This document shows, in pieces, positions 1 to 64,000 of a stretch of 64,000 bases of DNA. The notes beneath the pieces were generated by a model, which worked only from the letters and a program-made list of their open reading frames with translations, was not told where the DNA came from and did no database searches. Position 1 is the stretch's first letter. Every line of letters begins with the position of its first letter. The stretch lies in contig NW_005434578.1 in assembly GCF_000315625.1 (NCBI RefSeq), positions 62,001 through 126,000 on the forward strand, read 5' to 3'. This stretch comes from Guillardia theta CCMP2712 (taxonomy: Eukaryota; Protista; Cryptophyta). Made by a program: the position numbers and the translations under genes.

Positions 1-47
1 AGGTAGGGAGACGAGAAGGGGGGGGGGAGGGGAAGGGGGGGAGGATC

Positions 48-1892
48 CTAGTCTGAGATGTACTCTACCTTGTCTGAGATGTACTTGACGAACTCGTCGA
101 ACACCTGAGGCGTGACGATGTCGTTGTCCTTCCAGATCAGCTTCTCGTTGACTAGATCCGGGTGTTCAACCGCCCACTTGCTTGCAAAGTTGAGGTAAGA
201 GCCTTGCTCCACCAACTGCAGCTCGATCTCCGACTGACTGGGTGCCGGTATCATCAGATCCGGTTCCACCCCTCCTCCGTCCCTTACGAGCCGGCCCTTG
301 GATGTCTTGAATACCTTCCTCTCCCCGTCCTTGACCACCCTCGACACGTACCCCTGCCCAGCTGGCACACTTGACCTACCCAACTTCGCCTCTTCCACCC
401 CTCCTTCCTGGTATTTAACGCTCTGGATGCATCGGCCGCTAGGCGTGTAGTACTTGGCGACCGTGTACTTGAGAGAAGTATCGTAGGGCAGGTGGGCAAC
501 CTGCTGAACGAGCCCCTTCCCAAACGTCTTCTCCCCCACGATGATGCCCCTGTCATGGTCCTGAATCGCGCCAGCAACAATCTCAGCTGCCGACGCCGTG
601 CGCCGGTCTGTCAACACGATCACCTTGGTGCTGGGATCGAGCACAGGATCACGCTGAGACGTGTATGACCATACGGGCCCATCCCTTCCCTTGGTAGTGA
701 CGATGACAGATCCCCGGGGGACAAACTGCTCAGCAACATCTACCGCACTGGTCAGGAGGCCACCAGGATTTCCGCGGAGGTCGAGCACAACTGCCTTCAG
801 CTTGCCGTCGGCTGTGCTTTCCTTGAGTTGCTCCAAGGCATTCTTCACTTCCCTGCCAGCGTCGACAGCGAACCCCTTGAGCTGGATGTACCCGATCGAG
901 TCCGCCCAAGGGCCAATGCGCATTGCCAGCGACACGTCCTTGATGTGGATCTGATCTCGATGAAGGACGACCTCACCCGGCTTCTCCAACCCATCCCGGT
1001 AGAACGCAACCCTCACATCCGACCCTGGCTTCCCTCTCAGCAGGTTCGTCACATCGGCAATGGATTTTCCATCCAGATACTCATCGTCAACTTTGAAGAT
1101 GTGATCTCCGGGCCGAAGACCGGCATCGTATGCGTACCCTTCAAGCGCATTCATGACCCTGAAACTTTTCGTCTCCTTCTCCCTCCCGTCACGCCCGATC
1201 TTCCAATCCTCTGCAAGCCCCACTCCAACCCCTCCGTACGTGCCAAACGTTTGAATCTGGAGGTTCTCCGCAGCCTTGTTGTTCTCGAACTCAGTGTATG
1301 GGTCGAGGGAGCCCAGCATCGCTCTCACTCCCGTCTCAAAGAGCTTCTCCGTCGACACTTTCTCCACATATCCAGTGTCGATGTCTCGGAGGATGTGCTC
1401 AAACAGAGCCACGTCCTCCACAACGCTCGAGCTGGGCTCCTGAATCTGCGGCTCCGGCACGAAGTAGACCAGGGAGACGAACATGGCCCCGGTAAGGACA
1501 ACGGAGCCAACGAGCCACGAGAAGATCGCAACAGGGACAGAGACCTTGAACGATGGTTGGAAGAGCATGTTCCAGATGTCCACCGCTCGCTGCAAGGGAC
1601 TCTTGACGCCCTGCTTCTCGTCTTCTTTCGAGACCCCGCTCATCGACACTCTCGTCAGGATGTTCAGCATCCTGTTGCTATGTCCGCCAGAACGGATCAT
1701 GTGGCGACACATGTCCCCTTTCCTTGGGCTGTGGGCAACACCCCTCGATGGAGTCGTAACGAATGCTGGCATGAGAATCGACTGGGGTGGTGTCAAGGGT
1801 CGGACAGGAGACAGCTGTAAAGAGTGGCGAACAACAGCAAGGAGAAGAAGACGTAGCAAGGACCGAGGAGAAACCATTGACGTCCTCTTCAT
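48..1892 (-). CDS. S41 family C-terminal processing peptidase (CtpA/Prc-like) with PDZ domain, probably plastid-targeted; probably continues past the window start after an intron
   Basis: MLGSLDPYT, GGVGVGL (PDZ), IGYIQL, DLRGNPGG, TASAAE (catalytic Ser), GEKTFGKG (Lys), KYYTPSGRCIQ. Hydrophobic N-terminus followed by PAF. Likely donor AAG|GTAGAG at 69/68. Confidence 0.9.
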   Translation of the reverse strand: MKRTSMVSPRSLLRLLLLAVVRHSLQLSPVRPLTPPQSILMPAFVTTPSRGVAHSPRKGDMCRHMIRSGGHSNRMLNILTRVSMSGVSKEDEKQGVKSPLQRAVDIWNMLFQPSFKVSVPVAIFSWLVGSVVLTGAMFVSLVYFVPEPQIQEPSSSVVEDVALFEHILRDIDTGYVEKVSTEKLFETGVRAMLGSLDPYTEFENNKAAENLQIQTFGTYGGVGVGLAEDWKIGRDGREKETKSFRVMNALEGYAYDAGLRPGDHIFKVDDEYLDGKSIADVTNLLRGKPGSDVRVAFYRDGLEKPGEVVLHRDQIHIKDVSLAMRIGPWADSIGYIQLKGFAVDAGREVKNALEQLKESTADGKLKAVVLDLRGNPGGLLTSAVDVAEQFVPRGSVIVTTKGRDGPVWSYTSQRDPVLDPSTKVIVLTDRRTASAAEIVAGAIQDHDRGIIVGEKTFGKGLVQQVAHLPYDTSLKYTVAKYYTPSGRCIQSVKYQEGGVEEAKLGRSSVPAGQGYVSRVVKDGERKVFKTSKGRLVRDGGGVEPDLMIPAPSQSEIELQLVEQGSYLNFASKWAVEHPDLVNEKLIWKDNDIVTPQVFDEFVKYISDKVEYISD

Positions 1893-2599
1893 CTGAGAAC
1901 ATGGTTAGGTCAGATGACTTGGCCTTTCGGAGCGCAAGCTCTTAGGAGGCTAAGTCTTCGTATAATTACGCCTCCTGTTGTCAACGAACACTACCATCCC
2001 CGACAAATAAAGGTAGAATCAACACCGTAAGATTGTACAAAAAATTGCTCGAAAAAGAAACTAAATCTTATCTCACAAACTAAGAGCTTCGCAATCGTGT
2101 TATGCATATGGTTCTTATTCAGCACTCTTCTTCCAGCTAGCTATTGTCGCTTTCTACCTTACAGGGCTGTCTAAATCGTGATCTTCTCTCTACATGACTA
2201 GTTCTGCATCGTAACATCGTGCACTCTATCATTCTATTTTCTCGACTAAGACACGTTTGTTTGCGCTTCCAAACTCTTCCTCTCTTATTATGCTCCTCCT
2301 CCGCCACGTTCCGCTTGCCATTTTCCGTGGCAGGGGTTACGATAGTAAGCATACTATAATTGTTTTTCCTGGCTCTAATATTTTGTGAGTACCAATAAAA
2401 CTTACTTAAAATATTTTATCTTGAAAACAAATTGATTTAGAAGATGCTAGTACAATATCCCTGTTGCGTGGTAGTCATGGTAATTACCAGTTAAAACCTT
2501 CTTTTGTTACCGTAACGGATTCACTGCGAACTCACGTTCCTTCACTGAATTCTCTGCCGTGAGATTGCGATCTCCATTTTTAAAATACAATGTAAGGAC

Positions 2600-3200
2600 A
2601 GATTCTCTGAGGCGGAGTGCTGACGGGCTGACCCTTCCTTTATAAGGTCCTCCGTCAGACTGGCGGCCGGCGGGCCCTCAGGCCTGAAAGTTCGTACGAG
2701 TCAGCCGGGCTGCTGACCCCGGCGGCGTCGGCGGACCGCGCCGGGTCACCGGCTGCTACTACGCAGGCCGGGCCGGCAGTGCCGGAGGCTAATTGCCGGT
2801 AACCGTCATGATGACCGTGACTAAGTTGCGGCAACTCAAATACTGGCTGGTACTAGCCTCCCACAAATCCACGCGGAGCCACCGCCCCTTCCCATGCGGG
2901 CTAAAGTGAGGCTTATTCATAGTATATACATGACCGTACAGTGCTGAGTGCGTCCGACTGTCACAGCCTCCCGGAGTCCGTGTGGGCCGCCCCGGCGGTG
3001 AATCATCATAGAATTGGAACTTCGGAACTTGCCGCAGTGCCGCTCATCATGTTGAGCCCGGCCTTACGGTTCCGACGAGGACTCAGTTTCACTACGGTAG
3101 TACAGTGTGGTCGCCGTGAGCCTCGGTCAAGGTCTGGCAACGGTCGGTCTGTCCCATACTGCCTGGACGCGCCTGGCAAGCCCGAAGGCTGAGGTGATTG
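2600..3200. other. GC-rich palindrome-dense intergenic island
   Basis: Dense CCGG/GGCC/GTAC/TGAC words, AACTT cluster at 3017-3030, no credible ORF. Confidence 0.7.
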
Positions 3201-3257
3201 CACCAGTCCACGTCCATCAGCAGACGATGTCCCGGCAGGGTCAACAGTCGAGAGAGT

Positions 3258-5111
3258 CTAGAGACGGGACAATCGAGGTCCGTGCTGCTCCTTGGAAGGC
3301 TCCATGTCGATGACCTGTCAACGATTCAAACATGGAGGTGAGGAGAGGAGACGGTCACGTTAGCGATGAGAGGAGCGAGAGAAAGGACTTCAAACGGCCC
3401 CTTGCCGTTCACAAGCTCCGCCTGTAGGAGTGGGTGAGTTCCTCCGTAAGGACGCGCGAATAGGATACCTGCAAAGGGCAAGAATCTGTGATCCAAACCT
3501 TCTGAAAGGGGCCGCCGAGGAACTTTCGGTATGCGGCGTTGGGGAAAACCTAGTGGGAGAGTGTGGGAGAGGAGCAACAAAGCTGTCACGAGCTTGAACT
3601 CACTGCATGCGTGCAGAAGGCGCTGACTGATACAGCTCCCAACTCCAGCAACGCCTGAAGACAACAATCAAAAGTCTCCAGGTCAACATTCTGGTTGTGT
3701 ACCTTGCCGCACTCAATCAAAGTTCCACCAGATTGTATCAGGTCATCAACAAGTACGCAATGCTTTCCCTTGGCATTCCCTGACCACGAAAACTTCAACT
3801 CCCTATGCATTTAAGATGCGAGAACCTTCTTTGACGGTGATTTTTCTCTCGTCGCCAGTGCGAACCTTGGTAGCAATGTAAGACCAAACGCTTTTGCAAC
3901 AATGCGCGAATACTTTCATGCAGATCACGGTATCGAAAGACTTGAACATGCTGTGATATCTCATGTATGCTCCCATGTCAGGGAAGGCAATTGTCCAGTA
4001 ATGAGGCTTGTTGTTCGTTGTGTCAAACCTGGAGCGAGATCTCAGCCAAGTGAACTTGAGCAATCAAACCAGACAACACCTCTCGAGGGCCTCGGCCTCA
4101 AGTTTTTGTAGGAGCAGCGTGACCCCGCTGAGAGAGACGATCTTGGTCAGAATCCTCCGTACCAAATGACGCACTTGACCTCTCCAAGACAGGTATAACG
4201 TTGTCCCCGAAGTAGAATCGCTCCTGCGAACATGTCAGCAACGAGAAGATCGCTGTTTAGTCCCTCCTTAACCTGTAGCGCGTGTATATCGTAGATTACA
4301 AGATCCATGGGTCCTCCACTACAACAATTATCAGAGGACACAATGTGGAGTTCTCAGTTCTACTCACCGACATGGAGGGACCGACGAGAGAATCCTAGCA
4401 AGAGTCCTCGCTGTTGCTATCTCCCCTTCCTGATCCACTCGCTCCATGGTGCCCACCTGCATGCGATTCGCGATGAGGCTCTAGGATTTCCTGGTGCGGG
4501 AGCATACCGGAAAGAATGGGAGGATGATCTTGATGCTGTGGGGAGCGTATTGCGGCAAGGAGCAAAGTACCTACAATCATCATGTCAAGAGCTGCTGATC
4601 AGGCTGTGTAAGAAGAGGAGAACAGATGGATTTGAGATTTCAGGGTGTGCACTTTCAACTTCAACAGCTCGTATCTTGTGATGAACATCCACTTACACTC
4701 ATCTGCTCGAAAATCTCGCCGGCGTTGCTGAAACAGCACAAGAACACAACATGGCATCCCTGGAAAGAGGCATCGCTCAGAGCACGTGCCAGGATACTGT
4801 GTTCTACAGCACCTTGATCGACTCAACATCGTGTACAAAAATATTGGGGAACCCGTCTGGGAATTTCTTCCATGAGATGGTTCCCAGCGTGACCCCTCTA
4901 GTGTGTTGTACAACCTATTGCGATCAGATCATCTCACTCAGGTATCAGTCTGACAGCAGGGCTGCATACTTTCTCGCCGAGCTTCCTCATCTGCGGTGCG
5001 CACAGGAGCACGACCCTTGTTGCCTGCGCGAAGGTCATCAAGCAGCGAGCATGCAGCCGTTCCGAGCACCGGCTTCACGAAGAACAGCGATGTTCCGGTG
5101 GATGATGACAT
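3258..5111 (-). CDS. PRS: Ribose-phosphate pyrophosphokinase, class II (plant PRS3/PRS4-like), many exons
   Basis: Exon peptides [116 protein letters not shown], separated by short GT-AG introns. Confidence 0.9.
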
Positions 5112-5549
5112 GAGAGATGTATCCTTGAGAACGTTTCAGAGTCAAAAATCTGGGCAGGTCAGGTCAGTATGGTTCTCGTTTGTTACTTCGCTTGATAAGA
5201 GGGAGGGTATACCCCCCCCCGCCCGCTCTTCCTCGCCCCGCCCTCCGTCAACCACTCAACCACTTTCAACCACAAGTATCCGTTGCCCTGCTCTGAAGCT
5301 GAATTTGTACACATGCTACTCTGCCCTCAGCTCTGTGCTAGGAGAGGCCCTGCACTTCTTGATTTCCCCATGTTTCGATTTCCGCCCTCTCCGTTCCAGT
5401 CCATCCAAACCTCTCCAACAACCTCTTGAGACACCCCGTTGCGCATGCTGCTCTTCATCTGATGGTTCCTCCCTCCACCTGTCCCCTTTCTCCTCCCCCA
5501 CACAGCTCCCTCCCTCCCCTCCTCGCGCAGTAGCTCCTGTGGCCGAGGG

Positions 5550-6272
5550 ACGCATGCTGCGAGCCTTCATGCTAACTTTGATGAGTACCACCCTACCCTT
5601 TCAAATGTGACAGATTCTCCAAAAACTACCGGTCCTGTGTGCTCCCAGTTTCGTATGCTCGGAGTACATGAAGACTGAACAACATGTGGATAGGTTGAGA
5701 GTAAGGAAGAGCAGAGAGAGGCAAGATCAGGTACAGCAGTGAAGAGGAGCCTTGGACGGGCAGGAGGTCCTTGGGCAGGAAGCGAGATCTGAGATAGGCA
5801 AGCAATCCTGCAGATTGTGGGAGGATTTTAGAAATGTTTACGTGCTTTTCAATCATGCGAAGTAGGGCTGAACATGCGATCGACAGACCGACTTCAGTGT
5901 AGTCATATCCACTTGTATGCTGACATGCGCTATCAGAACGGCACCGGCCATGGGCTCAGCGGGGAAGATTCACGTATCCGGCGAGGTACAAGCAGGGGGG
6001 GCTTCGCAAATCGCAGCTGTGGTAGGATGGAGGGGGCTGAAAGATGGAGACTGACGTATGTGCAGTTCTTGATAGTGATCATTTCGGGGATCTTGATGTG
6101 GGCAGTCCGCTACAAAATCGATCGGGATAAGACTGTAGAGGCAAAAAAGAACAGGGTCGTTCCGCATTCCCGCAAGGCGCTCCTGAAGAGCAAGCTAGAA
6201 GGGTTGCAAGCAGAATGTAACAAGCTGAAGAAGGAACGACAAGCAGTTCTCAAAAAGGCAAAAAATAGTTGA
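5550..6272 (+). CDS. Hypothetical small membrane protein with C-terminal coiled coil (multi-exon, start uncertain)
   Basis: Last exon encodes FLIVIISGILMWAVRY followed by a K/E-rich helix ending at a stop. Confidence 0.4.
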
Positions 6273-6345
6273 TCACTTTCATTCAATTAACGGCACAACA
6301 CGCCGGTCTCACTTTCAACACACGCACTCTCGCTTCCGCACGCAC

Positions 6346-7305
6346 TCATCCAGTCCAGAACTCCGCTTGCTTGCCTGCTATCCTCCTCCTCTTCAGCCAC
6401 TGGCTCTTGCTGGATCGAGACGAGGCGCCAGTGACCTTGAAGAGCTCCCACGGAAAGACAAAGTAGATGGGCAGTATGATGACAACCAGCACCGAGAAAA
6501 ATCCAGAGAGCACCTCCATGGTCTGGAACAGGGAGTGGACGCCGGCGGGATGCTTGCTCTTCCACTTCTCTCCGTACTCGTGAACTTCATGCTTCATGAT
6601 GTCAGCTCTGGTCACCTTGTGCCATCCTCCCTCCGACGTCTCAACCACTTCGACGGCGTTCTTGAACTCGTCGAACTGGATCATGCCGTCGCCGTCGGCG
6701 TCCATCTCCACCAGGAACGCATCCATCTCCTCCATCGTCATCAGGCGCTCGATGTACTTCTCCTCTTCGAGGTACAGCAGGGCACTTCGAAGGTCCTCAC
6801 GAGAGATGGCGCCGGTACCCTCAGGGTCCCACTTGTTGAAGGTCTCGTGTAGGATGTGAGACATCTCAGCTTCTATGAGCAGCAGCTTCTTTCCTGCCTT
6901 GCTCTGGCTTTGTCTCTTCTTGATCATCATGGCTGAGCCCGCACGTCAAACATGACAACAAAGAGTTCATATCTCACCGTCAATGTGGCTTTTGCCCTCG
7001 ATGGCAGCATGGGAGACACTTGGAGAGCCGAGGAGTACCCCAGAGCTTCCGAACAAGAAGACTAGTGCAAGAAGAGCAGACTTGAACAGCTTCGCCCATG
7101 TCTTGGCATGGTTCTTGACTTTTGACAACAAGTTCCCATTCAGCGGCTTCATGCTCGACTCCTTGGCTGTATCCAACTGAAACGCAGCTTGGCGAGAGCG
7201 CAATGCGGTAGTGTGCAGGTTGAGTCCTCTTCCGTGTTTGAGGAGAGGAATATTCGAGAATGCTGATGAGAGTCCGATGATCGAGCAGATCACCAAGAGA
7301 AACAT
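6346..7305 (-). CDS. Plastid-targeted EF-hand membrane protein (2 exons: 7305-6978, 6932-6346)
   Basis: Signal peptide ending SSAF. A 45-nt GT-AG intron (6933-6977) joins the exons in frame. EF loops DPEGTGAISRED and DADGDGMIQFDE. C-terminal TM helix. Confidence 0.85.
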
Positions 7306-8727
7306 CGTAACTGTCCGAGAGTGAACCTGGAAAGCGTGCGTAAGCTACCAAACCGTATCTTGCAAGGTATCTGCCAGAGAGGTGTCTTACCGTGTACAGC
7401 ATCCTATTTGCAAGAGGGTTAGACGACTTGCCGAACCTTGAGAGGGCGGAAATCAGACACGGTCTCCGATTCCTCGCAAAGGGGGCGATGGAGGGTAGGG
7501 GATTGTACGAAAGCTCACCTGGATCTGCGGGGAAGGGGAGTGTCCCTGAGGATGGAAGAGGAGGAGGAGCCCTTCTGCAACCTAAACAAGAGTAGGCGGT
7601 GTGGGGGTAGAATGCGAGAGAGATATCAGACAGCTAGCGGAGAAACGTTTTCGCTGCTGTATCAGGGGAGAGCATGGAACAAGGGACGTCCTTACGGTCT
7701 TCATAAAGGAACCAGCACCCCTTGAGAGTAGGTGGGGGGTAGGGGGTGATTTTCTTTTACTATGAGAGAATGGCGCCAAGGCCATCCCCATGTAACAAGA
7801 TTTTCTTCGAGTCTTCATATATGAAAAAACGGCACTGCTTGATTTATCGTAAGCAAAACTCACTTGGGTGCGTATCACGTACCCATATCCTTCTTGTACC
7901 CCCGTTATAGGTTGATTACTACCCCTCCATCCGAAAATCTTCATCTACGGGATTTCTCGATTTTCAAGCTCATATTTGAACTCGGCTCTTCAATATTTCA
8001 AATAATACCTCATTTATTTTTCATTGCTGAAGAATAAAGTGTGTACATGCCCGAAATCTGCTTTCGTTCTCTTCACAGCTGGCTTAGTTTAGTTCATCTA
8101 AACCCGGGTTTTGCCAAACCTGTCGATCGCCCTGGATTAGTTTGCTCTTTGCTCCCTGATCTAAACCTCTGAGGCAGCCTTCATTCGTGGGCAACGGCTT
8201 CAGTTGTTGAGTAAAAATGAGGGATGCTGGTCGACCATCTTGCTGGTGTCCAGCTCCAACGGCCACAGTTCGGTACTGTAGCCATGGCGATAGAGACATG
8301 CGATGCTAGAGGTAGAGGGCTCGCGGTTATGGTGAGAGAGAGAGAGAGAGAAGGGACGATGCTGAACTACTGAGAGGAGGCACTTAAGAGACGTGGGTGG
8401 GACAGCGCTGACCGGGTTCAAGCTCCATCTACTGCGTCGAACTTCAAGAGTGTATAGCGAGAGGAGGAGCGAGAGGAGGAGCAGGATCGAGAAATGTTCT
8501 AGTGGGTGTAGTGTGACCTTGACAAACGTTGAGACATGCTAGTTGCATCGTCAGCTAATGGAATGCAACGAGTGAGCAAACGAAATGCAAGCAGTACTCA
8601 GATACTCTTGGATGTGCAGACCTCAATGTTGTCTTGATCCAATCATCGAGTCAACACGCAAGCAGGAAGGTTCTAACTCTTATCCTGAACCAGCATCTTT
8701 CATTCCATTCATCGTGGAGGAGCAGCG

Positions 8728-10614
8728 ATGACACAGGGGGAGGACGCCAACGTTCAAGGAGGGAGGGACTCCGTCAAGACAAGGTGCTGAAATAGGACTT
8801 GGGGAAGGGACCTGGGGAAGGAACTTGGGCTGTTGGCTGACGGGGCAACGTCAGGGACTCGAGATCAAGACCGCAAAGTCACATAGGAGCCAGGGCATCT
8901 GACTTCAAGGTATGCGGGAGAGAGGAGGCAGAATAGGGGGTGAGCCGACCCCATCAGGGGCCCCCTTGGATGAACCCCGGAGTTGATGTCACCAACGCGC
9001 TGCTGAAACAGGAGGTGCGACCTCTGTGATGGTGTGCGAGGAGAATCTTGTGATGACTGTCTGTATCATGTAGTTTGAGACGATGATGAAGAAGAAGAGG
9101 GAGGATGAGTACTACAACCAGAAGCTCAATATCCAGAAGAAGCCGCCAGTGGAAAATGTGCTCGCAACGAAGTGCCACTGGTTGTTTGACTGTGCAAGCA
9201 GCTCCCGAAGAAGACATGGAGGTTCTACATGCACGTCGGATCCAACGGGAACTTGTGGAGTGACCTCGAGCGGATGCCGGCGGAACGCAGGTTGGCAACC
9301 GATCCTATCATACCATTTGATATTGACTCGGTCGCAAGGCATCTGGTTTTAACCCCGACTGTGATGAAGGGGCAAGAAGAGCATATCAGTGAGATAGACG
9401 CTCGTTCCCTGTCTTTTGCTGAGGATGGGACGCAGAGCATGTTCAGCGACATATGGAGCAGGAGCTGGTCAGTCATATTGACAGGATAGAGAGGGTCAAC
9501 TGTGAGAGGAGTATACGGAGGTACGGGAGGGTGGGTGCATGCCTGACGGTCTCCTGAGCTGCCTTGTAGGTACGCGCTGCAAGAGCAGCAGATGAAGAAC
9601 ATAGAGATCTACATGCGAGCAAGACAGGTGAGGGAGACAAGAGCCTGCTGGAGTCGATGCTCACTGCTCGCGCACAGAAACGCCCCTTCTCAGCGCATGC
9701 TGCATTGCTGTCGCAACATATCAGAACAGGTTCGTGAGGCGTCGAGTAGAGGAGCCGTGCTGATTGTGTTTTCAGCCGAAACGGGCGAAACTTCTACCCA
9801 GGTGGCGCCTGAGCTCGCAGCGAGGACCATCCTTACCCTGCACCTTCAGGAGCATGAGGGCACCTGCCAGAAGGAGATCCATGGTAGAGACCTGGAGGCA
9901 TCAGCACAGGGACGAGCCACGAGTTCTCTGTGGAAGGCGAATGAGTTTCATGAGGTATCTTCCTCCTCTCCACTCTCCAACTCCAACTCCTTATTCCCAT
10001 CCTCATCCTCATCCTCCCTTCCTTATCCTCATCCTCATCCTCGTTCACCTCCTCCCTTCCCCATCCTCATCCTCATACTCGTTCACCTCCTCATTCATGT
10101 CATGGCATGCCCTTGACCTCTCGCCAGGTGCAGCGCCCTGCGTCAGCTCTACCCGGGAACGTCTTCAAGAAGTTCGCTTTCACCACCCAGCTGAACCCAG
10201 AGCAGTGGAGTGAGGCGACTAGGAGGCATGGCATCTGCTTCCCGATCGCAGCTCGTGACGTTGCTGGCAGGAGGCTGCGGACGCGGGAAAGAATGACGTG
10301 GGAGATCAACCGACCAGACCTTGCTGAGCATGCCAACGCACTGGCAGAGCAGAAGGTGAGGGAGCAGAGGAAGCGCTCGGGGTCGCACATGAAGTGACGG
10401 TCGGTACAGGCGGTACTGGAGGAGGAGTACCTGACGGCGAAGCAGAAGGAGCTGCGGGTTCGTTGGCTCTGCTCGTTGTGATGGGGATCTGACATGCAGC
10501 AGGACAAGCGGACGCTGGTCATGCAGACGATGAAGGAAAGACAGTCAAAAAGAGCTGAGCTTGAGCTCAAGTCAGGGCAGATCAAGAGCAGGAGGTAAGC
10601 TGGAAGAGAAGTTG

Positions 10615-10660
<46 letters not shown>

Positions 10661-10819
10661 CTGATTCTATTTCTGACCCTTCGGACTTAGTTTGATGCGG
10701 ACGAGGAGCGAGCCGGCCCGGATACCCTGGCGACCGAGGTGATAGAGGAGGAAGCGGAGACGAACGAGACTGACGCGGGTCTACAGTGCGTGAACATGTG
10801 GGGAGGAGGAGAGATTTGA
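8728..10819 (+). CDS. Hypothetical multi-exon protein, coiled-coil C-terminus
   Basis: Series of short exon-like ORFs bounded by GT/AG (MKKKREDEYYNQKLNIQKKPP; YALQEQQMKNIEIYMRARQ; DLAEHANALAEQK). No family recognised. Confidence 0.5.
10616..10660 (+). repeat. (GAGGAC)n microsatellite, probably intronic
   Basis: Tandem hexamer following a GTAAG donor. Confidence 0.9.
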
Positions 10820-10881
10820 GTTTTTGCCGTTGTTGTCGCCCAAATAGAGTTAATAATCTAATGTTCTGAATTGATTCGCTC

Positions 10882-11084
10882 CTATTCTGCCCCCTCATCG
10901 TCGTAATCACTCAGTAACTGGTCCAGGGCCCATCTCGCTACCTGCAAGCTACGTCACTTCCTCCTCCCTCCCTCCCTCCCCCCCNNNNNNNNNNNNNNNN
11001 NNNNNNNNNNNNNNNNNNNNNNNNNNNNNNNNNNNNNNNNNNNNNNNNNNNNNNNNNNNNNNNNNNNNNNNNNNNNNNNNNNNN

Positions 11085-11126
<42 letters not shown>

Positions 11127-12347
11127 ACTCTAACAAAAGCCCCCTCCTACCTCCTCTCGACTCCCCTTCCTCTTACTTCCCTCCTCTCCGTCCCATCGCC
11201 ACATCCTCTCTTTCTCCCCATCCTATCCTTCCTTGCACACTGCACGGACTCACTCTCGCCAGCTCGGCGATGGCGTAGAGTGCATTTGCACTGACAAGCT
11301 TGTCGGTGGGAAGGGACTCGGGGGAGGAGATCATCTCAAGAAGCGCTTCTAGGGCGAATCTGCGGCAAAACATCTCAATGTAAGCAAGGGACCAAGAAGA
11401 GGTAGGACGGGGTCAGGACGATTGAGCTGCAGTTGTCCTCCGAATTCTCCGCCAACATCGCCAACGCCCATGCAGCCTGAGAAAGGTTCAGGTCGGTTCC
11501 ATCCTTCAGCTCTCAGCACCTGCTCTTTCCCTGGATCGGATCCTGTCGCGCAAATGTGGACAAGAGCAGCGATGGAGCCTTCGGTGTTTGCAAGCGAGAC
11601 TCTGTTCTCCTCGTTGTCTCTCACTACCTCAGCGATGCTGTACGCCGCTCGCTCTCTCGCCTCGTCCGACGAGCAGCAGGCGACCTTGACCAGAGCGTTC
11701 ATCGCTTCTGGTATGCTTCCTATGCTCCTCCTGTTCTCTTCGCTCTCGTTCGCTAGCGAGCCAAGGGCCCACGCTACGTTGGCTCTGCAAGCGTGTGACA
11801 TGGAGCAGGAGGAGGTGGTTCAAGTCAGAGAAACACCTGCAGTCGTCGGGTAGGTCGTCATTATCTGCCATCTCAACGAGCATCTGAGTGTCTTGTCAAG
11901 TCGCAACAATCATTACAAGCAGCGCACTGCTAACAGTCCTCGAGCTCGCCCTAGCAGCTGCTGGTTGCTGCTGTCGGAAGCCAAGAGGGCGATCATCAGG
12001 CACGCATACCTGAAAGGTATCAGCAACTCAGAACGGGAGAGCGAGAAGATCAGACACAACTTTTTTGATTTGTCACTTCCATCCTCGCACAGCCGGAGAA
12101 GCGCATCGACGGCACTTGGATCTTGACTAAAAAGAATCTTCCAAGCAGGTTAACAAGCGTCCTGAAGCAACAAGATCCACTCGCCTGATAATCGTCAGAC
12201 TCCGTCATCTAACGTGGCATCGTCAGGCAAACATCTCAAGAGCGCATAACTTCATACCATCTCCGCTAGCCTGAAGATCGCGTTCTCAGGATCCTCCCCT
12301 GATAGCTCCCGTAGAGCCGTACAGAACTCCTCCTCTTTGTTCGGCAT
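10882..12347 (-). CDS. Armadillo-repeat protein (multi-exon; one intron spans the assembly gap)
   Basis: ARM-type repeats ANVAWALGSLANESEENRRSIG, ERAAYSIAEVVRDNEENRVSLA, ANALYAIAELAR. Last exon VARWALDQLLSDYDDEGAE* at 10941-10882. Confidence 0.8.
10985..11084. other. Assembly gap (100 N) flanked by a C-rich tract and (CTCCTG)n
   Basis: Run of N. Confidence 1.
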
Positions 12348-12899
12348 GACCTCTTTCCGTGCCCGATGGGATCAACAGAGCACTGCCGTTTCCTTCATCT
12401 CAAAAGCCTTTGATGACTTTGACAGAACGGTTAGGACGGTAAGACCCGATCTGATGCCACTGGTTGTACCACTCAAATGTTGTTAAGTGACCTCACCACA
12501 CAATGGGCCTGTCGAATACTGCTAGCATGCACCTTTATCAAAAGAGTCTGGAGTCTGCCTCTATCCATATCCGACAATAATTTGCCTATTCTTGCCTAGC
12601 TAGTCTCTTAGCATTCAACAGCGTGTTCACTCTCGCCCATCATGGCGCATCATCTGGCCCTTGAACTATCTCATGTCTGAAAGTACATATCGCGACAACT
12701 ATCGCAAACGAACGTGTATCTCTCCACCCCTTTCCCATCCTCTTGTTACCCCTACGGGGCTCTCTTCAGCTGTCCCATCTCAGCTTCGTCGTCTCCTTCC
12801 TCTCCCTCTCTCCTTCTCTTCCTCCTCGCTCTCTTGACATGTTGGCCACATCCCCTGCATTCCCTGCATCTCTGAGTAAGTTGTCGGGCAAAATTTAAT

Positions 12900-13930
12900 T
12901 GAGTAAAACTTCAGGCGTTTGATTTTTTTTTTCTAACTTCGGAACTGCCGCAGTGCGGCAAGGCCCCGGGCCGCTTCGGACTGAAATCAACGCCGGGTTA
13001 CCGTAGTACCGTACCGTCGGTCACCGGTACGGTACTGAGGGTTGCCTGAAAACTGTTGGAGCCTGCCGCGGCGGACCATGCCAGGCAGCCTCCACTGAAG
13101 CCCGTCACGGGCCGCGCTCCGAACGGTCCAACGGAACTTCAGAAGGCAGAGCCTGCCAGGCTGTCACAGTAGCGGCCGCGACGACGGCCGCCCAACGACG
13201 GTTGCAAGAAGTTGCCCGTCACAGCCTTTACTCAAAGTTAAGTGAGATCCGAGTACGAAGATCGGCAGCCTGGACACTTTCACAACCGTTCATGATGATC
13301 GGACCGTTGAACTGCGGCCAGAGCCGGGCCGCCCGCCTGCGGCGAGGGCCACCGTGCCACGCTCACCGGCGGTCACCGGGTGCCGGCCCACTCAGACGGT
13401 CCCCCGGGCCGGGCCGGGGCGGGCGCGGCCGCCGGGGCGGCGCCGCGGCCCGGCCCGCCGCTCAGGCTCACAGGCTCACCCGGCCCTGACTGAGTCACTA
13501 CGGTTGCAACCGCCGCCGCCGGATCCGATCGAACTTAGAGCGCCGCTTGACACAGTCCGGCGCCGCAGCGCCGGCCGCCGGGCCGCGGCGGCACTGGTGA
13601 CCGGGCGCCGGGGGGACTCCGGGCTGTCACCGTCACGGTCCGCCGAGAGTCAACGCGCCCGGCCGGCCCGGGAGGCCCGGGGCCCCGCGCGCGCGCCGCC
13701 GCGCCGGGACTCGCGGCTCGTCTGTGTTCAGTAGTCAAGTCAGTGGTTCCGGCGCCGGCGTGGCCGGAGCCGCTGCGGCCGGTGCCTGGCCGCGCCAGCA
13801 CTCAGATTCGATCGTCATCGGCGGGTGATGGGGCCGCCGAACGTACGGGGCCTTGCAATACTAATACCCGGTGACCGCCGCCGGGTACGGTGCTAGCCTG
13901 AGCAGCCTATCACAGCCGCTGAGCCCTGCC
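12900..13930. other. GC-rich palindrome-dense intergenic island
   Basis: Extreme GC with CCGG/GGCC/CGGTAC words. Left border has AACTT copies. Confidence 0.75.
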
Positions 13931-14036
13931 TCTGGAACATATCCTGACTCAACGTTAAACGTTAGGTTTTATGATTCTAGTCTGATATTGCTCAAATATA
14001 TTTCGATCATAGCCTAGTATGCAGCAGCCCGAAGGA

Positions 14037-14957
14037 TTAAACAGACCAGCCGTTCAAAAAATCCATCTCTGCACGTGCAGGATCGTCCAGATATTCACCA
14101 TGCTTCGTAGAAACCTCAGCTGCGTCATCGTTACCATCCATTCTCAGTGAATCACCAAGCCTCAATCTCTTATTCCAACTAAAAGTCAGCGGCCAAAACA
14201 TAGAATTCTGACTTGAACTTGAATCATTCCTTGGACTTTTTCTGCGTTCCATAATCATTGTTGGACTTGATGGTGCCCGAAGATGTTTCGTTACTTCTCG
14301 TTTGTCATTCGATTCTCTAGAAAATATTGAAGAGTCTGCCAAGCTCATCAGGCTGCTTGCTGGAATCCCCAACCGCAACAAATATCTCCTCCGAAGCTGG
14401 AATGCAGATCGATTGGCCCACATGAGATGTTTGAGGCAGCTTGTCTCATTCAGTTGGAGAAACGTCTGTAAGCTTGTAGATTCCAGCGGCGTGTCATGCT
14501 TCAGACAACATTTCCCATAATCCATACCAACAATGCATCGAGATTCTCTAGAATCGTTGTACTCTGGACCGTCATCGCGTACTAGCGGCAGAGACCAATG
14601 GACCGTTCTGGATCTCAGTAAAGGGTCTACCTCAGGCGAGTCACTTCGAGCTTGTTCGCGGAGTCGTAAGCGCGGAGAAGAAAGATCCGTAGACTCTAAT
14701 AATTTCTTGAAGGCCAGGTTTGAATGCGATTCCTTCACACAAAGATCAATGCCCTCCAACTTTTTGCTGCCGTGCAACACCCTCCCTGCTCTGACTGAAC
14801 GTCGTCGTGGCCAAGGAGCAGCATTGAGAGACCATGGATACAAATCGAGCGAAGATGCAATCGGCTCTCCATCATGGTCTATGAATAATGTGCAAGCGTT
14901 CCGATGCGCATTCAATTCAGAAAGAATTGCAAGGCTATCGAAATTGTTCTTTTCCAT
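14037..14957 (-). CDS. Hypothetical protein, 306 aa, single ORF
   Basis: Long ATG-started ORF, no recognisable motif. Confidence 0.5.
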   Translation of the reverse strand: MEKNNFDSLAILSELNAHRNACTLFIDHDGEPIASSLDLYPWSLNAAPWPRRRSVRAGRVLHGSKKLEGIDLCVKESHSNLAFKKLLESTDLSSPRLRLREQARSDSPEVDPLLRSRTVHWSLPLVRDDGPEYNDSRESRCIVGMDYGKCCLKHDTPLESTSLQTFLQLNETSCLKHLMWANRSAFQLRRRYLLRLGIPASSLMSLADSSIFSRESNDKREVTKHLRAPSSPTMIMERRKSPRNDSSSSQNSMFWPLTFSWNKRLRLGDSLRMDGNDDAAEVSTKHGEYLDDPARAEMDFLNGWSV

Positions 14958-15739
14958 GTTTCCGAGCTTCCAACAGCATCTAGTCTGCGATCAGGGTTCA
15001 GGAATCTTAAAATCTGATGAAGTGCACGCGAGATAACAAACTCCAACAAATTTCGAAGTCAATCCACTTGCTTGAGAGCAAGATTTTTCGCGAAGCACGT
15101 CAAATCACAAGATATCAAACAAGCTTGGCGTGTTCAGGCAATTCAAGTGTACAAAAGAGGTTGAGAGTAACGGATCAGATGACAATAACGAAGTTAGCAA
15201 AAGATCTCTTATTAAAGTGTTAAATCAACACAAATATATTCAGAGAATTAAGTCAGCATAAAATGGGACTCCGCACGAGTTTTGAGGGTCGTGAGGTTAC
15301 TATGTCAGTGAAGAACAAGGGCTCAGACATGCGCCAACTTGTCAAGTTGAAGAAAAGCAGCCATCAGGGCATGCATTCTCCTCGCGCCGCCCTGGCTACG
15401 TACATCGCTACATCTCTTCCCGAGTCCCCCGATCCACCCGCTCCGCAGCTACAAACCAATCGTCTACGTTCTTCAATGCCCCTCTATTGAAATATGGTGT
15501 CCTCCTCCTCTTATTAGATATATCTCTGAGGCGGAGTTTTTTCGGTCCGGGCTTTGCCTGGCCTGGTCACACCGGCTGTTCGACCCGGCATGCAGGAATC
15601 ACTGCCGCAGCCCGCCAATAGTGAAAAGAGTCCGCACATGTATTGATATTAGGATAACAGGAAGGCAGCAATCAAACATAGACAGTCCACGGCTCCCGAA
15701 AAGAGGTTCCTGTCCTGCTCCTTTTTTTGGCCTCAAGGG

Positions 15740-17420
15740 GTGGGGGTTTGATGACAGGAATAGGGTGGGATGACAGACACCGGTCCTGATACGTTACACC
15801 GTGAAGGGGGTTCCTACCACACCCCCAAAATCTCCTGCGAGGTGTACTACGGGTGATGGGAGATTTTGGGGAATAGAACGGGTTTTACCGATATCCGTCC
15901 CTACTCCGTGGTCTAAAGGGGTGGGTCATAAATTTTTGGATTGGTTCTACGATGGTAGGGTAGCAATCATATGGTTGGGTGGGCTAGGGTTCCGGGGGAA
16001 ACCCACAGCCGGGTGGGGTGGGACATGGGACCAAGGGGTACGCAACTCCCCTGTTGGGGGAAGGGGTTAAAAAGGCTCCAAAAGTACCGGGTAGTTACAG
16101 ATGAAAGTATCATCATTTCATGGGGTAGTGACACGATTGGTAGGTGGTTTAAACCGACAGTCCGTGACGGGGTGGGGAACGAAAAGTCATGAAACACAAA
16201 TAACGGATTTGTGTTTGTAACGGAAGAAAGATATGAATATTTTGAGAATACGTCACCTTGAAAAGTTGAATATTTCAGCAAGAATATGAAGTATGTTCAT
16301 TCTCTTTGAAAATAGAAGACCGTGACGTACCGGCACTTCTGTCCCTCTCCGCACCGGTCCTGGCCGTCAGGAAATCGGATATATACAAGACTTTGTACTG
16401 CATTCTCACAGAACACGTACAAATGCTGATACAAATATGACGTGGTAGTAAGTGTACCTTTCGATCGAAAATGTGTATATAAATTTGGTACAAAAATAAA
16501 GCCATGGAAGAATAGGGCAGGCGCTTTGCTGGTAATGTTTGAAATCTTTGTACAAAAGTACTACGTTTTAAGCGCTAAAACGGTCCCAATAAATATTTTG
16601 GAAATTTCAAAAACAATTTTACTTCTACACCCCTCCGGTCGGATATCTGTACGGGGGTACCTTATTTCGATATTATATTGTTTTTAAAAACACCCCACCC
16701 CCAGCCGTTACGCGCGTGCATCACACCGGTATCACCTGATACAAACTGTGGTACCTTTCGGAGGAAGAGATGTACCAAATTTACTATTTGTCGGAAAGTT
16801 GTACAGTTGGTTTCTACATAGCTTAATATGTACTGAAAACAAGAAACACAGTACTAACTTTGTGGTATTATTTAACTACCAGGAGACCATTTTGGTCCTA
16901 GAGAGTCTTTGTAGAGAGGTTCTAGGAACACTACCCTGAGTTGGGATTATCTCCCTGCAATGAAATTCGGTGGTGGGGGTGGTTACCCCCTACCCCCTTC
17001 TCCCGCATCTTCTTCTTCATGGTCAAACGCCGCAGTCCAGGAGGAACAGAATCGGAGGCGGGCCAACCCTTTATTCCATATTGAGTTGGCTTGTCTGGTC
17101 TGAGAATATGTTCAGACCAGACTATACGGCGTGTATTCCAGTACAAATTCAAATTCTATCTGTACCTGCGTTTGAATTCTCTCGGAGGATGGGAGGGGTA
17201 CTGCTACGCCAACTTTTTTTGAAAAGGTGATTCTATCTTCAGGGTGGGTGGAAACGATAGCCTTGCACCGGTGGAGGAAAGTACCCCTTGGGCAGTTAGG
17301 GGTGGTCAGAGGGAACACCCCCCTACCCCCCATTGGGCCCTTGTTTGGCTCGGTTTCTGTCCTCTGGGGGTCATCCGCCTCCCGCCAACCCGCCTGCCTG
17401 CTCGCATGCACTCGGCTACC
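15740..17420. other. GpC-depleted intergenic tract (G-rich left end, AT-rich middle, C-rich right end)
   Basis: Hand count 15781-16200: 6 GpC vs 19 CpG. GGGT/ACCC/GTAC abundant. Confidence 0.75.
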
Positions 17421-17920
17421 CTCTGTCACTTGTTTCTTGCTTTCCTCTCTTGTTTTTGTGTTGTTTCCATGTGTTCTGATGTATTCATTGTATGAATGTC
17501 GTTTTTGTCCTGATTCGAGATCAATTTTCAATCGTTCTCGTCTTGTAATTTGCATCACCACATTGCGCCCTGAACATTCTGGTCAATTTGTGTGGTCTGA
17601 GGTCGTGCGATTCTGCTATAGTCTCTTGATTACACCCGCTCTCTCTTCTGCTATTGATACCAGGCTGCTTATTTCCTGTTTGCCACGCTGAGATCGCCGA
17701 AATCCAGATGTCTTTGCCGTGGAAATGCGAATTTCATCATCCTCTTCATACCCACTTGATCTTGATGCGATTTGATTTCTATGTTTGTTGCAATGCTTTG
17801 ATTTTGTTCGATTCCCCTCCTAACAAATTTCTGACTTTTCTGTCGTAGTTTTTGGCTACTCAAATACACATAGATCCAATCAAATCTCGTTTATAATTTT
17901 CTCAAGAACAACCACTCAAA

Positions 17921-18819
17921 ATGGATATGAGCGGTGATGTGCCCCTGGGCGGAGACATGGTCCAGCTTACTTGCAAGATTGTTGATCCGGAAATGAACGG
18001 AGGTCTTCGCTACAAGGCATGGACTCACCATCGTGAGTCTGTCCTTCAGCGTCTTGGTGCTTGGCAACTCGTGGCATCTGGACCGGACTTTGCCACTTTC
18101 AACGTCCCGCGTGCGATTGTGGAGGCTGCTGCCACGGAGCGCCAGGCCAAAATTCCCAAGGAAGAGCGCCGCTATTGGGGAGATCGATCTGATTTCTGCC
18201 GCTGCCTCGAGACTGTCTTGAATGAGCAAGAGCCAAAGCCACACAGCGCCCCTGCGCCTTCGTCCTACCTCCTTTTCTGCCAGGACAAGCGCCAGGAACA
18301 CAAGGAGACTGGAAACACGGCCCCCCTCGACGTCAAGGAACTTGGTGCCATGTGGCGTGCTCTGAGCGATGAAGAGCGTAAGCCTTGGGTTGACAAGGCT
18401 GAGCAGCTCAAGGCCTCCGGCGCTACTCTTGGCATCACTGGCCGCAAGCGCTCTAAGGCTAAGGGATCCGGCCTGGGTACTACCACTCCTATTCAGCCCC
18501 TCCCACCTGCAGTCCAGGCTTGCTGCAGCGAAAATGGTTTGGACGACGTAGATGTTCTCATCAGACTGGTCGAGTCCAAGCAGCCCATGGAGTTGATGAC
18601 CTACGAGCGACGCCTCCGTGTCATCATGAACCGTCTCCACGAGCTTCAGTTCCAGATTGCCACCTCCCTCCCTGCCAAGAAGCGCCACAAGCCTTCCCAC
18701 CAGCAGATGAACCAGCACATGGCTCACATGAACCAGGTACTTGTTACCGTTGCGAAGTCGTGAACCTGACTTTTCTACAGCAGCAAATGCTTCATCAGAT
18801 GCGAACCTTCGGAAATTAA
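17921..18819 (+). CDS. HMG-box protein with additional unknown N- and C-terminal domains
   Basis: APSSYLLFCQDKRQEHK...VKELGAMWRALSDEERKPWVDKAEQLK. Probable short last intron (CAG|GTACTT...CTACAG) adding QQMLHQMRTFGN*. Confidence 0.85.
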
Positions 18820-19298
18820 AGTGTGCTCCTTTTTTGGTTAACAGATGATCTTCCTTCGGAGATCGTGCAAGATGAAGGGAAAGTGCAAATTAATATTACA
18901 GACCATATCTACTTGGGTCTGCTATCTGAAGATAATGCTGCTGTTTCAAAGACAAGCTGTCAGCAAGAGTGTTGATTTCTTTTCTCTCGTGTCGCTCTTG
19001 CTGAGTTGACAGCTTTGGTGATGTGCTCTAAATAAATACTTGATTAACTACGCTTCCTTTTCACATACGCCTTCGAAAATTGCGAGAGGGAGTAAGAGGT
19101 AAAGGAATCAAAAGAGGGAAAGATGAAGCAACAAATCAAAGCAGTGAAGGACAGCAAGGATCGACAACCTCAAACAGGAGTTGGTCCTCCATCTGCCTTG
19201 GCTCCCAGATCAGCGATCGTAGCTGAATGGACCCACGTCTACTTCCTCGAATTCACAGGGAATAAGGAGGTAGGGTGGTGCGGAACGGGGGCCTCAGA

Positions 19299-22047
19299 AT
19301 GCAGAGACCGGTCGCGTTGGTGGCGCTGCTGGTAGTGTCATCAGGTTATGACTTCGATGAATCATGCTCGTTGGATGTGCTCATGTGAACTTCCCGCACC
19401 TGCTTGGCCTTGGATGTTGATGTTGCCGTCTCAAGCCCTTCCTCCTGCTCCCTGATGACTTCTGTGTGCGGGATCCCGCGCGATCTCAGAGGTCTGAACT
19501 GCAGTCTGCAGGGGAAGCATCGAGTTCCTTTCACAGCACAGCAAGAATCATATCGAAAACGTCGTTCTCGATCCCGACGTTGAGGGCTCTGAGAGGAGGG
19601 AGCAATGTGAGTGTGGGACGCCTTCAATGCTCGCACCGATATAACTTTGCAGGTCGATGAACCCATAAGGCATGATGAGCATACGGTCACATTCAAGAGA
19701 AGAGCGCATCTCAACGATAACGAACACCTGTACATTGTTGGAGACTGCAAAGCAATGGGAGACAGCGACATGTCTTGTGCGATCAAGATGAAATTTGATG
19801 AGTCCAGCAATGAGTGGGTGACACAGGTTGTACATACTCATATCATGCAGTAGCTCACCCTCGATCGGACAGATCGACTCAGTGCCAGCCAACACTCAGT
19901 ACAGATATTTTGCTGCGGACCCGAACCATGTTGAGAGTAGCGCTCGGCACATGACGAGCTACTGGTACCTGGTCCGCGTTCCGGATGCTAGCCAGAAGGA
20001 GGTGGTATCGGACGACTGTACTCAGCTCATCCGGTTTCAAGTCTACAAGGGTTCCCTGCCTCCTCCTCCTCCTCAGGAGCCCCCTCACAGAACTTGCTAG
20101 GGGCCCAGGATGTCCGAGTTTGCGGCTCGATCAAGGAGTTGGGGCACTGGAAAGCGGACCAGGCACTTCGTCTTGATAAGAAGGGAGACACAAAATGGGA
20201 GGTGGGCTCTTTGCGTGCAATTTGAATATGAGGATGAGGATGAGGATGTAAATGGTAGAGCTGATGACGATGACGACTTGGAAACACAGATGGAGTTGAT
20301 GACGATGATTACAGGCAGTGGTTCCCATACCCTCCGAGTCTCTTTTCGACTTTCAATACAAGTGACTTATATCATGCTCTGATTAACTTGTCACGACCCT
20401 GGTAGGTATGTCGCAGACGGTGTCTTTGAAGATGGCGGCAACAGAATCTCTGATGTTTCCGACGTGGAGCCTCAGCCTGAAGGAAACCGGTATCATGTGC
20501 TGGGAATCTGATCGGGCCTCATCGACTGCCTCAGTTGTGTCTCGAACCTGCAAGCTGTCTTCAACGGCCTGCTGGTCAGATTTCTGATCTTTCATCCAAT
20601 CGGTGTGAACGAGAGAATGGTCATCACCGGAGGACATCCCGTACCTTGACCGCTCTCCTTGCCTGCGCGCTCATGTCCTGCAGGCTTTCGGAAACTGGAA
20701 CCCGGTGAACCAATGGTGTCGTATGGGTCTAGGGAACGAGCGGACGCTGCTGACGGGTATAGCAAGGATACTGCTGGCAAGGTGAGAGGCTCAACCATGG
20801 GGCGCAGGTGTCCGAGGGAGATGCTGGGAAGCGACGTTTCCTGCTCCTCCAGAGGATTACCGAGAAGTTGAGGTAGGAGACGCCTTGATGCCCTTCACTG
20901 AGAGTAAGCTCCTTGTGTGCAGTACAGGTACGTCATCCTCAATGAAGAGCAGAACCAGGCAGTGTGGGAGAGCGAGCCGAATCGCCGAATTTCCTTCTTT
21001 CCGGGTTATGTGCAGAAAGAGGACGCAATAGGATGCTCTTGACAGAGAGACAGGTGCCGTCTCTCAGAGCGGCAAGAACGGGGGATTTCGACGTCGAGAA
21101 TTCACACAGTTCGACGGGAACTTGTCGGCCTTGGATGGACGAATGTCTCACGTCTGCTGACATGCGCTGCAGCGTTGCAAAGGAGCTTCTCTTCGACTTC
21201 ATCCCTCCCTGCTTGTTCATTGGTGACCTGCTGTGACATGACAGCTCTCCGGCTGATGTTGCTGTCGTTGTTTCTCAGGTCCGTACCCACAATGTAAAGA
21301 TGACGTCGAGGTACCTCGTGAGCTGCTGTCCCTTGCGGACTCTGAATGCTCTCAGCGCATGAAGGCAGCGGGGGTGACGGGAGTTGTCAACGTTCAGACA
21401 CAGAAAGACATCATGCAGCGGATGGTAGACGAAACGATCACAGCATATGGAGTTGCCTGACACTTCTCAGGTAAATATGGACTTGATGCGAGGCTTGTAC
21501 CATGAACAAGGTGGAAATCTCCTAGTCTTTCAGCTTATGAACCTTTTCTCGCAGGCATTGAGTTTCGACATGTTCCTATCGAAGACTTCAATGGCGTACG
21601 TGCTGCAAACTTGCGTTGATGGTTTGTAAGAATTTGGTGGAACAGCAAGACTTGGCAGAACGTGTCAAGTTTGCTGCCAAGGCCACACATGAGCTTGTCG
21701 AGCTTGCAAAGTCGAGGGGGCAGGAGCCTCGGGTGAGAATGTTGGCTAACAGGAGGTTGCAAGACTCACGTTGACGGCAAGGTCTACATCCACTGCACGG
21801 CCGGGATGGGACGAGCACCAGCGACAGCTTGCGTCTACCTAGTATGGAAGTGAGTGCTGACTAGTTCTCCGACAAGTTTGAAGTAGGACACAGGCACGGC
21901 CATGACCTCGACTCGGCAAGAGCGCATGTCAAGAAGCATCGCCCCATCGTCGCTCCTAACTACAACGCCATGAAGCTTGTAGCCGTTAGCTCCTCTCTGA
22001 GCCATTCTCTGACGTCTGTCTAGGCCTTGCAGCGTGGACTTGACTGA
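19299..22047 (+). CDS. Laforin/SEX4-like glucan (dual-specificity) phosphatase with at least three CBM20-like modules and a probable signal peptide
   Basis: VYIHCTAGMGRAP at ~21780-21820, GPYPQ, VVNVQT, HVPIEDF, KKHRP. CBM20-like segments LYIVGDCKAMG, VRVCGSIKELGHW, MVITGGHP-AFGNWNP...YRYVI...VWEREPNR. Confidence 0.85.
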
Positions 22048-22079
22048 CTCCGAACCGTTCGACTAGTCACAGTAGATGA

Positions 22080-22300
22080 CAGTCGCCTCACCGAGTCAGC
22101 CGGGCCCCGGCCGGGCAGGGCGGCGCCTCACTACTGTCCCGCCGCGGGCTTTGAGCCGGGCTGTACGGTACGGAGGCTCCGTAGCCAGGCTCAGGCTAGT
22201 AACTGAGTAGTTGCCGTTACTGATCTGGAGCCGGACAACCGTACGGTAGACAGCGGAACTTTGAAACTTTAGGCCCCTGTACAAGATTTGAATGAAAGTT
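22080..22300. other. Short GC-rich palindromic island with AACTT border
   Basis: GAGTCAGCCGGGCCCCGGCCGGG, GTACGGTACGG, GGAACTTTGAAACTTT. Confidence 0.65.
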
Positions 22301-22356
22301 TGATCTTTTCTTCCGCCGATCGGCTGGTCCCGAAGCCCCGAGGGTTTCTACCAGCC

Positions 22357-25300
22357 ATGGAGGAAGAGACGCGGGCGACTTGCAATGAGCTCGTGGGACA
22401 CGGCGAGCGAGTCATGTGCAGGCAACGACATGCTGAGAAGTGAGGAAGAGCGTTGATGAGGTAGATTGGTAGGAGAGGGCAAGGGGAGGAGCAGCTTCAT
22501 CATGCAGCGGGGAGCGCATGCTTATGGTATCTTCTCATCGCGCCAGAACCCCACGATCACGTCAAGAACTTCAGCAGCTTACGGGGACCATGAGAGCGAG
22601 GCCTTGTACGGCGTCGGAGCTGCTGTCTCTCAGAGCGAAGGCAAGACCTTTCGAGTCAATGCTCTCAAGAGCGGAGGCCCCGCGGAGAGCGCTGGGCTCC
22701 TGAGGAATGATCAGATCGTGACGGTCGACGGCAAGCGACCACCAGACCTGAGCGCTCTGAGGAGCATGCTACTGGGACAGAAGGGAACCCGAGTCGTCAT
22801 CGGTGTCAGGCGACCAGGAGTGCAGCATGTCATCTCTATCGAGATCACGAGGGGCGATCGAAACACTACATTGTCTCCTCTCGTTGGGATCGGCATGGGC
22901 TTCCGGCCCTTGTCCAGTGGCGGCTACTTGGTCACGAACATCGTGCCAGGAAGCGCAGCTGACAGAGCAGGCATCAAGCACAACGACGTGATATGCATCT
23001 GCAACGGGGTGCTGCTGGTCAACAAGCCCACCAACTTCCTGTCAGAGACTCTGAGCTCCAACGCTGCGGAGAGTTTCACGTTGGGGATCAAGAGAGGGGA
23101 GGGTCTCAAGACTCTGACCGTCACTGTCATCAACTCGCCGCTCATGGAAGCAAGCCCTGAGCTCGCTGCCGACTCGGGTGTAAGAACCATCGAGCTGCGG
23201 GAGACGCAGGGAAGCTATTCGGCCAACTTCTACACGGATGCCGGGGGGTCAGTGTATGACTCGGACAGGTCAGACAGCAAGCTGACGGCAGCGAGCTCCA
23301 CCTCCTATCGCAGCGGGTTCTACTCGGACAGCAGCAGAGACGCGTCGGACTACAGCAGTGACGACAGCAGAGGACAGTCGTCCCCTCGTTTGATGTTCAC
23401 CAAGACATCCATCCAGCAGGACGGGGGAATGATATTCTCGAGCAGGAGCCAGACTCTTCCTCCTCGCACTCGCTCCAAGCGCTTCCAAACCGCCAGCTCG
23501 CTGGGTTCTGGACCCGAGCTGCCGACGGCGACGAGGAAAGAGAGAGAAGAAGCGTACAACAACAATGATGCTCCGAGTGACCCGATCGCTCATGTCGCTC
23601 CGTCCGAGGCAGCAGCAGCAGCAGCAGGAGATGAGAGACGCCGGTACTCGCCTGATGAGCTAACGCATTTCCAAACCAAAGTGATGAACAAGATCCACGC
23701 GCTTGAGGTGCTGTACGAGGACTTGAAGATAGCGCGAGAGAGGCTGAAAGACGACCTGCACACTGAGAGCGTCGAGAAGCTGCAGCGACTGATCCATACT
23801 TACGACGACCTTGTACGGAGTGAGCATCACCGGCAGGAGGCTGAGAGAGCCCGAGAAGAAGGCGAAGTTCGTCGAGAACGAGAAATGACTTATGTCAAAG
23901 ATTTCATCCACAAGATGGCGGATCAGATTGATCTTGTCTTGGACAACCAAACAAGAATGGAACACATGCTGACCGAACATGACTCGAAGATGGCAAGCTT
24001 CGAGGACAGTCTGGTGCGGCTGAAACAGGAGCAAGACGGGCTGATAGAGGGGCTAGAGGAGATGCAGCTTAAGATCAAGTCATCGGTCACTATGGTGGAA
24101 GAGAACATGTTGCAGCGAGAGCAGCAGATTTATCAAAAGCTCAACGAGTCGAGGATAGAGATCGTCTCCTCGTTTCATGCCGACCCCTCCAAGGTGACAG
24201 ATTCGCCATCATCGCTCGACTCAGAGCTCAAAGCCAACGGCGGCACCCCCTACACCCCTCGCAAGTCATCGCAAGGCAAGGAAACCTTGTACAGCCCGCG
24301 AGAGAAGAGAGGAAAGTCTGCAGACCATGGGGAGACGATAGTCTCGTACGCTGGGTTCTATCCTGTCTTGTATGCTCAGAAGTGTGTCTTCTCAGACGTG
24401 GCTCCTCCCAATATGAGATGTACGAGAATCTTTCTTGACGACAGGATGGTCATCTTTCAAAAGAACAAGGATGGGGTGCATGACCTCCAGTATGCGATAG
24501 TTGTACATCTAGTCAGCCAGAAGATCTGGGCATACAAGATCATGGGGGGGATAGCGCAGAGGAATCGGACCTTATTCCAGGTGGTGGGGGAGGACATCTG
24601 CGTCTTCGTTCACGATGACAGCGGAAAAATTGACCTCAAGAAGCTCTTCGTGCTCAAGTTTGCGAACGACGATAGGATGTTCCTTCAATCAGTCCACATC
24701 GACCCGTCCATCCCGTCTCGGACGCTATGCCACATCGAAGCCGTCGGTCGCAGTTGTGTCTTGTTTGCACATGACGTCGATCGCAAGTTTGATCTCCGCA
24801 AGTGAGAAAGGATGAGAGGTGACTGTGCTTGTCTGCCCCTGAGCTTGCCGCAGCATCTTCGTGCTCGATACCGAGATGCTCACTCTGAGAAACTGTTCTG
24901 AGATCATGAACCTCAACCCCGAGCAAAAGGAGCTTGTAAGGAGCTCCTCTCGCTGAAGACTCGTGTGCTCTTCTCACCTCCTGCAGGCCTTCCACGGCAT
25001 CTCGTGTACGGTCGTTGGGTTCAAACTTGTCCTGGTGCTTCAGACCGTCAGCTCTCTTGACCTCAGCCAGGTCTGGATAGTCGACACCAACCTCGGAATG
25101 ATCTCGACCCCGGTCACCTTGAGTGAGCCCTGCAGCAGCTCCAGCAGCGTGCGGGCGCTGGTCAAGGTGACGTGGGAGGTTGCTGTGGCATCGCTCAGTC
25201 GCTCCAGCAGGCGATGAAGCACTCAGTTTACTTGTTCGTCGAGGAGGAGGAGCAGAAGATCGACTTCGAGCAGACGATGATGATCGACATGGGTCAGCGC

Positions 25301-26310
25301 ACGAGCTCCTGCATGACTGAGACTGAGATGGCAGCAGAGTCAGCAAGCATCAAGAAGGTCGAGATGGAAGGAAGCTTCCCGGAGCGATGGAAAGGAAAGT
25401 TTCACATCCTTGACGAGAAGCACCTGCTGGTAGATCAAGTTGCTTGCCAACGCTCCTCATGCCTTGTCAGACGATCCGCGTCAAGGACGATGGGGCCATG
25501 GACTTCACGGAGGTAGAGGAGCATGGCAGCGGCTCTCATGCACCCATGAGACATGCTGCAGATGCTGCTGCTCGATGCTAGCGACCCTCTCAAGCTCAAA
25601 GTTTCTCCTCTCACGCTGCCTCTGCCTGGCATCCCCTGGGAGGTCTGTTCTCCTCTGTTCAAACATGCCCTCCTTCCTTGCCCCCTGCTGAACTTCGTAA
25701 CTTCTTCCCTCTGTGTTGATGTGCTTTGAGGTCTATCAGTGACTGATCATGTTGAAAGAACGTCAGGCTCTCAGTGTTTGAAGAGAAACTCCTTGCAACC
25801 TCCTCTTCGAGCAAATTCAGAAGGTGGCGAATTTCTCTATCCTTCCATCCACTCCCTTCCCCTCCCCTCCCCCTTTTTCTCTTCGTCCCTTCTATCTCCT
25901 TCCCTCCTCTCGCCTCCCCTCCCCTCCTCTCCCCTCCCCTCCTCTCCCCTCCCCTCCTGTCCTGTGTCCTGTCCTGTCCTCTCCCGTCCCCTCCTCACTT
26001 CTCGCTGATCTCAATCAGGCTGGTCGGTGTGATCTCTCCCTTGCAAAACGTCGTCAAGATGTTCTGCCTGGACGTGAGGAACCCGGTGAGGTCGGTGGGC
26101 GATGGCAGGACGTGCTGACGTGGCGCTGGCAGAACGTCTCCTTCGACGTTGCCAGTCAAGACAAGTACCTGGTCGTGCTCCCCCGGGACTCCAACGGGAA
26201 ACTGTGAGAGAGGTGACATGGAGGGAGAGATCTGACGTACGGTTAGGATTGTTGGAGATGTTTCTATCATCGACATGAAACAAGTCTTTGACACCAACTC
26301 GACTTCTTGA
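22357..26310 (+). CDS. Large protein with two PDZ domains, a coiled coil and a beta-rich C-terminal region (multi-exon)
   Basis: YGVGAAV...GGPAESAGLLRNDQIVTVDG and VGIGMGF...PGSAADRAGIKHNDVI. 779-aa ORF plus downstream short exons. Confidence 0.8.
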
Positions 26311-26349
26311 GATCGTCTTCAATAAAGTGAGATGCGAAGAGGGAATATT

Positions 26350-28040
26350 TACATTATGGACACTGATGGCGGGAAAAACTTGATTCTATCATGCTGCATC
26401 AAACGGTCTTGGGGTCGACCTGCCCGTTGGAAGCTTCTCTCGCATGTCCTGAGGTCAGTCAGAGGGCAGGAGCAGGAGGTCACACGTCCTCCTCGTTCAC
26501 CTTGAGACTGACTGTCCCGGTCATGGAGGAGGCGGCCTTGTCTGCCAGCACCGGTCAGTCTGAGGAGGAACATCGACTTTCTCTCGTACGTCTCGTCCTC
26601 TCCCGCTGGGTCCTCGGAGTTGATCATCTGCGCATGTAAAGAGTGAGCAGTCTGAGCCCGAGGGCCAGCAAGCGGCGAGCTCACCGTCTCGCTCCTCTCG
26701 CTCATCCCCTCCCCCTCTTCGAGATCGAAGGACTCCAGACTCTCCTCGTCCTCTTCGTGCACCTGCCGAGCTGCTTCAGGGGGCAGAGACAGAGGAGAAG
26801 AAACAACTTCCTGTCCTCGGTCATCACCGCTGCGCTCTGCAGCTTGAGGAAGAGAGTTCGGCTCTCAGCCTCCCCGCCCGGTCCCTCCTCCTCAACTACT
26901 ACCGGAGGGTCCAGGCGCACGTGCGCGTAGCTGCCAGGGGAGGTCAAAGAGCGCACAGGAGGGACAAGAGACAATCTCACGCGACATCATCGTCATCCAA
27001 TACAAATTTCAGCGCTGCTTCCTCTGTCTCCCCTTGAGAAAATTGTCAGTAACTCCCTGCCCTCCTCTCTCCTCCACATACCTGGCCAGTTGGAGGTAGA
27101 AGCGAAGACAGTAGGCAGGACCCCATGGCTGTACCAGGAGGTCACCAACAGCCACCTCCTCTCCTCACAACCTCCCGGACAATCTTCTCAGTCCCACTTT
27201 CAACGCTTCATCGTCGGCCGGCGCCTTTCACGACATTTCATGGTGGCGCGCAGCTTTCGGGGAACGAACCTTGATGAGGTAGCAGTTGGTCCGATGGAGG
27301 AAGACGTCGTCTCTAAGTCCGTATGATCTTCTCGTCCCCGTCAGCTGACAGCACAGCATGCGTCACCCACCGACAAGACCCTCCTCCTGCCACCTACCCG
27401 GATAACCATTGTCCGACTGCACCCCCCCTCCTTGCCAGCTGCGCCGCCCTCGTCTCCGAAGCCTGGCAGGCCTTCGGTTCCTGGCTGAGCTCAGCGAGAG
27501 GAGGAGGAAGCGAGTGTATCGCACCGAAAGGGAAGTTGAAGAAGCTGGGATGGATGAGGGGTGACTGAGCCAGGGGTGACTGAGCCTTTGATGACGTGGA
27601 GCCGTCACAAGGAGGCGAAGGGCAGACGCGTCCTTCGCCCTCGCAGCATCTCGCCGTGTATGTCCCGTGACCTGTGGCAGTCTTGTCAATGTCTGCTCCT
27701 CCTCAGCTCGTCAAGCATCGGAGAGCAGCAAAGACGCAAAGGCGAGACAGCCAATCTCGTATCCCACTCAACATCAAAGGGCATGCGTCCCATGAACGAG
27801 CTTTCTCAAATGGCAGGATCTCACATGGCAGGATCAGAAGGCGAGAGAGGTTTTCTGCTCACCATTGGATGTGGAGCAATGGCTCTCGTGCTCAAATGGA
27901 GAAGATCCCTGGACTTGCATGCAGACGTGCTCACAGCTGGCAACGTCGGGGCAACGCCCTGCTCCCGCCGCTGCTCTCAAAGTGACCAGCATCTGGAGTG
28001 AGAGGAGGAGCCATGGGAGCATGCTAGTCTTGTGCATGAT
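26350..28040 (-). CDS. Hypothetical multi-exon protein with predicted signal peptide
   Basis: MLPWLLLSLQMLVTLRAAAG start and exon-like ORFs with GT/AG borders. Structure not resolved. Confidence 0.35.
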
Positions 28041-28254
28041 ATATGCTCGTCGCGTCCTCTTTTTCTCGCTCTTGCCTCCCCCCGCCCCTCCTCCTCCTGT
28101 ACGTCCTTCCTCAAGCATCTTTGTTTGGCCTGGATAGTTCGGAGAAGGCGGAGGAAGGTGGTAGGGTACTCTTAGTGAATGGAGGGAATAAAGAGGGTGA
28201 ATAGAAATGGAATAAGGGGTAGGGGGTACACCAGCAGGGAGGTGGGGTTTAGGA

Positions 28255-28720
28255 CGGCACGGTGGCACTGCCGCAGGTTCGGCGCCCGGCGTCCGGCCGG
28301 CCGGGCCCCGGCGGCCCAAGGCGGCAAGCCGACTCCCGACTCGGTCCGGCCGGGCGAAGTTTCGAGCCGCGCCGTCGGAGGCCGGGCTCGGAGCTTGGGC
28401 CCGCCGTTGGACTGAGGCTCAGTGATGATGCGTCCCAGCCGGCCCCGTACTCACCGTGGCACTGCAGGCTGACTCGCCGTCAGGCTCGGGCCGTGACCCG
28501 GCGGCGCCGCACTGCTGAGCCCGCGGCCCCGGCCGGGGCCGGCGGAACTTGGAACTCGAACTTCATACTCCGGATTCTCGGACTCCCGGGGGCCGCCGCC
28601 GCGGCCGCCCGGGGGCCGGCGTGTAAGCGCCGGGCCCGGGCGGTCGCACGGGCCCCGCCGGGCCGGCCGCGGCGCCGGGTGGCGAGATCGGATCAGTAGT
28701 GCCGCTACTAGGCTAATGAT
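28255..28720. other. GC-rich palindrome-dense island
   Basis: CCGG/GGCC runs, GGAACTTGGAACTCGAACTTC at ~28544-28564. Confidence 0.75.
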
Positions 28721-29043
28721 GCATACTGACTCGATGATTTACAGAGACATGCGGACTCCCGAGTCTGGCAAAGGACATTCGGGCCGCACTGCACAACTTG
28801 GCAACAATCATTTGAATACTGAAAGTGAAAATGCTTGACTTCGTCATACAGTATGTCTAGATCGGTGATCCAACCCCGGGCATTGAGATTTCAGCCAAGT
28901 TCAAAGTATGACTGCAACCTGGTCGATGGTACGAAACGAGGCGATCAATGGCATTCAGTTTACAGTGACTGATGATTCGTGAAATGGGCACTCGTCCGAT
29001 CCATTGAGAGGAGATCTGCGCGCTAGACGGTGCAGGCAGTGGC

Positions 29044-29457
29044 TTCAAGCGCTGGATTGCTGACACCGATGTAGAAAGGGTGGAAACTGAGCAAGGAGAC
29101 GGTCATTGAATTCCTGAGATTGCCCAAGTTGACGATCCAGCTTGCGTTCAAGGTCTTCCTGACGCTGCTGGGCATCCTTGCGGGCATCTGCATTCTGTTG
29201 CAGGAGTAAAGCAAAAAGTCAACGAAGAGATGCTTCTTTGTCGCTGGTGGTAGGAGAGTTTCGACCCGAAGACATCGCAGAGATGGGCTCTGCGACAGGG
29301 GTGCGCGAAGCAAATGCACCAGAGGCTGAATCACGTGAAGCATGTGGAGCTGGAGACTCCTTAGCGAAGACAGACGGTGCTGGTACAGGCGCAAAACAAC
29401 ATGGGCGAGCACAAGAAGCTGAATGGGAATCCTGCTGTGGTCGATCTTGCATGCCAT
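29044..29457 (-). CDS. Small hypothetical protein or gene fragment with coiled-coil end
   Basis: Two exon-like segments, the second NADARKDAQQRQEDLERKLDRQLGQSQEFNDRLLAQF. Confidence 0.3.
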
Positions 29458-29693
29458 GATTGTATCATCATCTCTCGTTACGGAAAAAGGACGGGGAAAT
29501 TGGAATTGTTCAGCTCCAACATTTCATTGGATTGAAGTTGGAACAGAAATTTGTTCCGTAGATCTCGAAATCCTTCTTTCACTGGTCAGAGCCTTACACA
29601 ATCTGTATACAAGAGGTTGAGACTATCGAAAGGTAGCGCGACATTGCTAGTTTTAAATCATTCTGATGTGCAATGACAGGCCCGGGCGAATGA

Positions 29694-30234
29694 TTGAAAC
29701 ACAGAGGGTTACAACACATTACAACGATGGTTTCCTGTAGGGAAGTGGTCAAACTACGAGCGAATATTCATCCCAGTCCATATTTGGGGTACCTGAACAA
29801 GGACAGCACGGGAAAGATTGAAGGCATGCCGCAGTGCCGCGAGTTTGATGCGGTTGTAGAACCATGTATCAAGGTGATCAAGGAGAGACACGACAGAAAA
29901 CAAAGTCGGCGACCTATCCTGATCGGTGAAAAAGATTTCTTGCGATATGAATGGCAGCAAAAGGGATTACAAGGAGGAAAGATCTGGCAGCAGGAATACG
30001 TTGCTTCCAACAAGATCAGTAGAGAAAATCCACATCCCTGATGATATTCACCAAGCTCCCTGGATACAGACCCCCCAACAAACTGATTCCGTGTCATGTG
30101 GCATATTTCTGTGCGCTATAGCTGACTGCTTGTCTGGTAACATGGGAGTGAATTCATTTGGCCAAGGAGACATCGACGAGATCCACAAGGCTATAGAAAC
30201 TTTATTGAGAATCTTGTATTTATGTAAGAAGTGA
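29694..30234 (+). pseudogene. Ulp1/SENP (peptidase C48) C-terminal fragment split over two frames
   Basis: KDFLRYEW...W in one frame, then TPQQTDSVSCGIFLCAIADCL...FGQGDIDEIHKAI in the next, matching PQQxNxxDCGxF...FxQxD. Confidence 0.6.
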
Positions 30235-30559
30235 ACGCATGCGCAGTGTAGGCGACTGATACATTCAATATGAGCTCACATGGCAAAGGAGTGTTACAAT
30301 GTGGATGGATGGACAATGACATTACAATGTCTATCGTGGCATTGCCTGTGACAGATACATCGAAGTTGCCATCACTACGTTTGCCATCGATTGCTGGAAG
30401 TTGACCCCATAACCTGCAATAGGAAAAATACTGCAGAAGATGATCTCATAAGGAGTAGTAGCACTGATCGGTAAAAGATGATGTCACAATGTAGACAACT
30501 GCAGAATGTCCCCCGGATTGTACACCCTTACACAAGTTTGCAACATTGCTGTCCATGGC

Positions 30560-32305
30560 GCCCCGATATGGGGGGATAGAGGGAGGGACAGGCATTCCCA
30601 CAAAGTGATCAAGTACCCCTACAGGATGTGGTATTTAAGGCTTCCAGAAGGGGGTACTGTAGTCTGTCACCCGCCGCTAGAACGGGGTACGACGACCACC
30701 CCCATATACAACTCAATTTGTTACATACTAGAAGCACGAGGTGGGGGGTGGGCGTGGGGGTGGAATGAGAAGTGGTGGAGTCAATGCAGGGGGTAGTGCT
30801 AGGGAAGCTGTGGGGTCGAATACAAGAATACTTTTCTTTTAAAAATGTTGTTAAACATTATTGAGTCGTACCAGAAAGTACCCACCCTCTGTAGACAAAA
30901 TATTGTTGTTTTGACCCGTTGTGATAGAGAGGAATATGCTTTAAAATTTATTGATTAGAAAACCTCTAACTTTATTAAAACTACCAGAAAAATAGTTATA
31001 ACTGTTCTTGTAAGCTACAATAATTTTTTAAGTCCAGGACAGCAAGTATAAAAAGTAGTAGCCGTATAACCTTTTTTTAATTGTTACTCCTACAGCCCGA
31101 CCCACTCTACACCTACTAAAGCTACCCCCACCCCCATCACTGTTCTAGACAGAAGCTCACCCCTTTAATCAACCCCCCCTGTCTCCTCCTCCACCACCCT
31201 ACCTGCCACTACCCCTACCTCCTCAATTTCTCTATGCCTAATCTTGAGACTGCCACGTACCTCTATTCGCCACCCCTGACCCCTTACACTATCAAACTCA
31301 CATTCCTTAATGCCACCGGTGTTTTCCCCTTGAAGTACCCTTGTTATCAAGAGCTGAAAACCCTCAGGTATCTTCTCCACCCCTGGCTCTCAATCCCAGT
31401 TCAGTGACTCATTGATTGTGAAACAACCCCTACCCACAAATACCACCCTTCCTGGATCTGTACCCCTCGATTCATATATGAATACCCCCTTGTTTCAGCC
31501 TATCACTCACCCTGTGAGCTAGGGTTTGAACTGATGCTTCTATAACCTGCCAACTAATTTATAAAGAACTCTGATAGTTCGGAGTGAATCAAACCTATAA
31601 AGATTTTATATGACCGTTTCTATTATTTCTGGCATGCTTCACCTGCCTGCTGCTGATGTGAATCAAAATGACCAAATCAGTTGGCGATGGACGCATTTCT
31701 TGTATATAAAACACTTTTATTGAGTTTAATTATATTGTTAATTGACAAACATCGATGCTTGTTTCACACATCGATACAACTCCTACTGTAAAAGTACTTA
31801 TAAATTCTGAACTGCTACAGTTCTCGAGCGATTTCGGTACAAAATATATTTTGAGATCTGTACAGAGATTAGATATGTTGTTGTTATAATACCAATCTAT
31901 TTTTGAAAATATATTTAAAACTTCATCGGATCCGAAAAGACAAGATTTCATCTTGCAATGTCTATGGACCCCCATGTTCTGCCTTCAAAGCGCATTCTTG
32001 GATGCTACCCTACCTGCCCCTCACCAAAATGTATACCCACCCTCATAATCAACTAGTTGTCATCCCCCTTGGGATGGTACCCCCAAATTAAACAATGAAC
32101 CCCTCAATGAAGGATTAGACCGGACTTTTACCCTCAATACTCCACAGGAATTTGGGGTCATCATTACCCAATGTCATTTTATACCGGTACGTTCAGTCCA
32201 GTACCCACCATCTCATAATCCTGTTTATAACTCACCGGTCATAGCAACGATTTTGACCCACCCTTCTACGCAACCACTCTACCCCACCCCCACCCATTAG
32301 GGACC
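30560..32305. other. GpC-depleted intergenic tract containing a decayed coding-like relic
   Basis: G-rich 30720-30820, C-rich 31080-31500 and 31960-32300. Only 2 GpC in 32041-32300 by hand count. Confidence 0.7.
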
Positions 32306-32751
32306 TACCTCTGAAGCATCCTCTCCTCCATGCAGGCGTGATCTCGTCGGCATCCAGCAGCTCCAACCCCCCCTCGTGCTCGCGCCCGGACACCTTCCGC
32401 TCCTCCCAGGCTGCTGGTCGGTCTTATCTTCACCAGCCCCTCTAGATCAATCGCCTTCTGATCTCTGAGGCCGTCAGGGTGCTTGCCGCGGAACTGCAGA
32501 GGATATTTCTTACACCTGCTCTGCAAAAGGGGATCCGTTGAAGTTCATTCCTTGTTTCCAATCGGCGACTTTGAGAAGGGATTTCAAGTCTTTGGGTGCT
32601 TGTATTGACACTGGCTGTTGCATGGTTTGCATTTGAGACAAATCTTCCTCCAGCATTCCCCCAAAGAATCAGAAATCGTCGAAGGCAGACAACTTGAACC
32701 TGGAATATATCACGTGAAGACATTGGATGAACTGATCTGGAAGTTGTTACA

Positions 32752-34788
32752 ATGATGCAAGGATTAGAAACGGCTGGATACGACGATCATATGAACCTTC
32801 CTTGGGACTCCCTTCGGGAGCAAGATTGGGCCTCATTAGGGTGTGATCCTGGTGAGACGGATTTTGATGTTCTCACAAACCACGACATTTTTGGAAACCA
32901 ATCATCTGCACCAATCGAAATTGATGGCGTTGACGGTGATATGAATTGCTCTGCGCTTCTGGGTTTTCAATGTAGTCCTGTTGCGGTTGATTCGTCTGTG
33001 GACTTCCTCTGGGAAAGTCTTGGAAATTCCAAGCAGGGTGCGCAGAATGCTTCTGCTCAGACTTCCAGTTCGAACACAAATGATCACCAAGCAAGCAACC
33101 AGGAGGGGTGGTTGTCCTTTGATCAGGACAACAATGGCGATCTCAAGGTGCATGAGGATCACAAGCACATTCTTCCTGCTTTGCCGTCTTCGCCCCTTAC
33201 CTATGCACACTTCTCACATGGAATCGACGGTATGAGGGATGAATCTACAGCCAAAGATGGATTCTGTACAGGACATTTCTGCTGTGTAGCAATTGGTGAT
33301 GGACGAGTGTCTCCACATACCAGTGATCAGGCTCGTTTCCTCTTGGAAAATTTGAAACGATCTGCCGGTAGGGATGAGCATGCGATTGTTCGTCTCAAGA
33401 ACGAAGCGTCGATGGACTTGAAGATCTTGGTGTTCCCTTATGCGTCACCCGAATCCCTTGCATTGCGAGAATACATAGCATCCAACGTCAGCCAAATACC
33501 GGCTCCTTTCGTGCTCCTCTGCGGTGACTTGTCAACAGGAATGAAATCTTCATTCACTGATCATGTCTCCACCAATGTGAAGTCATACATCATCAAAGGG
33601 CTGGCAGAGTGCATGAGTGACAAGCGATGCAATGTCACCGCTTCAAAGTTGAAGGGTAACGAAGGTCCGAGGGCAGCTGTGAATCTCGTGGAGCCATTCG
33701 CTTCTACGTTTTTCAAAGACGTGATCGATGTTGACAGTCTACCTAATCATCAACCCACGGATGCTGAGGCTTCGACATCACACTTTGCCCCTAAGGTCTC
33801 CCCTCGTGCTGGGTTGCCTTACAACATGGGCTCTTCTACTCCGAGGAATTCGTCACCGGACGAGTCGGTTCCTTCGACCCCTCGAGCTGACGATGAGGTG
33901 CACGTCGAGGGTAAAGCAACAGCACACTTTCCGGTCAATCTGTTTGTGACAGCGATTGCGGATGGTTCGATTGAATCGGACACTCCTCAAAAAATCCGGG
34001 AGCGGCTTGCGCAAATTGTACGAAAAGTCCCAAAAGAGCAGAACACAAATGTGGAAGTTTGTGACGGCGGAACAATTGATTTGAAGATGCGAGTTTTTGT
34101 TGTCAACAGTGAAGATGCAAAGGCTGTAGGGGAATACATCAACAGTCATCTGAAACAGAACCCAGCTCCATTCGTTGTCCTTGCAAGACACCTTCCGATG
34201 GCGGTACTCTATGACCCAACTTTGCTTGATCTTTCCGATGCAAGCGTAGCTGATCGTTTGAGGAAGCAAGCAAAGACTCGAGCAGTGAAGGTTCTAAGGG
34301 AGGCAATCGCCAACAAATCCTTGGGGATAACGATGTCAATGATGCGAGGCCATGAGGGTGCTTTGATTCCTGCCGACAGATTGTATGATGCTCTGGGAAC
34401 TCTGACGAAACCTGTGCAAGATGGTGACAACCCAGGCAAGTACATTATCTTCGAAGCCAGGAACAAGGCGGGAAGCGTACCGTGCTCTCCGAGAAAGAGA
34501 CTGGCGAGTGAGGCTCTGGACAAACAACCCCTGTCAGGTGGGAGCATGCATCTTGGGATGCCTGGCAGTACGGCAGGCACGATGGGGCCTGAGAGTCGAA
34601 TAGCAAACGACATGGTGTACAAACCTGTGAATCACCCGAAAATCATGTCCAATGGGAATAGGAAAGCCTCGATGGCCTCTGCTTCAGCAAGCTTCCTGCA
34701 CCGCGACATGATTGTGAAAACTTTCAACAAGCGGGCAAGAAAGGAGGAATTCCCTTTTGACGGTGTATACGATCACGAATTTGTATGA
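32752..34788 (+). CDS. Hypothetical 678-aa protein with an internally duplicated ~150-aa domain
   Basis: Intronless ORF; two clearly alignable repeats (see findings). Confidence 0.8.
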   Translation: MMQGLETAGYDDHMNLPWDSLREQDWASLGCDPGETDFDVLTNHDIFGNQSSAPIEIDGVDGDMNCSALLGFQCSPVAVDSSVDFLWESLGNSKQGAQNASAQTSSSNTNDHQASNQEGWLSFDQDNNGDLKVHEDHKHILPALPSSPLTYAHFSHGIDGMRDESTAKDGFCTGHFCCVAIGDGRVSPHTSDQARFLLENLKRSAGRDEHAIVRLKNEASMDLKILVFPYASPESLALREYIASNVSQIPAPFVLLCGDLSTGMKSSFTDHVSTNVKSYIIKGLAECMSDKRCNVTASKLKGNEGPRAAVNLVEPFASTFFKDVIDVDSLPNHQPTDAEASTSHFAPKVSPRAGLPYNMGSSTPRNSSPDESVPSTPRADDEVHVEGKATAHFPVNLFVTAIADGSIESDTPQKIRERLAQIVRKVPKEQNTNVEVCDGGTIDLKMRVFVVNSEDAKAVGEYINSHLKQNPAPFVVLARHLPMAVLYDPTLLDLSDASVADRLRKQAKTRAVKVLREAIANKSLGITMSMMRGHEGALIPADRLYDALGTLTKPVQDGDNPGKYIIFEARNKAGSVPCSPRKRLASEALDKQPLSGGSMHLGMPGSTAGTMGPESRIANDMVYKPVNHPKIMSNGNRKASMASASASFLHRDMIVKTFNKRARKEEFPFDGVYDHEFV

Positions 34789-35057
34789 ACTATGTCAGGG
34801 AAGGAGAAGTAGCTACTTGGGGTAAGGGTCTGCTGATCGCATATCGGACGAGTTGTTCAAATCGACCAATTTGTAAAATCAAGTTTTTTCGAGTGATGTC
34901 CTAAAGTTATCTCTGTTGGCTCTGGTTCACTTATTGCAAGGTTCTGTGATTAAACGCCTGCGAAAGTATCTGCTGAGCAGAGGAATTTGCGCGCAAATCA
35001 ATAAATGAGATGAAAAAGATGACTGCTCGCAAACTCTATCCAAATTCAACTCTCGTC

Positions 35058-36699
35058 TCATGCAGCATTCGCGCGAATATCGTTGATGGAGGTGACAGAA
35101 AACCCGGAGGTCCGTGCGAGGTAGACGGCGTCGAGGTCTTCCATCCTCCCTTCTCCGCTTGTGGGCGCAAGCTCTCCCATGCACGCCACAGTCTCCAGCC
35201 CTGCCGATCTTAAGAGGAGGAGGGAGGCCTGGAACTTGTCCACCTCTTCCACCTACACATGCGTCACTCGCTCTCCTCCGCTGCCTGCTCCTCACCTTCA
35301 AGGTATCCACATCGACTGGAACTGGTAGGATGTGTCCATCCAGCTCGAGAGTCTCAGCTGTCCCGTTGAGCAGGCCGTGAAGGGTTTGCAACCGAGAGTC
35401 AGCCGCCACCCCTTCTCAGCACGTCACCAATGGCAGCACGAGCAAAGAATCAGTACCGGAAGACTGCAGCAGCATGGTCGAGACTGCGTCTGTCAGCTTC
35501 AACTTCACCTGCCTCTCCTTGTCCAGCGGAGCCCAGAGCACCCCTGAGGTGTACCTCGACATGCTGGCAAGAGCGCTAGCGGACACAGTCTGAGCGCTTG
35601 CGAGGAGAAAGGCCCTCTGTTGGTCGATCATCACGATGAGCTTGCCGGCAGCCAAACTTGCTGCAGCCTCCTTGACAGAGGAGCTGCCGAAGGAGAGGCC
35701 GCTAGACGCTTCGCCGTCCTCCGTCAGGTCAAGCTTGAGAGAGTGGGACATCCTGGCCGCCTTTGTCCTGAGATATTTCACGTTGTAGGTGTTGGGCTCC
35801 ACCAGCGAAGGTTTCGTCCTGTCGATCTTCACCCCCACGTCTGTCAGCTGCTGGATCTTGTAGGGGTTGTTGGTCACCAACTGCACTGACAGGATCCCCA
35901 TGTCCTCGAGGATCGCAGGAACACAATCGTAGGACCTTTCATCGTCCTCGAACCCCAGATGCCTGTTAGCGTCCACCGTGTCCAGCCCGTTGTCTTGCAG
36001 CTGGTATGCAGCGATCTTGTTCGCCAGGCCGATGCCCCTCCCCTCCTGAGGCATGTAGATGATGGCTCCAGAGTTCTGGTTGATGTAGTTGAGTGCCATG
36101 TCCAACTGCTCCTTGCAGTCACACCTCTTCGAGCCCAGTACCTCCGACGTGAAGCACTGATCGTGTACCCGCACAACCACTCCCTCCTTCCCCCTCAAGT
36201 CCCCGCTCACCATCACCACCGGCTCCATCTCCGTCCACTCCAGCACCCGCTCGCCGTTCCTTGTAACTATCTTAGCTCCCCTGTACCTGTAGGAGCGCAG
36301 ACGGAACATCCCGCGGTCAGTGGGCATGTGGCACTCAGCGATGAACTCAGTCTTGCCCTCGGGGTAGTACTGGTCCCCGAAGCTCTTCCCCTGGCTCGCG
36401 CGCATCGGCTCGATGGCCATGCGCAGCTTCAGGTGAGCCGCGTTGATCCGCGGGCTGGAGCTGCCGGACATTCCCACGGCAGTTGCGACATGGTCGTGGA
36501 AGGAGGAGCGATGGGGCGCAGGGGCTTGCGGACGAGCTTCCATGTCTACTGCTGGGAACGTGCAGGCGAAGCAAGCCGTGTCCTTGAGCCAGAGGGAGGA
36601 GATGAGGAGGAGCACCATGTAGAGCGACATGTTGAGCCAGCAGTGGGTAGAGAAGGGAGTGCGAGCTTTCTTGCGGCAGGCGCCTGTCTGTTTCCCCAT
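35058..36699 (-). CDS. ribA: GTP cyclohydrolase II with C-terminal degenerate DHBP synthase domain and N-terminal signal/transit sequence (3 exons)
   Basis: VRVHDQCFTSEVLGSKRCDCKEQL, QEGRGIGLANKIAAY, DTVDAN, DERSY, LVTNNPYK. C-terminal part follows the RibB pattern. Confidence 0.92.
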
Positions 36700-37429
36700 A
36701 ACCTTCCTCGCTTCTCCTCCTAGAGCTCAGGCAAGAAATCTTTGTGCCTGCATGTCATCGGGGGATCCTCGTGTCCTGCCCCCTGTCCGCTACCTGAACA
36801 TCCCACAGTGAGCAACAAGAGCATCCGGTCGCCTCCTCTGACCGCTCTATCCAGGTGTCAATCTTGAGTGGGGAGCGAAGAGGCTGAGGAATCAGAGCGC
36901 AACCAGAGGCCCAAGACTGAACCCTGAAGGAACGGGTTAGCGAAGGAGACGGCAATCTGCGGACGGAGAGTCGATGGAACTTGGAGACATGGGGGAACCA
37001 AAAGGTGACTTAAGGGAGGTGGAGGGCACTGGGGCAGACAATGAAAGCAAGAGAAAAGAGAGAACAGTGATGAGAATGAGAAGGCAGACGAGGAGGAAGT
37101 TGTCGTAATCATCGTAATGTATGAGAAAAGAGATGATGATAACCATTACAACAGGGGGGAACTCATGTGATTTGAGCGAGCAGGATGGAAGATGTACGCA
37201 AGCAGAGAGAAAGACAGATGACCTCAGAAACAAAATATGATGAGGGAAAAAGAGCAAGAATCATGACCGGCAGGTCAAGCGACGAGGAGTTGGAGAGTGT
37301 TCACAAGCAAGAAATCAGAAAATCGTCAAGACAGAACTACGTTTGGTGAAGTAGCAAGCAAGTCCTGAGAGGGAGGATAAAAGGAGGAGCAGAAGCCGGA
37401 GGAGAAGGAGATGGTGAGCGAGAGGGAGA

Positions 37430-37746
37430 TGGAGAGCAAGAGCAAGAGGGAGAGCAAGAGCAAGAGCAAGAGCAAGAGGGAGAGCAAGAGCCAAGAGCGA
37501 GAGCGAGAGCGAGAGCGAGAGCGAGAGCAAGAGGGAGAGCAAGAGCAAGAGGGAGAGGGAGAGCAAGAGCAAGAGGGAGAGCAAGAGCAAGAGGGAGAGG
37601 GAGAGCGAGAGCAAGAGGGAGAGCAAGAGCGAGAGCGAGAGCGAGAGCGAGAGCGAGAGCAAGAGCGAGAGCAAGAGCGAGAGCAAGAGCGAGAGCAAGA
37701 GCGAGAGCAAGAGCGAGAGGGAGAGCAAGAGCGAGAGGGAGAGCGC
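37430..37746 (+). repeat. Compound hexamer microsatellite (GAGCAA/GAGCGA/GAGGGA)n
   Basis: About 310 bp of tandem GAGNNA units. Confidence 0.95.
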
Positions 37747-38004
37747 TTGCATGCAATGACTCGCAAACATCTAAAGGAGGCCGCACAGCCTGTGATTTAG
37801 CAAGCATGTATAACCATCTATAAACCATACCCGTTATACATGCTGCTAGAGCCTCGGGCTTGCCCGGCTCCCGGCTCCCGGTGCCTTGTAGTCACTCAGT
37901 GCCGGGGGATGAGATCGAGTCCGCCTCGCTATCAATTATTAGGAAAAGATGAGGTCATCTGAATTGTGATACGGAGAAGCAGTCAAGTGGAAAGGCCCGG
38001 GGAC

Positions 38005-39590
38005 ATGGCGCGGCCTTTCGAGGGACGATCAATGGCAGGCAGCGACGAGGAACGAGGGGAGAGGAGGAGACAATGGGAACAGTAGCATGCTGGTGTTGTC
38101 ATGAAGACTGACTGACAGCATCCATAGCTAGATCGCAATCTTCGTCTTCTGACTGCAAAGGGGAGTTCATAGCCTCACAAAGTGGGACCAAAGGAGAGAT
38201 TGAGGAGTTGGAACTCGGCGTGTAGGAGAGGCCACAAAGAGGGGAAGGAGGAACAGCACGATCTACAGGAAGCAGTATCTGTGACATCGATCGGCTCGTA
38301 TCGTTCTTTCCTTCACTGGCTCTTTTCACCATCAATCGTTACTGCGGTGCTGACGTGGGCACTTGAAACCGGCTGACCGCAACAAGAACAGACAGAACAG
38401 TGAGTCTTTCACCTGCATTCCCTGACTGCGTGCTGTTGCTGCATCTCTTCCTCTGACCTCGGGGCAGGAAGGAGATGATTACGAGCCTGTGCGAGTGTCG
38501 CTCCAAGGACTTGGACCCCGAGGTTGTCCTCGCTCTTGACCGCCTTCATGCCTGATGTGCGTCCGCAGCTCCGGTGCATCCTCTGCGGCGAGAACAAGTG
38601 CAGCGGCTGCTCCGCGCTTCTGCAGAAGAGCTACGTCCTCGACAAATCAGAGCAGAGGCAAGCGCGAGGGACCATGAACGGCAAGGGAGAGGAGAACCCT
38701 GGGATCGAGGAGGGGCATCATCAGATAGTGAACGAGATCTCCTACAAGAAAGACTCGTGCTACTACTCTCAGGATTCGGAGATGGCCGGATGGGACAAAG
38801 TAGAGCAAACCAAGGCCTCCAAACCCGCAAAGAACAGGAGGGACCCTCTTCTTCAGGTACAAGCCCAGACCCTCCCAGCTCTGCTCAGCTACCGGTAGCA
38901 GGAGTTTGACTTCTTCTTCCCAGGTTTGGTTCCGGGAGCCTGTGACGCACAGAAGTGCAGACTCGACGCTCCTGGTCCCCAAGGAGTTTACTCTCTACGA
39001 GTTCATGATACAGTGGGGAGATCGTCGGTGGATTGTAAAGAGGAGGTGAGAACAACGCTTCCGTTTCTCGCTACCATGCCTTGACTTGATGCCTTTTAAG
39101 GTTCAGGGAGTTTGTTGCACTAGATGCTGCTCTCGATGCAAGTTTGCCTGAAGAAGTTCAACTCCCACCCTTCCCCGGAAAGAAGGTAACGAGCCGTTGC
39201 GGCGCGTGCTGCTTCTCAATGGCTTTTGAAGGCCTTGGGTCGCATGAGCCCGTCATTGATCCGCACGAGGAGGATGGAGCTAGAAGCTTACTTACGAGTA
39301 CTCTTACACGTTTGTAACGGTCCTTGAGATCACTGAGATATGGTGCTCGAAGGAGGTCTTGTTGAATCGGCACATCAGCGTGAATGTACATGTTCGCAAT
39401 TTCTGTCGACTGGTAGGCGCTTCTTTCGTTCTTGTATAGATGGTAACGAGAATGATAGCCTGAAGGCTGCAACGAAGCAGTCAAGTGGGAGGCTCCATGG
39501 GAAGAATGGAAGGCCACGGATTAAGGTAGATCCAACACTGTATCCAAGGTAACCGATCAAAATGTTAGAGCCGTGCCTCATCATTTGATC
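38005..39590 (+). CDS. PX (Phox homology) domain protein, multi-exon
   Basis: FTLYEFMIQWGDRRWIVKRR-FREFVALDAAL...LPPFPGKK...LIRTRRMELEAYLRVLL. Upstream Cys motif CILCGENKCSGC. Confidence 0.75.
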
Positions 39591-39733
39591 TCACGAAGTG
39601 TTACAGCTTTGGGAATCTCACAGATGGTTCATAAATGATTCTTAAAGGCGGTCTTAAGGAATAGACTGGCCCGTAAGCGTACGAGGCGAACGAACTTGTA
39701 CACACTATTAGATTGAGAATCAATGATGCTCAC

Positions 39734-40372
39734 TTAGGTCTTCTTTTTCTTCTTCTCTTCTGATTCTGTTGCTTCTTCTGTAAATCTATCAAATCCCGAG
39801 AAAACTGAATGAAACATTGCATTACCTGGTTCCTCCGTATCGGGGACTGAGCTGCTTTCAATGCCTACGTCCCCACCTTCGGCTTCATGCGTTTTCGCCT
39901 TGTTTTCCCACACGAGTCGTTCACCCGGAGTTAGTCGCTTCCATGCTGCTCCCAGCTCTCTCATCAGATCTGTCTGCGAGTCGAACTGTCCTGTCTGGCG
40001 CATCCTATCTCCCTCCTCCTTCACAAACAAGTTATAAGCTGACGGCGTCCTTGGTTTACGATCCGCCTTATCCTGCATGAAAATGAGAGGAAGCAAGACT
40101 AGAGAATCGATCAGACATACAAGCTTTCTCTTCTTGTGTGAATGGTCGGCCGCCATTGGCATACTCATCGGCATGGGAACATGGAGCTGAGACACAGGGA
40201 GTCCAGAGACAGGTCCATTTAGAGTGAGCAACATCTTTGCAGAGATGTGAGATGATAGCCAAGAAGGATCCAAGGAGGGTGTTACCTTCCCGAACTCAAT
40301 ATATGCATTGCCAAGATTGTGCAAAGCGGCTTGAAAAGCGTTTGGACCTCCTCCACTGGACATCGCAGGCAC
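39734..40372 (-). CDS. HMG-box protein (probably with short in-frame introns)
   Basis: KPRTPSAYNLFVKEEGDRMR...DLMRELGAAWKRLTPGERLVWENKA; acidic then basic tail. Confidence 0.85.
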   Translation of the reverse strand: MPAMSSGGGPNAFQAALHNLGNAYIEFGKVTPSLDPSWLSSHISAKMLLTLNGPVSGLPVSQLHVPMPMSMPMAADHSHKKRKLVCLIDSLVLLPLIFMQDKADRKPRTPSAYNLFVKEEGDRMRQTGQFDSQTDLMRELGAAWKRLTPGERLVWENKAKTHEAEGGDVGIESSSVPDTEEPGNAMFHSVFSGFDRFTEEATESEEKKKKKT

Positions 40373-41451
40373 ATTGCTCGGCTGTGGTGGAGGGGGGTAT
40401 GGTTGATTTGGATACCCGCCTGAGGGGTAGTCCCCGGGAAATCGAGCAAGAATTTTGAAATAAAAGCTAAAGAAAGATCCCTCCGGACAATGTAAGGCTC
40501 TGTAAAGCCTTCTTCTTTGTCACAAGCAGCTGCTCGCCTGCGAATTGGATTACGTGATGTCAGATTCTGGTCAAGAAAAGATGGAAAGATGGAAAACCAA
40601 TGCAACAAATAGAATGTGATGTTCGAGAGAAAGATATATTTGAGCAAAATTTCACGTTGACAAACATCCAAAGTACGTGATCATGTCGACGCAACAGATC
40701 TAAACTAATACGACGCCTTGAGCTTTCTGAATCCGCGTTCATCGTTCAAAACGGATAAAGCATTAGATGCATATGGCACGGAACATAAGAATGTAGCGCA
40801 ATCAATGATGTGCATCGTACTCTACATCTTGTGTCGAAACAAGACAATGTTGCTGGATGTGGCCAAACACATATCGATGCGACGGGGGAGACACAAACAC
40901 AATTCAAAATGAACAAACGTGAATCAGACAGCAAACATGAAGATCACTGAGCTGAGTTCCGTCAATCTCTCAATTTCGAGGCATAATGGAAGAAGAGGGA
41001 GGGAGGTAGAAGGACGCAAGATGGGCCTCGAGCCATCGGGTGCGAGCGTTAGTTTGCGAAGGGCTTCATGGTTTGAAAGGAGGAGCGGACGAAGATAACA
41101 AAAACTATTGAATAGGAGAGGGGGTAGGAAGCAGAGGGGGGGTGGTAGGAAAGAAGGGTAGGAGACAAATAGGGCAGTGGTAAGAGAAAGGGTACTGGGG
41201 GTGGTAGGACGGTGGTAGTAGGGAGCAACGAGGGAATAAATAGGAGGGTAGGTGGGACAGGATGGGGAAGGATAGGAGAACGCAATTAGTGGGTATGGGG
41301 TAGCGATCTACAAAAGGTGGGGTCATCAATGGAGTCAAGGTAGGGTAGGGTAGTCCAATTAGGGTAGCAGTTTTATTTGGTACCTAGCTGTATCAGATCC
41401 CAATACAAATATAAATATATTCGGTACCAAGCTTTTTAAAACCTTTCAAAG

Positions 41452-41483
41452 GCCAAACACGGGTGGCTCCACCCGTGTTTGGC
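41452..41483. repeat. Perfect 15-bp inverted repeat (hairpin)
   Basis: GCCAAACACGGGTGG-CT-CCACCCGTGTTTGGC. Confidence 0.95.
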
Positions 41484-41667
41484 TCACAACTCCACGACTG
41501 TTTGGGGTATTCGGGTAGGGGTACTTTTATTAGTAAAATATCTTATAAAAGGGTCTTGTAGTTGGGGGTCGTTGCTTGGTTCGACGTAGCAATCTTTAAT
41601 TGCAAACCGTTACTTATATTGTAGTAACTCTATAATCATCGTTCTGGTACTGTTTAAAACTATCACA

Positions 41668-42720
41668 GGCTGAGTCAGCCGGGCCCGCCGGCTCCCGCGG
41701 CGCCGAGTCGCGGCTCACGGTCAGTCCAGTGGCCGGGCCTCTCACTGTACGGTCACGCGGGACGGTCCGACGGTCACGGTCGGACGGTCAAACAAACTAC
41801 AGTGGGCCGGCCATCGAGTCGGCGCCCGACCGTGACTCGCCGGGCACTGCTCCGGGGGCCGCCCCCGGCCGCGTCGGATGGCAGTCTTTCCGAGTTCTCT
41901 ACTACTCACCGTCGGAGGACACTGACAACTGTTTGATCCGACTCGATCCGATCGGATCACTGCGCGGCCAAGCCCGCCGTTCGCTGAGGCGAGCCAGGCT
42001 CGGAGTCGGAGGCTTGACATTCTGGAGTCCGGCCCGGGCGCACCGACAGTGTGCCAGGTGACTCGCCTCCGTCACTGGACTCCAATTCAATCCGATCTGG
42101 CACCGTGGCCCCGCGGGCCCCGAAGTTTGCCAGACTCACAGAGTCACGGTCAGCACTGTGACCGTCGGACGGCGCCGGGCACGGCCCGGGCTGTGACTTC
42201 ACGGACAGTGACGGTGGGGCCGGCACCGTTCAACGCCGGTCAGGTTCACGACTCAGGCTGTCGACCGTCACGGTCAACCTACACGGTCACGTCGACCGTA
42301 CGGTACCGTACCGGCAGTACCGGCGGGCCGGGCCCGGCCGCCCCGGCGGGCCGCGGGACGGTACGGTCAGTGACGGCAACCACCGGCAGTGCCACCGTGG
42401 CACTGGCGGGGGGGCCCGGCCGGACCGTCCCGGGTGACGCCGGGCCGGAGTCACCGCCCCCCCCCCCCGGGCCCCGGCCTCTGAGACGGACGGTCATCGG
42501 ATGATCAGCGGGCGCCGGTCGGTACTATAGGCGGCACGGCACGCCGGGCACGGGCCGGTATGCGGCGGAAGTTGGCTGAGCCCGGCCCGGACCAGTGGGA
42601 CTCCGGAAGTCCGCCCCTCAGGTAGTACCGCCGGTCGTACCGGGCCTTGTCTCAGTACTGAAGTTACTGATTTTTAACTTAACTTTGAGTAAAGAAGTTA
42701 CTGTCGGTTTTCAAACTTTT
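41668..42720. other. GC-rich palindrome-dense island with right-hand AACTT/AAGTT cluster
   Basis: Numerous short palindromes and ACGGTC micro-duplications; lies between divergent genes. Confidence 0.8.
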
Positions 42721-42917
42721 CGGCACCCACCGTGGCAACGTCACTATCATCCTACCTGGCACCCCTCCCCTCCCCACCCCCACCCCCCATCCGCCCCCCC
42801 TTCCCACCCAAGTCATCATATTCAACCCGGGGTCAACTGGTACCCCTAGCTCAAATAGGATCCCCCCTACCAGTACCCTACCCAAGGTCCGACCATTAGC
42901 GGACTGCGAGGACAGCC

Positions 42918-44635
42918 ATGCGGGGGGCGCGGGACTTACACAGGGCACCATCGAGGGAGGATCTTTATTCGAGCCAGAGGAGCATCGACTCTGTTGCTTC
43001 CAGATCCCTTCTGACTGGAAATGGAACGGGCATGAGTGGTGTGGGTATATTTTTCCAGCAAGAGGGCGATGGCAAGGTCTACGTGAGAACCATTGTCAGC
43101 GGAGGTTCTGCAGAGAGAGATGGTGAGTTGGATGGTTGTAGTTCATATCAAAATCGACTTCTCATAGTATACATGTTGTCATGATGAACTACCTCCATGT
43201 ACATTTCTGCTCCTAAGTCTGGTTTCAAACAGGAAGAGTTCGGGTTGGCGACGTAATGTGCGGGGTTGACGGTAGAGATGTCATAGGCGAACCAGTCAGC
43301 GTCCTTAGAAGCCTGTTGCTTGGACATGAAGGAAGCACGGTTTAGTTGCCAAGTTTATGAAATCTCATCTCAAGTATGGTCTCTCTGCAGGTTGTACTTA
43401 CTTTTGCAAGGGCCGTTGAAGCTGGTATGGACGCCGAAACTTCTGACATGAACTCTGGAAACACGGTATGTGAGCAGTCTAAGATCTCGATCACAAACAC
43501 TTTGGTGACTGATAGGCACTTATGCGATTCATCAGGTCATTGCAAAGTTTGACGTGGAGCTTGTGCGGGGCAGTCCAGAATATTTCAACAAAATGGACTC
43601 AGCACGAAAGTAAGATCTTGCTGTTTGAGACGATTCTCTTGGAATGATGCAACGCAGATATGAAATTGAAATGCAAGACCTGAGACATCAACTCAAGCAG
43701 ACGTTGAGTGAGGAGAAAGAAATCTCTGAGGAGGTCGAACGGGTCAGACGTGTGCTTCAACTTGAGAGGGGGGCGTCTGCCAGGCGAGAAAAAGAATTAG
43801 AAGAAATCAGATCTTCCCATGCTCGAGAAGTAGCGTCTTTGTCAGAATCTTTGCGAAGAGCTGAACAATCTCGGCGCGAAGCAAGCGGGCGGCTTGCTCC
43901 TGTGAAATCAAGGGAGCAGGAGCTTTCAGAAGAGCTTGCTCGAATGAAAGAGAAAGACCGGTGCTCATTCTGCGATTCTGCCTGAAATATTTCTCTGAAG
44001 TTCATTGCACCTCAGATTGCGCAAAGAGTACGTAGAAGAACTTCGAAAGAGACATGAGGAAGAGACTTCAAGGTTGGAGGCACAACTTGCCAAAGAACAG
44101 CGAGCCAGGAGAGAAGAGCAGGTGGTTTTGAATTTAACTAAGCAAGGGCGGCTTATGAATTCAACACAGGCTGCCAGAATCGAGGTGGAGCGTGAGCTGG
44201 AAAAGTCCAGAAAGGAGCTAAAGAAGGAGCTAGATATTCAAAGATCAACTGTTGACCAAGACAAATCGTACCGCGAGCAAGTCGAATCGTGAGTCATGTC
44301 TCATTGCTATCATTGCAAACTGAAGAATCATAGATCGAAAAAGAAACTGCGAGACGTGGTTGAGACTATGGAATCTCTGTATGCCATGATGAAAGACTTG
44401 GACGACTGGAACAATCACGTTCAGGACGGACAACTGCATACGAAGCTGGTGAGTAATCGTCACACGATGAGCAATGATTCCAGGTATCGAATTTTTTTCC
44501 AATGGTTTGTGGTTGACGTTTAGCTAAGATGGTGAAGGAAAACTTTGGCCTCTAGTTTTTTGAAATTCCAATGGAACAAACGAGAATGGAGAACAAAGAT
44601 CAAGTATAGAAAGATGAGAGACACATTCTATTGAG
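42918..44635 (+). CDS. PDZ domain + coiled-coil protein, multi-exon
   Basis: SGVGIFFQQEGDGKVYVRTIVSGGSAERDG-RVRVGDVMCGVDG...LRSLLLGHEGSTV; E/R/K-rich heptads. Confidence 0.8.
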
Positions 44636-44685
44636 TATAGCGTACTAAATTCTTGCTTTGATAGCAAGCTCTTCTCGCTGCTGCA

Positions 44686-45984
44686 TCATGTCCTGTATAT
44701 CACAACGTTTCTTCCTTTGAACTCTAGACAATGCCGTCGTAGATCGGGATGCTTAGACTGCAGATACGAAACGAAATCTTCATAAGTCACTACCAAGTCT
44801 TGATCGTTCTGCTGGTTTGTTCTGAAAACTGATTGCTTTGGAAAGACACAGCATGGAATGACTGCAAAAGGCTTGTTCATGGCAATAGCAAAGTCGACAA
44901 TCGGTTCTGTAGCTTGATCTGGATGCATTCCAACAACGCAAGAGCATTTGCTTAGAAGGGGCTCAAAACTTGCATCATTCCACATAGAGCTGTCGAAATT
45001 ATGAAGGATGTGCTTGACTCCTCTATCCCTTCCTTTTCTACAGTCCCGTGGGTCAATGACAGTCGAGCTTATGTTGGCTTCCGCCAACCTCTGCGAAATT
45101 TCTCCCTTGCCACCTGCTACGTCGAGGACTCCAGAACCAGCGGTCAGCACTTCCTTGCCGAAAGTTTCGATCAACCAACGGCAGAAAACCTCAGCTCTTA
45201 GCCTCTTGGGAACTTTCTCTGTCGCAGCCAAGTGATCTCCAACCCTTTCAGCCACCCCCATGGCCTTCTGTAGCTTCTGCGCTGCACGTTCCTCCTGCCA
45301 TGCCTTCTTCGCCAAGACTCGCTCCTCCCCCATCACATGCTTGAGCGTGCAGTTTCTAAGTGGGCAGCTCGCACTGTTGACCCAGAACTTGCAGATCTCG
45401 CCCCTAGGCAGCCGATTGAGTGCAGTCAAACTTACTATCGCTCCCTCCGCAGGTGGGGGCTTAGTGAACTCGATCTCTGTACCTGTACACGAGTCTGCAC
45501 TTGCCTTCTCGATCGTCTGCACTCTATACACTTCCTTCGTCCTTTCTCCCTTGGTGGCATCGAGACTATCGCAGAAGTAGACTACCTCCACCTCGTCGCA
45601 CAACTGAACCTGTTTGCCATGCACCACAACCGAAGCAGCAGTTAGGACGCCCGAGGAATGCTCCCCGCCTCTCCTCAACACAAAAGGCACAACGCTCCCA
45701 GAATCTTCGGCGTTTTTTATGTCAAAGAAGAACATCCTCGTGCTGTACCATCTTGTCCTTGTCACTCGCCCCCGGATCCTCTCAAGCTTCCTGTTGAATG
45801 CATACTCCTCCTTACCATTCCTCACTTGTTCACCATCACCAACGCTCTGCAAGTTTTCCTCCTTTTCTTCCTCCTTGTTGCTCCTTCCATACATATCTTC
45901 CTGCTTCCTGCTTCCTTCAACCTCCTCCTCCTGTCCATTCCCTTGACCGAGTCCATGGTGGCTCCATGTGTTCGGTTCGCACAT
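44686..45984 (-). CDS. SAM-dependent methyltransferase-like protein with CCCH zinc finger and OB-fold-like N-terminus
   Basis: VLDVAGGKGE, GMHPDQATEPIVDFA, KPFAVIPCCVFP; CKFWVNSASCPLRNCTLKH. Confidence 0.8.
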   Translation of the reverse strand: MCEPNTWSHHGLGQGNGQEEEVEGSRKQEDMYGRSNKEEEKEENLQSVGDGEQVRNGKEEYAFNRKLERIRGRVTRTRWYSTRMFFFDIKNAEDSGSVVPFVLRRGGEHSSGVLTAASVVVHGKQVQLCDEVEVVYFCDSLDATKGERTKEVYRVQTIEKASADSCTGTEIEFTKPPPAEGAIVSLTALNRLPRGEICKFWVNSASCPLRNCTLKHVMGEERVLAKKAWQEERAAQKLQKAMGVAERVGDHLAATEKVPKRLRAEVFCRWLIETFGKEVLTAGSGVLDVAGGKGEISQRLAEANISSTVIDPRDCRKGRDRGVKHILHNFDSSMWNDASFEPLLSKCSCVVGMHPDQATEPIVDFAIAMNKPFAVIPCCVFPKQSVFRTNQQNDQDLVVTYEDFVSYLQSKHPDLRRHCLEFKGRNVVIYRT

Positions 45985-46081
45985 GCGAGCACCTTGTCTG
46001 AGGGAAACTTTCGGGGTCACAATTTTATTACGAAGTTCAAAGTTTCAAAGTTTGGGCGAAGAGGCGCTGAATTTCACCAGC

Positions 46082-46673
46082 ATGACTACCAACAAGGTAA
46101 CTGAGGAGAGGGGAAGAGGAGGGGAAGAGGAGAAGGAGGGTGAGGGAAGCAGGAAGGAGATAGGGCACGGGGCAAGAAGGGTCAGGGACAAGATGCTCTT
46201 ACAGCAACTTGTTAGCAAACTGTGTTCAAGCCCGTGACTTCTTCCTGTTCGTCGCAGGGGTTTGTGGCCTTGGCTGCCATTTGTTTTACTTTCATGGCCG
46301 CGATCGCATTGGTCTCCTTTGGAACAGTTGAGAATGACAGCCAGCGCAGAACCTTTCTCCTGAGCGCGAAAAACATGGCGTCTAGGAAAGTCACGATCCT
46401 CAAGATAGCGAAGCAGCTTCACGCGAAGAATGTCCCATTGAAAGTTTCGCTAAAAGCTGCGTCGGCACTGGCTACTTTGACCTCGCTGTGCGATGGAGGA
46501 GCAGGCGCTAACCAAGATGCCATGGACAAGTACAGGAGAAAGGTCGACAAGAAGTATGGTCGAGATATACCTGTTCGACTGTGAGTGACTCGATGCTCAG
46601 CTGGTGGTCCGCCATCCGGGCGTTCACTACTGAGGAGGAAGTGAAGAAGATGGTGATGGCAGACACGAGGTGA
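46082..46673 (+). CDS. Small hypothetical protein with one TM/signal-anchor helix (probably 3 exons)
   Basis: MTTNK|intron; GFVALAAICFTFMAAIALVSFG; a 47-nt intron at 46554-46600 gives an in-frame last exon. Confidence 0.55.
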
Positions 46674-47328
46674 GGGTTGAGATGTATCACTGTATGCTCT
46701 TGGTGAGGGTTGAGATGTATCACTGTATGCTCTTGTTGAGGGTTGAGATGTATCACTGTATGCTCTTGTTGAGGGTTGAGATATATCACTGTATGCTCTT
46801 GTTGAGGGTTGAGATGTATCACTGTATGCTCTTGTTGCTCTTCCCACCTCGGAGAAGTCTGAGTTTGCTCCAAAGGCATGCCCATCTGTTGATCTTTGTT
46901 GCTCCGGGCTGGTGTCAGTGGTCGCAGAAACAGGTCTGTGTGCAGCAGAGGAGATTGGCGCTGTATCACTGACCCCTGTGTTCGAAGATTGCCGAACTTC
47001 AAAAGAACTTCGATGATCTCGGTGAACAGCTGCGTCGTCACTGAGACGTGGAGCTTTGCTCGTGCTTACAGTGGTTGTAGGGGAAGCACAGGATCGCGTG
47101 CACCTCATAGATGTGGATGATCCTGCAAACAAGGAGCTTGTCCAGTTCGAGCAAGTGAGATCGTTCCCTACCATCATGGTTGTACAGGTCAGTGATGATA
47201 GTGAAGAGGAGGGTTGCTTCGCAACTTGACACGATCCAACAGGGTAACAACATTATCGGACGTGTGAATGGATATAAAGATTTTGAACATGTGAGGACGT
47301 CTTCTATGACTTTTGATATCAACAACAT
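46508..47328 (-). CDS. Hypothetical multi-exon protein, possibly including the minisatellite as 11-aa repeats
   Basis: Exon-like ORFs with splice signals; two frames stay open through the 33-bp repeat. Confidence 0.35.
46671..46835 (+). repeat. 33-bp minisatellite, 5 copies
   Basis: Unit TGAGGGTTGAGATGTATCACTGTATGCTCTTG(G/T), head-to-tail, no spacers. Confidence 0.95.
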
Positions 47329-47759
47329 GGGCCGACTGTTGTTTGTTGTAGGTACATGACATGGTGTTTGCGGACAGCCAGGTGATAGTTTGATATCTTC
47401 ACGCCTCCAGTGTGTCTTGCTTCAATGCCAACTAGAACCATGAGGGAAGGGTGGAGACTAAGGGAGGGGGAGGGTACGTGGGGGGGGGATGGGGGGGAGG
47501 GCGGCCCCGCAACTCAAATGCACTGAGGCGGGGTACTGTATGTTCGGGTGACAGGGTAGGGATCATGTGGTGTGGAGGCTCATGATAATGTTTCGATTTT
47601 GCAAACTTTTATCCTCCATCGTTGGTGACACATGTGTTTCTAGGGAGTTCCGTTTGAAAGTACATTCCCCGATCATTAAACTTAGTAAACCTGAAACTCA
47701 GTTGAGACCGAACCGTCCTTCTCTGTTTAGTTGTGGTAGTTACCGACGGTAACTTCTCA

Positions 47760-48020
47760 GAAGACTGATCAGTCAATGGCACTGGGCGGTCCCGGATCGG
47801 ACTCGATTGAGTCGGACGGTACCGTCACGTGACGGCTGGCCCGACTCGCCGTGATCGGGGTGACAGCCGTGATCCGTCGGACTGTCCGATCGGACCGTAC
47901 TACGGTACTCCCGGCCCGGCGGCCACCGTGGCACCGTCACGGGAGCGGCTGAGCGGCCGGCGGCCCGGTACGGTACGGTAAACCGTGCTGAACTCCGAAC
48001 CGGGCTAGTAGCCGCTTTGG
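47760..48020. other. GC-rich palindrome-dense island between divergent genes
   Basis: GACGGTACCGTC, CCGTCACGTGACGG, CCGATCGG, CGGTACGGTACGG. Confidence 0.75.
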
Positions 48021-48478
48021 CCAGTCAAAAGCTGCAGGCTGGTCAAAAGTTCGATGCGACCTACGGGGCTATTGATCCCTCAACAAAGAGAGCAGCCCCG
48101 CTCCTACCCCACCCCTCGCTCCAACTACATGAAGGACCATCCTGTGCTGTGTACCACCCCCTTCATGATATGAGACTACCCACCCTAGGCTAATGCATCA
48201 AATTCAGGTAGTTCCGAGGCCCAAGTCGCCAATGTGCCCTGCCCTCCCGGAGTCCCTACCCACCCTCAACCCCATTTTGCCACCACCCCACGTACTTAAA
48301 TCAGATAGCACCTTGCAAGGTGCGTTGACAACCAAGTATCCGTACTATGTGAAAATTACCTTTACCTCAATTAGATTATCTTGTACCTATACCTCATTCT
48401 TTGTTTCAAGCACGAAGTACCACCTTACCTGTGAAAACACCGTTACCCGACCCTACCGCCTACACCTCATTTTCCCCC

Positions 48479-48486
48479 TATAAAAG
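48479..48486 (+). promoter_or_regulatory. Candidate TATA box
   Basis: TATAAAAG 48 bp upstream of the oxidoreductase ATG. Confidence 0.5.
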
Positions 48487-48526
48487 AAGGGACCGAAACT
48501 TCTCTGCCGTACTGCTCTGTGCTGTC

Positions 48527-49534
48527 ATGCCCGAGAATCGTCAACTGCTCCTCCGTCGCCGTCCCTCCGCTGCTCTCAGCCAGAAGGATGTAGAGATCGT
48601 CTCCAACGCCACTCCCAGCCTCAAGGATGGCCAGTTCCTCGTCAAGAACCTCTATGCCTCCGTCGATCCTACTCACAGGATCTGGATGTCTGAAGACGAC
48701 CAGTACCTTGCCCCTGTTGATCTGGATGCTCCCATGAGAGCGATGACGTATGGTGTGGTAGAGGAGAGCAAGAATCCTTCCTTCCCTGTGGGAGCTCATG
48801 TGTTGGGCATGGGCGGCATTCAGCACTACTATGTTGGAGACCCCGCTGCTGACCCTGGCTTGACTGTTGCCAAGGAGATCGAGGGACTTCCAAACACCGC
48901 ATGGCTGTCTGTGTGCTCTGTGATCATCGGGCTTACTGCATGGGTTGGAGTGAATGAGATCTGCAAGCCCAAGCAAGGAGAAACTTTTGTTGTTAGCGCT
49001 GGAGCCGGAGCTGTTGGCTCACTCGCCGGACAGCTTGCTAAGCTGCGTGGCGCACGTGTGATAGGGTTTGTGGGATCTAAGGAGAAGGCCGATTGGATTG
49101 TGAATGAGCTTGGATTTGATGGCGCGATCAATTACAAGACTGATGACATGTTGACGAGGTTGAAGCATCTTGCTCCCAACGGCGTTGACAGCTACTTTGA
49201 TAACACGGGAGGCCCTTCGACCGAGGCTGTTCTCCGCTGCTTCAATAACAATGCTCGCATTGCCCTCTGCGGCATCATCTCGGGCTATAACACGGGAGAC
49301 TTTGCGCTCAAGAATTTCCAGATGCTCCTCCATCGTCGTGTGAACTTGCAGGGCTTCATTTGCCTCGACCACCTCGACAAGTACGAGCAGGCCCTTGCGG
49401 AACTTATCCCTTTGGTAAAGGACAAGAAGATCAAGTACCTGGAAGATATTCAGACTGGCATCGACAACTACCCTGACGTTGTGAACATGTTGTTTGAAGG
49501 ATCCAACAAGGGAAAGCTCATGCTCAAGTTCTAA
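48527..49534 (+). CDS. NADP-dependent alkenal/prostaglandin reductase (MDR family, PTGR/CurA-like)
   Basis: YASVDPTHRIWM, GLTAWVG, GETFVVSAGAGAVGSLAGQLAK, GVDSYFDNTGG, RIALCGIISGYN, GSNKGKLMLK. Confidence 0.93.
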   Translation: MPENRQLLLRRRPSAALSQKDVEIVSNATPSLKDGQFLVKNLYASVDPTHRIWMSEDDQYLAPVDLDAPMRAMTYGVVEESKNPSFPVGAHVLGMGGIQHYYVGDPAADPGLTVAKEIEGLPNTAWLSVCSVIIGLTAWVGVNEICKPKQGETFVVSAGAGAVGSLAGQLAKLRGARVIGFVGSKEKADWIVNELGFDGAINYKTDDMLTRLKHLAPNGVDSYFDNTGGPSTEAVLRCFNNNARIALCGIISGYNTGDFALKNFQMLLHRRVNLQGFICLDHLDKYEQALAELIPLVKDKKIKYLEDIQTGIDNYPDVVNMLFEGSNKGKLMLKF

Positions 49535-49851
49535 GAGTTGTACCTGGATTTGTATCGACGAAATAAAGATTTCCATACACATTTGAGCGATTGCAAGGAC
49601 AGTGTAGAATATGCCTTTGAGAAGGAAAATTCTGATTCGTATTGTGGACGAGTCTACACCTGACACAGGTCAGATCTACCCTGAATTCAAAACATGGCGT
49701 GTATGATATCTGAGAGGAGGCTCGCGAACTTACAGTGTAGGAGGAAATATGTACAAACCTGTTGCAAGGTCTGGGCAGGCTGGAAACACTTGTTGCTGAT
49801 CTTCTCGGTTGGCTTGTGGGTCTGAACGTCATAAACCAGCCGGTCACGACT

Positions 49852-49898
49852 GAGAAACTAGGCCCGGAGTGGAGAAACTAGGCCCGGAGTGGAGAAAC
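49852..49898 (+). repeat. 20-bp tandem duplication (about 2.3 copies)
   Basis: GAGAAACTAGGCCCGGAGTG x2 + GAGAAAC. Confidence 0.9.
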
Positions 49899-50829
49899 AA
49901 AGAGAGGTAGAGCTTTTACAGGGAGCAGTCTGAGAAGTGCTGTTATGATACGACGACGATTATCGAAAGACTGGATAGCGGAGACCGATGCGATCTTCTG
50001 AGGAAGGGTGTTTAGTATAGAGATGACAACTACAATCGTACCGCACGTACATGTTCAGCGCTACCCTGCATGACGTCCGATTTCGTACAAAGTTTGAAAC
50101 TTTGAGGCAAGCTTCAGTCTGTTGAGACTGTAGCTTGCCTTCATGAGTTTGACGATGGTTGATAGATACCCTTACTGACTTTTTGGCCTGGCACTGCATG
50201 TGCCACGCGGACCTTCGCCAGAAACTCGCGTGTTTTCAATTTCTTATATGGATTGAGCAAGAAGATTGACCTCTAGTGAGACAGGCTAATGCCTCGAATC
50301 AAGGTACCTTGTTGGTTATGTACAGAGTGTCAGAGTCTAATCCAAGCACTTGTTTCAAACCGATTTTCACTTGTCATGGCATGCCTAAGAGGTTGTTGTC
50401 CATAACAACAAACATCAAGCTCACTAAAAATTGAAGACATGCCTAGTTTAACACAGTAGTCTTAAGCACGGATTTGCCTCTGTTAAGCAAAGGCGCCTGG
50501 AATAGAATGGTGGCACGGAAGGCTCATGCATTACCGAGAGTATTCGATGCTGCAATCAACGAAGTTTTCATTCAATTCACTCCGTCAAGTAAACTCTTAT
50601 TCATTAAGACGCCGAAGAACTTATTTCGATAGAAAAATAACGTATACCATCTCATTTACAGTGATCCGGGAATCAGCCAACTGCAAACTCTGTGGAACAT
50701 GAAATGAACCTGATATCTACAACCACACCATTCTGTTGTTCCTTTTTGTGTTCCTCCGCGCCAAAGATGTCGCTCTCGCATGGGTCGAAACACTCTTTCT
50801 TGCCCTAAATGGACTTGTTCTAGCATCGT

Positions 50830-51297
50830 CTACTGGACCGAGCAAGCATCCTTTTGCTTGGATAAATCGCGCCAAGGAAACTTGTCTCCATAAGGGTCTT
50901 CAAGGATCACCTTGCGGCCCTGCTTCGAGAGGATCTTGCCATCCCGTGGATCGACCAGTACCAACAATGGCATGCTATCATGGCCAATCTCACGCTCTAT
51001 TGCCTCTTTGATGTCCCGCTGACTGAAGGGCAGCGCGAGCCATGGCATCTGGTGAAAGTAGTGCTGGAAGTCCCTTTCGGTCCGATCCCCAGAGATCAAG
51101 ATCACCTCCATCTTCTTGCCCTGTGAGTTCATCCGGGAGTAGACGTCGATCAGCGAGGGCGTGAAGCACTTGCAGGGTGTGCACCATTCAGCAGAGAAGT
51201 AGAGGCCGACCACCTGCTTGTCTTGGAGAGTGTCGAGTGGAACGAGGGATCCTCTGGGGTTCAGGAGACACGTATTTTCGCCGAAGAATCTTTCCAT
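50830..51297 (-). CDS. Nucleoredoxin/tryparedoxin-like thioredoxin
   Basis: VGLYFSAEWCTPCKCFTPSL, EVILISGDR, MPWLALPF, DPYGDKFPW. Confidence 0.92.
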   Translation of the reverse strand: MERFFGENTCLLNPRGSLVPLDTLQDKQVVGLYFSAEWCTPCKCFTPSLIDVYSRMNSQGKKMEVILISGDRTERDFQHYFHQMPWLALPFSQRDIKEAIEREIGHDSMPLLVLVDPRDGKILSKQGRKVILEDPYGDKFPWRDLSKQKDACSVQ

Positions 51298-51654
51298 CCT
51301 GAGAGTGTAGAGGTAGAAGGCTCTGTCAGACGTCGGAGAGGGTAGTCGGAGGAGCTGGAGAGGGATGGGAGGATGCGTGTAGGTGCTGGAGGGGATGGAA
51401 GGAGCGCGTGGGGTGCAGGCGGAAGAGGCCTTCCGATGTATTTAGAGGGAGTTTGCCTCTTACTGAGAGGGTATTTTTTCAGTCATACGGAGGGGTGGTA
51501 GTGTCGCTGAACGCAACTTTCAGTGCCCCGTAATAATGACCATTGTTGACGCCTCAGACCCACCCCTCCTTTGGTAGAGCTGAAACACTACAACGCAGGG
51601 GTCAGTGCAAGAGGAATTCTGCTCAGGGAAACCGTTGAATAATTGATAATAAAG

Positions 51655-52345
51655 CCTGTGACTGTCGGTGGCCGGGAGCGGGATCCGCGGCTCAGCTGCC
51701 GCCAGTCACCCGCGGCGGCGGGCGGCGGCCGGGGCCCGGGGCAGCCCGGCCGGCACTCAGCGGCGGCGGCGCCCGCCGTCCGTCTCCGAGTGACCCGCCG
51801 GAGCCCGGGCTACGGTCCCGATCACGCCAGTGACTGACGGACGGTGCAGCCGGCCGGGATGCCGGGTGGCTGGCGGACCGTCTGAAGGCCGCGCAGGCTA
51901 GCACCCGGGGGCCCCCCGGCCCCGGGCCCGGCGCCCGGCCCGGGGGGCCCGGAGTGACGACCGACGGTGCGCCGGCCCTGGCAGGCTGACTCGGAGCCTC
52001 GGAGTGGCACGACCAACGCCGTCACGCCGGTGGGCCCGGGAGTCAACGGCCCCAGTGGAGGGCCCCCGGGCCCGCCTCGTACTCCCGGGTCCGGCCGGGA
52101 CACTCGGAGGCTCCGAGGCTCCGAGTCCTGATTGTCCTCCGGGAGTCCAGGACTCACTAAGTCACTCTGCGGCGGCCCCTTCCGTGAGTCGCAGTGAGCC
52201 GCAGAGCGGCCGGTGCCACGCCGGTGACGGTGAGCCGGCCCGGCCGGGCGGCTGCCGCTGGCCAGCCTCCGTGCCCGAGGCCCGGGGGCCGGGCCCGGCC
52301 GCCCGGGGCCCGGCCAGCCGGGGCTGACCGTACAGTGGCGCCTAT
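51655..52345. other. GC-rich palindrome-dense island between divergent genes
   Basis: CCCGGG/GGCC runs, TGACT/GAGTC words, no credible ORF. Confidence 0.75.
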
Positions 52346-52467
52346 GACCTGCACCAAATTAAGCCTTCTTTTTGCAAATTGGTAGTACGTTTTGTACCAG
52401 GAGTTCAATTCTATATTTATTTAATTTGAGTGGTTTGTTTGGTAGCGCCTTTCCAACACAGGGGGAC

Positions 52468-53948
52468 ATGAAGTCGATGGCGCGATGGTGGGGAGTTGGC
52501 GGCAAGGAGAGAGGGCGACGGAAGGAGGCGATGGCGGAACAAGATAGCCATCATGCAAACTACCATCCCCCTTCATCTGCTCTCCGCTCCTCGTCTTCGT
52601 CTCTTCATGTCCATTCCGCCTCCCATGGACCTGCCCAGCTCGCGGGAGTGGGGCTGGTAATAGGGAAGCGTAAGCAGGGGTACCTTGTGAAGGACATCTT
52701 GCAAGGGACAGGGGCAATGCTAAGCGGGATGCGAAGAGGGGACCTCATCGTGCAGGTACGTATCTCGACCACTTGGTGTCATCGACACTTGCTGGCTCAG
52801 GTTTGCGTTGATTCTCTAGCAGGTCAACGAGAGGGACGTGGGTCCTTTGAGCCTGGAGGAAGTGACTAGTGCGATACTCGGACCCGTTGGGAGCATCGCA
52901 AAGTTCAAAGTTATGAGGAATGCGCATGAACGGAACGTGCTGTTGGAGTTCCTCGTGCTGCGGGAGCTCAGAGCTACTCAGGACCCCCTGTTTCAGATCA
53001 AGTGCGAGGGCAACAAGGTGACGAGGTCACACCTCCACCTCCAGTGCGCGCAAGATGGAAGTACGAGAAGTTCCGACAAGAAGAGAGAGGGAGAGAAGAA
53101 GCCAGAAGAAGAGCTAGAAAAGATGGGAGCAAGAAAGATGAAGACAAGCCTAGGGGCAGGGGAAGATCCAGAGACAGAGATAGAGATACAGATTGAGGAA
53201 GAGACAGAGATAGAGACAGAGATAGAGACAGAGATAGCGGAGGAAGTAGGTGGTAGTCTCTTTGCTTCTGGGGTCGGCGAACTTCCTCCTTCTTCAACTT
53301 GTGGTGAGATCACTCCGGATCCACCCTGGGACGGCCATTGGCCTGTTTCTGGAGCCAGCAGCCTCGTCGACGTCGGTGTGGATGTGCTCGTGCTCGAGGA
53401 GTGCGGAAGCTCGTGGAAGGCCTGCCGGCTGCAGCTGACGCGAGAAGGAAGACTTGTGCTTCCTGGGCACAGTCTAGATGGGAAGCTGGTGGTATGGGCT
53501 CAGCCGCAGCTGGAGATGTACCGCCCCGACATGTCGAGAGAAGACTTCTCGATGATGGGAAGAAGGATGTGCGTGATGGTAGAAGGGGAACACCTCATCG
53601 CACACAGCCGCCATGGTGCGATCAATGCAGTGAAGGCTGAGAGGTTGCATGTGATGGCGTTAGACTCGTCGACACGGGACAGGTACAAGTTTGCTTTCAT
53701 GATTGTTGTCCTGCACTCCTTCATGTTTTATTCCTTCTGTCTTCTGTCGATCAAGTGATGCATCTTCTTATTGGTTTGCTACCTCAGATATGTTGAGGAA
53801 TTCATCGCAGTGGTTCAACGCCGTGAGCTGGGAGCGCAAGGTAGCCGAAAGCACTCAGGATGTTATGCCCCTCTGTAGTGAAGGAGCAGCGCAATGGCAA
53901 CCACAGCAGATCAGCAGCGAATGTGAGACGATGCCACAAACAACATGA
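52468..53948 (+). CDS. PDZ domain protein with possible PH-like C-terminal region (multi-exon)
   Basis: AGVGLVIG...YLVKDILQGTGAMLSGMRRGDLIVQ-VN...EEVTSAILGPVGS; YWFATSDMLRNSSQWFNAV. Confidence 0.7.
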
Positions 53949-54059
53949 GAGTGGGTGGCTTTGTGCTTGGGAGTTTCATTGAGATAGTCTACTTGCTCGT
54001 CTTTGATACAAGGAGTGAAAGAATACCGTTAGCTGTCAATTGAATGGAGCATGATCGTG

Positions 54060-57000
54060 ATAGAATCATCTGCAGTCAAACGCTCAGTCTGCTTGCCTTC
54101 CCTTCCTCTCTTCGGTCACCTGTAGCACTGCATGGTCGATGTTCTTTACGGCTGAGTTTTGTCCGAGCCTGTGATGAAGCGCCATGCAGACAGCAAGATG
54201 TCTCTGCGCGCTAAGGATCAGGATCGATTCATGCTACAAGACATGCAAGACGGCAATCTTGAAAGAGATGTGCAGTTCGTCAAGTAGACCCGCCCACTCT
54301 TCGTGTAGCTCCACATCTCAATTTGCTCACCTCGGTGAAGAAAGAGAGTCTCCAGTCGCTGTTGTTGGTCCCCGCAAATGAGCTCCATGTATCGCGCCAG
54401 ACCTTAGTGAAGTTTTAGAGACCTGCCGACTGACTCCCCTCCCCCTCGCAGCTTCTTCTGATGTTCCTCTCCCCATATCCTCTCACCTGTGGTTCACACT
54501 TCCTGGCTACGATGGAGCTCAAGGCTGATGTCACACCCTTCCTGCTGCATCGGCGAGTCAGGCAAGACGCCGGTAAACACAGCAACTCACTTCTTGAGAC
54601 CGAACGACAGAGAACCATTATCGACCTGTAACAAGTCAATCTACTGCCAAGTAGATTGCAACTCCTTGATTTACCTCCAGCATTCTGCCGATCAAGATGA
54701 TAGTGAGAGCGACTTCTTCATCGATTCCAACCAGGTTTTGGTGTCGCGTGAGTGGTTGATTTAGCCATCGCTTCAGCAATCTCGTGAAGACTCTGCTGGT
54801 CTCCCTGTGGCTCACCATGTGCTTCCTGCTCACCGTCTCACGGGCCTCAACATCTCTCGCCGCAACTTCACCTGTTGCTGATGTTTGAAGATATTCTTAC
54901 AAGCGGTTTCAAACATTCTCGAACAGCCCAAATCACATCCTGGCCCTGTGACATTGTCAGACGCGATCAAGTGAACAAGCACGCAATTGAGACGAAGCAA
55001 GCAGACAAAGAAAGAAAGGGGGCAAGGTGAAGATTCAGAGCGACAACTCGCTTCAGTCAAAACACTCATCGTCAGCATGCCGTGGACTAACCTCCCCCCT
55101 TCTCCCTTTGACTGCACATCGCACTAGACGCACGACGGTCGTAAGCACAGCTGGGTTCGCCTGTCAAGTATGGGATGAGTGTCGGCAAGGAGACGTCAGG
55201 GCTCGAGACCTCAAGCTCCGATGGATCCTCAGCCAGGTTCGACAGCGCCATGAATGCCTGCAGGTCATCATGAGCACAGGAGCATACTGGCTCACGTCGG
55301 TAACCTCAGCTCTCATCGCATCGTATTCCTTCCCTATCTCATTAGAGTTCAGCATCTTCTCCAGACACTGCACAATCCCTCCCTGACGCTGAGGACAAGG
55401 CAACACAGTCAGTCCCCGACACTCTGGGTCAGCAAGGGCTCACCAGCTTCGGAAGGACTTTCGGATGGTCGCTGAGGCTGATCACTGCAGCAAGTCCCGC
55501 ACTTCTGTCCGCGCTGTCTGTCCAGGTCGACAAGCTCTGCACAAGGAGGTCGCACAAGTTGCGCAGCATCCCAGGAGTCTCGACGATCCTTTCTGCTGCT
55601 TCTGCTCCTCCTCCAGCAGCAAAGTTGTCTGCGCAGTTTGCAATCACCATTGCAGCAGTATCCTGCGTGTCAGGTTGAACGTCTCCAGTAAGCAGATCTC
55701 GGATTGCTCCCAGCATCCCGTCGCATCGCACGATAGCCAACTTGTTGTACTGATTTTGCATAGCAAGATGCACCAGCGCCTGACAAGCCACCTCCCGAAT
55801 CTCCTCTAGACTCTCAGGGGCACTGGGTTGCGATGAAGGCCCAGGAGCGCTCATGGCATTTAGAAGCCCCTCCAGAAGGTTCGGCGTGGTCCCAAGTCTA
55901 GTCGAGTTCTCAACATGATTCTGTGAGAGCCCGGTTATCGCAGCACACGCGGTGATCTTTGCAGCAGCATCCCCACGGTACAGCAGATCGCACAAACCGT
56001 CAGTGATGGCTTTCGACTTCCCCAGTAGATCTCTCCTCCTCCAGGCCTTGGATTTCATCCTCGAGCCACACACTGTGTACTTCTCATGATGGTCATTTCT
56101 TGACGATGGGCCATCTTGAGTATGCGCACACGACATGGTGATGCACTCTTCCGCGACGTTGGGCGATGAAGACGAACTCGATGAGATGGAGGCAGGATGA
56201 TTGTGCGATGTTGAGGTCACCGCTGCTGTTCCATCCGACAATGCATTGTCCTCACCAGTGCTTCGCTGTGAATCAATCTCTCCTAGAAAGGCATTCAAGT
56301 TTGCTTCGCCTTCAGCTATGCTTTCAACGCTGTCTATGCTGTCTGATCGCTGCCGATCGGTGTTGCTACTTTCAGCCCGTTCCCGCTCTTCCTCCCTATC
56401 AATCGCTTCACAGATGGTCACTACTTCCTCAGCAGCCTCGGTGGCATCTTCTAAAGTCCTCAATTGAATCTTGGCCTCGATCTCATGCACTTTATCTTGC
56501 AACCTTTTCATCACTTCGTCGTCCTCCCCAGTCCACAACATGTTTGTTCCAATCCGAACGAATACCCAGTCGCCATCGATAACCCATCCTTCTTCACCCG
56601 CAAGCTCTCCTTCAAGATCATTGTCGTTTACCTCATCATCATACTCGAAGTCGCTCTCACCATCAGTGGTCATTGCTGCTGTGTTGCCCGCGCCTGTGTT
56701 TTGAACAGGGGGGGGATCAGCGTGATGAGAGGCATGTTGCCCCTGGGCTGACCCATAACTTTGATCGTGGCCTCCAGCACTGCCCAGATCATTTGCATGT
56801 GATCGGTCGTGTCTGCTCGTGCTGTTCATCCCCGCATTGGTATGAAAGTTAGTCGCTGCGAGTAGTAGGTCGTCATTCCATGCCCCAACACTCCTCGAGC
56901 CTGTTGCAAAGAATTCCTCATCCACGAAGCTGTCATCGAAACGCATACTGCTGTAGTCCACCCTGCTTGTGCTAGTGTCAACCCCGTTCCCTGGCGGGTC

Positions 57001-57540
57001 TGCGACATCAGCTTGTCAGTACAAAGCAGGCGAGGCCGCTGTGACGTCACCTTGTATCGTGAGGGATGGTGCAACACATCCGTATCGGATTTGGTTTTGC
57101 ATACACTCAGTACTTATGTACTCACTCTGCCAGTCAGTGTTGGGGTAAACGGTGCCATTGCTCTCGTCCTGCGCGCTCAAATGTTCCTTGAGAGCTTTCA
57201 TGATGGGATCATGAAACTCAAATCGATGTCCAGTCTCATTTCTCTCCTGACCATGGCTTCTGCTTCCATTGATCCGACGCGTTGATTCATGGTAGCTTGT
57301 CCAACTCTGCCCCGTATACCCCCGCGGACGGTGTGAACCCTGCTCAACACCAGTCCACGCCCTGCTCGAACCCTCACGTCCTCCAGTGAGCCTCCAGTTT
57401 CCCTCCGTTCTCGCCAGTAAGTCATCATGATCTTCCATCTTTAACTCCATCTCCTCCACCTCCCCTCCTCCTCGTCCTCGTCCTCCTCCCTCCTCCTCCT
57501 CTCCCCCTTGCTTTCCCCGCAGCCCCCCGCGCCACTCCAT
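54060..57540 (-). CDS. Armadillo-repeat protein with long acidic disordered N-terminus (multi-exon, ends approximate)
   Basis: ITACAAITGLSQNHVENSTRLG, EVACQALVHLAMQNQYNKLAIV, DTAAMVIANCA. Confidence 0.75.
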
Positions 57541-58511
57541 GCTGCCTGACGGGTTCGCTTGGACGGGGGTAGGGTAGGCTTTGATGGAGTCTTTGTAGGT
57601 GAGGGTACTTCAAAGGACCCAGTGAATTCCCTTCTTTCAGCTTTCAGAAGGGGGTGGTAGTCCAAGAATGCTGAGAAGGGGTGGGTATGTTGCTGAGTGA
57701 TATTGTATGTCGACTGGCACTACAAATACACGAAAAACTTTAAAATCACGAGTTTTGAAATTGGAAATTCCTCGGTACAGTGAAATAAAATATATTTTGA
57801 AAAATGTACCTGAAAAACTGCACAAAACCCGAGTTGTTGATCTCATGGTCGTAACTTCAGTAGGATTTATCGTATATATCTCTAAAACTCATGAATAAGT
57901 ATTTTATCAAATAAATTCGGTAATGCTGATTGCTTGAATTGGCTCACTTATTTACAGACGAAGGTACATTTAAATATATTGTAAATGATCTACGACTGCC
58001 AAGCATACCGCAATCAAACAATATGTACAAGAATATAAAACTAAGTATATAAATTTAAAAGACAATTTACATGTCACCTTGGATGGGTGACAGAAATTGT
58101 CAGCCCCGATAGAAAGATGTCGCAAACGCTCTATCTATGCGGAGGGGAACATGCATCCAAGATCCTTGCGATAGTTTCTTGCCTTGACCCAGCATGCTGT
58201 GTTGCTCCTTTGCATCCTATCAACAGTCCTTGCACCGATCGTTGTTGTCCGTCCCATTGAACTGTACTTTCCTTTCAGCCTCTTGAAGGGCGCGATGCGT
58301 CCCACACTGATCGATCTGTGCCGAACCCTTCTTACATATCATCTGCTCGAATGCTTCGTCCCATCCCCGTGATCTGCATGATATGCATGGAAGCAGGGTC
58401 TCTGGTTGCAAGTGTTCTCTCACTTGGAAGCGAAAGGAGCCGACGTACCTGCGACGCTTACTCCTTTCGCAGGCTGTAAAATGGTTCGAGGTTGAGGGGA
58501 CTCCAGCTCAC

Positions 58512-58992
58512 ATGGACACAGAGCGTGCAGACACTTCTCTGCATCCAGGTGATGTGGCCTCGGCTGAGGACACCGCAGCATTGCCAGACACTGATGGAGG
58601 TCGGTCGTCCTTCTTTGAGGGTTCCTCCAGTCAACTTCCTGCAGGAGAGCAGCGACGGAATGTCGAGCTGCGAACGCGGATGTTCCATGTGAGAGCTCAA
58701 AGATGAGGAAGAAGCTCGGGTGATATTGTGCAGTTCTTGAAGAACGCGAGGGACTGGGAAGTGCATCTGTCCTGCTATGAAAACAGCAGAGTGCAGGGCA
58801 AGTTTCAATCTATGGATGCCAATCAGGCACTACTTTTACGCGACATGTGGTGGGAATGACTTGATCTGACAGGATCAGATCGTTCTCTGCAGTCTGCAGA
58901 CTCCAATCGGAAAGTATCCCAATGCGATCGTCAGGGCGTCCGATGTTGTTGCGATGGACTTCACTCCATCAACGACCCCAGCTCTCCCTTGA
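58512..58992 (+). CDS. GEMIN7: Gemin7 (SMN complex Sm-fold subunit), 3 exons
   Basis: EQRRNVELRTRMF / VHLSCYENSRVQGKFQSMDANQ / DQIVLCSLQTPIGKYPNAIVRASDVVAMDFTP matches the Gemin7 LQTPIG...LLRxSD signature. Confidence 0.8.
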
Positions 58993-59223
58993 AAGCATGA
59001 TGTACAATGTAATGTTACCAACTAAAACTCCTCCCCAGCCATGGGGATCAGCGGGAAGTGCAAGTTGAAATCTCATTTGTTCATCATGTTCTCCATATTA
59101 TAGTACAGGCTGAGAGAACACTAGCCGCCTGCAGGTCGTAGGCGGCGCCTCCTCCCTGAATGTTCATCATTACACCATCACGATGGCATCAACAAGAATA
59201 AAGCTCGCCTGAGGGTTGGCATG

Positions 59224-61380
59224 TCAGGAGGGGAAGACTTGCTGCTGCCGCTGCTGCCGCTGCAACGAACTATCAGACAGTTTCCTACAAGGGGCAGGGC
59301 CGAACCTGTTGGAGCTGTCGTAGAGCGCTTTCTGGGCAGAGCGCCTGAGTCCTTCCGTAAGAGCCAGCACGTACTCAACATCGGAGCTCAGATCCTGCAT
59401 GTCCGTAGCATACGCGAGCTTCGGGCCTGATCCTGGTTTCATCTTCTCCACACTGTGCGGGTTGAGACACTTTTCTTTGATCATGCGGCACCTTCCCTGC
59501 AGCTCTTCCCAGGCCTGTGGGGAGTAGGATCGCAAAGGACTGCTGTTGACCCGCTTCCCGCTTGCGCTGTACCTCCTGCACACCGCCTTGGAATCCGTGT
59601 ACAGCAGAGACCTCGCATTGCCTCCTGGGTCTACGTTCTCAATGTCGTCAACGTCCGTCAGCGGCACCCTCTTGGCCGGCCCGAGAGACGTCTGAGGAGT
59701 TCGTGCTCTGGCCCTGATGTATCCTTCAGCAAGGTGCTGGTGGGGCTCAGGGGTTGCGACCGTCCACGCCGGTGCTCTGCTGGTCTTGGGAGTGAATTCC
59801 TGGGAGAGGAAATTTCCTGTCCCTTCGCTGGTGGATGCAGAGGCTTCTTTTGCATCCGTTGCACTCCTTGTAGGGCTCGTGACATTCATCGCTGAGTCAG
59901 CAGAATTTCTCAGGACCAGCATCGGCTGCTTCTGAGTCGGAGTGCTCCCATCGCCCCATGATCGCCGAAAAACTATTCGCCTTCGATCGTTCTTAATCAA
60001 GGGTCTGTGGTGAGAGGCTCCTGAGGGAGACTGCGCGGAAGACCCTGATTCCTCCAAACTTTTCTCTCGCGCGATCGCCGGGCTTACAAAGAGATTGCAT
60101 GGGGTCGGGACTGTGGAGGATCTTCTTGCGGGATATCTTTCCCGAGCTTGGCTTGAGGAGTGATCGCTGGTTGAGTCAAAGAGGACGGCATCTTCTTGCC
60201 CATCATCATCTGCTCCACTCGCAGGCTCAGCGCAAGAAACATGGCCTGAAACTTGTACACGCTGCACAACATTCAGATTGAAAGGAGCTGGGTCGGAGGA
60301 GGGGTACTCCACTTCGCAGGTCTGGACATGGACCGATTGATAGTCTATTTTGTCGGCATCTCCTCGAGCCTTGAGAGTTTCTATCTCTTCCTCTAAATTT
60401 CGAACTCGGTCCTGAAGCCTAAGATTCTCCTTTTGGCAAGCATCAAAATTTCGATTTGCCTGCTTCAGATCTTTTGCAACAGTTTCGGCTTCAACCTGTT
60501 TGGCATCAAAGGCTCTCTTGAGATCGTCCAGCTTCTTGAGGAGTTCCATCTCTTGCTGCTTGAACCGAGCTCGTTCAATACGGATCTGAACTGCCGAGTA
60601 GTTGAGGATCGAGTCAGGCGAGGGTCGCTTCCTTGGGTCCTTGTCGAGCAGTTTGCCAATGATGAATGGGATCTCCCTTGAGTAGTGAGACGGCACGTGC
60701 GCCTCTGGTGGATCGTTCACAATCTTCTTGAGCAGTTGAGGCTGATTTGCTGCTTGGAAAGGTGGTTTGCATGTCACCAGCTCGAACAGCAGGCATCCGA
60801 GCGCCCAGACATCTGACTTGGTGTCGTAGGGCTTACCTTCACAGATCTCAGGTGAGAAGTAGATCGGAGTCCCAACTTGCGAGATCGCACATGTCGTCTT
60901 GCTGGAGAGGACCTTTCCAAGGCCAAGATCACCTATCTTAATGTCTCCGTTCTGGTCTAGGAAGACGTTGGACGCCTTCACGTCCCTGTGGAGTACTCGC
61001 CGGGAGTGCATATGTTGCAGCCCGAGAGTGATCTGAATGAGATAAGACCAGAACTGTTCCTCTGTGATGTACTTGCCAGCAGCTGAGTTCCTCTTGATCA
61101 CGGCCGCAAGATCGCCACCGGAAGCATACTCCATCACGATATGAAGAACGTCGTTCTCAACGAAGGACTCTACGCACGACACGATGTGCCGATGGTCGAG
61201 CTTCTTGATTATCTCGGTCTCGTTGAGGATCTCGTTCTCCTCCTCCTTGGAGACGCCTAGCAACGACACCTCCTTGATCACCAGCACCTTCCCGTCTGAG
61301 TTCCTTGTCACCTTGAACACGTCCCCGTAGCTTCCTCGCCCGATCTTGTTCATCCGCGTGTACGCCGACATGCTGGCCAT
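59224..61380 (-). CDS. NEK: NIMA-related (NEK) Ser/Thr kinase with coiled coil
   Basis: IGRGSYG, VIKEV, HIVMEYASGGDL, HRDVKASNVFL, GDLG, VGTPIYFSPEICEGKPYDTKSDVWALGC. Confidence 0.93.
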   Translation of the reverse strand: MASMSAYTRMNKIGRGSYGDVFKVTRNSDGKVLVIKEVSLLGVSKEEENEILNETEIIKKLDHRHIVSCVESFVENDVLHIVMEYASGGDLAAVIKRNSAAGKYITEEQFWSYLIQITLGLQHMHSRRVLHRDVKASNVFLDQNGDIKIGDLGLGKVLSSKTTCAISQVGTPIYFSPEICEGKPYDTKSDVWALGCLLFELVTCKPPFQAANQPQLLKKIVNDPPEAHVPSHYSREIPFIIGKLLDKDPRKRPSPDSILNYSAVQIRIERARFKQQEMELLKKLDDLKRAFDAKQVEAETVAKDLKQANRNFDACQKENLRLQDRVRNLEEEIETLKARGDADKIDYQSVHVQTCEVEYPSSDPAPFNLNVVQRVQVSGHVSCAEPASGADDDGQEDAVLFDSTSDHSSSQARERYPARRSSTVPTPCNLFVSPAIAREKSLEESGSSAQSPSGASHHRPLIKNDRRRIVFRRSWGDGSTPTQKQPMLVLRNSADSAMNVTSPTRSATDAKEASASTSEGTGNFLSQEFTPKTSRAPAWTVATPEPHQHLAEGYIRARARTPQTSLGPAKRVPLTDVDDIENVDPGGNARSLLYTDSKAVCRRYSASGKRVNSSPLRSYSPQAWEELQGRCRMIKEKCLNPHSVEKMKPGSGPKLAYATDMQDLSSDVEYVLALTEGLRRSAQKALYDSSNRFGPAPCRKLSDSSLQRQQRQQQVFPS

Positions 61381-61912
61381 GGCAGTGCACGCAGGAGAGG
61401 GGGCGAACCGAGACAGGAGTGAGGAGGGAGGGAGCAGGTACACACTAGAGAGAGAGAGTCAGTCCTCACTCTCCTCCTCCTCCTCTATCCTTCGCTTCCT
61501 CCATGCGCATGAAATGCCAGCGGAGGGGCTTTCGAGCGCGGAAGGCGATCCCCTAATGTTTGTACCCCTCATCCCCTAACAAAGTTTGCTGCCTTCGAGG
61601 TTCAACCTACAAATAGCCTGAAAGTGTCTATTTTCAAATCAATGCCTTGAAAGATAACTAACATTGCACTTGAGGCGAGCTCGATATCTCGTGCCTTGGC
61701 ATGAAAATGCACTTTTCTCGCGCCTTCCTGCCCTCCCTCTCATAGGCGTTCCCTGCAATGCCTGCCCATCCTCTCCCCTCCCTCTCTTTCCACTTGATCT
61801 GTTTCAGCACCGCTCTAGTCAGGTAGCAAGGCCTGTACTCGTACAACGACATACAGTCGTCGAAGAAGATCGCTATAGGCCAGACTATCCATCCACAACG
61901 ATCCCCTAAGGC

Positions 61913-64000
61913 ATGCAGGTAAGCTTTCCCTTCTCCTCTACAAGACAGGGGCATGACCTAGCCTCCATATAGATAGGGAAGGTTGAGTATCGGATATCCT
62001 TGCTGACGGTGTCTGGAGCTCTGGCATGGTTGGCATACAGCTGCACGCTGGTGTCCAGGGAACATCATACAAACCTTCAAACATTCAGAGACATCATCAG
62101 CAGAGGTCATGCACACTCGCTCCATGCGCAACTGACACACGTTCAGGGTGGATTCCTTTCTCAACAGGCATCGATCTGACGGACTCCCAATGGAGAACCT
62201 GGAGGAGTCAAGCCGTTTATTTGCTTCCGTACATGGTCCCCTTGCCTTTCTTCTGCTAGATGTCGCTCAATCGCCTCTGTAGATCTTGATGGTGCACCTG
62301 CGAAGGTGGCTTTGTGGATCAGGAAGGATGCATCGTGTTTCCTTTACGGCACTTTGGTCTATCATGAATGTGATCATCCTACATGGCAATGGAACTTTCT
62401 ACCTGTTGGCGTTCACGATCGTGAACTATTATGGTGCAAAGCTGTTGGTGAGGACGAGGTACATGAAGGTGTTTACCTGGATCTTTTCTTTTGCTATGCT
62501 GCTGCTTTCGAAGCTGTGGGATGACATGTGAGAGAAGTTCCTTGGATGGTTCTTTCCTCATCGTTGCATAGGGGATCGCTTCCATATCTGCAGGGGTTGT
62601 CAAGCACGATAAGTTTTCTTGAAGAGAGCCTAAGAGCAATTTTTGGTCCGACAATTTTCTCTGTCATTAATAGCTACAGGTAGAAATCGATGATTTTCTT
62701 CTCCGCTTAAAGCTGTCATGGCTAGTGGAGTGTATCGGTGGAACAAACCCTTCAATCTGTTGTTTCTCCGCATCATCAGCTACAATTGCGATGTACGTGA
62801 CCAATCGTTGGTTATTGTTTTCTCACACATTGATGTCTTCTGAAGGTTTGCGACAACGCCAGGAATAGTGCATCTGTGGATGCGAAGGGCGAACAGAAAA
62901 ACCGAACTATCGAGGATGGTTTCTTGTAAGTTTAACCCGTGCTGTGTTTAATTTCGAATCTATCCATCTGAAACTGACTCGCATCGATCTTTCTCTCTAT
63001 ATCTCTCTCACTGAGCGCACCAGGACGTATCTCTGTTTCCTTCTCTATCCTCCACTCTACGCCACAGGACCCCTTATTCACTTTGAAGACTTCTCGTAAG
63101 TGTGATGTCTCGTTTGCTATCTCCTTCTCGTTTCAAGCTTCGATGACGACTGCTGGTGAATTTCAGAGCACAACTACACACACAACGCAACAGTGAGTCG
63201 GCAGCCAAGGACAGGGTCAATGCCAGCTCTGGATGGAGACTGATGTTCAAATGTGCTCTGTATTTTCTTGCCATGGAGTTCATGCTGCATTTCATCCACC
63301 TGCATGCCATCAGCCGAAATCTGCACACTATTTTTCATCTCTACAGCAAGAGCGTGCTCTACCTCCCTCCCTGGGAAGTTATGGCTGTTGGGTTCTACAT
63401 GTTGAACTACACATACATGAAGGTCGGTGATGTCGAGACTCCAATTGTGACGGGAGTTTGACATCTTGCTGCAGTTTCTCATCATTTGGCGGTCTGCAAT
63501 GTCGGTAGCGAAGATGGACGAAATCGAGACTATTGACAACATGAATCGTGATTGATATCAACATATCAACACTGAGAGTGTGTATGACTTTCTTGCTGCA
63601 AGGTTGCGTCTGCAACAACTACACCTTCGTGGGGTTTTGGCGATCGTGGCATCGAAGTCTACACATGTGGGTTCTCAGGTACAACTTCTTGGATCCTTTT
63701 CCTCCTCATCCTCGCAGTCTGCTTGCTGTCCTTGCTATGCCTTTCCCCCTGTCCTTTATGCCTTTCACCCGTTATTGCCTTCCTCCATCCCATGCTCTGC
63801 TCCGCTCGGATCTCTACTTTCTATATCCCCCATTGACATCACCAGCTATCTTCTCTCCGCTGTCTCCTTCTCTGTCAGCCATTCACTGTCTTTGCAGGTA
63901 CATGTATCACCCGATGGGAGGGCACAGCCGTCGCCTCCTCATAGTCTGGCCCATCTTCATCTTCATCGGCCTATGGCACGATCTCGAGTGGACGTGGCTG
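61913..64000 (+). CDS. MBOAT acyltransferase, GUP1/HHAT-like, multi-exon, truncated by window end
   Basis: GIDLTDSQWRTWR, FNLLFLRIISYNCD, LYPPLYATGP, CVCNNYTFVGFWRSWHRS, MYHPMGG, FIGLWHDLEW. Confidence 0.88.

What the first reader, a model, noticed from the sequence alone, without database searches (positions are those of the whole stretch)
31165..31520. Fossil ORF whose alanine codons appear to have been mutated at GpC
Seen: the minus strand 31230-31165 reads GAA ATT GAG GAG GTA GGG GTA GTG GCA GGT AGG GTG GTG GAG GAG GAG ACA GGG GGG GTT GAT TAA (EIEEVGVVAGRVVEEETGGVD*). Inference: reverting single changes GTN/GGN/ACN to GCN gives EIEEAAAAAARAAEEEAAAAD, a typical E/A-rich helix. That implies 6 C>T and 4 C>G on the minus strand and 1 C>T on the plus strand, all at GpC, with GAG codons untouched. 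The frame extends upstream through a few stops (NKGVFIYESRGTDPGRVVFVGRGCF). A mixed, strand-biased C>T plus C>G spectrum resembles deaminase/abasic-site mutagenesis. This is the most direct internal evidence for the proposed system.
Basis: partly seen in the sequence, partly recalled or inferred. Interest (0 to 1): 0.85.

Follow-up and report, generated by a model that had tools for sequence, protein, structure and literature searches.

The report
One-strand cytosine loss between algal genes
The supposed fossil gene has no detectable intact relative and its 'all changes at GpC' pattern is built into the way it was read; the sequence is one of about a dozen G-rich-left, C-rich-right tracts between genes of a cryptophyte alga, likely left by cytosine damage on exposed single-stranded DNA.

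Summary
The quoted codons and counts are correct, but 'all at GpC' is circular: every GNN codon is one change from GCN, with the C after a G. No intact homolog turned up. A relative's contig shares adjacent G/T letters, has frameshifting gaps and 5 of 6 listed changes are non-synonymous. A frame this long arises by chance in such tracts (P=0.26). A fossil ORF is possible (~35%), not shown. What is real: 31080-31560 is one of 12 intergenic tracts, G-rich on the left edge and C-rich on the right edge of AT-rich cores, poor in both GpC and CpG on the G-rich strand. Divergence inside it leans to C<->G (4 of 6), with only 1 of 4 at GpC. Best reading: strand-biased cytosine damage on single-stranded DNA with translesion repair; the polarity fits break resection, not origin lagging strands (inferred). 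It resembles plant/fungal gene-end GC skew and human break-flank asymmetry. No GpC-specific repeat defence is shown: the neighbouring multi-copy Ulp1 relic has no clear GpC excess.

The parts
31165..31230 (-).
   Evidence: Sequence; 18 of 21 codons start with G; periodic beyond shuffles
31168..31494 (-). 109-codon frame with one internal TGA (P0001); coding ancestry not shown
   Evidence: no homolog; look-elsewhere P=0.26; best of six frames by codon score but at the low end of true exons
31080..31560 (-). Right-hand polarised tract: minus strand G-rich, poor in GpC and CpG, rich in GGGTA/GGTGG words; contains the finding
30830..31080 (.). AT-rich core at the G-to-C polarity switch; part has paralogs elsewhere in the genome
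   Evidence: extra X1 depth and partial X2/X16 contigs with loose ends
30590..30830 (+). Left-hand polarised tract: plus strand G-rich, GpC-poor; 30595-30710 has a paralog at about 3x depth
   Evidence: tables 3 and 7
31560..31950 (.). Second AT-rich core
   Evidence: GC 0.34
31950..32400 (-). Second right-hand polarised tract, upstream of the plus-strand gene at 32752
28140..28260 (+). Outer left-hand G-rich tract of the same intergenic island
28260..28750 (.). GC-rich, self-complementary element of an old repeat family; not GpC-depleted
29728..30225 (+). Broken Ulp1/C48-peptidase-like gene in a multi-copy, probably transposon-derived insert without skew
   Evidence: Pfam PF02902 E=0.002, below cut-off; several-fold depth
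32752..34788 (+). Intact 678-aa gene bounding the island on the right
15700..17430 (.). Other island with the same polarity; strongest GpC loss (15730-16160)
   Evidence: P(C after G)=0.048 vs 0.257, p=2e-8; polarity 0.77
41080..42920 (.). Other island, same polarity, GC-rich element inside
   Evidence: Polarity 0.97
47420..48530 (.). Other island, same polarity, between two plus-strand genes
   Evidence: Polarity 0.94; left gene orientation read
57540..58120 (.). Island with only the left G-rich tract and an AT core
51290..52470 (.). Island with a left G-rich tract but no right C-rich tract (exception)
   Evidence: Polarity 0.53
7400..8100 (.). Smaller island with the same polarity
   Evidence: Found by the scan; polarity 0.93

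Best explanation
The stretch is one of 12 intergenic tracts that are G-rich at the left edge and C-rich at the right edge of AT-rich cores and lack GpC and CpG on the G-rich strand, likely because cytosines on a repeatedly exposed single strand were damaged and repaired as G (likely by REV1-type translesion synthesis across abasic sites) or copied as T. Shown: the composition, the polarity, the recurrence, and a lean to C<->G differences against a relative. Inferred: the direction (C to G on the G-rich strand), the single-stranded intermediate and the enzymes. The strand that lost C is the one whose 3' end points at the core, which is the strand left single by 5'-to-3' resection of breaks in open intergenic DNA; deamination of the lagging template at an origin would give the opposite polarity. 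Transcription-coupled exposure at gene ends would give the same geometry and is not excluded. The alanine-like codons are a by-product: any G-first triplet run in such a tract reads as 'mutated Ala'.
For: Pooled 12 tracts (3342 nt), G-rich strand: C 0.148, G 0.376, T 0.225 against C=G 0.228, T 0.272 in non-coding background. Among non-G letters after G: C 0.17 vs 0.29, T 0.43 vs 0.30, A unchanged (p=3e-11; relic alone p=0.0009), which G-run growth alone would not give. By context: G_A gains T, G_G and G_T gain G. G words lie left of C words in 5 of 7 islands (0.77-0.97), also between two plus-strand genes. Relative X16: C<->G 7 of 22 listed differences over 30850-31640 vs 23 of 233 elsewhere (p=0.007), transitions 4 of 22 vs 120 of 233 (p=0.003); 5 of 13 if the probably paralogous record 2 is dropped (p=0.006). 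ChIP run X21 depth is 0-2.2 over 30672-32174 against 7-11 in flanking unique bins, as expected of open or unmarked chromatin. Precedent: strand-asymmetric C>G/C>T within 2 kb of human meiotic breaks, ascribed to ssDNA deamination and REV1 (PMC7615360); G-to-C transversion proposed for plant/fungal TSS skew (PMC555766).
Against: The substitution data are few and unpolarised: 6 listed of 10 differences in one contig of depth 3.6 from a metagenome, which may hold errors or be a paralog. Tracts were chosen after seeing skew and G/T-rich words, so pooled p-values are inflated; other G-skewed stretches also show some GpC loss (odds ratio 0.68 vs 0.40). G gain (+0.15) exceeds C loss (-0.08) against non-coding background, so slippage or other changes to G contribute. 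TpC is depleted too. One island lacks the right tract and one has only the left. Part of the left tract is copied elsewhere in the genome, so some tracts may be inherited, not made in place. The ChIP dip has no input control and could be library bias, a read filter or a strain deletion. No deaminase or break map was found or could be sought; the whole genome was not held.
Confidence: 0.45

Rival explanations
1. The tracts are selected or slippage-built promoter/chromatin sequence: oriented GGGTA/TACCC and G-run arrays (factor sites, G-quadruplex or nucleosome-excluding DNA), with GAG/GTG triplet runs giving the codon look.
For: GGGTA/TACCC: 68 in 11,427 nt of islands vs 45 in 52,573 nt outside (islands were defined partly by such words). 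Several tracts lie upstream of gene starts with C on the sense strand. ChIP dip. Shared with a relative. G gain exceeds C loss. Strand-preferring factor sites are one of two explanations offered in PMC555766.
Against: No fixed spacing or single consensus. The GC-to-GT trade with A unchanged and the C<->G lean in divergence look mutational. The relative differs at about 7-10% with indels across these tracts vs about 5% over 32280-33000. No canonical G3 quadruplex motif in 31080-31560.
Confidence: 0.25
2. The tracts are subterminal motif arrays of decayed non-autonomous DNA transposons, facing inward from the two ends of AT-rich elements.
For: 30595-30710 and part of the AT core have paralogs; a Ulp1-like multi-copy relic and an old GC-rich repeat family sit in the same islands.
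Against: No terminal inverted repeat: no left-tract/right-tract pair among the 22 best local alignments, none. The relic itself is about single-copy (X1 depth 67-69 vs 67 baseline).
Confidence: 0.15
3. One reading: a dead gene with an E/A-rich C-terminus whose GpC cytosines were targeted by a dedicated GpC-specific mutator. Coding ancestry alone, whatever mutated it, is about 35% likely.
For: Best of six frames by codon score (+0.034 per codon); 1 stop vs 7 and 13 in the other minus frames (shuffle p=0.03); core periodicity (P=0.012); simulated decayed exons keep at most 1 stop in 29-36% of trials vs 2% for a fixed non-coding window; 1 GCN in 51 G-first codons.
Against: No homolog. No periodicity upstream of the core; A at third positions 28 of 109, reached by 13% of simulated decayed exons. 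Look-elsewhere P=0.26 and a 112-codon frame in another tract. Relative not intact. CpG loss at least equals GpC loss. No clear GpC excess between copies of the adjacent repeat (11 of 34; only 40 of 340 rows were shown).
Confidence: 0.12

Closest known systems
GC skew (C>G on the sense strand) at transcription/translation starts of plants and fungi (PMC555766), and its extension: C-biased 5' ends, G-biased 3' ends in unicellular fungi (PMC3315797)
   Same: Same geometry (G-rich left edge, C-rich right edge of intergenic DNA), little AT skew, G<->C transversion suspected.
   Different: Here the tracts are 100-500 nt, locally strong (skew to 0.5-0.6), reach 1.2-1.7 kb from the next ATG, and carry a GpC/CpG context. 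PMC555766 found no C excess in 11 protists; none of the ten names visible in the passage is a cryptophyte.
Strand-asymmetric mutagenesis in the flanks of human meiotic double-strand breaks (PMC7615360)
   Same: C>G and C>T on one strand on each side of a centre within about 2 kb, CpG C>T, REV1 and ssDNA deamination proposed.
   Different: There measured from rare variants at mapped breaks and a small excess; here a compositional imprint, breaks unmapped, GpC rather than AID/APOBEC contexts.
APOBEC kataegis (features recalled, not from a call)
   Same: Strand-coordinated C>T plus C>G, with a C-to-G switch across a resected break.
   Different: TpC preference there; GpC and CpG most depleted here; no enzyme identified.
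Repeat-induced point mutation (RIP) of fungi (features recalled, not from a call)
   Same: Context-biased cytosine loss near mobile-element debris.
   Different: RIP hits duplicated DNA on both strands, C>T only; here one strand per side, G gain, single-copy target, and the adjacent repeat is spared.

Membership tests
Pseudogene (fossil ORF) | Detectable intact homolog | tested here: not met
   (3 hits, all tandem-repeat proteins, best single match 26.6 bits); own genome not searchable
Pseudogene (fossil ORF) | Residual codon structure along the frame | tested here: inconclusive
   Core periodic, upstream 264 nt not; best frame of six; look-elsewhere P=0.26
Pseudogene (fossil ORF) | Relative keeps the frame or the Ala codons | tested here: not met
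   X16 record 3: 5 of 6 listed changes non-synonymous, gaps of 10 listed bases, loose end shares the G/T letters; single low-depth contig, core itself not aligned
RIP-like / GpC-specific repeat defence | Targets duplicated DNA | tested here: not met
   Relic about single-copy; multi-copy Ulp1 insert unskewed, 11 of 34 differences at GpC vs 24% share
RIP-like / GpC-specific repeat defence | One dinucleotide context, C>T on both strands | tested here: not met
   GpC, CpG and TpC all depleted; G gain; one strand per side
RIP-like / GpC-specific repeat defence | Responsible methyltransferase or deaminase in the genome | not testable with these tools
   No whole genome held
Plant/fungal gene-end GC skew | C excess on the sense strand upstream of starts, G excess at 3' ends, little AT skew | tested here: met
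   Tracts before 32752, 48527, 51297, 57540 and after the plus gene ending near 47430; A 0.252 vs T 0.225; gene orientation from ORFs, no annotation
Plant/fungal gene-end GC skew | Peak at the mapped TSS, genome-wide average, link to expression | not testable with these tools
   No TSS data; one window only
Break-flank ssDNA mutagenesis / kataegis | C-loss strand switches across a centre with resection polarity | tested here: met
   5 of 7 islands 0.77-0.97
Break-flank ssDNA mutagenesis / kataegis | Polarised C>G and C>T excess on the exposed strand | tested here: inconclusive
   C<->G 7 of 22, unpolarised, low depth
Break-flank ssDNA mutagenesis / kataegis | Mapped breaks at the cores | not testable with these tools
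   No break map
Non-autonomous DNA transposon ends | Terminal inverted repeats joining left and right tracts | tested here: not met
Non-autonomous DNA transposon ends | Target-site duplication and shared boundaries among copies | not tested
   Copies not retrievable; only loose ends

The most novel reading that the evidence does not exclude
This cryptophyte lineage carries a single-strand cytosine mutator with GpC/CpG preference and mainly C-to-G outcome that acts around recurrent breaks in open intergenic DNA, strongly enough to rewrite hundreds of bases on each side and to erase old genes such as this relic; the tracts would then be a fossil map of break (recombination) hotspots in an alga with no mapped meiosis.
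Probability: 0.15. Interest if true: 0.75.

Novelty: new variant of a known kind. Interest (0 to 1): 0.36.

Why it matters
The cause of G/C skew at gene ends in eukaryotic microbes is still open (PMC555766 and PMC3315797 both leave mutation versus selection unresolved). Here the skew is strong, local, has a dinucleotide context and switches across definable cores, so strain polymorphisms could test it directly. If break resection is the source, the tracts mark hotspots from sequence alone. As evidence for a GpC-specific anti-gene or anti-repeat system, the finding does not stand.

Tried and rejected
Homolog searches with the relic as it stands (X at its stop): longer proteins, 99 candidates, none at E<=0.1; near length, 2 candidates, none at E<=1; 1.84 billion representatives, 3 hits, rejected as summed weak matches to cadherin-like, fn3 and SdrD repeats; Pfam none; viral contigs 13 stretches, none confirmed; prokaryote genomes 461 stretches, none confirmed; within the window only itself. 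The Ala-reverted reading was not searched and the language-model atlas gave no result for the relic, so a very distant or unannotated intact relative stays possible. Metagenome contigs: 22-nt relic pattern 0 matches; neighbouring gene 22 stretches, none confirmed. No RNA holder listed for 28000-33000, no RNA contig of X6 or X8 on 30850-31640, RNA run X20 near zero there with 6% of the run read: not used as evidence. Rfam: 2 matches below gathering score. Folding 30590-31560 as DNA: z=-2.3 on 20 shuffles, explained by complementary skew. Ulp1 relic: no longer homolog at E<=0.001. Replication-origin lagging-strand deamination rejected on polarity (reasoning). Earlier scan notes: 4 look-ups, nothing. 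Literature searches for this pattern in cryptophytes (listings only) showed no paper describing it; the library lacks most subscription papers.

Full report
Setting. The window is eukaryotic: intron-split genes, a 100-N gap, and ordinary host genes (S41 peptidase, HMG box, PDZ, GTP cyclohydrolase II, kinase). Its oxidoreductase at 48527 falls in a 90% cluster with a Hanusia phi protein, so it is a cryptophyte alga. Guillardia theta is my recalled guess and comes from no call. No whole genome was held.

The observation. Minus 31230-31165 reads as quoted, with 6 GTN, 4 GGN and 1 ACA among 21 codons. The frame is open over 31494-31168 but for one TGA. Runs X1 and X2 match without a difference. 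The claimed substitutions, however, are not observed. Any GNN codon is one change from GCN with the restored C after a G, and ACN-to-GCN puts a GpC on the other strand, so 'all at GpC' follows from the assumption.

Is it a fossil ORF? No homolog was found among 5.8 billion proteins, in Pfam, viral or prokaryote contigs or by a DNA pattern in metagenomes. The three hits among 1.84 billion representatives are long tandem-repeat proteins whose best single match is 26.6 bits. Internal signals are mixed. For: best of six frames by codon score, 1 stop against 7 and 13 (shuffle p=0.03), 1 GCN in 51 G-first codons, a periodic core (P=0.012 over all tracts under a Markov model that ignores triplet slippage). 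Against: no periodicity in the upstream 264 nt (p=0.49; 23 of 29 real exon chunks pass); a frame this long appears somewhere in the 12 tracts with P=0.26, and the tract at 15730 holds one of 112 codons. A relative in metagenome run X16 covers 31209-31348 in one contig of depth 3.6: 6 of its 10 differences are listed, 5 are non-synonymous in the frame, gaps shift the frame, and the loose end that runs into the core shares the window's G/T letters. I put coding ancestry at about 35%.

What is really there. The finding lies in a tract, 31080-31560, whose minus strand is G-rich and C-poor, to the right of an AT-rich core (30830-31080); left of the core the plus strand is G-rich. A fixed-threshold scan for G words and their complements flagged 19 of 213 windows of 300 nt; 17 lie in seven intergenic islands, one is in coding DNA (301) and one is unassigned (5401). 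G words lie left of C words in 5 of 7 islands (0.77-0.97), one lacks the right tract (0.53) and one has only the left. The polarity holds between two plus-strand genes at 47420-48530, so it follows the island and not only gene starts. On the G-rich strand of 12 hand-delimited tracts C is 0.148 and G 0.376 against 0.228 in non-coding background; among non-G letters after G, C falls from 0.29 to 0.17 and T rises from 0.30 to 0.43 with A unchanged. G_A gains T, while G_G and G_T gain G. CpG is lost as much as GpC (retention 0.51 and 0.48 pooled; 0.21 and 0.50 in the relic), TpC less. The tracts were picked after seeing the skew, and other G-skewed stretches show a weaker version.

Real substitutions. 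Over 30850-31640 the X16 contigs differ by C<->G at 7 of 22 listed places against 23 of 233 in the rest of 28000-33000 (p=0.007; that background is mostly repeat paralogs), and by transitions at 4 of 22 against 120 of 233. Without the probably paralogous record 2 it is 5 of 13. In the relic 4 of 6 are C<->G; taken as C-to-G on the minus strand their contexts are ApC twice, TpC once, GpC once. So the C/G lean is supported weakly and GpC exclusivity is not.

A repeat-targeting system? The relic is about single-copy (X1 depth 67-69 against 67), whereas the insert at 28800-30250 with a broken Ulp1-like gene is multi-copy, unskewed, and differs from its copies at GpC in 11 of 34 C-involving places against a 24% share (40 of 340 rows were shown). 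The GC-rich repeat elements inside the islands keep their GpC (0.92 of expectation). This is unlike RIP (recalled features).

Mechanism. C is missing on the strand whose 3' end points at the core. That strand is left single after 5'-to-3' resection of a break in the core; lagging-template deamination at an origin would give the reverse (reasoning from established geometry). Deamination, uracil removal and REV1-type insertion give C-to-G, and copying uracil gives C-to-T (established pathway; its action here is inferred). Human meiotic break flanks show such asymmetric C>G and CpG C>T (PMC7615360; passages and section 4 read). Plant and fungal starts show C excess on the sense strand, with G-to-C transversion suspected and none seen in 11 protists (PMC555766; passages); unicellular fungi add G excess at 3' ends, with C-to-T deamination argued against (PMC3315797; parts 1-2 of 4 read). 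That is the same geometry, so transcription-coupled exposure remains open. ChIP run X21 drops to 0-2.2 over 30672-32174 from 7-11 beside it, and to 1.9 from 6.2 at 28167-28333, matching the tracts and cores; target and input are unknown to me. Selection or slippage of GGGTA/G-run words (G gain exceeds C loss) and transposon-end arrays (paralogs of 30595-30710, but no inverted termini) are the main rivals.

Verdict. Sequence confirmed; fossil-ORF and GpC-only inference not shown; the underlying one-strand cytosine loss is real in composition and recurs through the window. It is a strong, context-biased variant of known gene-end skew; eight literature searches (listings only) showed no description of it in cryptophytes. 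Interest 0.36.

Noticed in passing
window 2620-3150, 12950-13930, 22040-22260, 28260-28750, 41670-42650, 47780-48030, 51660-52340: Seven GC-rich (71%) intergenic elements built from CCGG/GGCC/ACGGT words, internally self-complementary, with weak mutual similarity (an exact 18-mer shared between 42677 and the 13-kb element): an old repeat family or convergent promoter islands.
   Followed up: partly
window 28800-30250: Multi-copy insert with a broken Ulp1/C48-peptidase-like gene; RNA reads of run X20 with paralog letters lie on 29837-30170, so a related copy seems transcribed. No longer homolog found.
   Followed up: partly
window 30672-32174 and 28167-28333: Sharp loss of ChIP read depth in run X21 exactly over the skewed tracts and AT cores; no control.
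   Followed up: no
window 41452-41483 and 17093-17122: Near-perfect 30-32-nt palindromes inside or beside AT cores.
   Followed up: no
window 46671-46837: Five near-identical 33-nt tandem repeats inside a plus-strand thioredoxin-like gene region.
   Followed up: no
window 37416-37745: GAGCRA hexamer array of about 55 copies, strongly purine-skewed but GpC-rich, unlike the tracts.
   Followed up: no
window 10985-11084: Assembly gap of 100 N.
   Followed up: no

Follow-up and report, generated by a model that had tools for sequence, protein, structure and literature searches.

What sets the direction of the strand bias in a spacer between two diverging genes? In the 64,000-nucleotide stretch of Guillardia theta DNA analyzed here (the window), a minus-strand HMG-box gene and a plus-strand PDZ gene flank a spacer whose plus strand is G-rich beside the former and C-rich beside the latter. 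The original prediction was that cytosines are lost from the strand antisense to each gene, through exposure of single strands during upstream antisense transcription, or that a replication origin or break site is fixed in the spacer. To our knowledge, promoters have hardly been characterized in cryptophytes, which are a major lineage of algae and have a complex cell. The evidence below leans modestly toward reading the arrays as a direction-sensitive, promoter-proximal feature, made of C-rich words on the sense strand of untranscribed DNA, and not as a footprint of deamination.

The predicted order of the focal spacer (40900-42918), a G arm followed by an AT stretch, a GC island and a C arm, was borne out by composition (Table 1). 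On the plus strand, GC skew is +0.68 at 41050-41360 and −0.61 at 42725-42890. Between them, 41361-41667 has a GC content of 39%, and 41668-42660 is 70.7% GC with a skew of −0.01 and a CpG o/e of 1.07. Read on the sense strand, the G arm has a C fraction of 0.42 and a G fraction of 0.08, and the C arm 0.49 and 0.13. The plus strand passes from a G arm to a C arm because the HMG and PDZ genes diverge. The AT-rich stretch holds a perfect palindrome with 15-nt arms (41452-41483). No RNA contig covers the G arm or crosses 41082-42657, and the GC island is untranscribed as judged from the RNA contigs. The island is unique as a stretch in the genome, and a dispersed repeat family was rejected as its origin for that reason. 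A search of 40800-43000 against Rfam gave no match.

Table 1. Positions of arrays, islands and flanking genes in the window.
Feature	Position	Strand	Remarks
C arm	32191..32335	+	Ends 27 bp before transcript 5′ end 32336 of the 678-aa gene
G-skewed, sense-pyrimidine tract	36961..37160	-	Begins 36 bp upstream of 5′ end 36925, riboflavin-fusion gene
HMG-box gene, 5′ part	39734..41068	-	RNA contigs, splice joints, ORF with HMG box, spliced ORF
G arm	41068..41390	-	Word array C-rich on the minus (sense) strand; adjoins the HMG mRNA 5′ end upstream
AT-rich stretch	41391..41667		39% GC
GC island	41668..42660		Strand-neutral, dense in odd palindromes
Inserted copy of 26-nt element	42666-42691; with repeats 42660..42703	+	The "AACTT cluster" of the original prediction
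C arm	42720..42895	+	Word array C-rich on the plus (sense) strand
PDZ gene	42897..44654	+	ATG 42918; eight GT..AG introns of 45-110 nt
G arm	47400..47580	-	Upstream of the minus-strand gene starting at 47330
Small GC island, palindrome-rich	47760..48000		240 bp
C arm and TATA-like box	48080..48486	+	Box (48479-48486) 41 nt before ATG 48527
G arm	51297..51470	-	Directly upstream of minus-strand ATG 51297

A cluster of AACTT motifs had been taken as a further module of this layout, lying between the island and the C arm. It is instead an inserted copy of a dispersed 26-nt element, present once in the window. The insertion is flanked by a 10-bp direct repeat (42660-42669 and 42694-42703). The genome contains 1,172 copies of the element with up to two mismatches, against none for a control, and both DNA and RNA runs give it about 300-fold excess depth with differing flanks.

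The G-rich and C-rich arms are one feature on opposite strands. They are arrays, 150-400 bp long, of the short C-rich words CYACCC, GTACCC, CCTACC and CCCACC. CYACCC occurs 74 times against 20.7 ± 4.7 expected under a Markov model of the same tracts (3.6-fold), and the top hexamers of the tracts reach 35-40 times their genomic rate. The words are directional, with their reverse complements occurring 0-1 times in five window tracts. Genome-wide, a triple-word pattern has 3,227 matches, compared with 1,141 for the reversed control. The arrays pass gradually into runs of a 5-nt unit that resemble microsatellites.

Both flanking genes could be anchored with transcriptome contigs. The start of the HMG gene had been placed near 40900. 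Its start codon (ATG) is found instead at 40363, and the mRNA extends at least to 41068, which makes the 5′UTR about 705 nt long; the two introns are at 40072-40119 and 40235-40285. This 5′UTR has no C skew. The assembled mRNA of this gene begins at 41068 (run X1) or 40942 (run X8), and that of the PDZ gene at 42897 (X1) or 42917 (X8). All 5′ ends used here are assembled contig ends, not cap-based ones, with 20-126 nt between the X1 and X8 positions. Assemblies could break at low-complexity tracts, and part of a tract might therefore be transcribed. The sole raw RNA run (X19) is 3′-biased, with 60-nt reads, and holds no start-site information; a look-up of transcript contigs for 12 ORFs gave a match for two.

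Of the five mapped 5′ ends, four have a sense-C tract immediately upstream, its last word 13-59 bp away where words occur. In the focal spacer this distance is 13 bp for PDZ and 59 bp for HMG, and the mapped ends lie outside the GC island by about 240 and about 600 bp, respectively. The edges of the arms are sharp at the mRNA ends. The 120-bp intervals upstream of the four ends have sense-strand skews of −0.59 to −0.82. They fall within 40-160 bp at three ends and at 440-560 bp for the end at 36925, where the first 150 bp upstream already show a sense skew of −0.52. The fifth mapped end, at 15016, has no adjoining tract.

The layout was also said to recur in other spacers of the window. This is clear for 47330-48527, which has both arms and a small island. 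The spacer at 51297-52468 repeats it in part: an island (51650-52330) lies beyond its G arm, with no C arm ahead of the plus-strand ATG at 52468. At 14957-17921 and 7305-8728 the skews are weak and an island is absent. The layout is a recurring theme, not a fixed or stereotyped module. Tracts of at least 100 bp with an absolute skew of at least 0.5 number 48 in the window, compared with 8-13 in 1-kb block shuffles. We scored gene starts for a 120-bp interval with a sense-strand skew of −0.4 or lower, about 0-560 bp upstream (offsets 0-440). Ten of 15 starts have such a sense-C tract, nine of them with a qualifying interval within 0-240 bp, and five do not. Odd palindromes in the islands are 3-5 times as frequent as expected from a first-order Markov model (z of 5-10), and coding controls show no such excess.

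The direction of the skew follows the orientation of the neighboring gene, as had been proposed, at the four mapped 5′ ends and in tests based on word clusters, both in the window and on other contigs. Upstream of long ORFs, the closest word cluster is sense-C in six of seven cases in the window and in seven of eight on other contigs, or 13 of 15 overall. The independent sample is 200 kb of other contigs, with genes anchored crudely by ORFs. For its ORFs of at least 200 aa the cluster is sense-C in all six cases within 800 bp and in seven of eight within 1,200 bp. Word sites upstream of ORFs in this sample favor sense-C in 33 ORFs versus 17, and 19 of 27 oriented tracts have a positive purine skew on their downstream side. 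Tests on skew alone showed no association in the same sample (25 vs. 32; nearest ORF, 10 vs. 6). The word-based tests alone were positive on independent DNA, and their numbers are small. Local exceptions occur in sample C1, at 25400-26000 and 26700-27050.

Genome-wide, the G-then-C order of arms is not commoner than C-then-G at spacings of 40-480 nt; C-then-G equals or exceeds it. Pairs of the first kind sit between minus and plus ORFs, and pairs of the second kind have a minus ORF at the right in three of three cases. As both orders are equally common, polarity goes with gene direction and is no fixed property of the spacer. From an element confined strictly to promoters one would not expect this frequency of C-then-G pairs; to account for it, arrays must also lie in 3′ flanks, or 5′ regions must contain G-rich words. 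Oriented arrays probably occur on both flanks of genes.

Several other ways of anchoring genes were tried and proved too weak to be relied on. Codon bias is low, and we set aside a codon-usage predictor, Viterbi strand labels and a spliced-ORF dynamic program, which merged neighboring genes. A metaplot around boundaries was circular, since the Viterbi labels mostly tracked purine skew. C-rich tracts lack stop codons and so create false ORFs of 80-270 aa near the tracts; Pfam supported one of ten flanking ORFs. Flank skews anchored on islands were inconsistent, since GC-rich coding DNA passes the composition filter too.

A different account of the arrays is that strand-asymmetric mutation or sequence-writing tied to transcription creates them, and perhaps the palindromic islands, with orientation as a by-product. 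Candidate processes are R-loop or ssDNA exposure while upstream antisense or read-through transcription takes place and, in open chromatin, slippage or template switching. The original prediction is thereby broadened. In its narrow form, cytosines lost from the antisense strand should leave a sense strand whose C is normal, whose A is raised and whose G+C is lowered. The composition of the tracts differs: on the sense strand C is 35-49%, A 14-31% and G+C 49-62%, so that G+C is not lowered, and the mean A/T skew of eight window tracts is about −0.06, with A not above T. Composition and word structure both speak against antisense cytosine loss, and simple C-to-T loss is excluded. No stable upstream antisense RNA is seen in the transcriptome contigs. 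Compared with a pure promoter element, the broader form accounts more easily for orientation by the adjacent gene, which seems to hold on both flanks. It also fits the grading of arrays into microsatellite-like runs, and islands packed with odd palindromes are consistent with small copying errors. Selective and mutational causes have both been argued for the skews of fungi and plants (PMC3315797, PMC555766). Against the broader form stand specific words at 3.6 times expectation, arm edges that are sharp at mRNA ends, and arms over which no stable RNA is seen. On the whole we consider a mutational origin unlikely.

Three further explanations fare worse. The C-rich tracts could be transcribed leader (5′UTR or outron polypyrimidine signals, e.g., for spliced-leader trans-splicing), the contig ends being processing or assembly breakpoints. 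Trans-splicing affects at least one fifth of the genes of Guillardia theta (PMC5619915), the contig of the 678-aa gene starts right after a pyrimidine run and CAG, and contig ends differ between runs. However, no contig end carries the 17-nt leader or other unaligned letters, and the remaining ends are not preceded by AG. With the leader missing and CAG before one end only, a trans-splicing signal was rejected. The tracts, 150-400 bp of A-containing words, are also far longer than the pyrimidine run of a splice site, and at 48479-48486 a TATA-like box stands between array and ATG; transcribed leader is thus quite improbable. That the arms are low-complexity DNA with no tie to genes, and the window a lucky choice that makes the association a selection effect, would agree with the null skew-only tests on other contigs, with the commonness of both arm orders genome-wide and with the crudeness of ORF-based anchors. 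We hold it to be very improbable given the word orientation on independent DNA (seven of eight; 33 vs. 17 ORFs), the tract directly upstream of four of five mapped 5′ ends, and an arm order that matches the arrangement of flanking ORFs. A fixed replication origin or recurrent break site could produce a change in the sign of GC skew within an untranscribed spacer with a GC-rich core. Origins, as known from bacterial and human skew domains, show an upward (C-to-G) jump in GC skew over a wide domain. Here the plus strand switches the opposite way, from G-rich to C-rich, the skew is confined to arms of 150-350 bp built of words, and the opposite arm order is equally common genome-wide. An origin or break site is scarcely credible as the cause.

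If the arrays are indeed a direction-sensitive promoter-proximal feature, they would be to cryptophyte promoters what the coding-strand C>G bias and the pyrimidine Y patch are to those of plants and fungi. They may be kept because a putative strand-specific factor binds them or because they shape chromatin, and initiation would thereby be placed and pointed. Similar arrays would probably stand in 3′ flanks too. In the focal spacer, the GC island between the two genes is a block of its own, made of odd palindromes, untranscribed and symmetric between the strands. The mirror image of G and C follows from two diverging genes and is no evidence of a damage or replication process centered on the spacer. 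We put forward, with considerable doubt, a more far-reaching version in which a lineage-specific oriented grammar of CYACCC-type arrays marks both borders of transcription units and a separate copying process writes the palindrome islands between divergent starts. Such a grammar, if real, would set up promoters and boundaries in a way that differs from the TATA, CpG and Y-patch types. Arrays that mark and orient transcription units would offer a simple sequence cue for start sites and better gene models, candidate parts for expression tools, and a new case for the question of whether strand bias at start sites is selected or mutational.

In the searchable literature we found neither a paper on the promoters of Guillardia or on these words nor a description of the tracts for cryptophytes. 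Among known features, the nearest are the plant Y patch and the start-site C>G skew of plants and fungi. With the latter, the tracts share an excess of C over G on the sense strand beside the transcription start and the mirroring of divergent pairs. The plant/fungal skew is present at most but not all genes, about 70% in Arabidopsis and rice; the sense-C tract is found at 10 of 15 starts in the window, with word-based tests positive and skew-only tests null elsewhere, where ORFs served as anchors. The plant/fungal peak is centered on the start and extends into the 5′UTR, whereas the Guillardia tracts do not reach past the mRNA ends, as placed by assembled contigs. They exceed the plant/fungal skew in length (150-400 bp) and in strength (skew −0.5 to −0.8), are built from a small family of words, and may occur in 3′ flanks as well.

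With the plant Y patch, reported as specific to higher plants, the arrays share strict direction sensitivity, a C/T-rich sense strand, a place near the start site and no known link to methylation (PMC1832190; PMC2094075). The Y patch is a short, pure C/T run, whereas the arrays contain A, span hundreds of bases and repeat specific words. Bidirectional promoters with R-loop-forming GC skew in vertebrate CpG islands likewise have a GC-rich, CpG-undepleted island between divergent genes, with skews at its borders, but their start sites fall within the island, with a G-rich sense strand downstream (PMC3787257). In the focal spacer, the mRNA ends lie outside an untranscribed island with odd palindromes, and the sense strand is C-rich upstream. 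The telo-box and the Myb "AC element" of plants are short, oriented C-rich promoter words (ACCCTA, CCTACC) near gene starts. The array words seem to resemble them, which is only a lead. The oriented word arrays look like kin to the known strand bias of plants and fungi.

Measured skew and GC content bear out the five-part order proposed for the divergent spacer between the minus-strand HMG-box gene and the plus-strand PDZ gene (40900-42918). Its G arm and C arm are the same feature on opposite strands, called sense-C here where the neighbouring gene's sense strand is the C-rich one. Tracts of strong skew are 4-5 times commoner in the window than in block shuffles. The layout is not stereotyped, as had been proposed, but a recurring theme whose parts vary between the named spacers. 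The spacer at 47330-48527 is similar, with both arms and a 240-bp island between them; that at 51297-52468 has the G arm and island and lacks the C arm; and those at 14957-17921 and 7305-8728 have mild skews only and no island.

Features of the focal spacer
Feature	Position	Properties
G arm	41050-41360	GC skew +0.68
AT stretch	41361-41667	39% GC
Palindrome in AT stretch, between G arm and island	41452-41483	perfect, 15-nt arms, 2 nt apart
GC island	41668-42660	70.7% GC, skew -0.01, CpG o/e 1.07 (0.78 window-wide)
Copy of 26-nt core	42666-42691	
C arm	42725-42890	GC skew -0.61

The arms are arrays of a few words, beyond mere skew. In five window tracts CCTACC, CTACCC, TACCCT, TACCAC and CCACCC are 23-42 times as frequent as in the genome at large, and their reverse complements are essentially absent. 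CYACCC was observed 74 times against 20.7 +/- 4.7 expected from a first-order Markov model per tract, and GTACCC and AGTACC are likewise over-represented, an excess somewhat inflated because part of the tested tract set was picked by these words. Across the assembly (87.1 Mb, 669 contigs; the window is G000:C96:62001-126000), three such words within ~80 nt gave 3,227 matches vs 1,141 for the reversed pattern. Long perfect runs of the 5-nt unit CTACC/GGGTA, of the same word family, occur at G000:C46:364182-364693, G000:C16:76841-77158 and G000:C46:88733, which suggests that arrays can grow by slippage.

The arms lie beside transcript ends. The ATG of the HMG-box gene is at 40363, the earlier start having been set ~540 bp too far upstream, and its mRNA extends to at least 41068 with a minus-strand leader of ~705 nt (40363-41068) that holds several upstream ATGs. 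Thus the G arm starts exactly where the assembled transcript stops. In the transcriptomes of two studies, contigs of the HMG-box gene end at 41068 or 40942, contigs of the PDZ gene begin at 42897 or 42917, and no RNA contig covers 41082-42657. The metatranscriptome contig L033 aligns without mismatch from 32336, immediately downstream of a C arm (32191-32330), to 36925, past three spliced introns of the convergent riboflavin-fusion gene, whose 5′ end at 36925 has a G-skewed tract (36961-37160) immediately upstream. For the 14040-14957 gene, transcript L034 puts the 5′ end near 15016, where no tract adjoins. Overall, four of the five mapped mRNA ends have a sense-C tract upstream that comes to within 0-36 bp of them, and the last word, where words occur, lies 13-59 bp away; these are ends of assembled contigs, not capped 5′ ends, and the sole raw RNA run is 3′-biased. 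Of the 15 gene starts that could be placed in the window, ten are preceded, within ~0-560 bp, by a 120-bp stretch with sense skew of -0.4 or lower; for nine the distance is 0-240 bp. The 48527 gene has a TATA-like box between word array and ATG. L033 is a single spliced contig spanning, at 34788-35254, the plus-strand 678-aa gene and the convergent riboflavin-fusion gene, so their 3′ ends overlap or abut. Introns in the window are GT..AG and 45-110 nt long; the riboflavin gene has a 39-nt intron in its 5′UTR (36795-36833).

The original prediction that skew direction tracks gene orientation held in word-based tests; outside the window, tests on skew alone or the nearest ORF were null. The independent sample was 200 kb from two other contigs, with long ORFs as gene anchors. 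There, word sites in the 900 bp ahead of ORFs of 180 aa or more favored sense-C by 33 ORFs to 17 (p 0.03), and for ORFs of 200 aa or more the nearest upstream cluster of at least three words was sense-C in 6/6 cases within 800 bp and 7/8 within 1,200 bp (6/7 in the window). Purine skew was positive in the 1 kb downstream of 19 of 27 oriented tracts (p 0.013). Two tests gave null results in this sample, one on the nearest tract with strong skew regardless of words (25 vs 32) and one on the nearest ORF of 150 aa or more (10 vs 6), both weakened because many ORFs are internal exons and the tracts themselves generate false ORFs. Positive word tests and weakened nulls together leave the orientation link outside the window supported but not firmly established. 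Downstream of stop codons, word sites were sense-C in 27 ORFs vs 9.

A G-left, C-right order is not intrinsic to spacers; both orders are common genome-wide. An annotation-free count of G arrays of two words with a C word after them, against the mirror pattern, gave 360 G-then-C vs 374 C-then-G at gaps of 40-70 nt and 458 vs 655 at 250-280 nt; with a stricter 8-nt third word it gave 181 vs 264 at 250-280 nt and 148 vs 168 at 450-480 nt. In the 264 kb of window and sample, 3/5 G-then-C pairs were flanked by a minus ORF to the left and a plus ORF to the right, with none convergent, and 3/3 C-then-G pairs had a minus ORF to the right. A single rule fits the arm-order and flank data: the 5′ flank of a gene, and probably its 3′ flank also, has words that are C-rich on that gene's sense strand. 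The counts could also owe something to tandem neighbours and to G-rich words within 5′ regions. Exceptions in the C1 sample, part of the 200 kb, are a C array directly followed by a G array (25400-26000) and a mini-island with a G array on its right (26700-27050).

The AACTT cluster, taken earlier for a module of the layout, is a copy of a dispersed micro-element. The segment 42665-42698 reaches ~300 times local depth in DNA and RNA runs, with flanks that differ in every contig. Its 26-nt core has 1,172 genomic copies at up to 2 mismatches, a single one in the window; the reversed control had no genomic match. The window copy (42660-42703) is bracketed by two copies of a 10-bp direct repeat, and other copies are often bracketed by 5-10 bp direct repeats resembling target-site duplications. 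The element also occurs at 72990-73015 of the C1 sample and in L023-L032; RNA contigs have it in both orientations, and it often sits in DNA that is GC-rich or made of word arrays. It may be a very small insertion, either mobile or templated.

The focal GC island is a unique stretch in the genome in which short inverted repeats abound. Odd palindromes (arms of at least 4 nt around a single central base) reach 3-5 times Markov expectation in islands (z 5-10), and two coding controls had no excess of them. Further palindrome-rich GC islands at 13001-13940, ~100 bp past the 3′ end of the 14040-14957 gene, and at 28161-28800 are not clearly between divergent genes; thus islands are not restricted to divergent spacers. 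The genomic DNA run X15 covers the focal spacer ~5x except at the right end of the island (42461-42657, including an 11-C run), probably a dropout from GC or homopolymer content.

We modestly favor reading the word arrays as a direction-sensitive sequence feature beside transcription units, which would most probably work via chromatin or a strand-specific binding factor. The causes first proposed fare poorly. If the antisense strand had lost cytosines, the sense strand should have more A, less G+C and the same share of C; eight window tracts have the opposite composition (C 0.35-0.49, G 0.08-0.17, A 0.14-0.28, T 0.17-0.37; mean A/T skew about -0.06, G+C 0.49-0.62), and the word structure of the arms means that such loss cannot account for them. 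A replication origin is contradicted by the focal switch, since an origin-type GC-skew jump has the opposite polarity and spans the whole domain. The two-flank pattern, like the microsatellite-like arrays and palindromic islands, points to a broader transcription-linked mutational or "writing" process; we consider it less likely as the maker of the arrays, yet still a live rival.

Spliced-leader trans-splicing is present in Guillardia theta (PMC5619915). As a signal for it the arrays were rejected: the leader is absent from all mapped contig ends, and a pyrimidine run plus CAG precedes only 32336. The contig of the 678-aa gene, itself without a spliced leader, starts exactly after that sequence (32300-32336), an end that resembles a splice acceptor and might serve cis- or trans-splicing.

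Near gene starts, strand bias that follows gene orientation is a feature of a known kind, and we found no paper describing such arrays in cryptophytes. New here are the word arrays, with their length, a position ahead of the mRNA end, a possible occurrence on two flanks and the pairing with palindromic islands. The arrays would be analogous to the coding-strand bias of C over G at the start sites of plants and fungi (PMC555766, PMC3315797) and to the Y patch, which is also direction-sensitive (PMC2094075).
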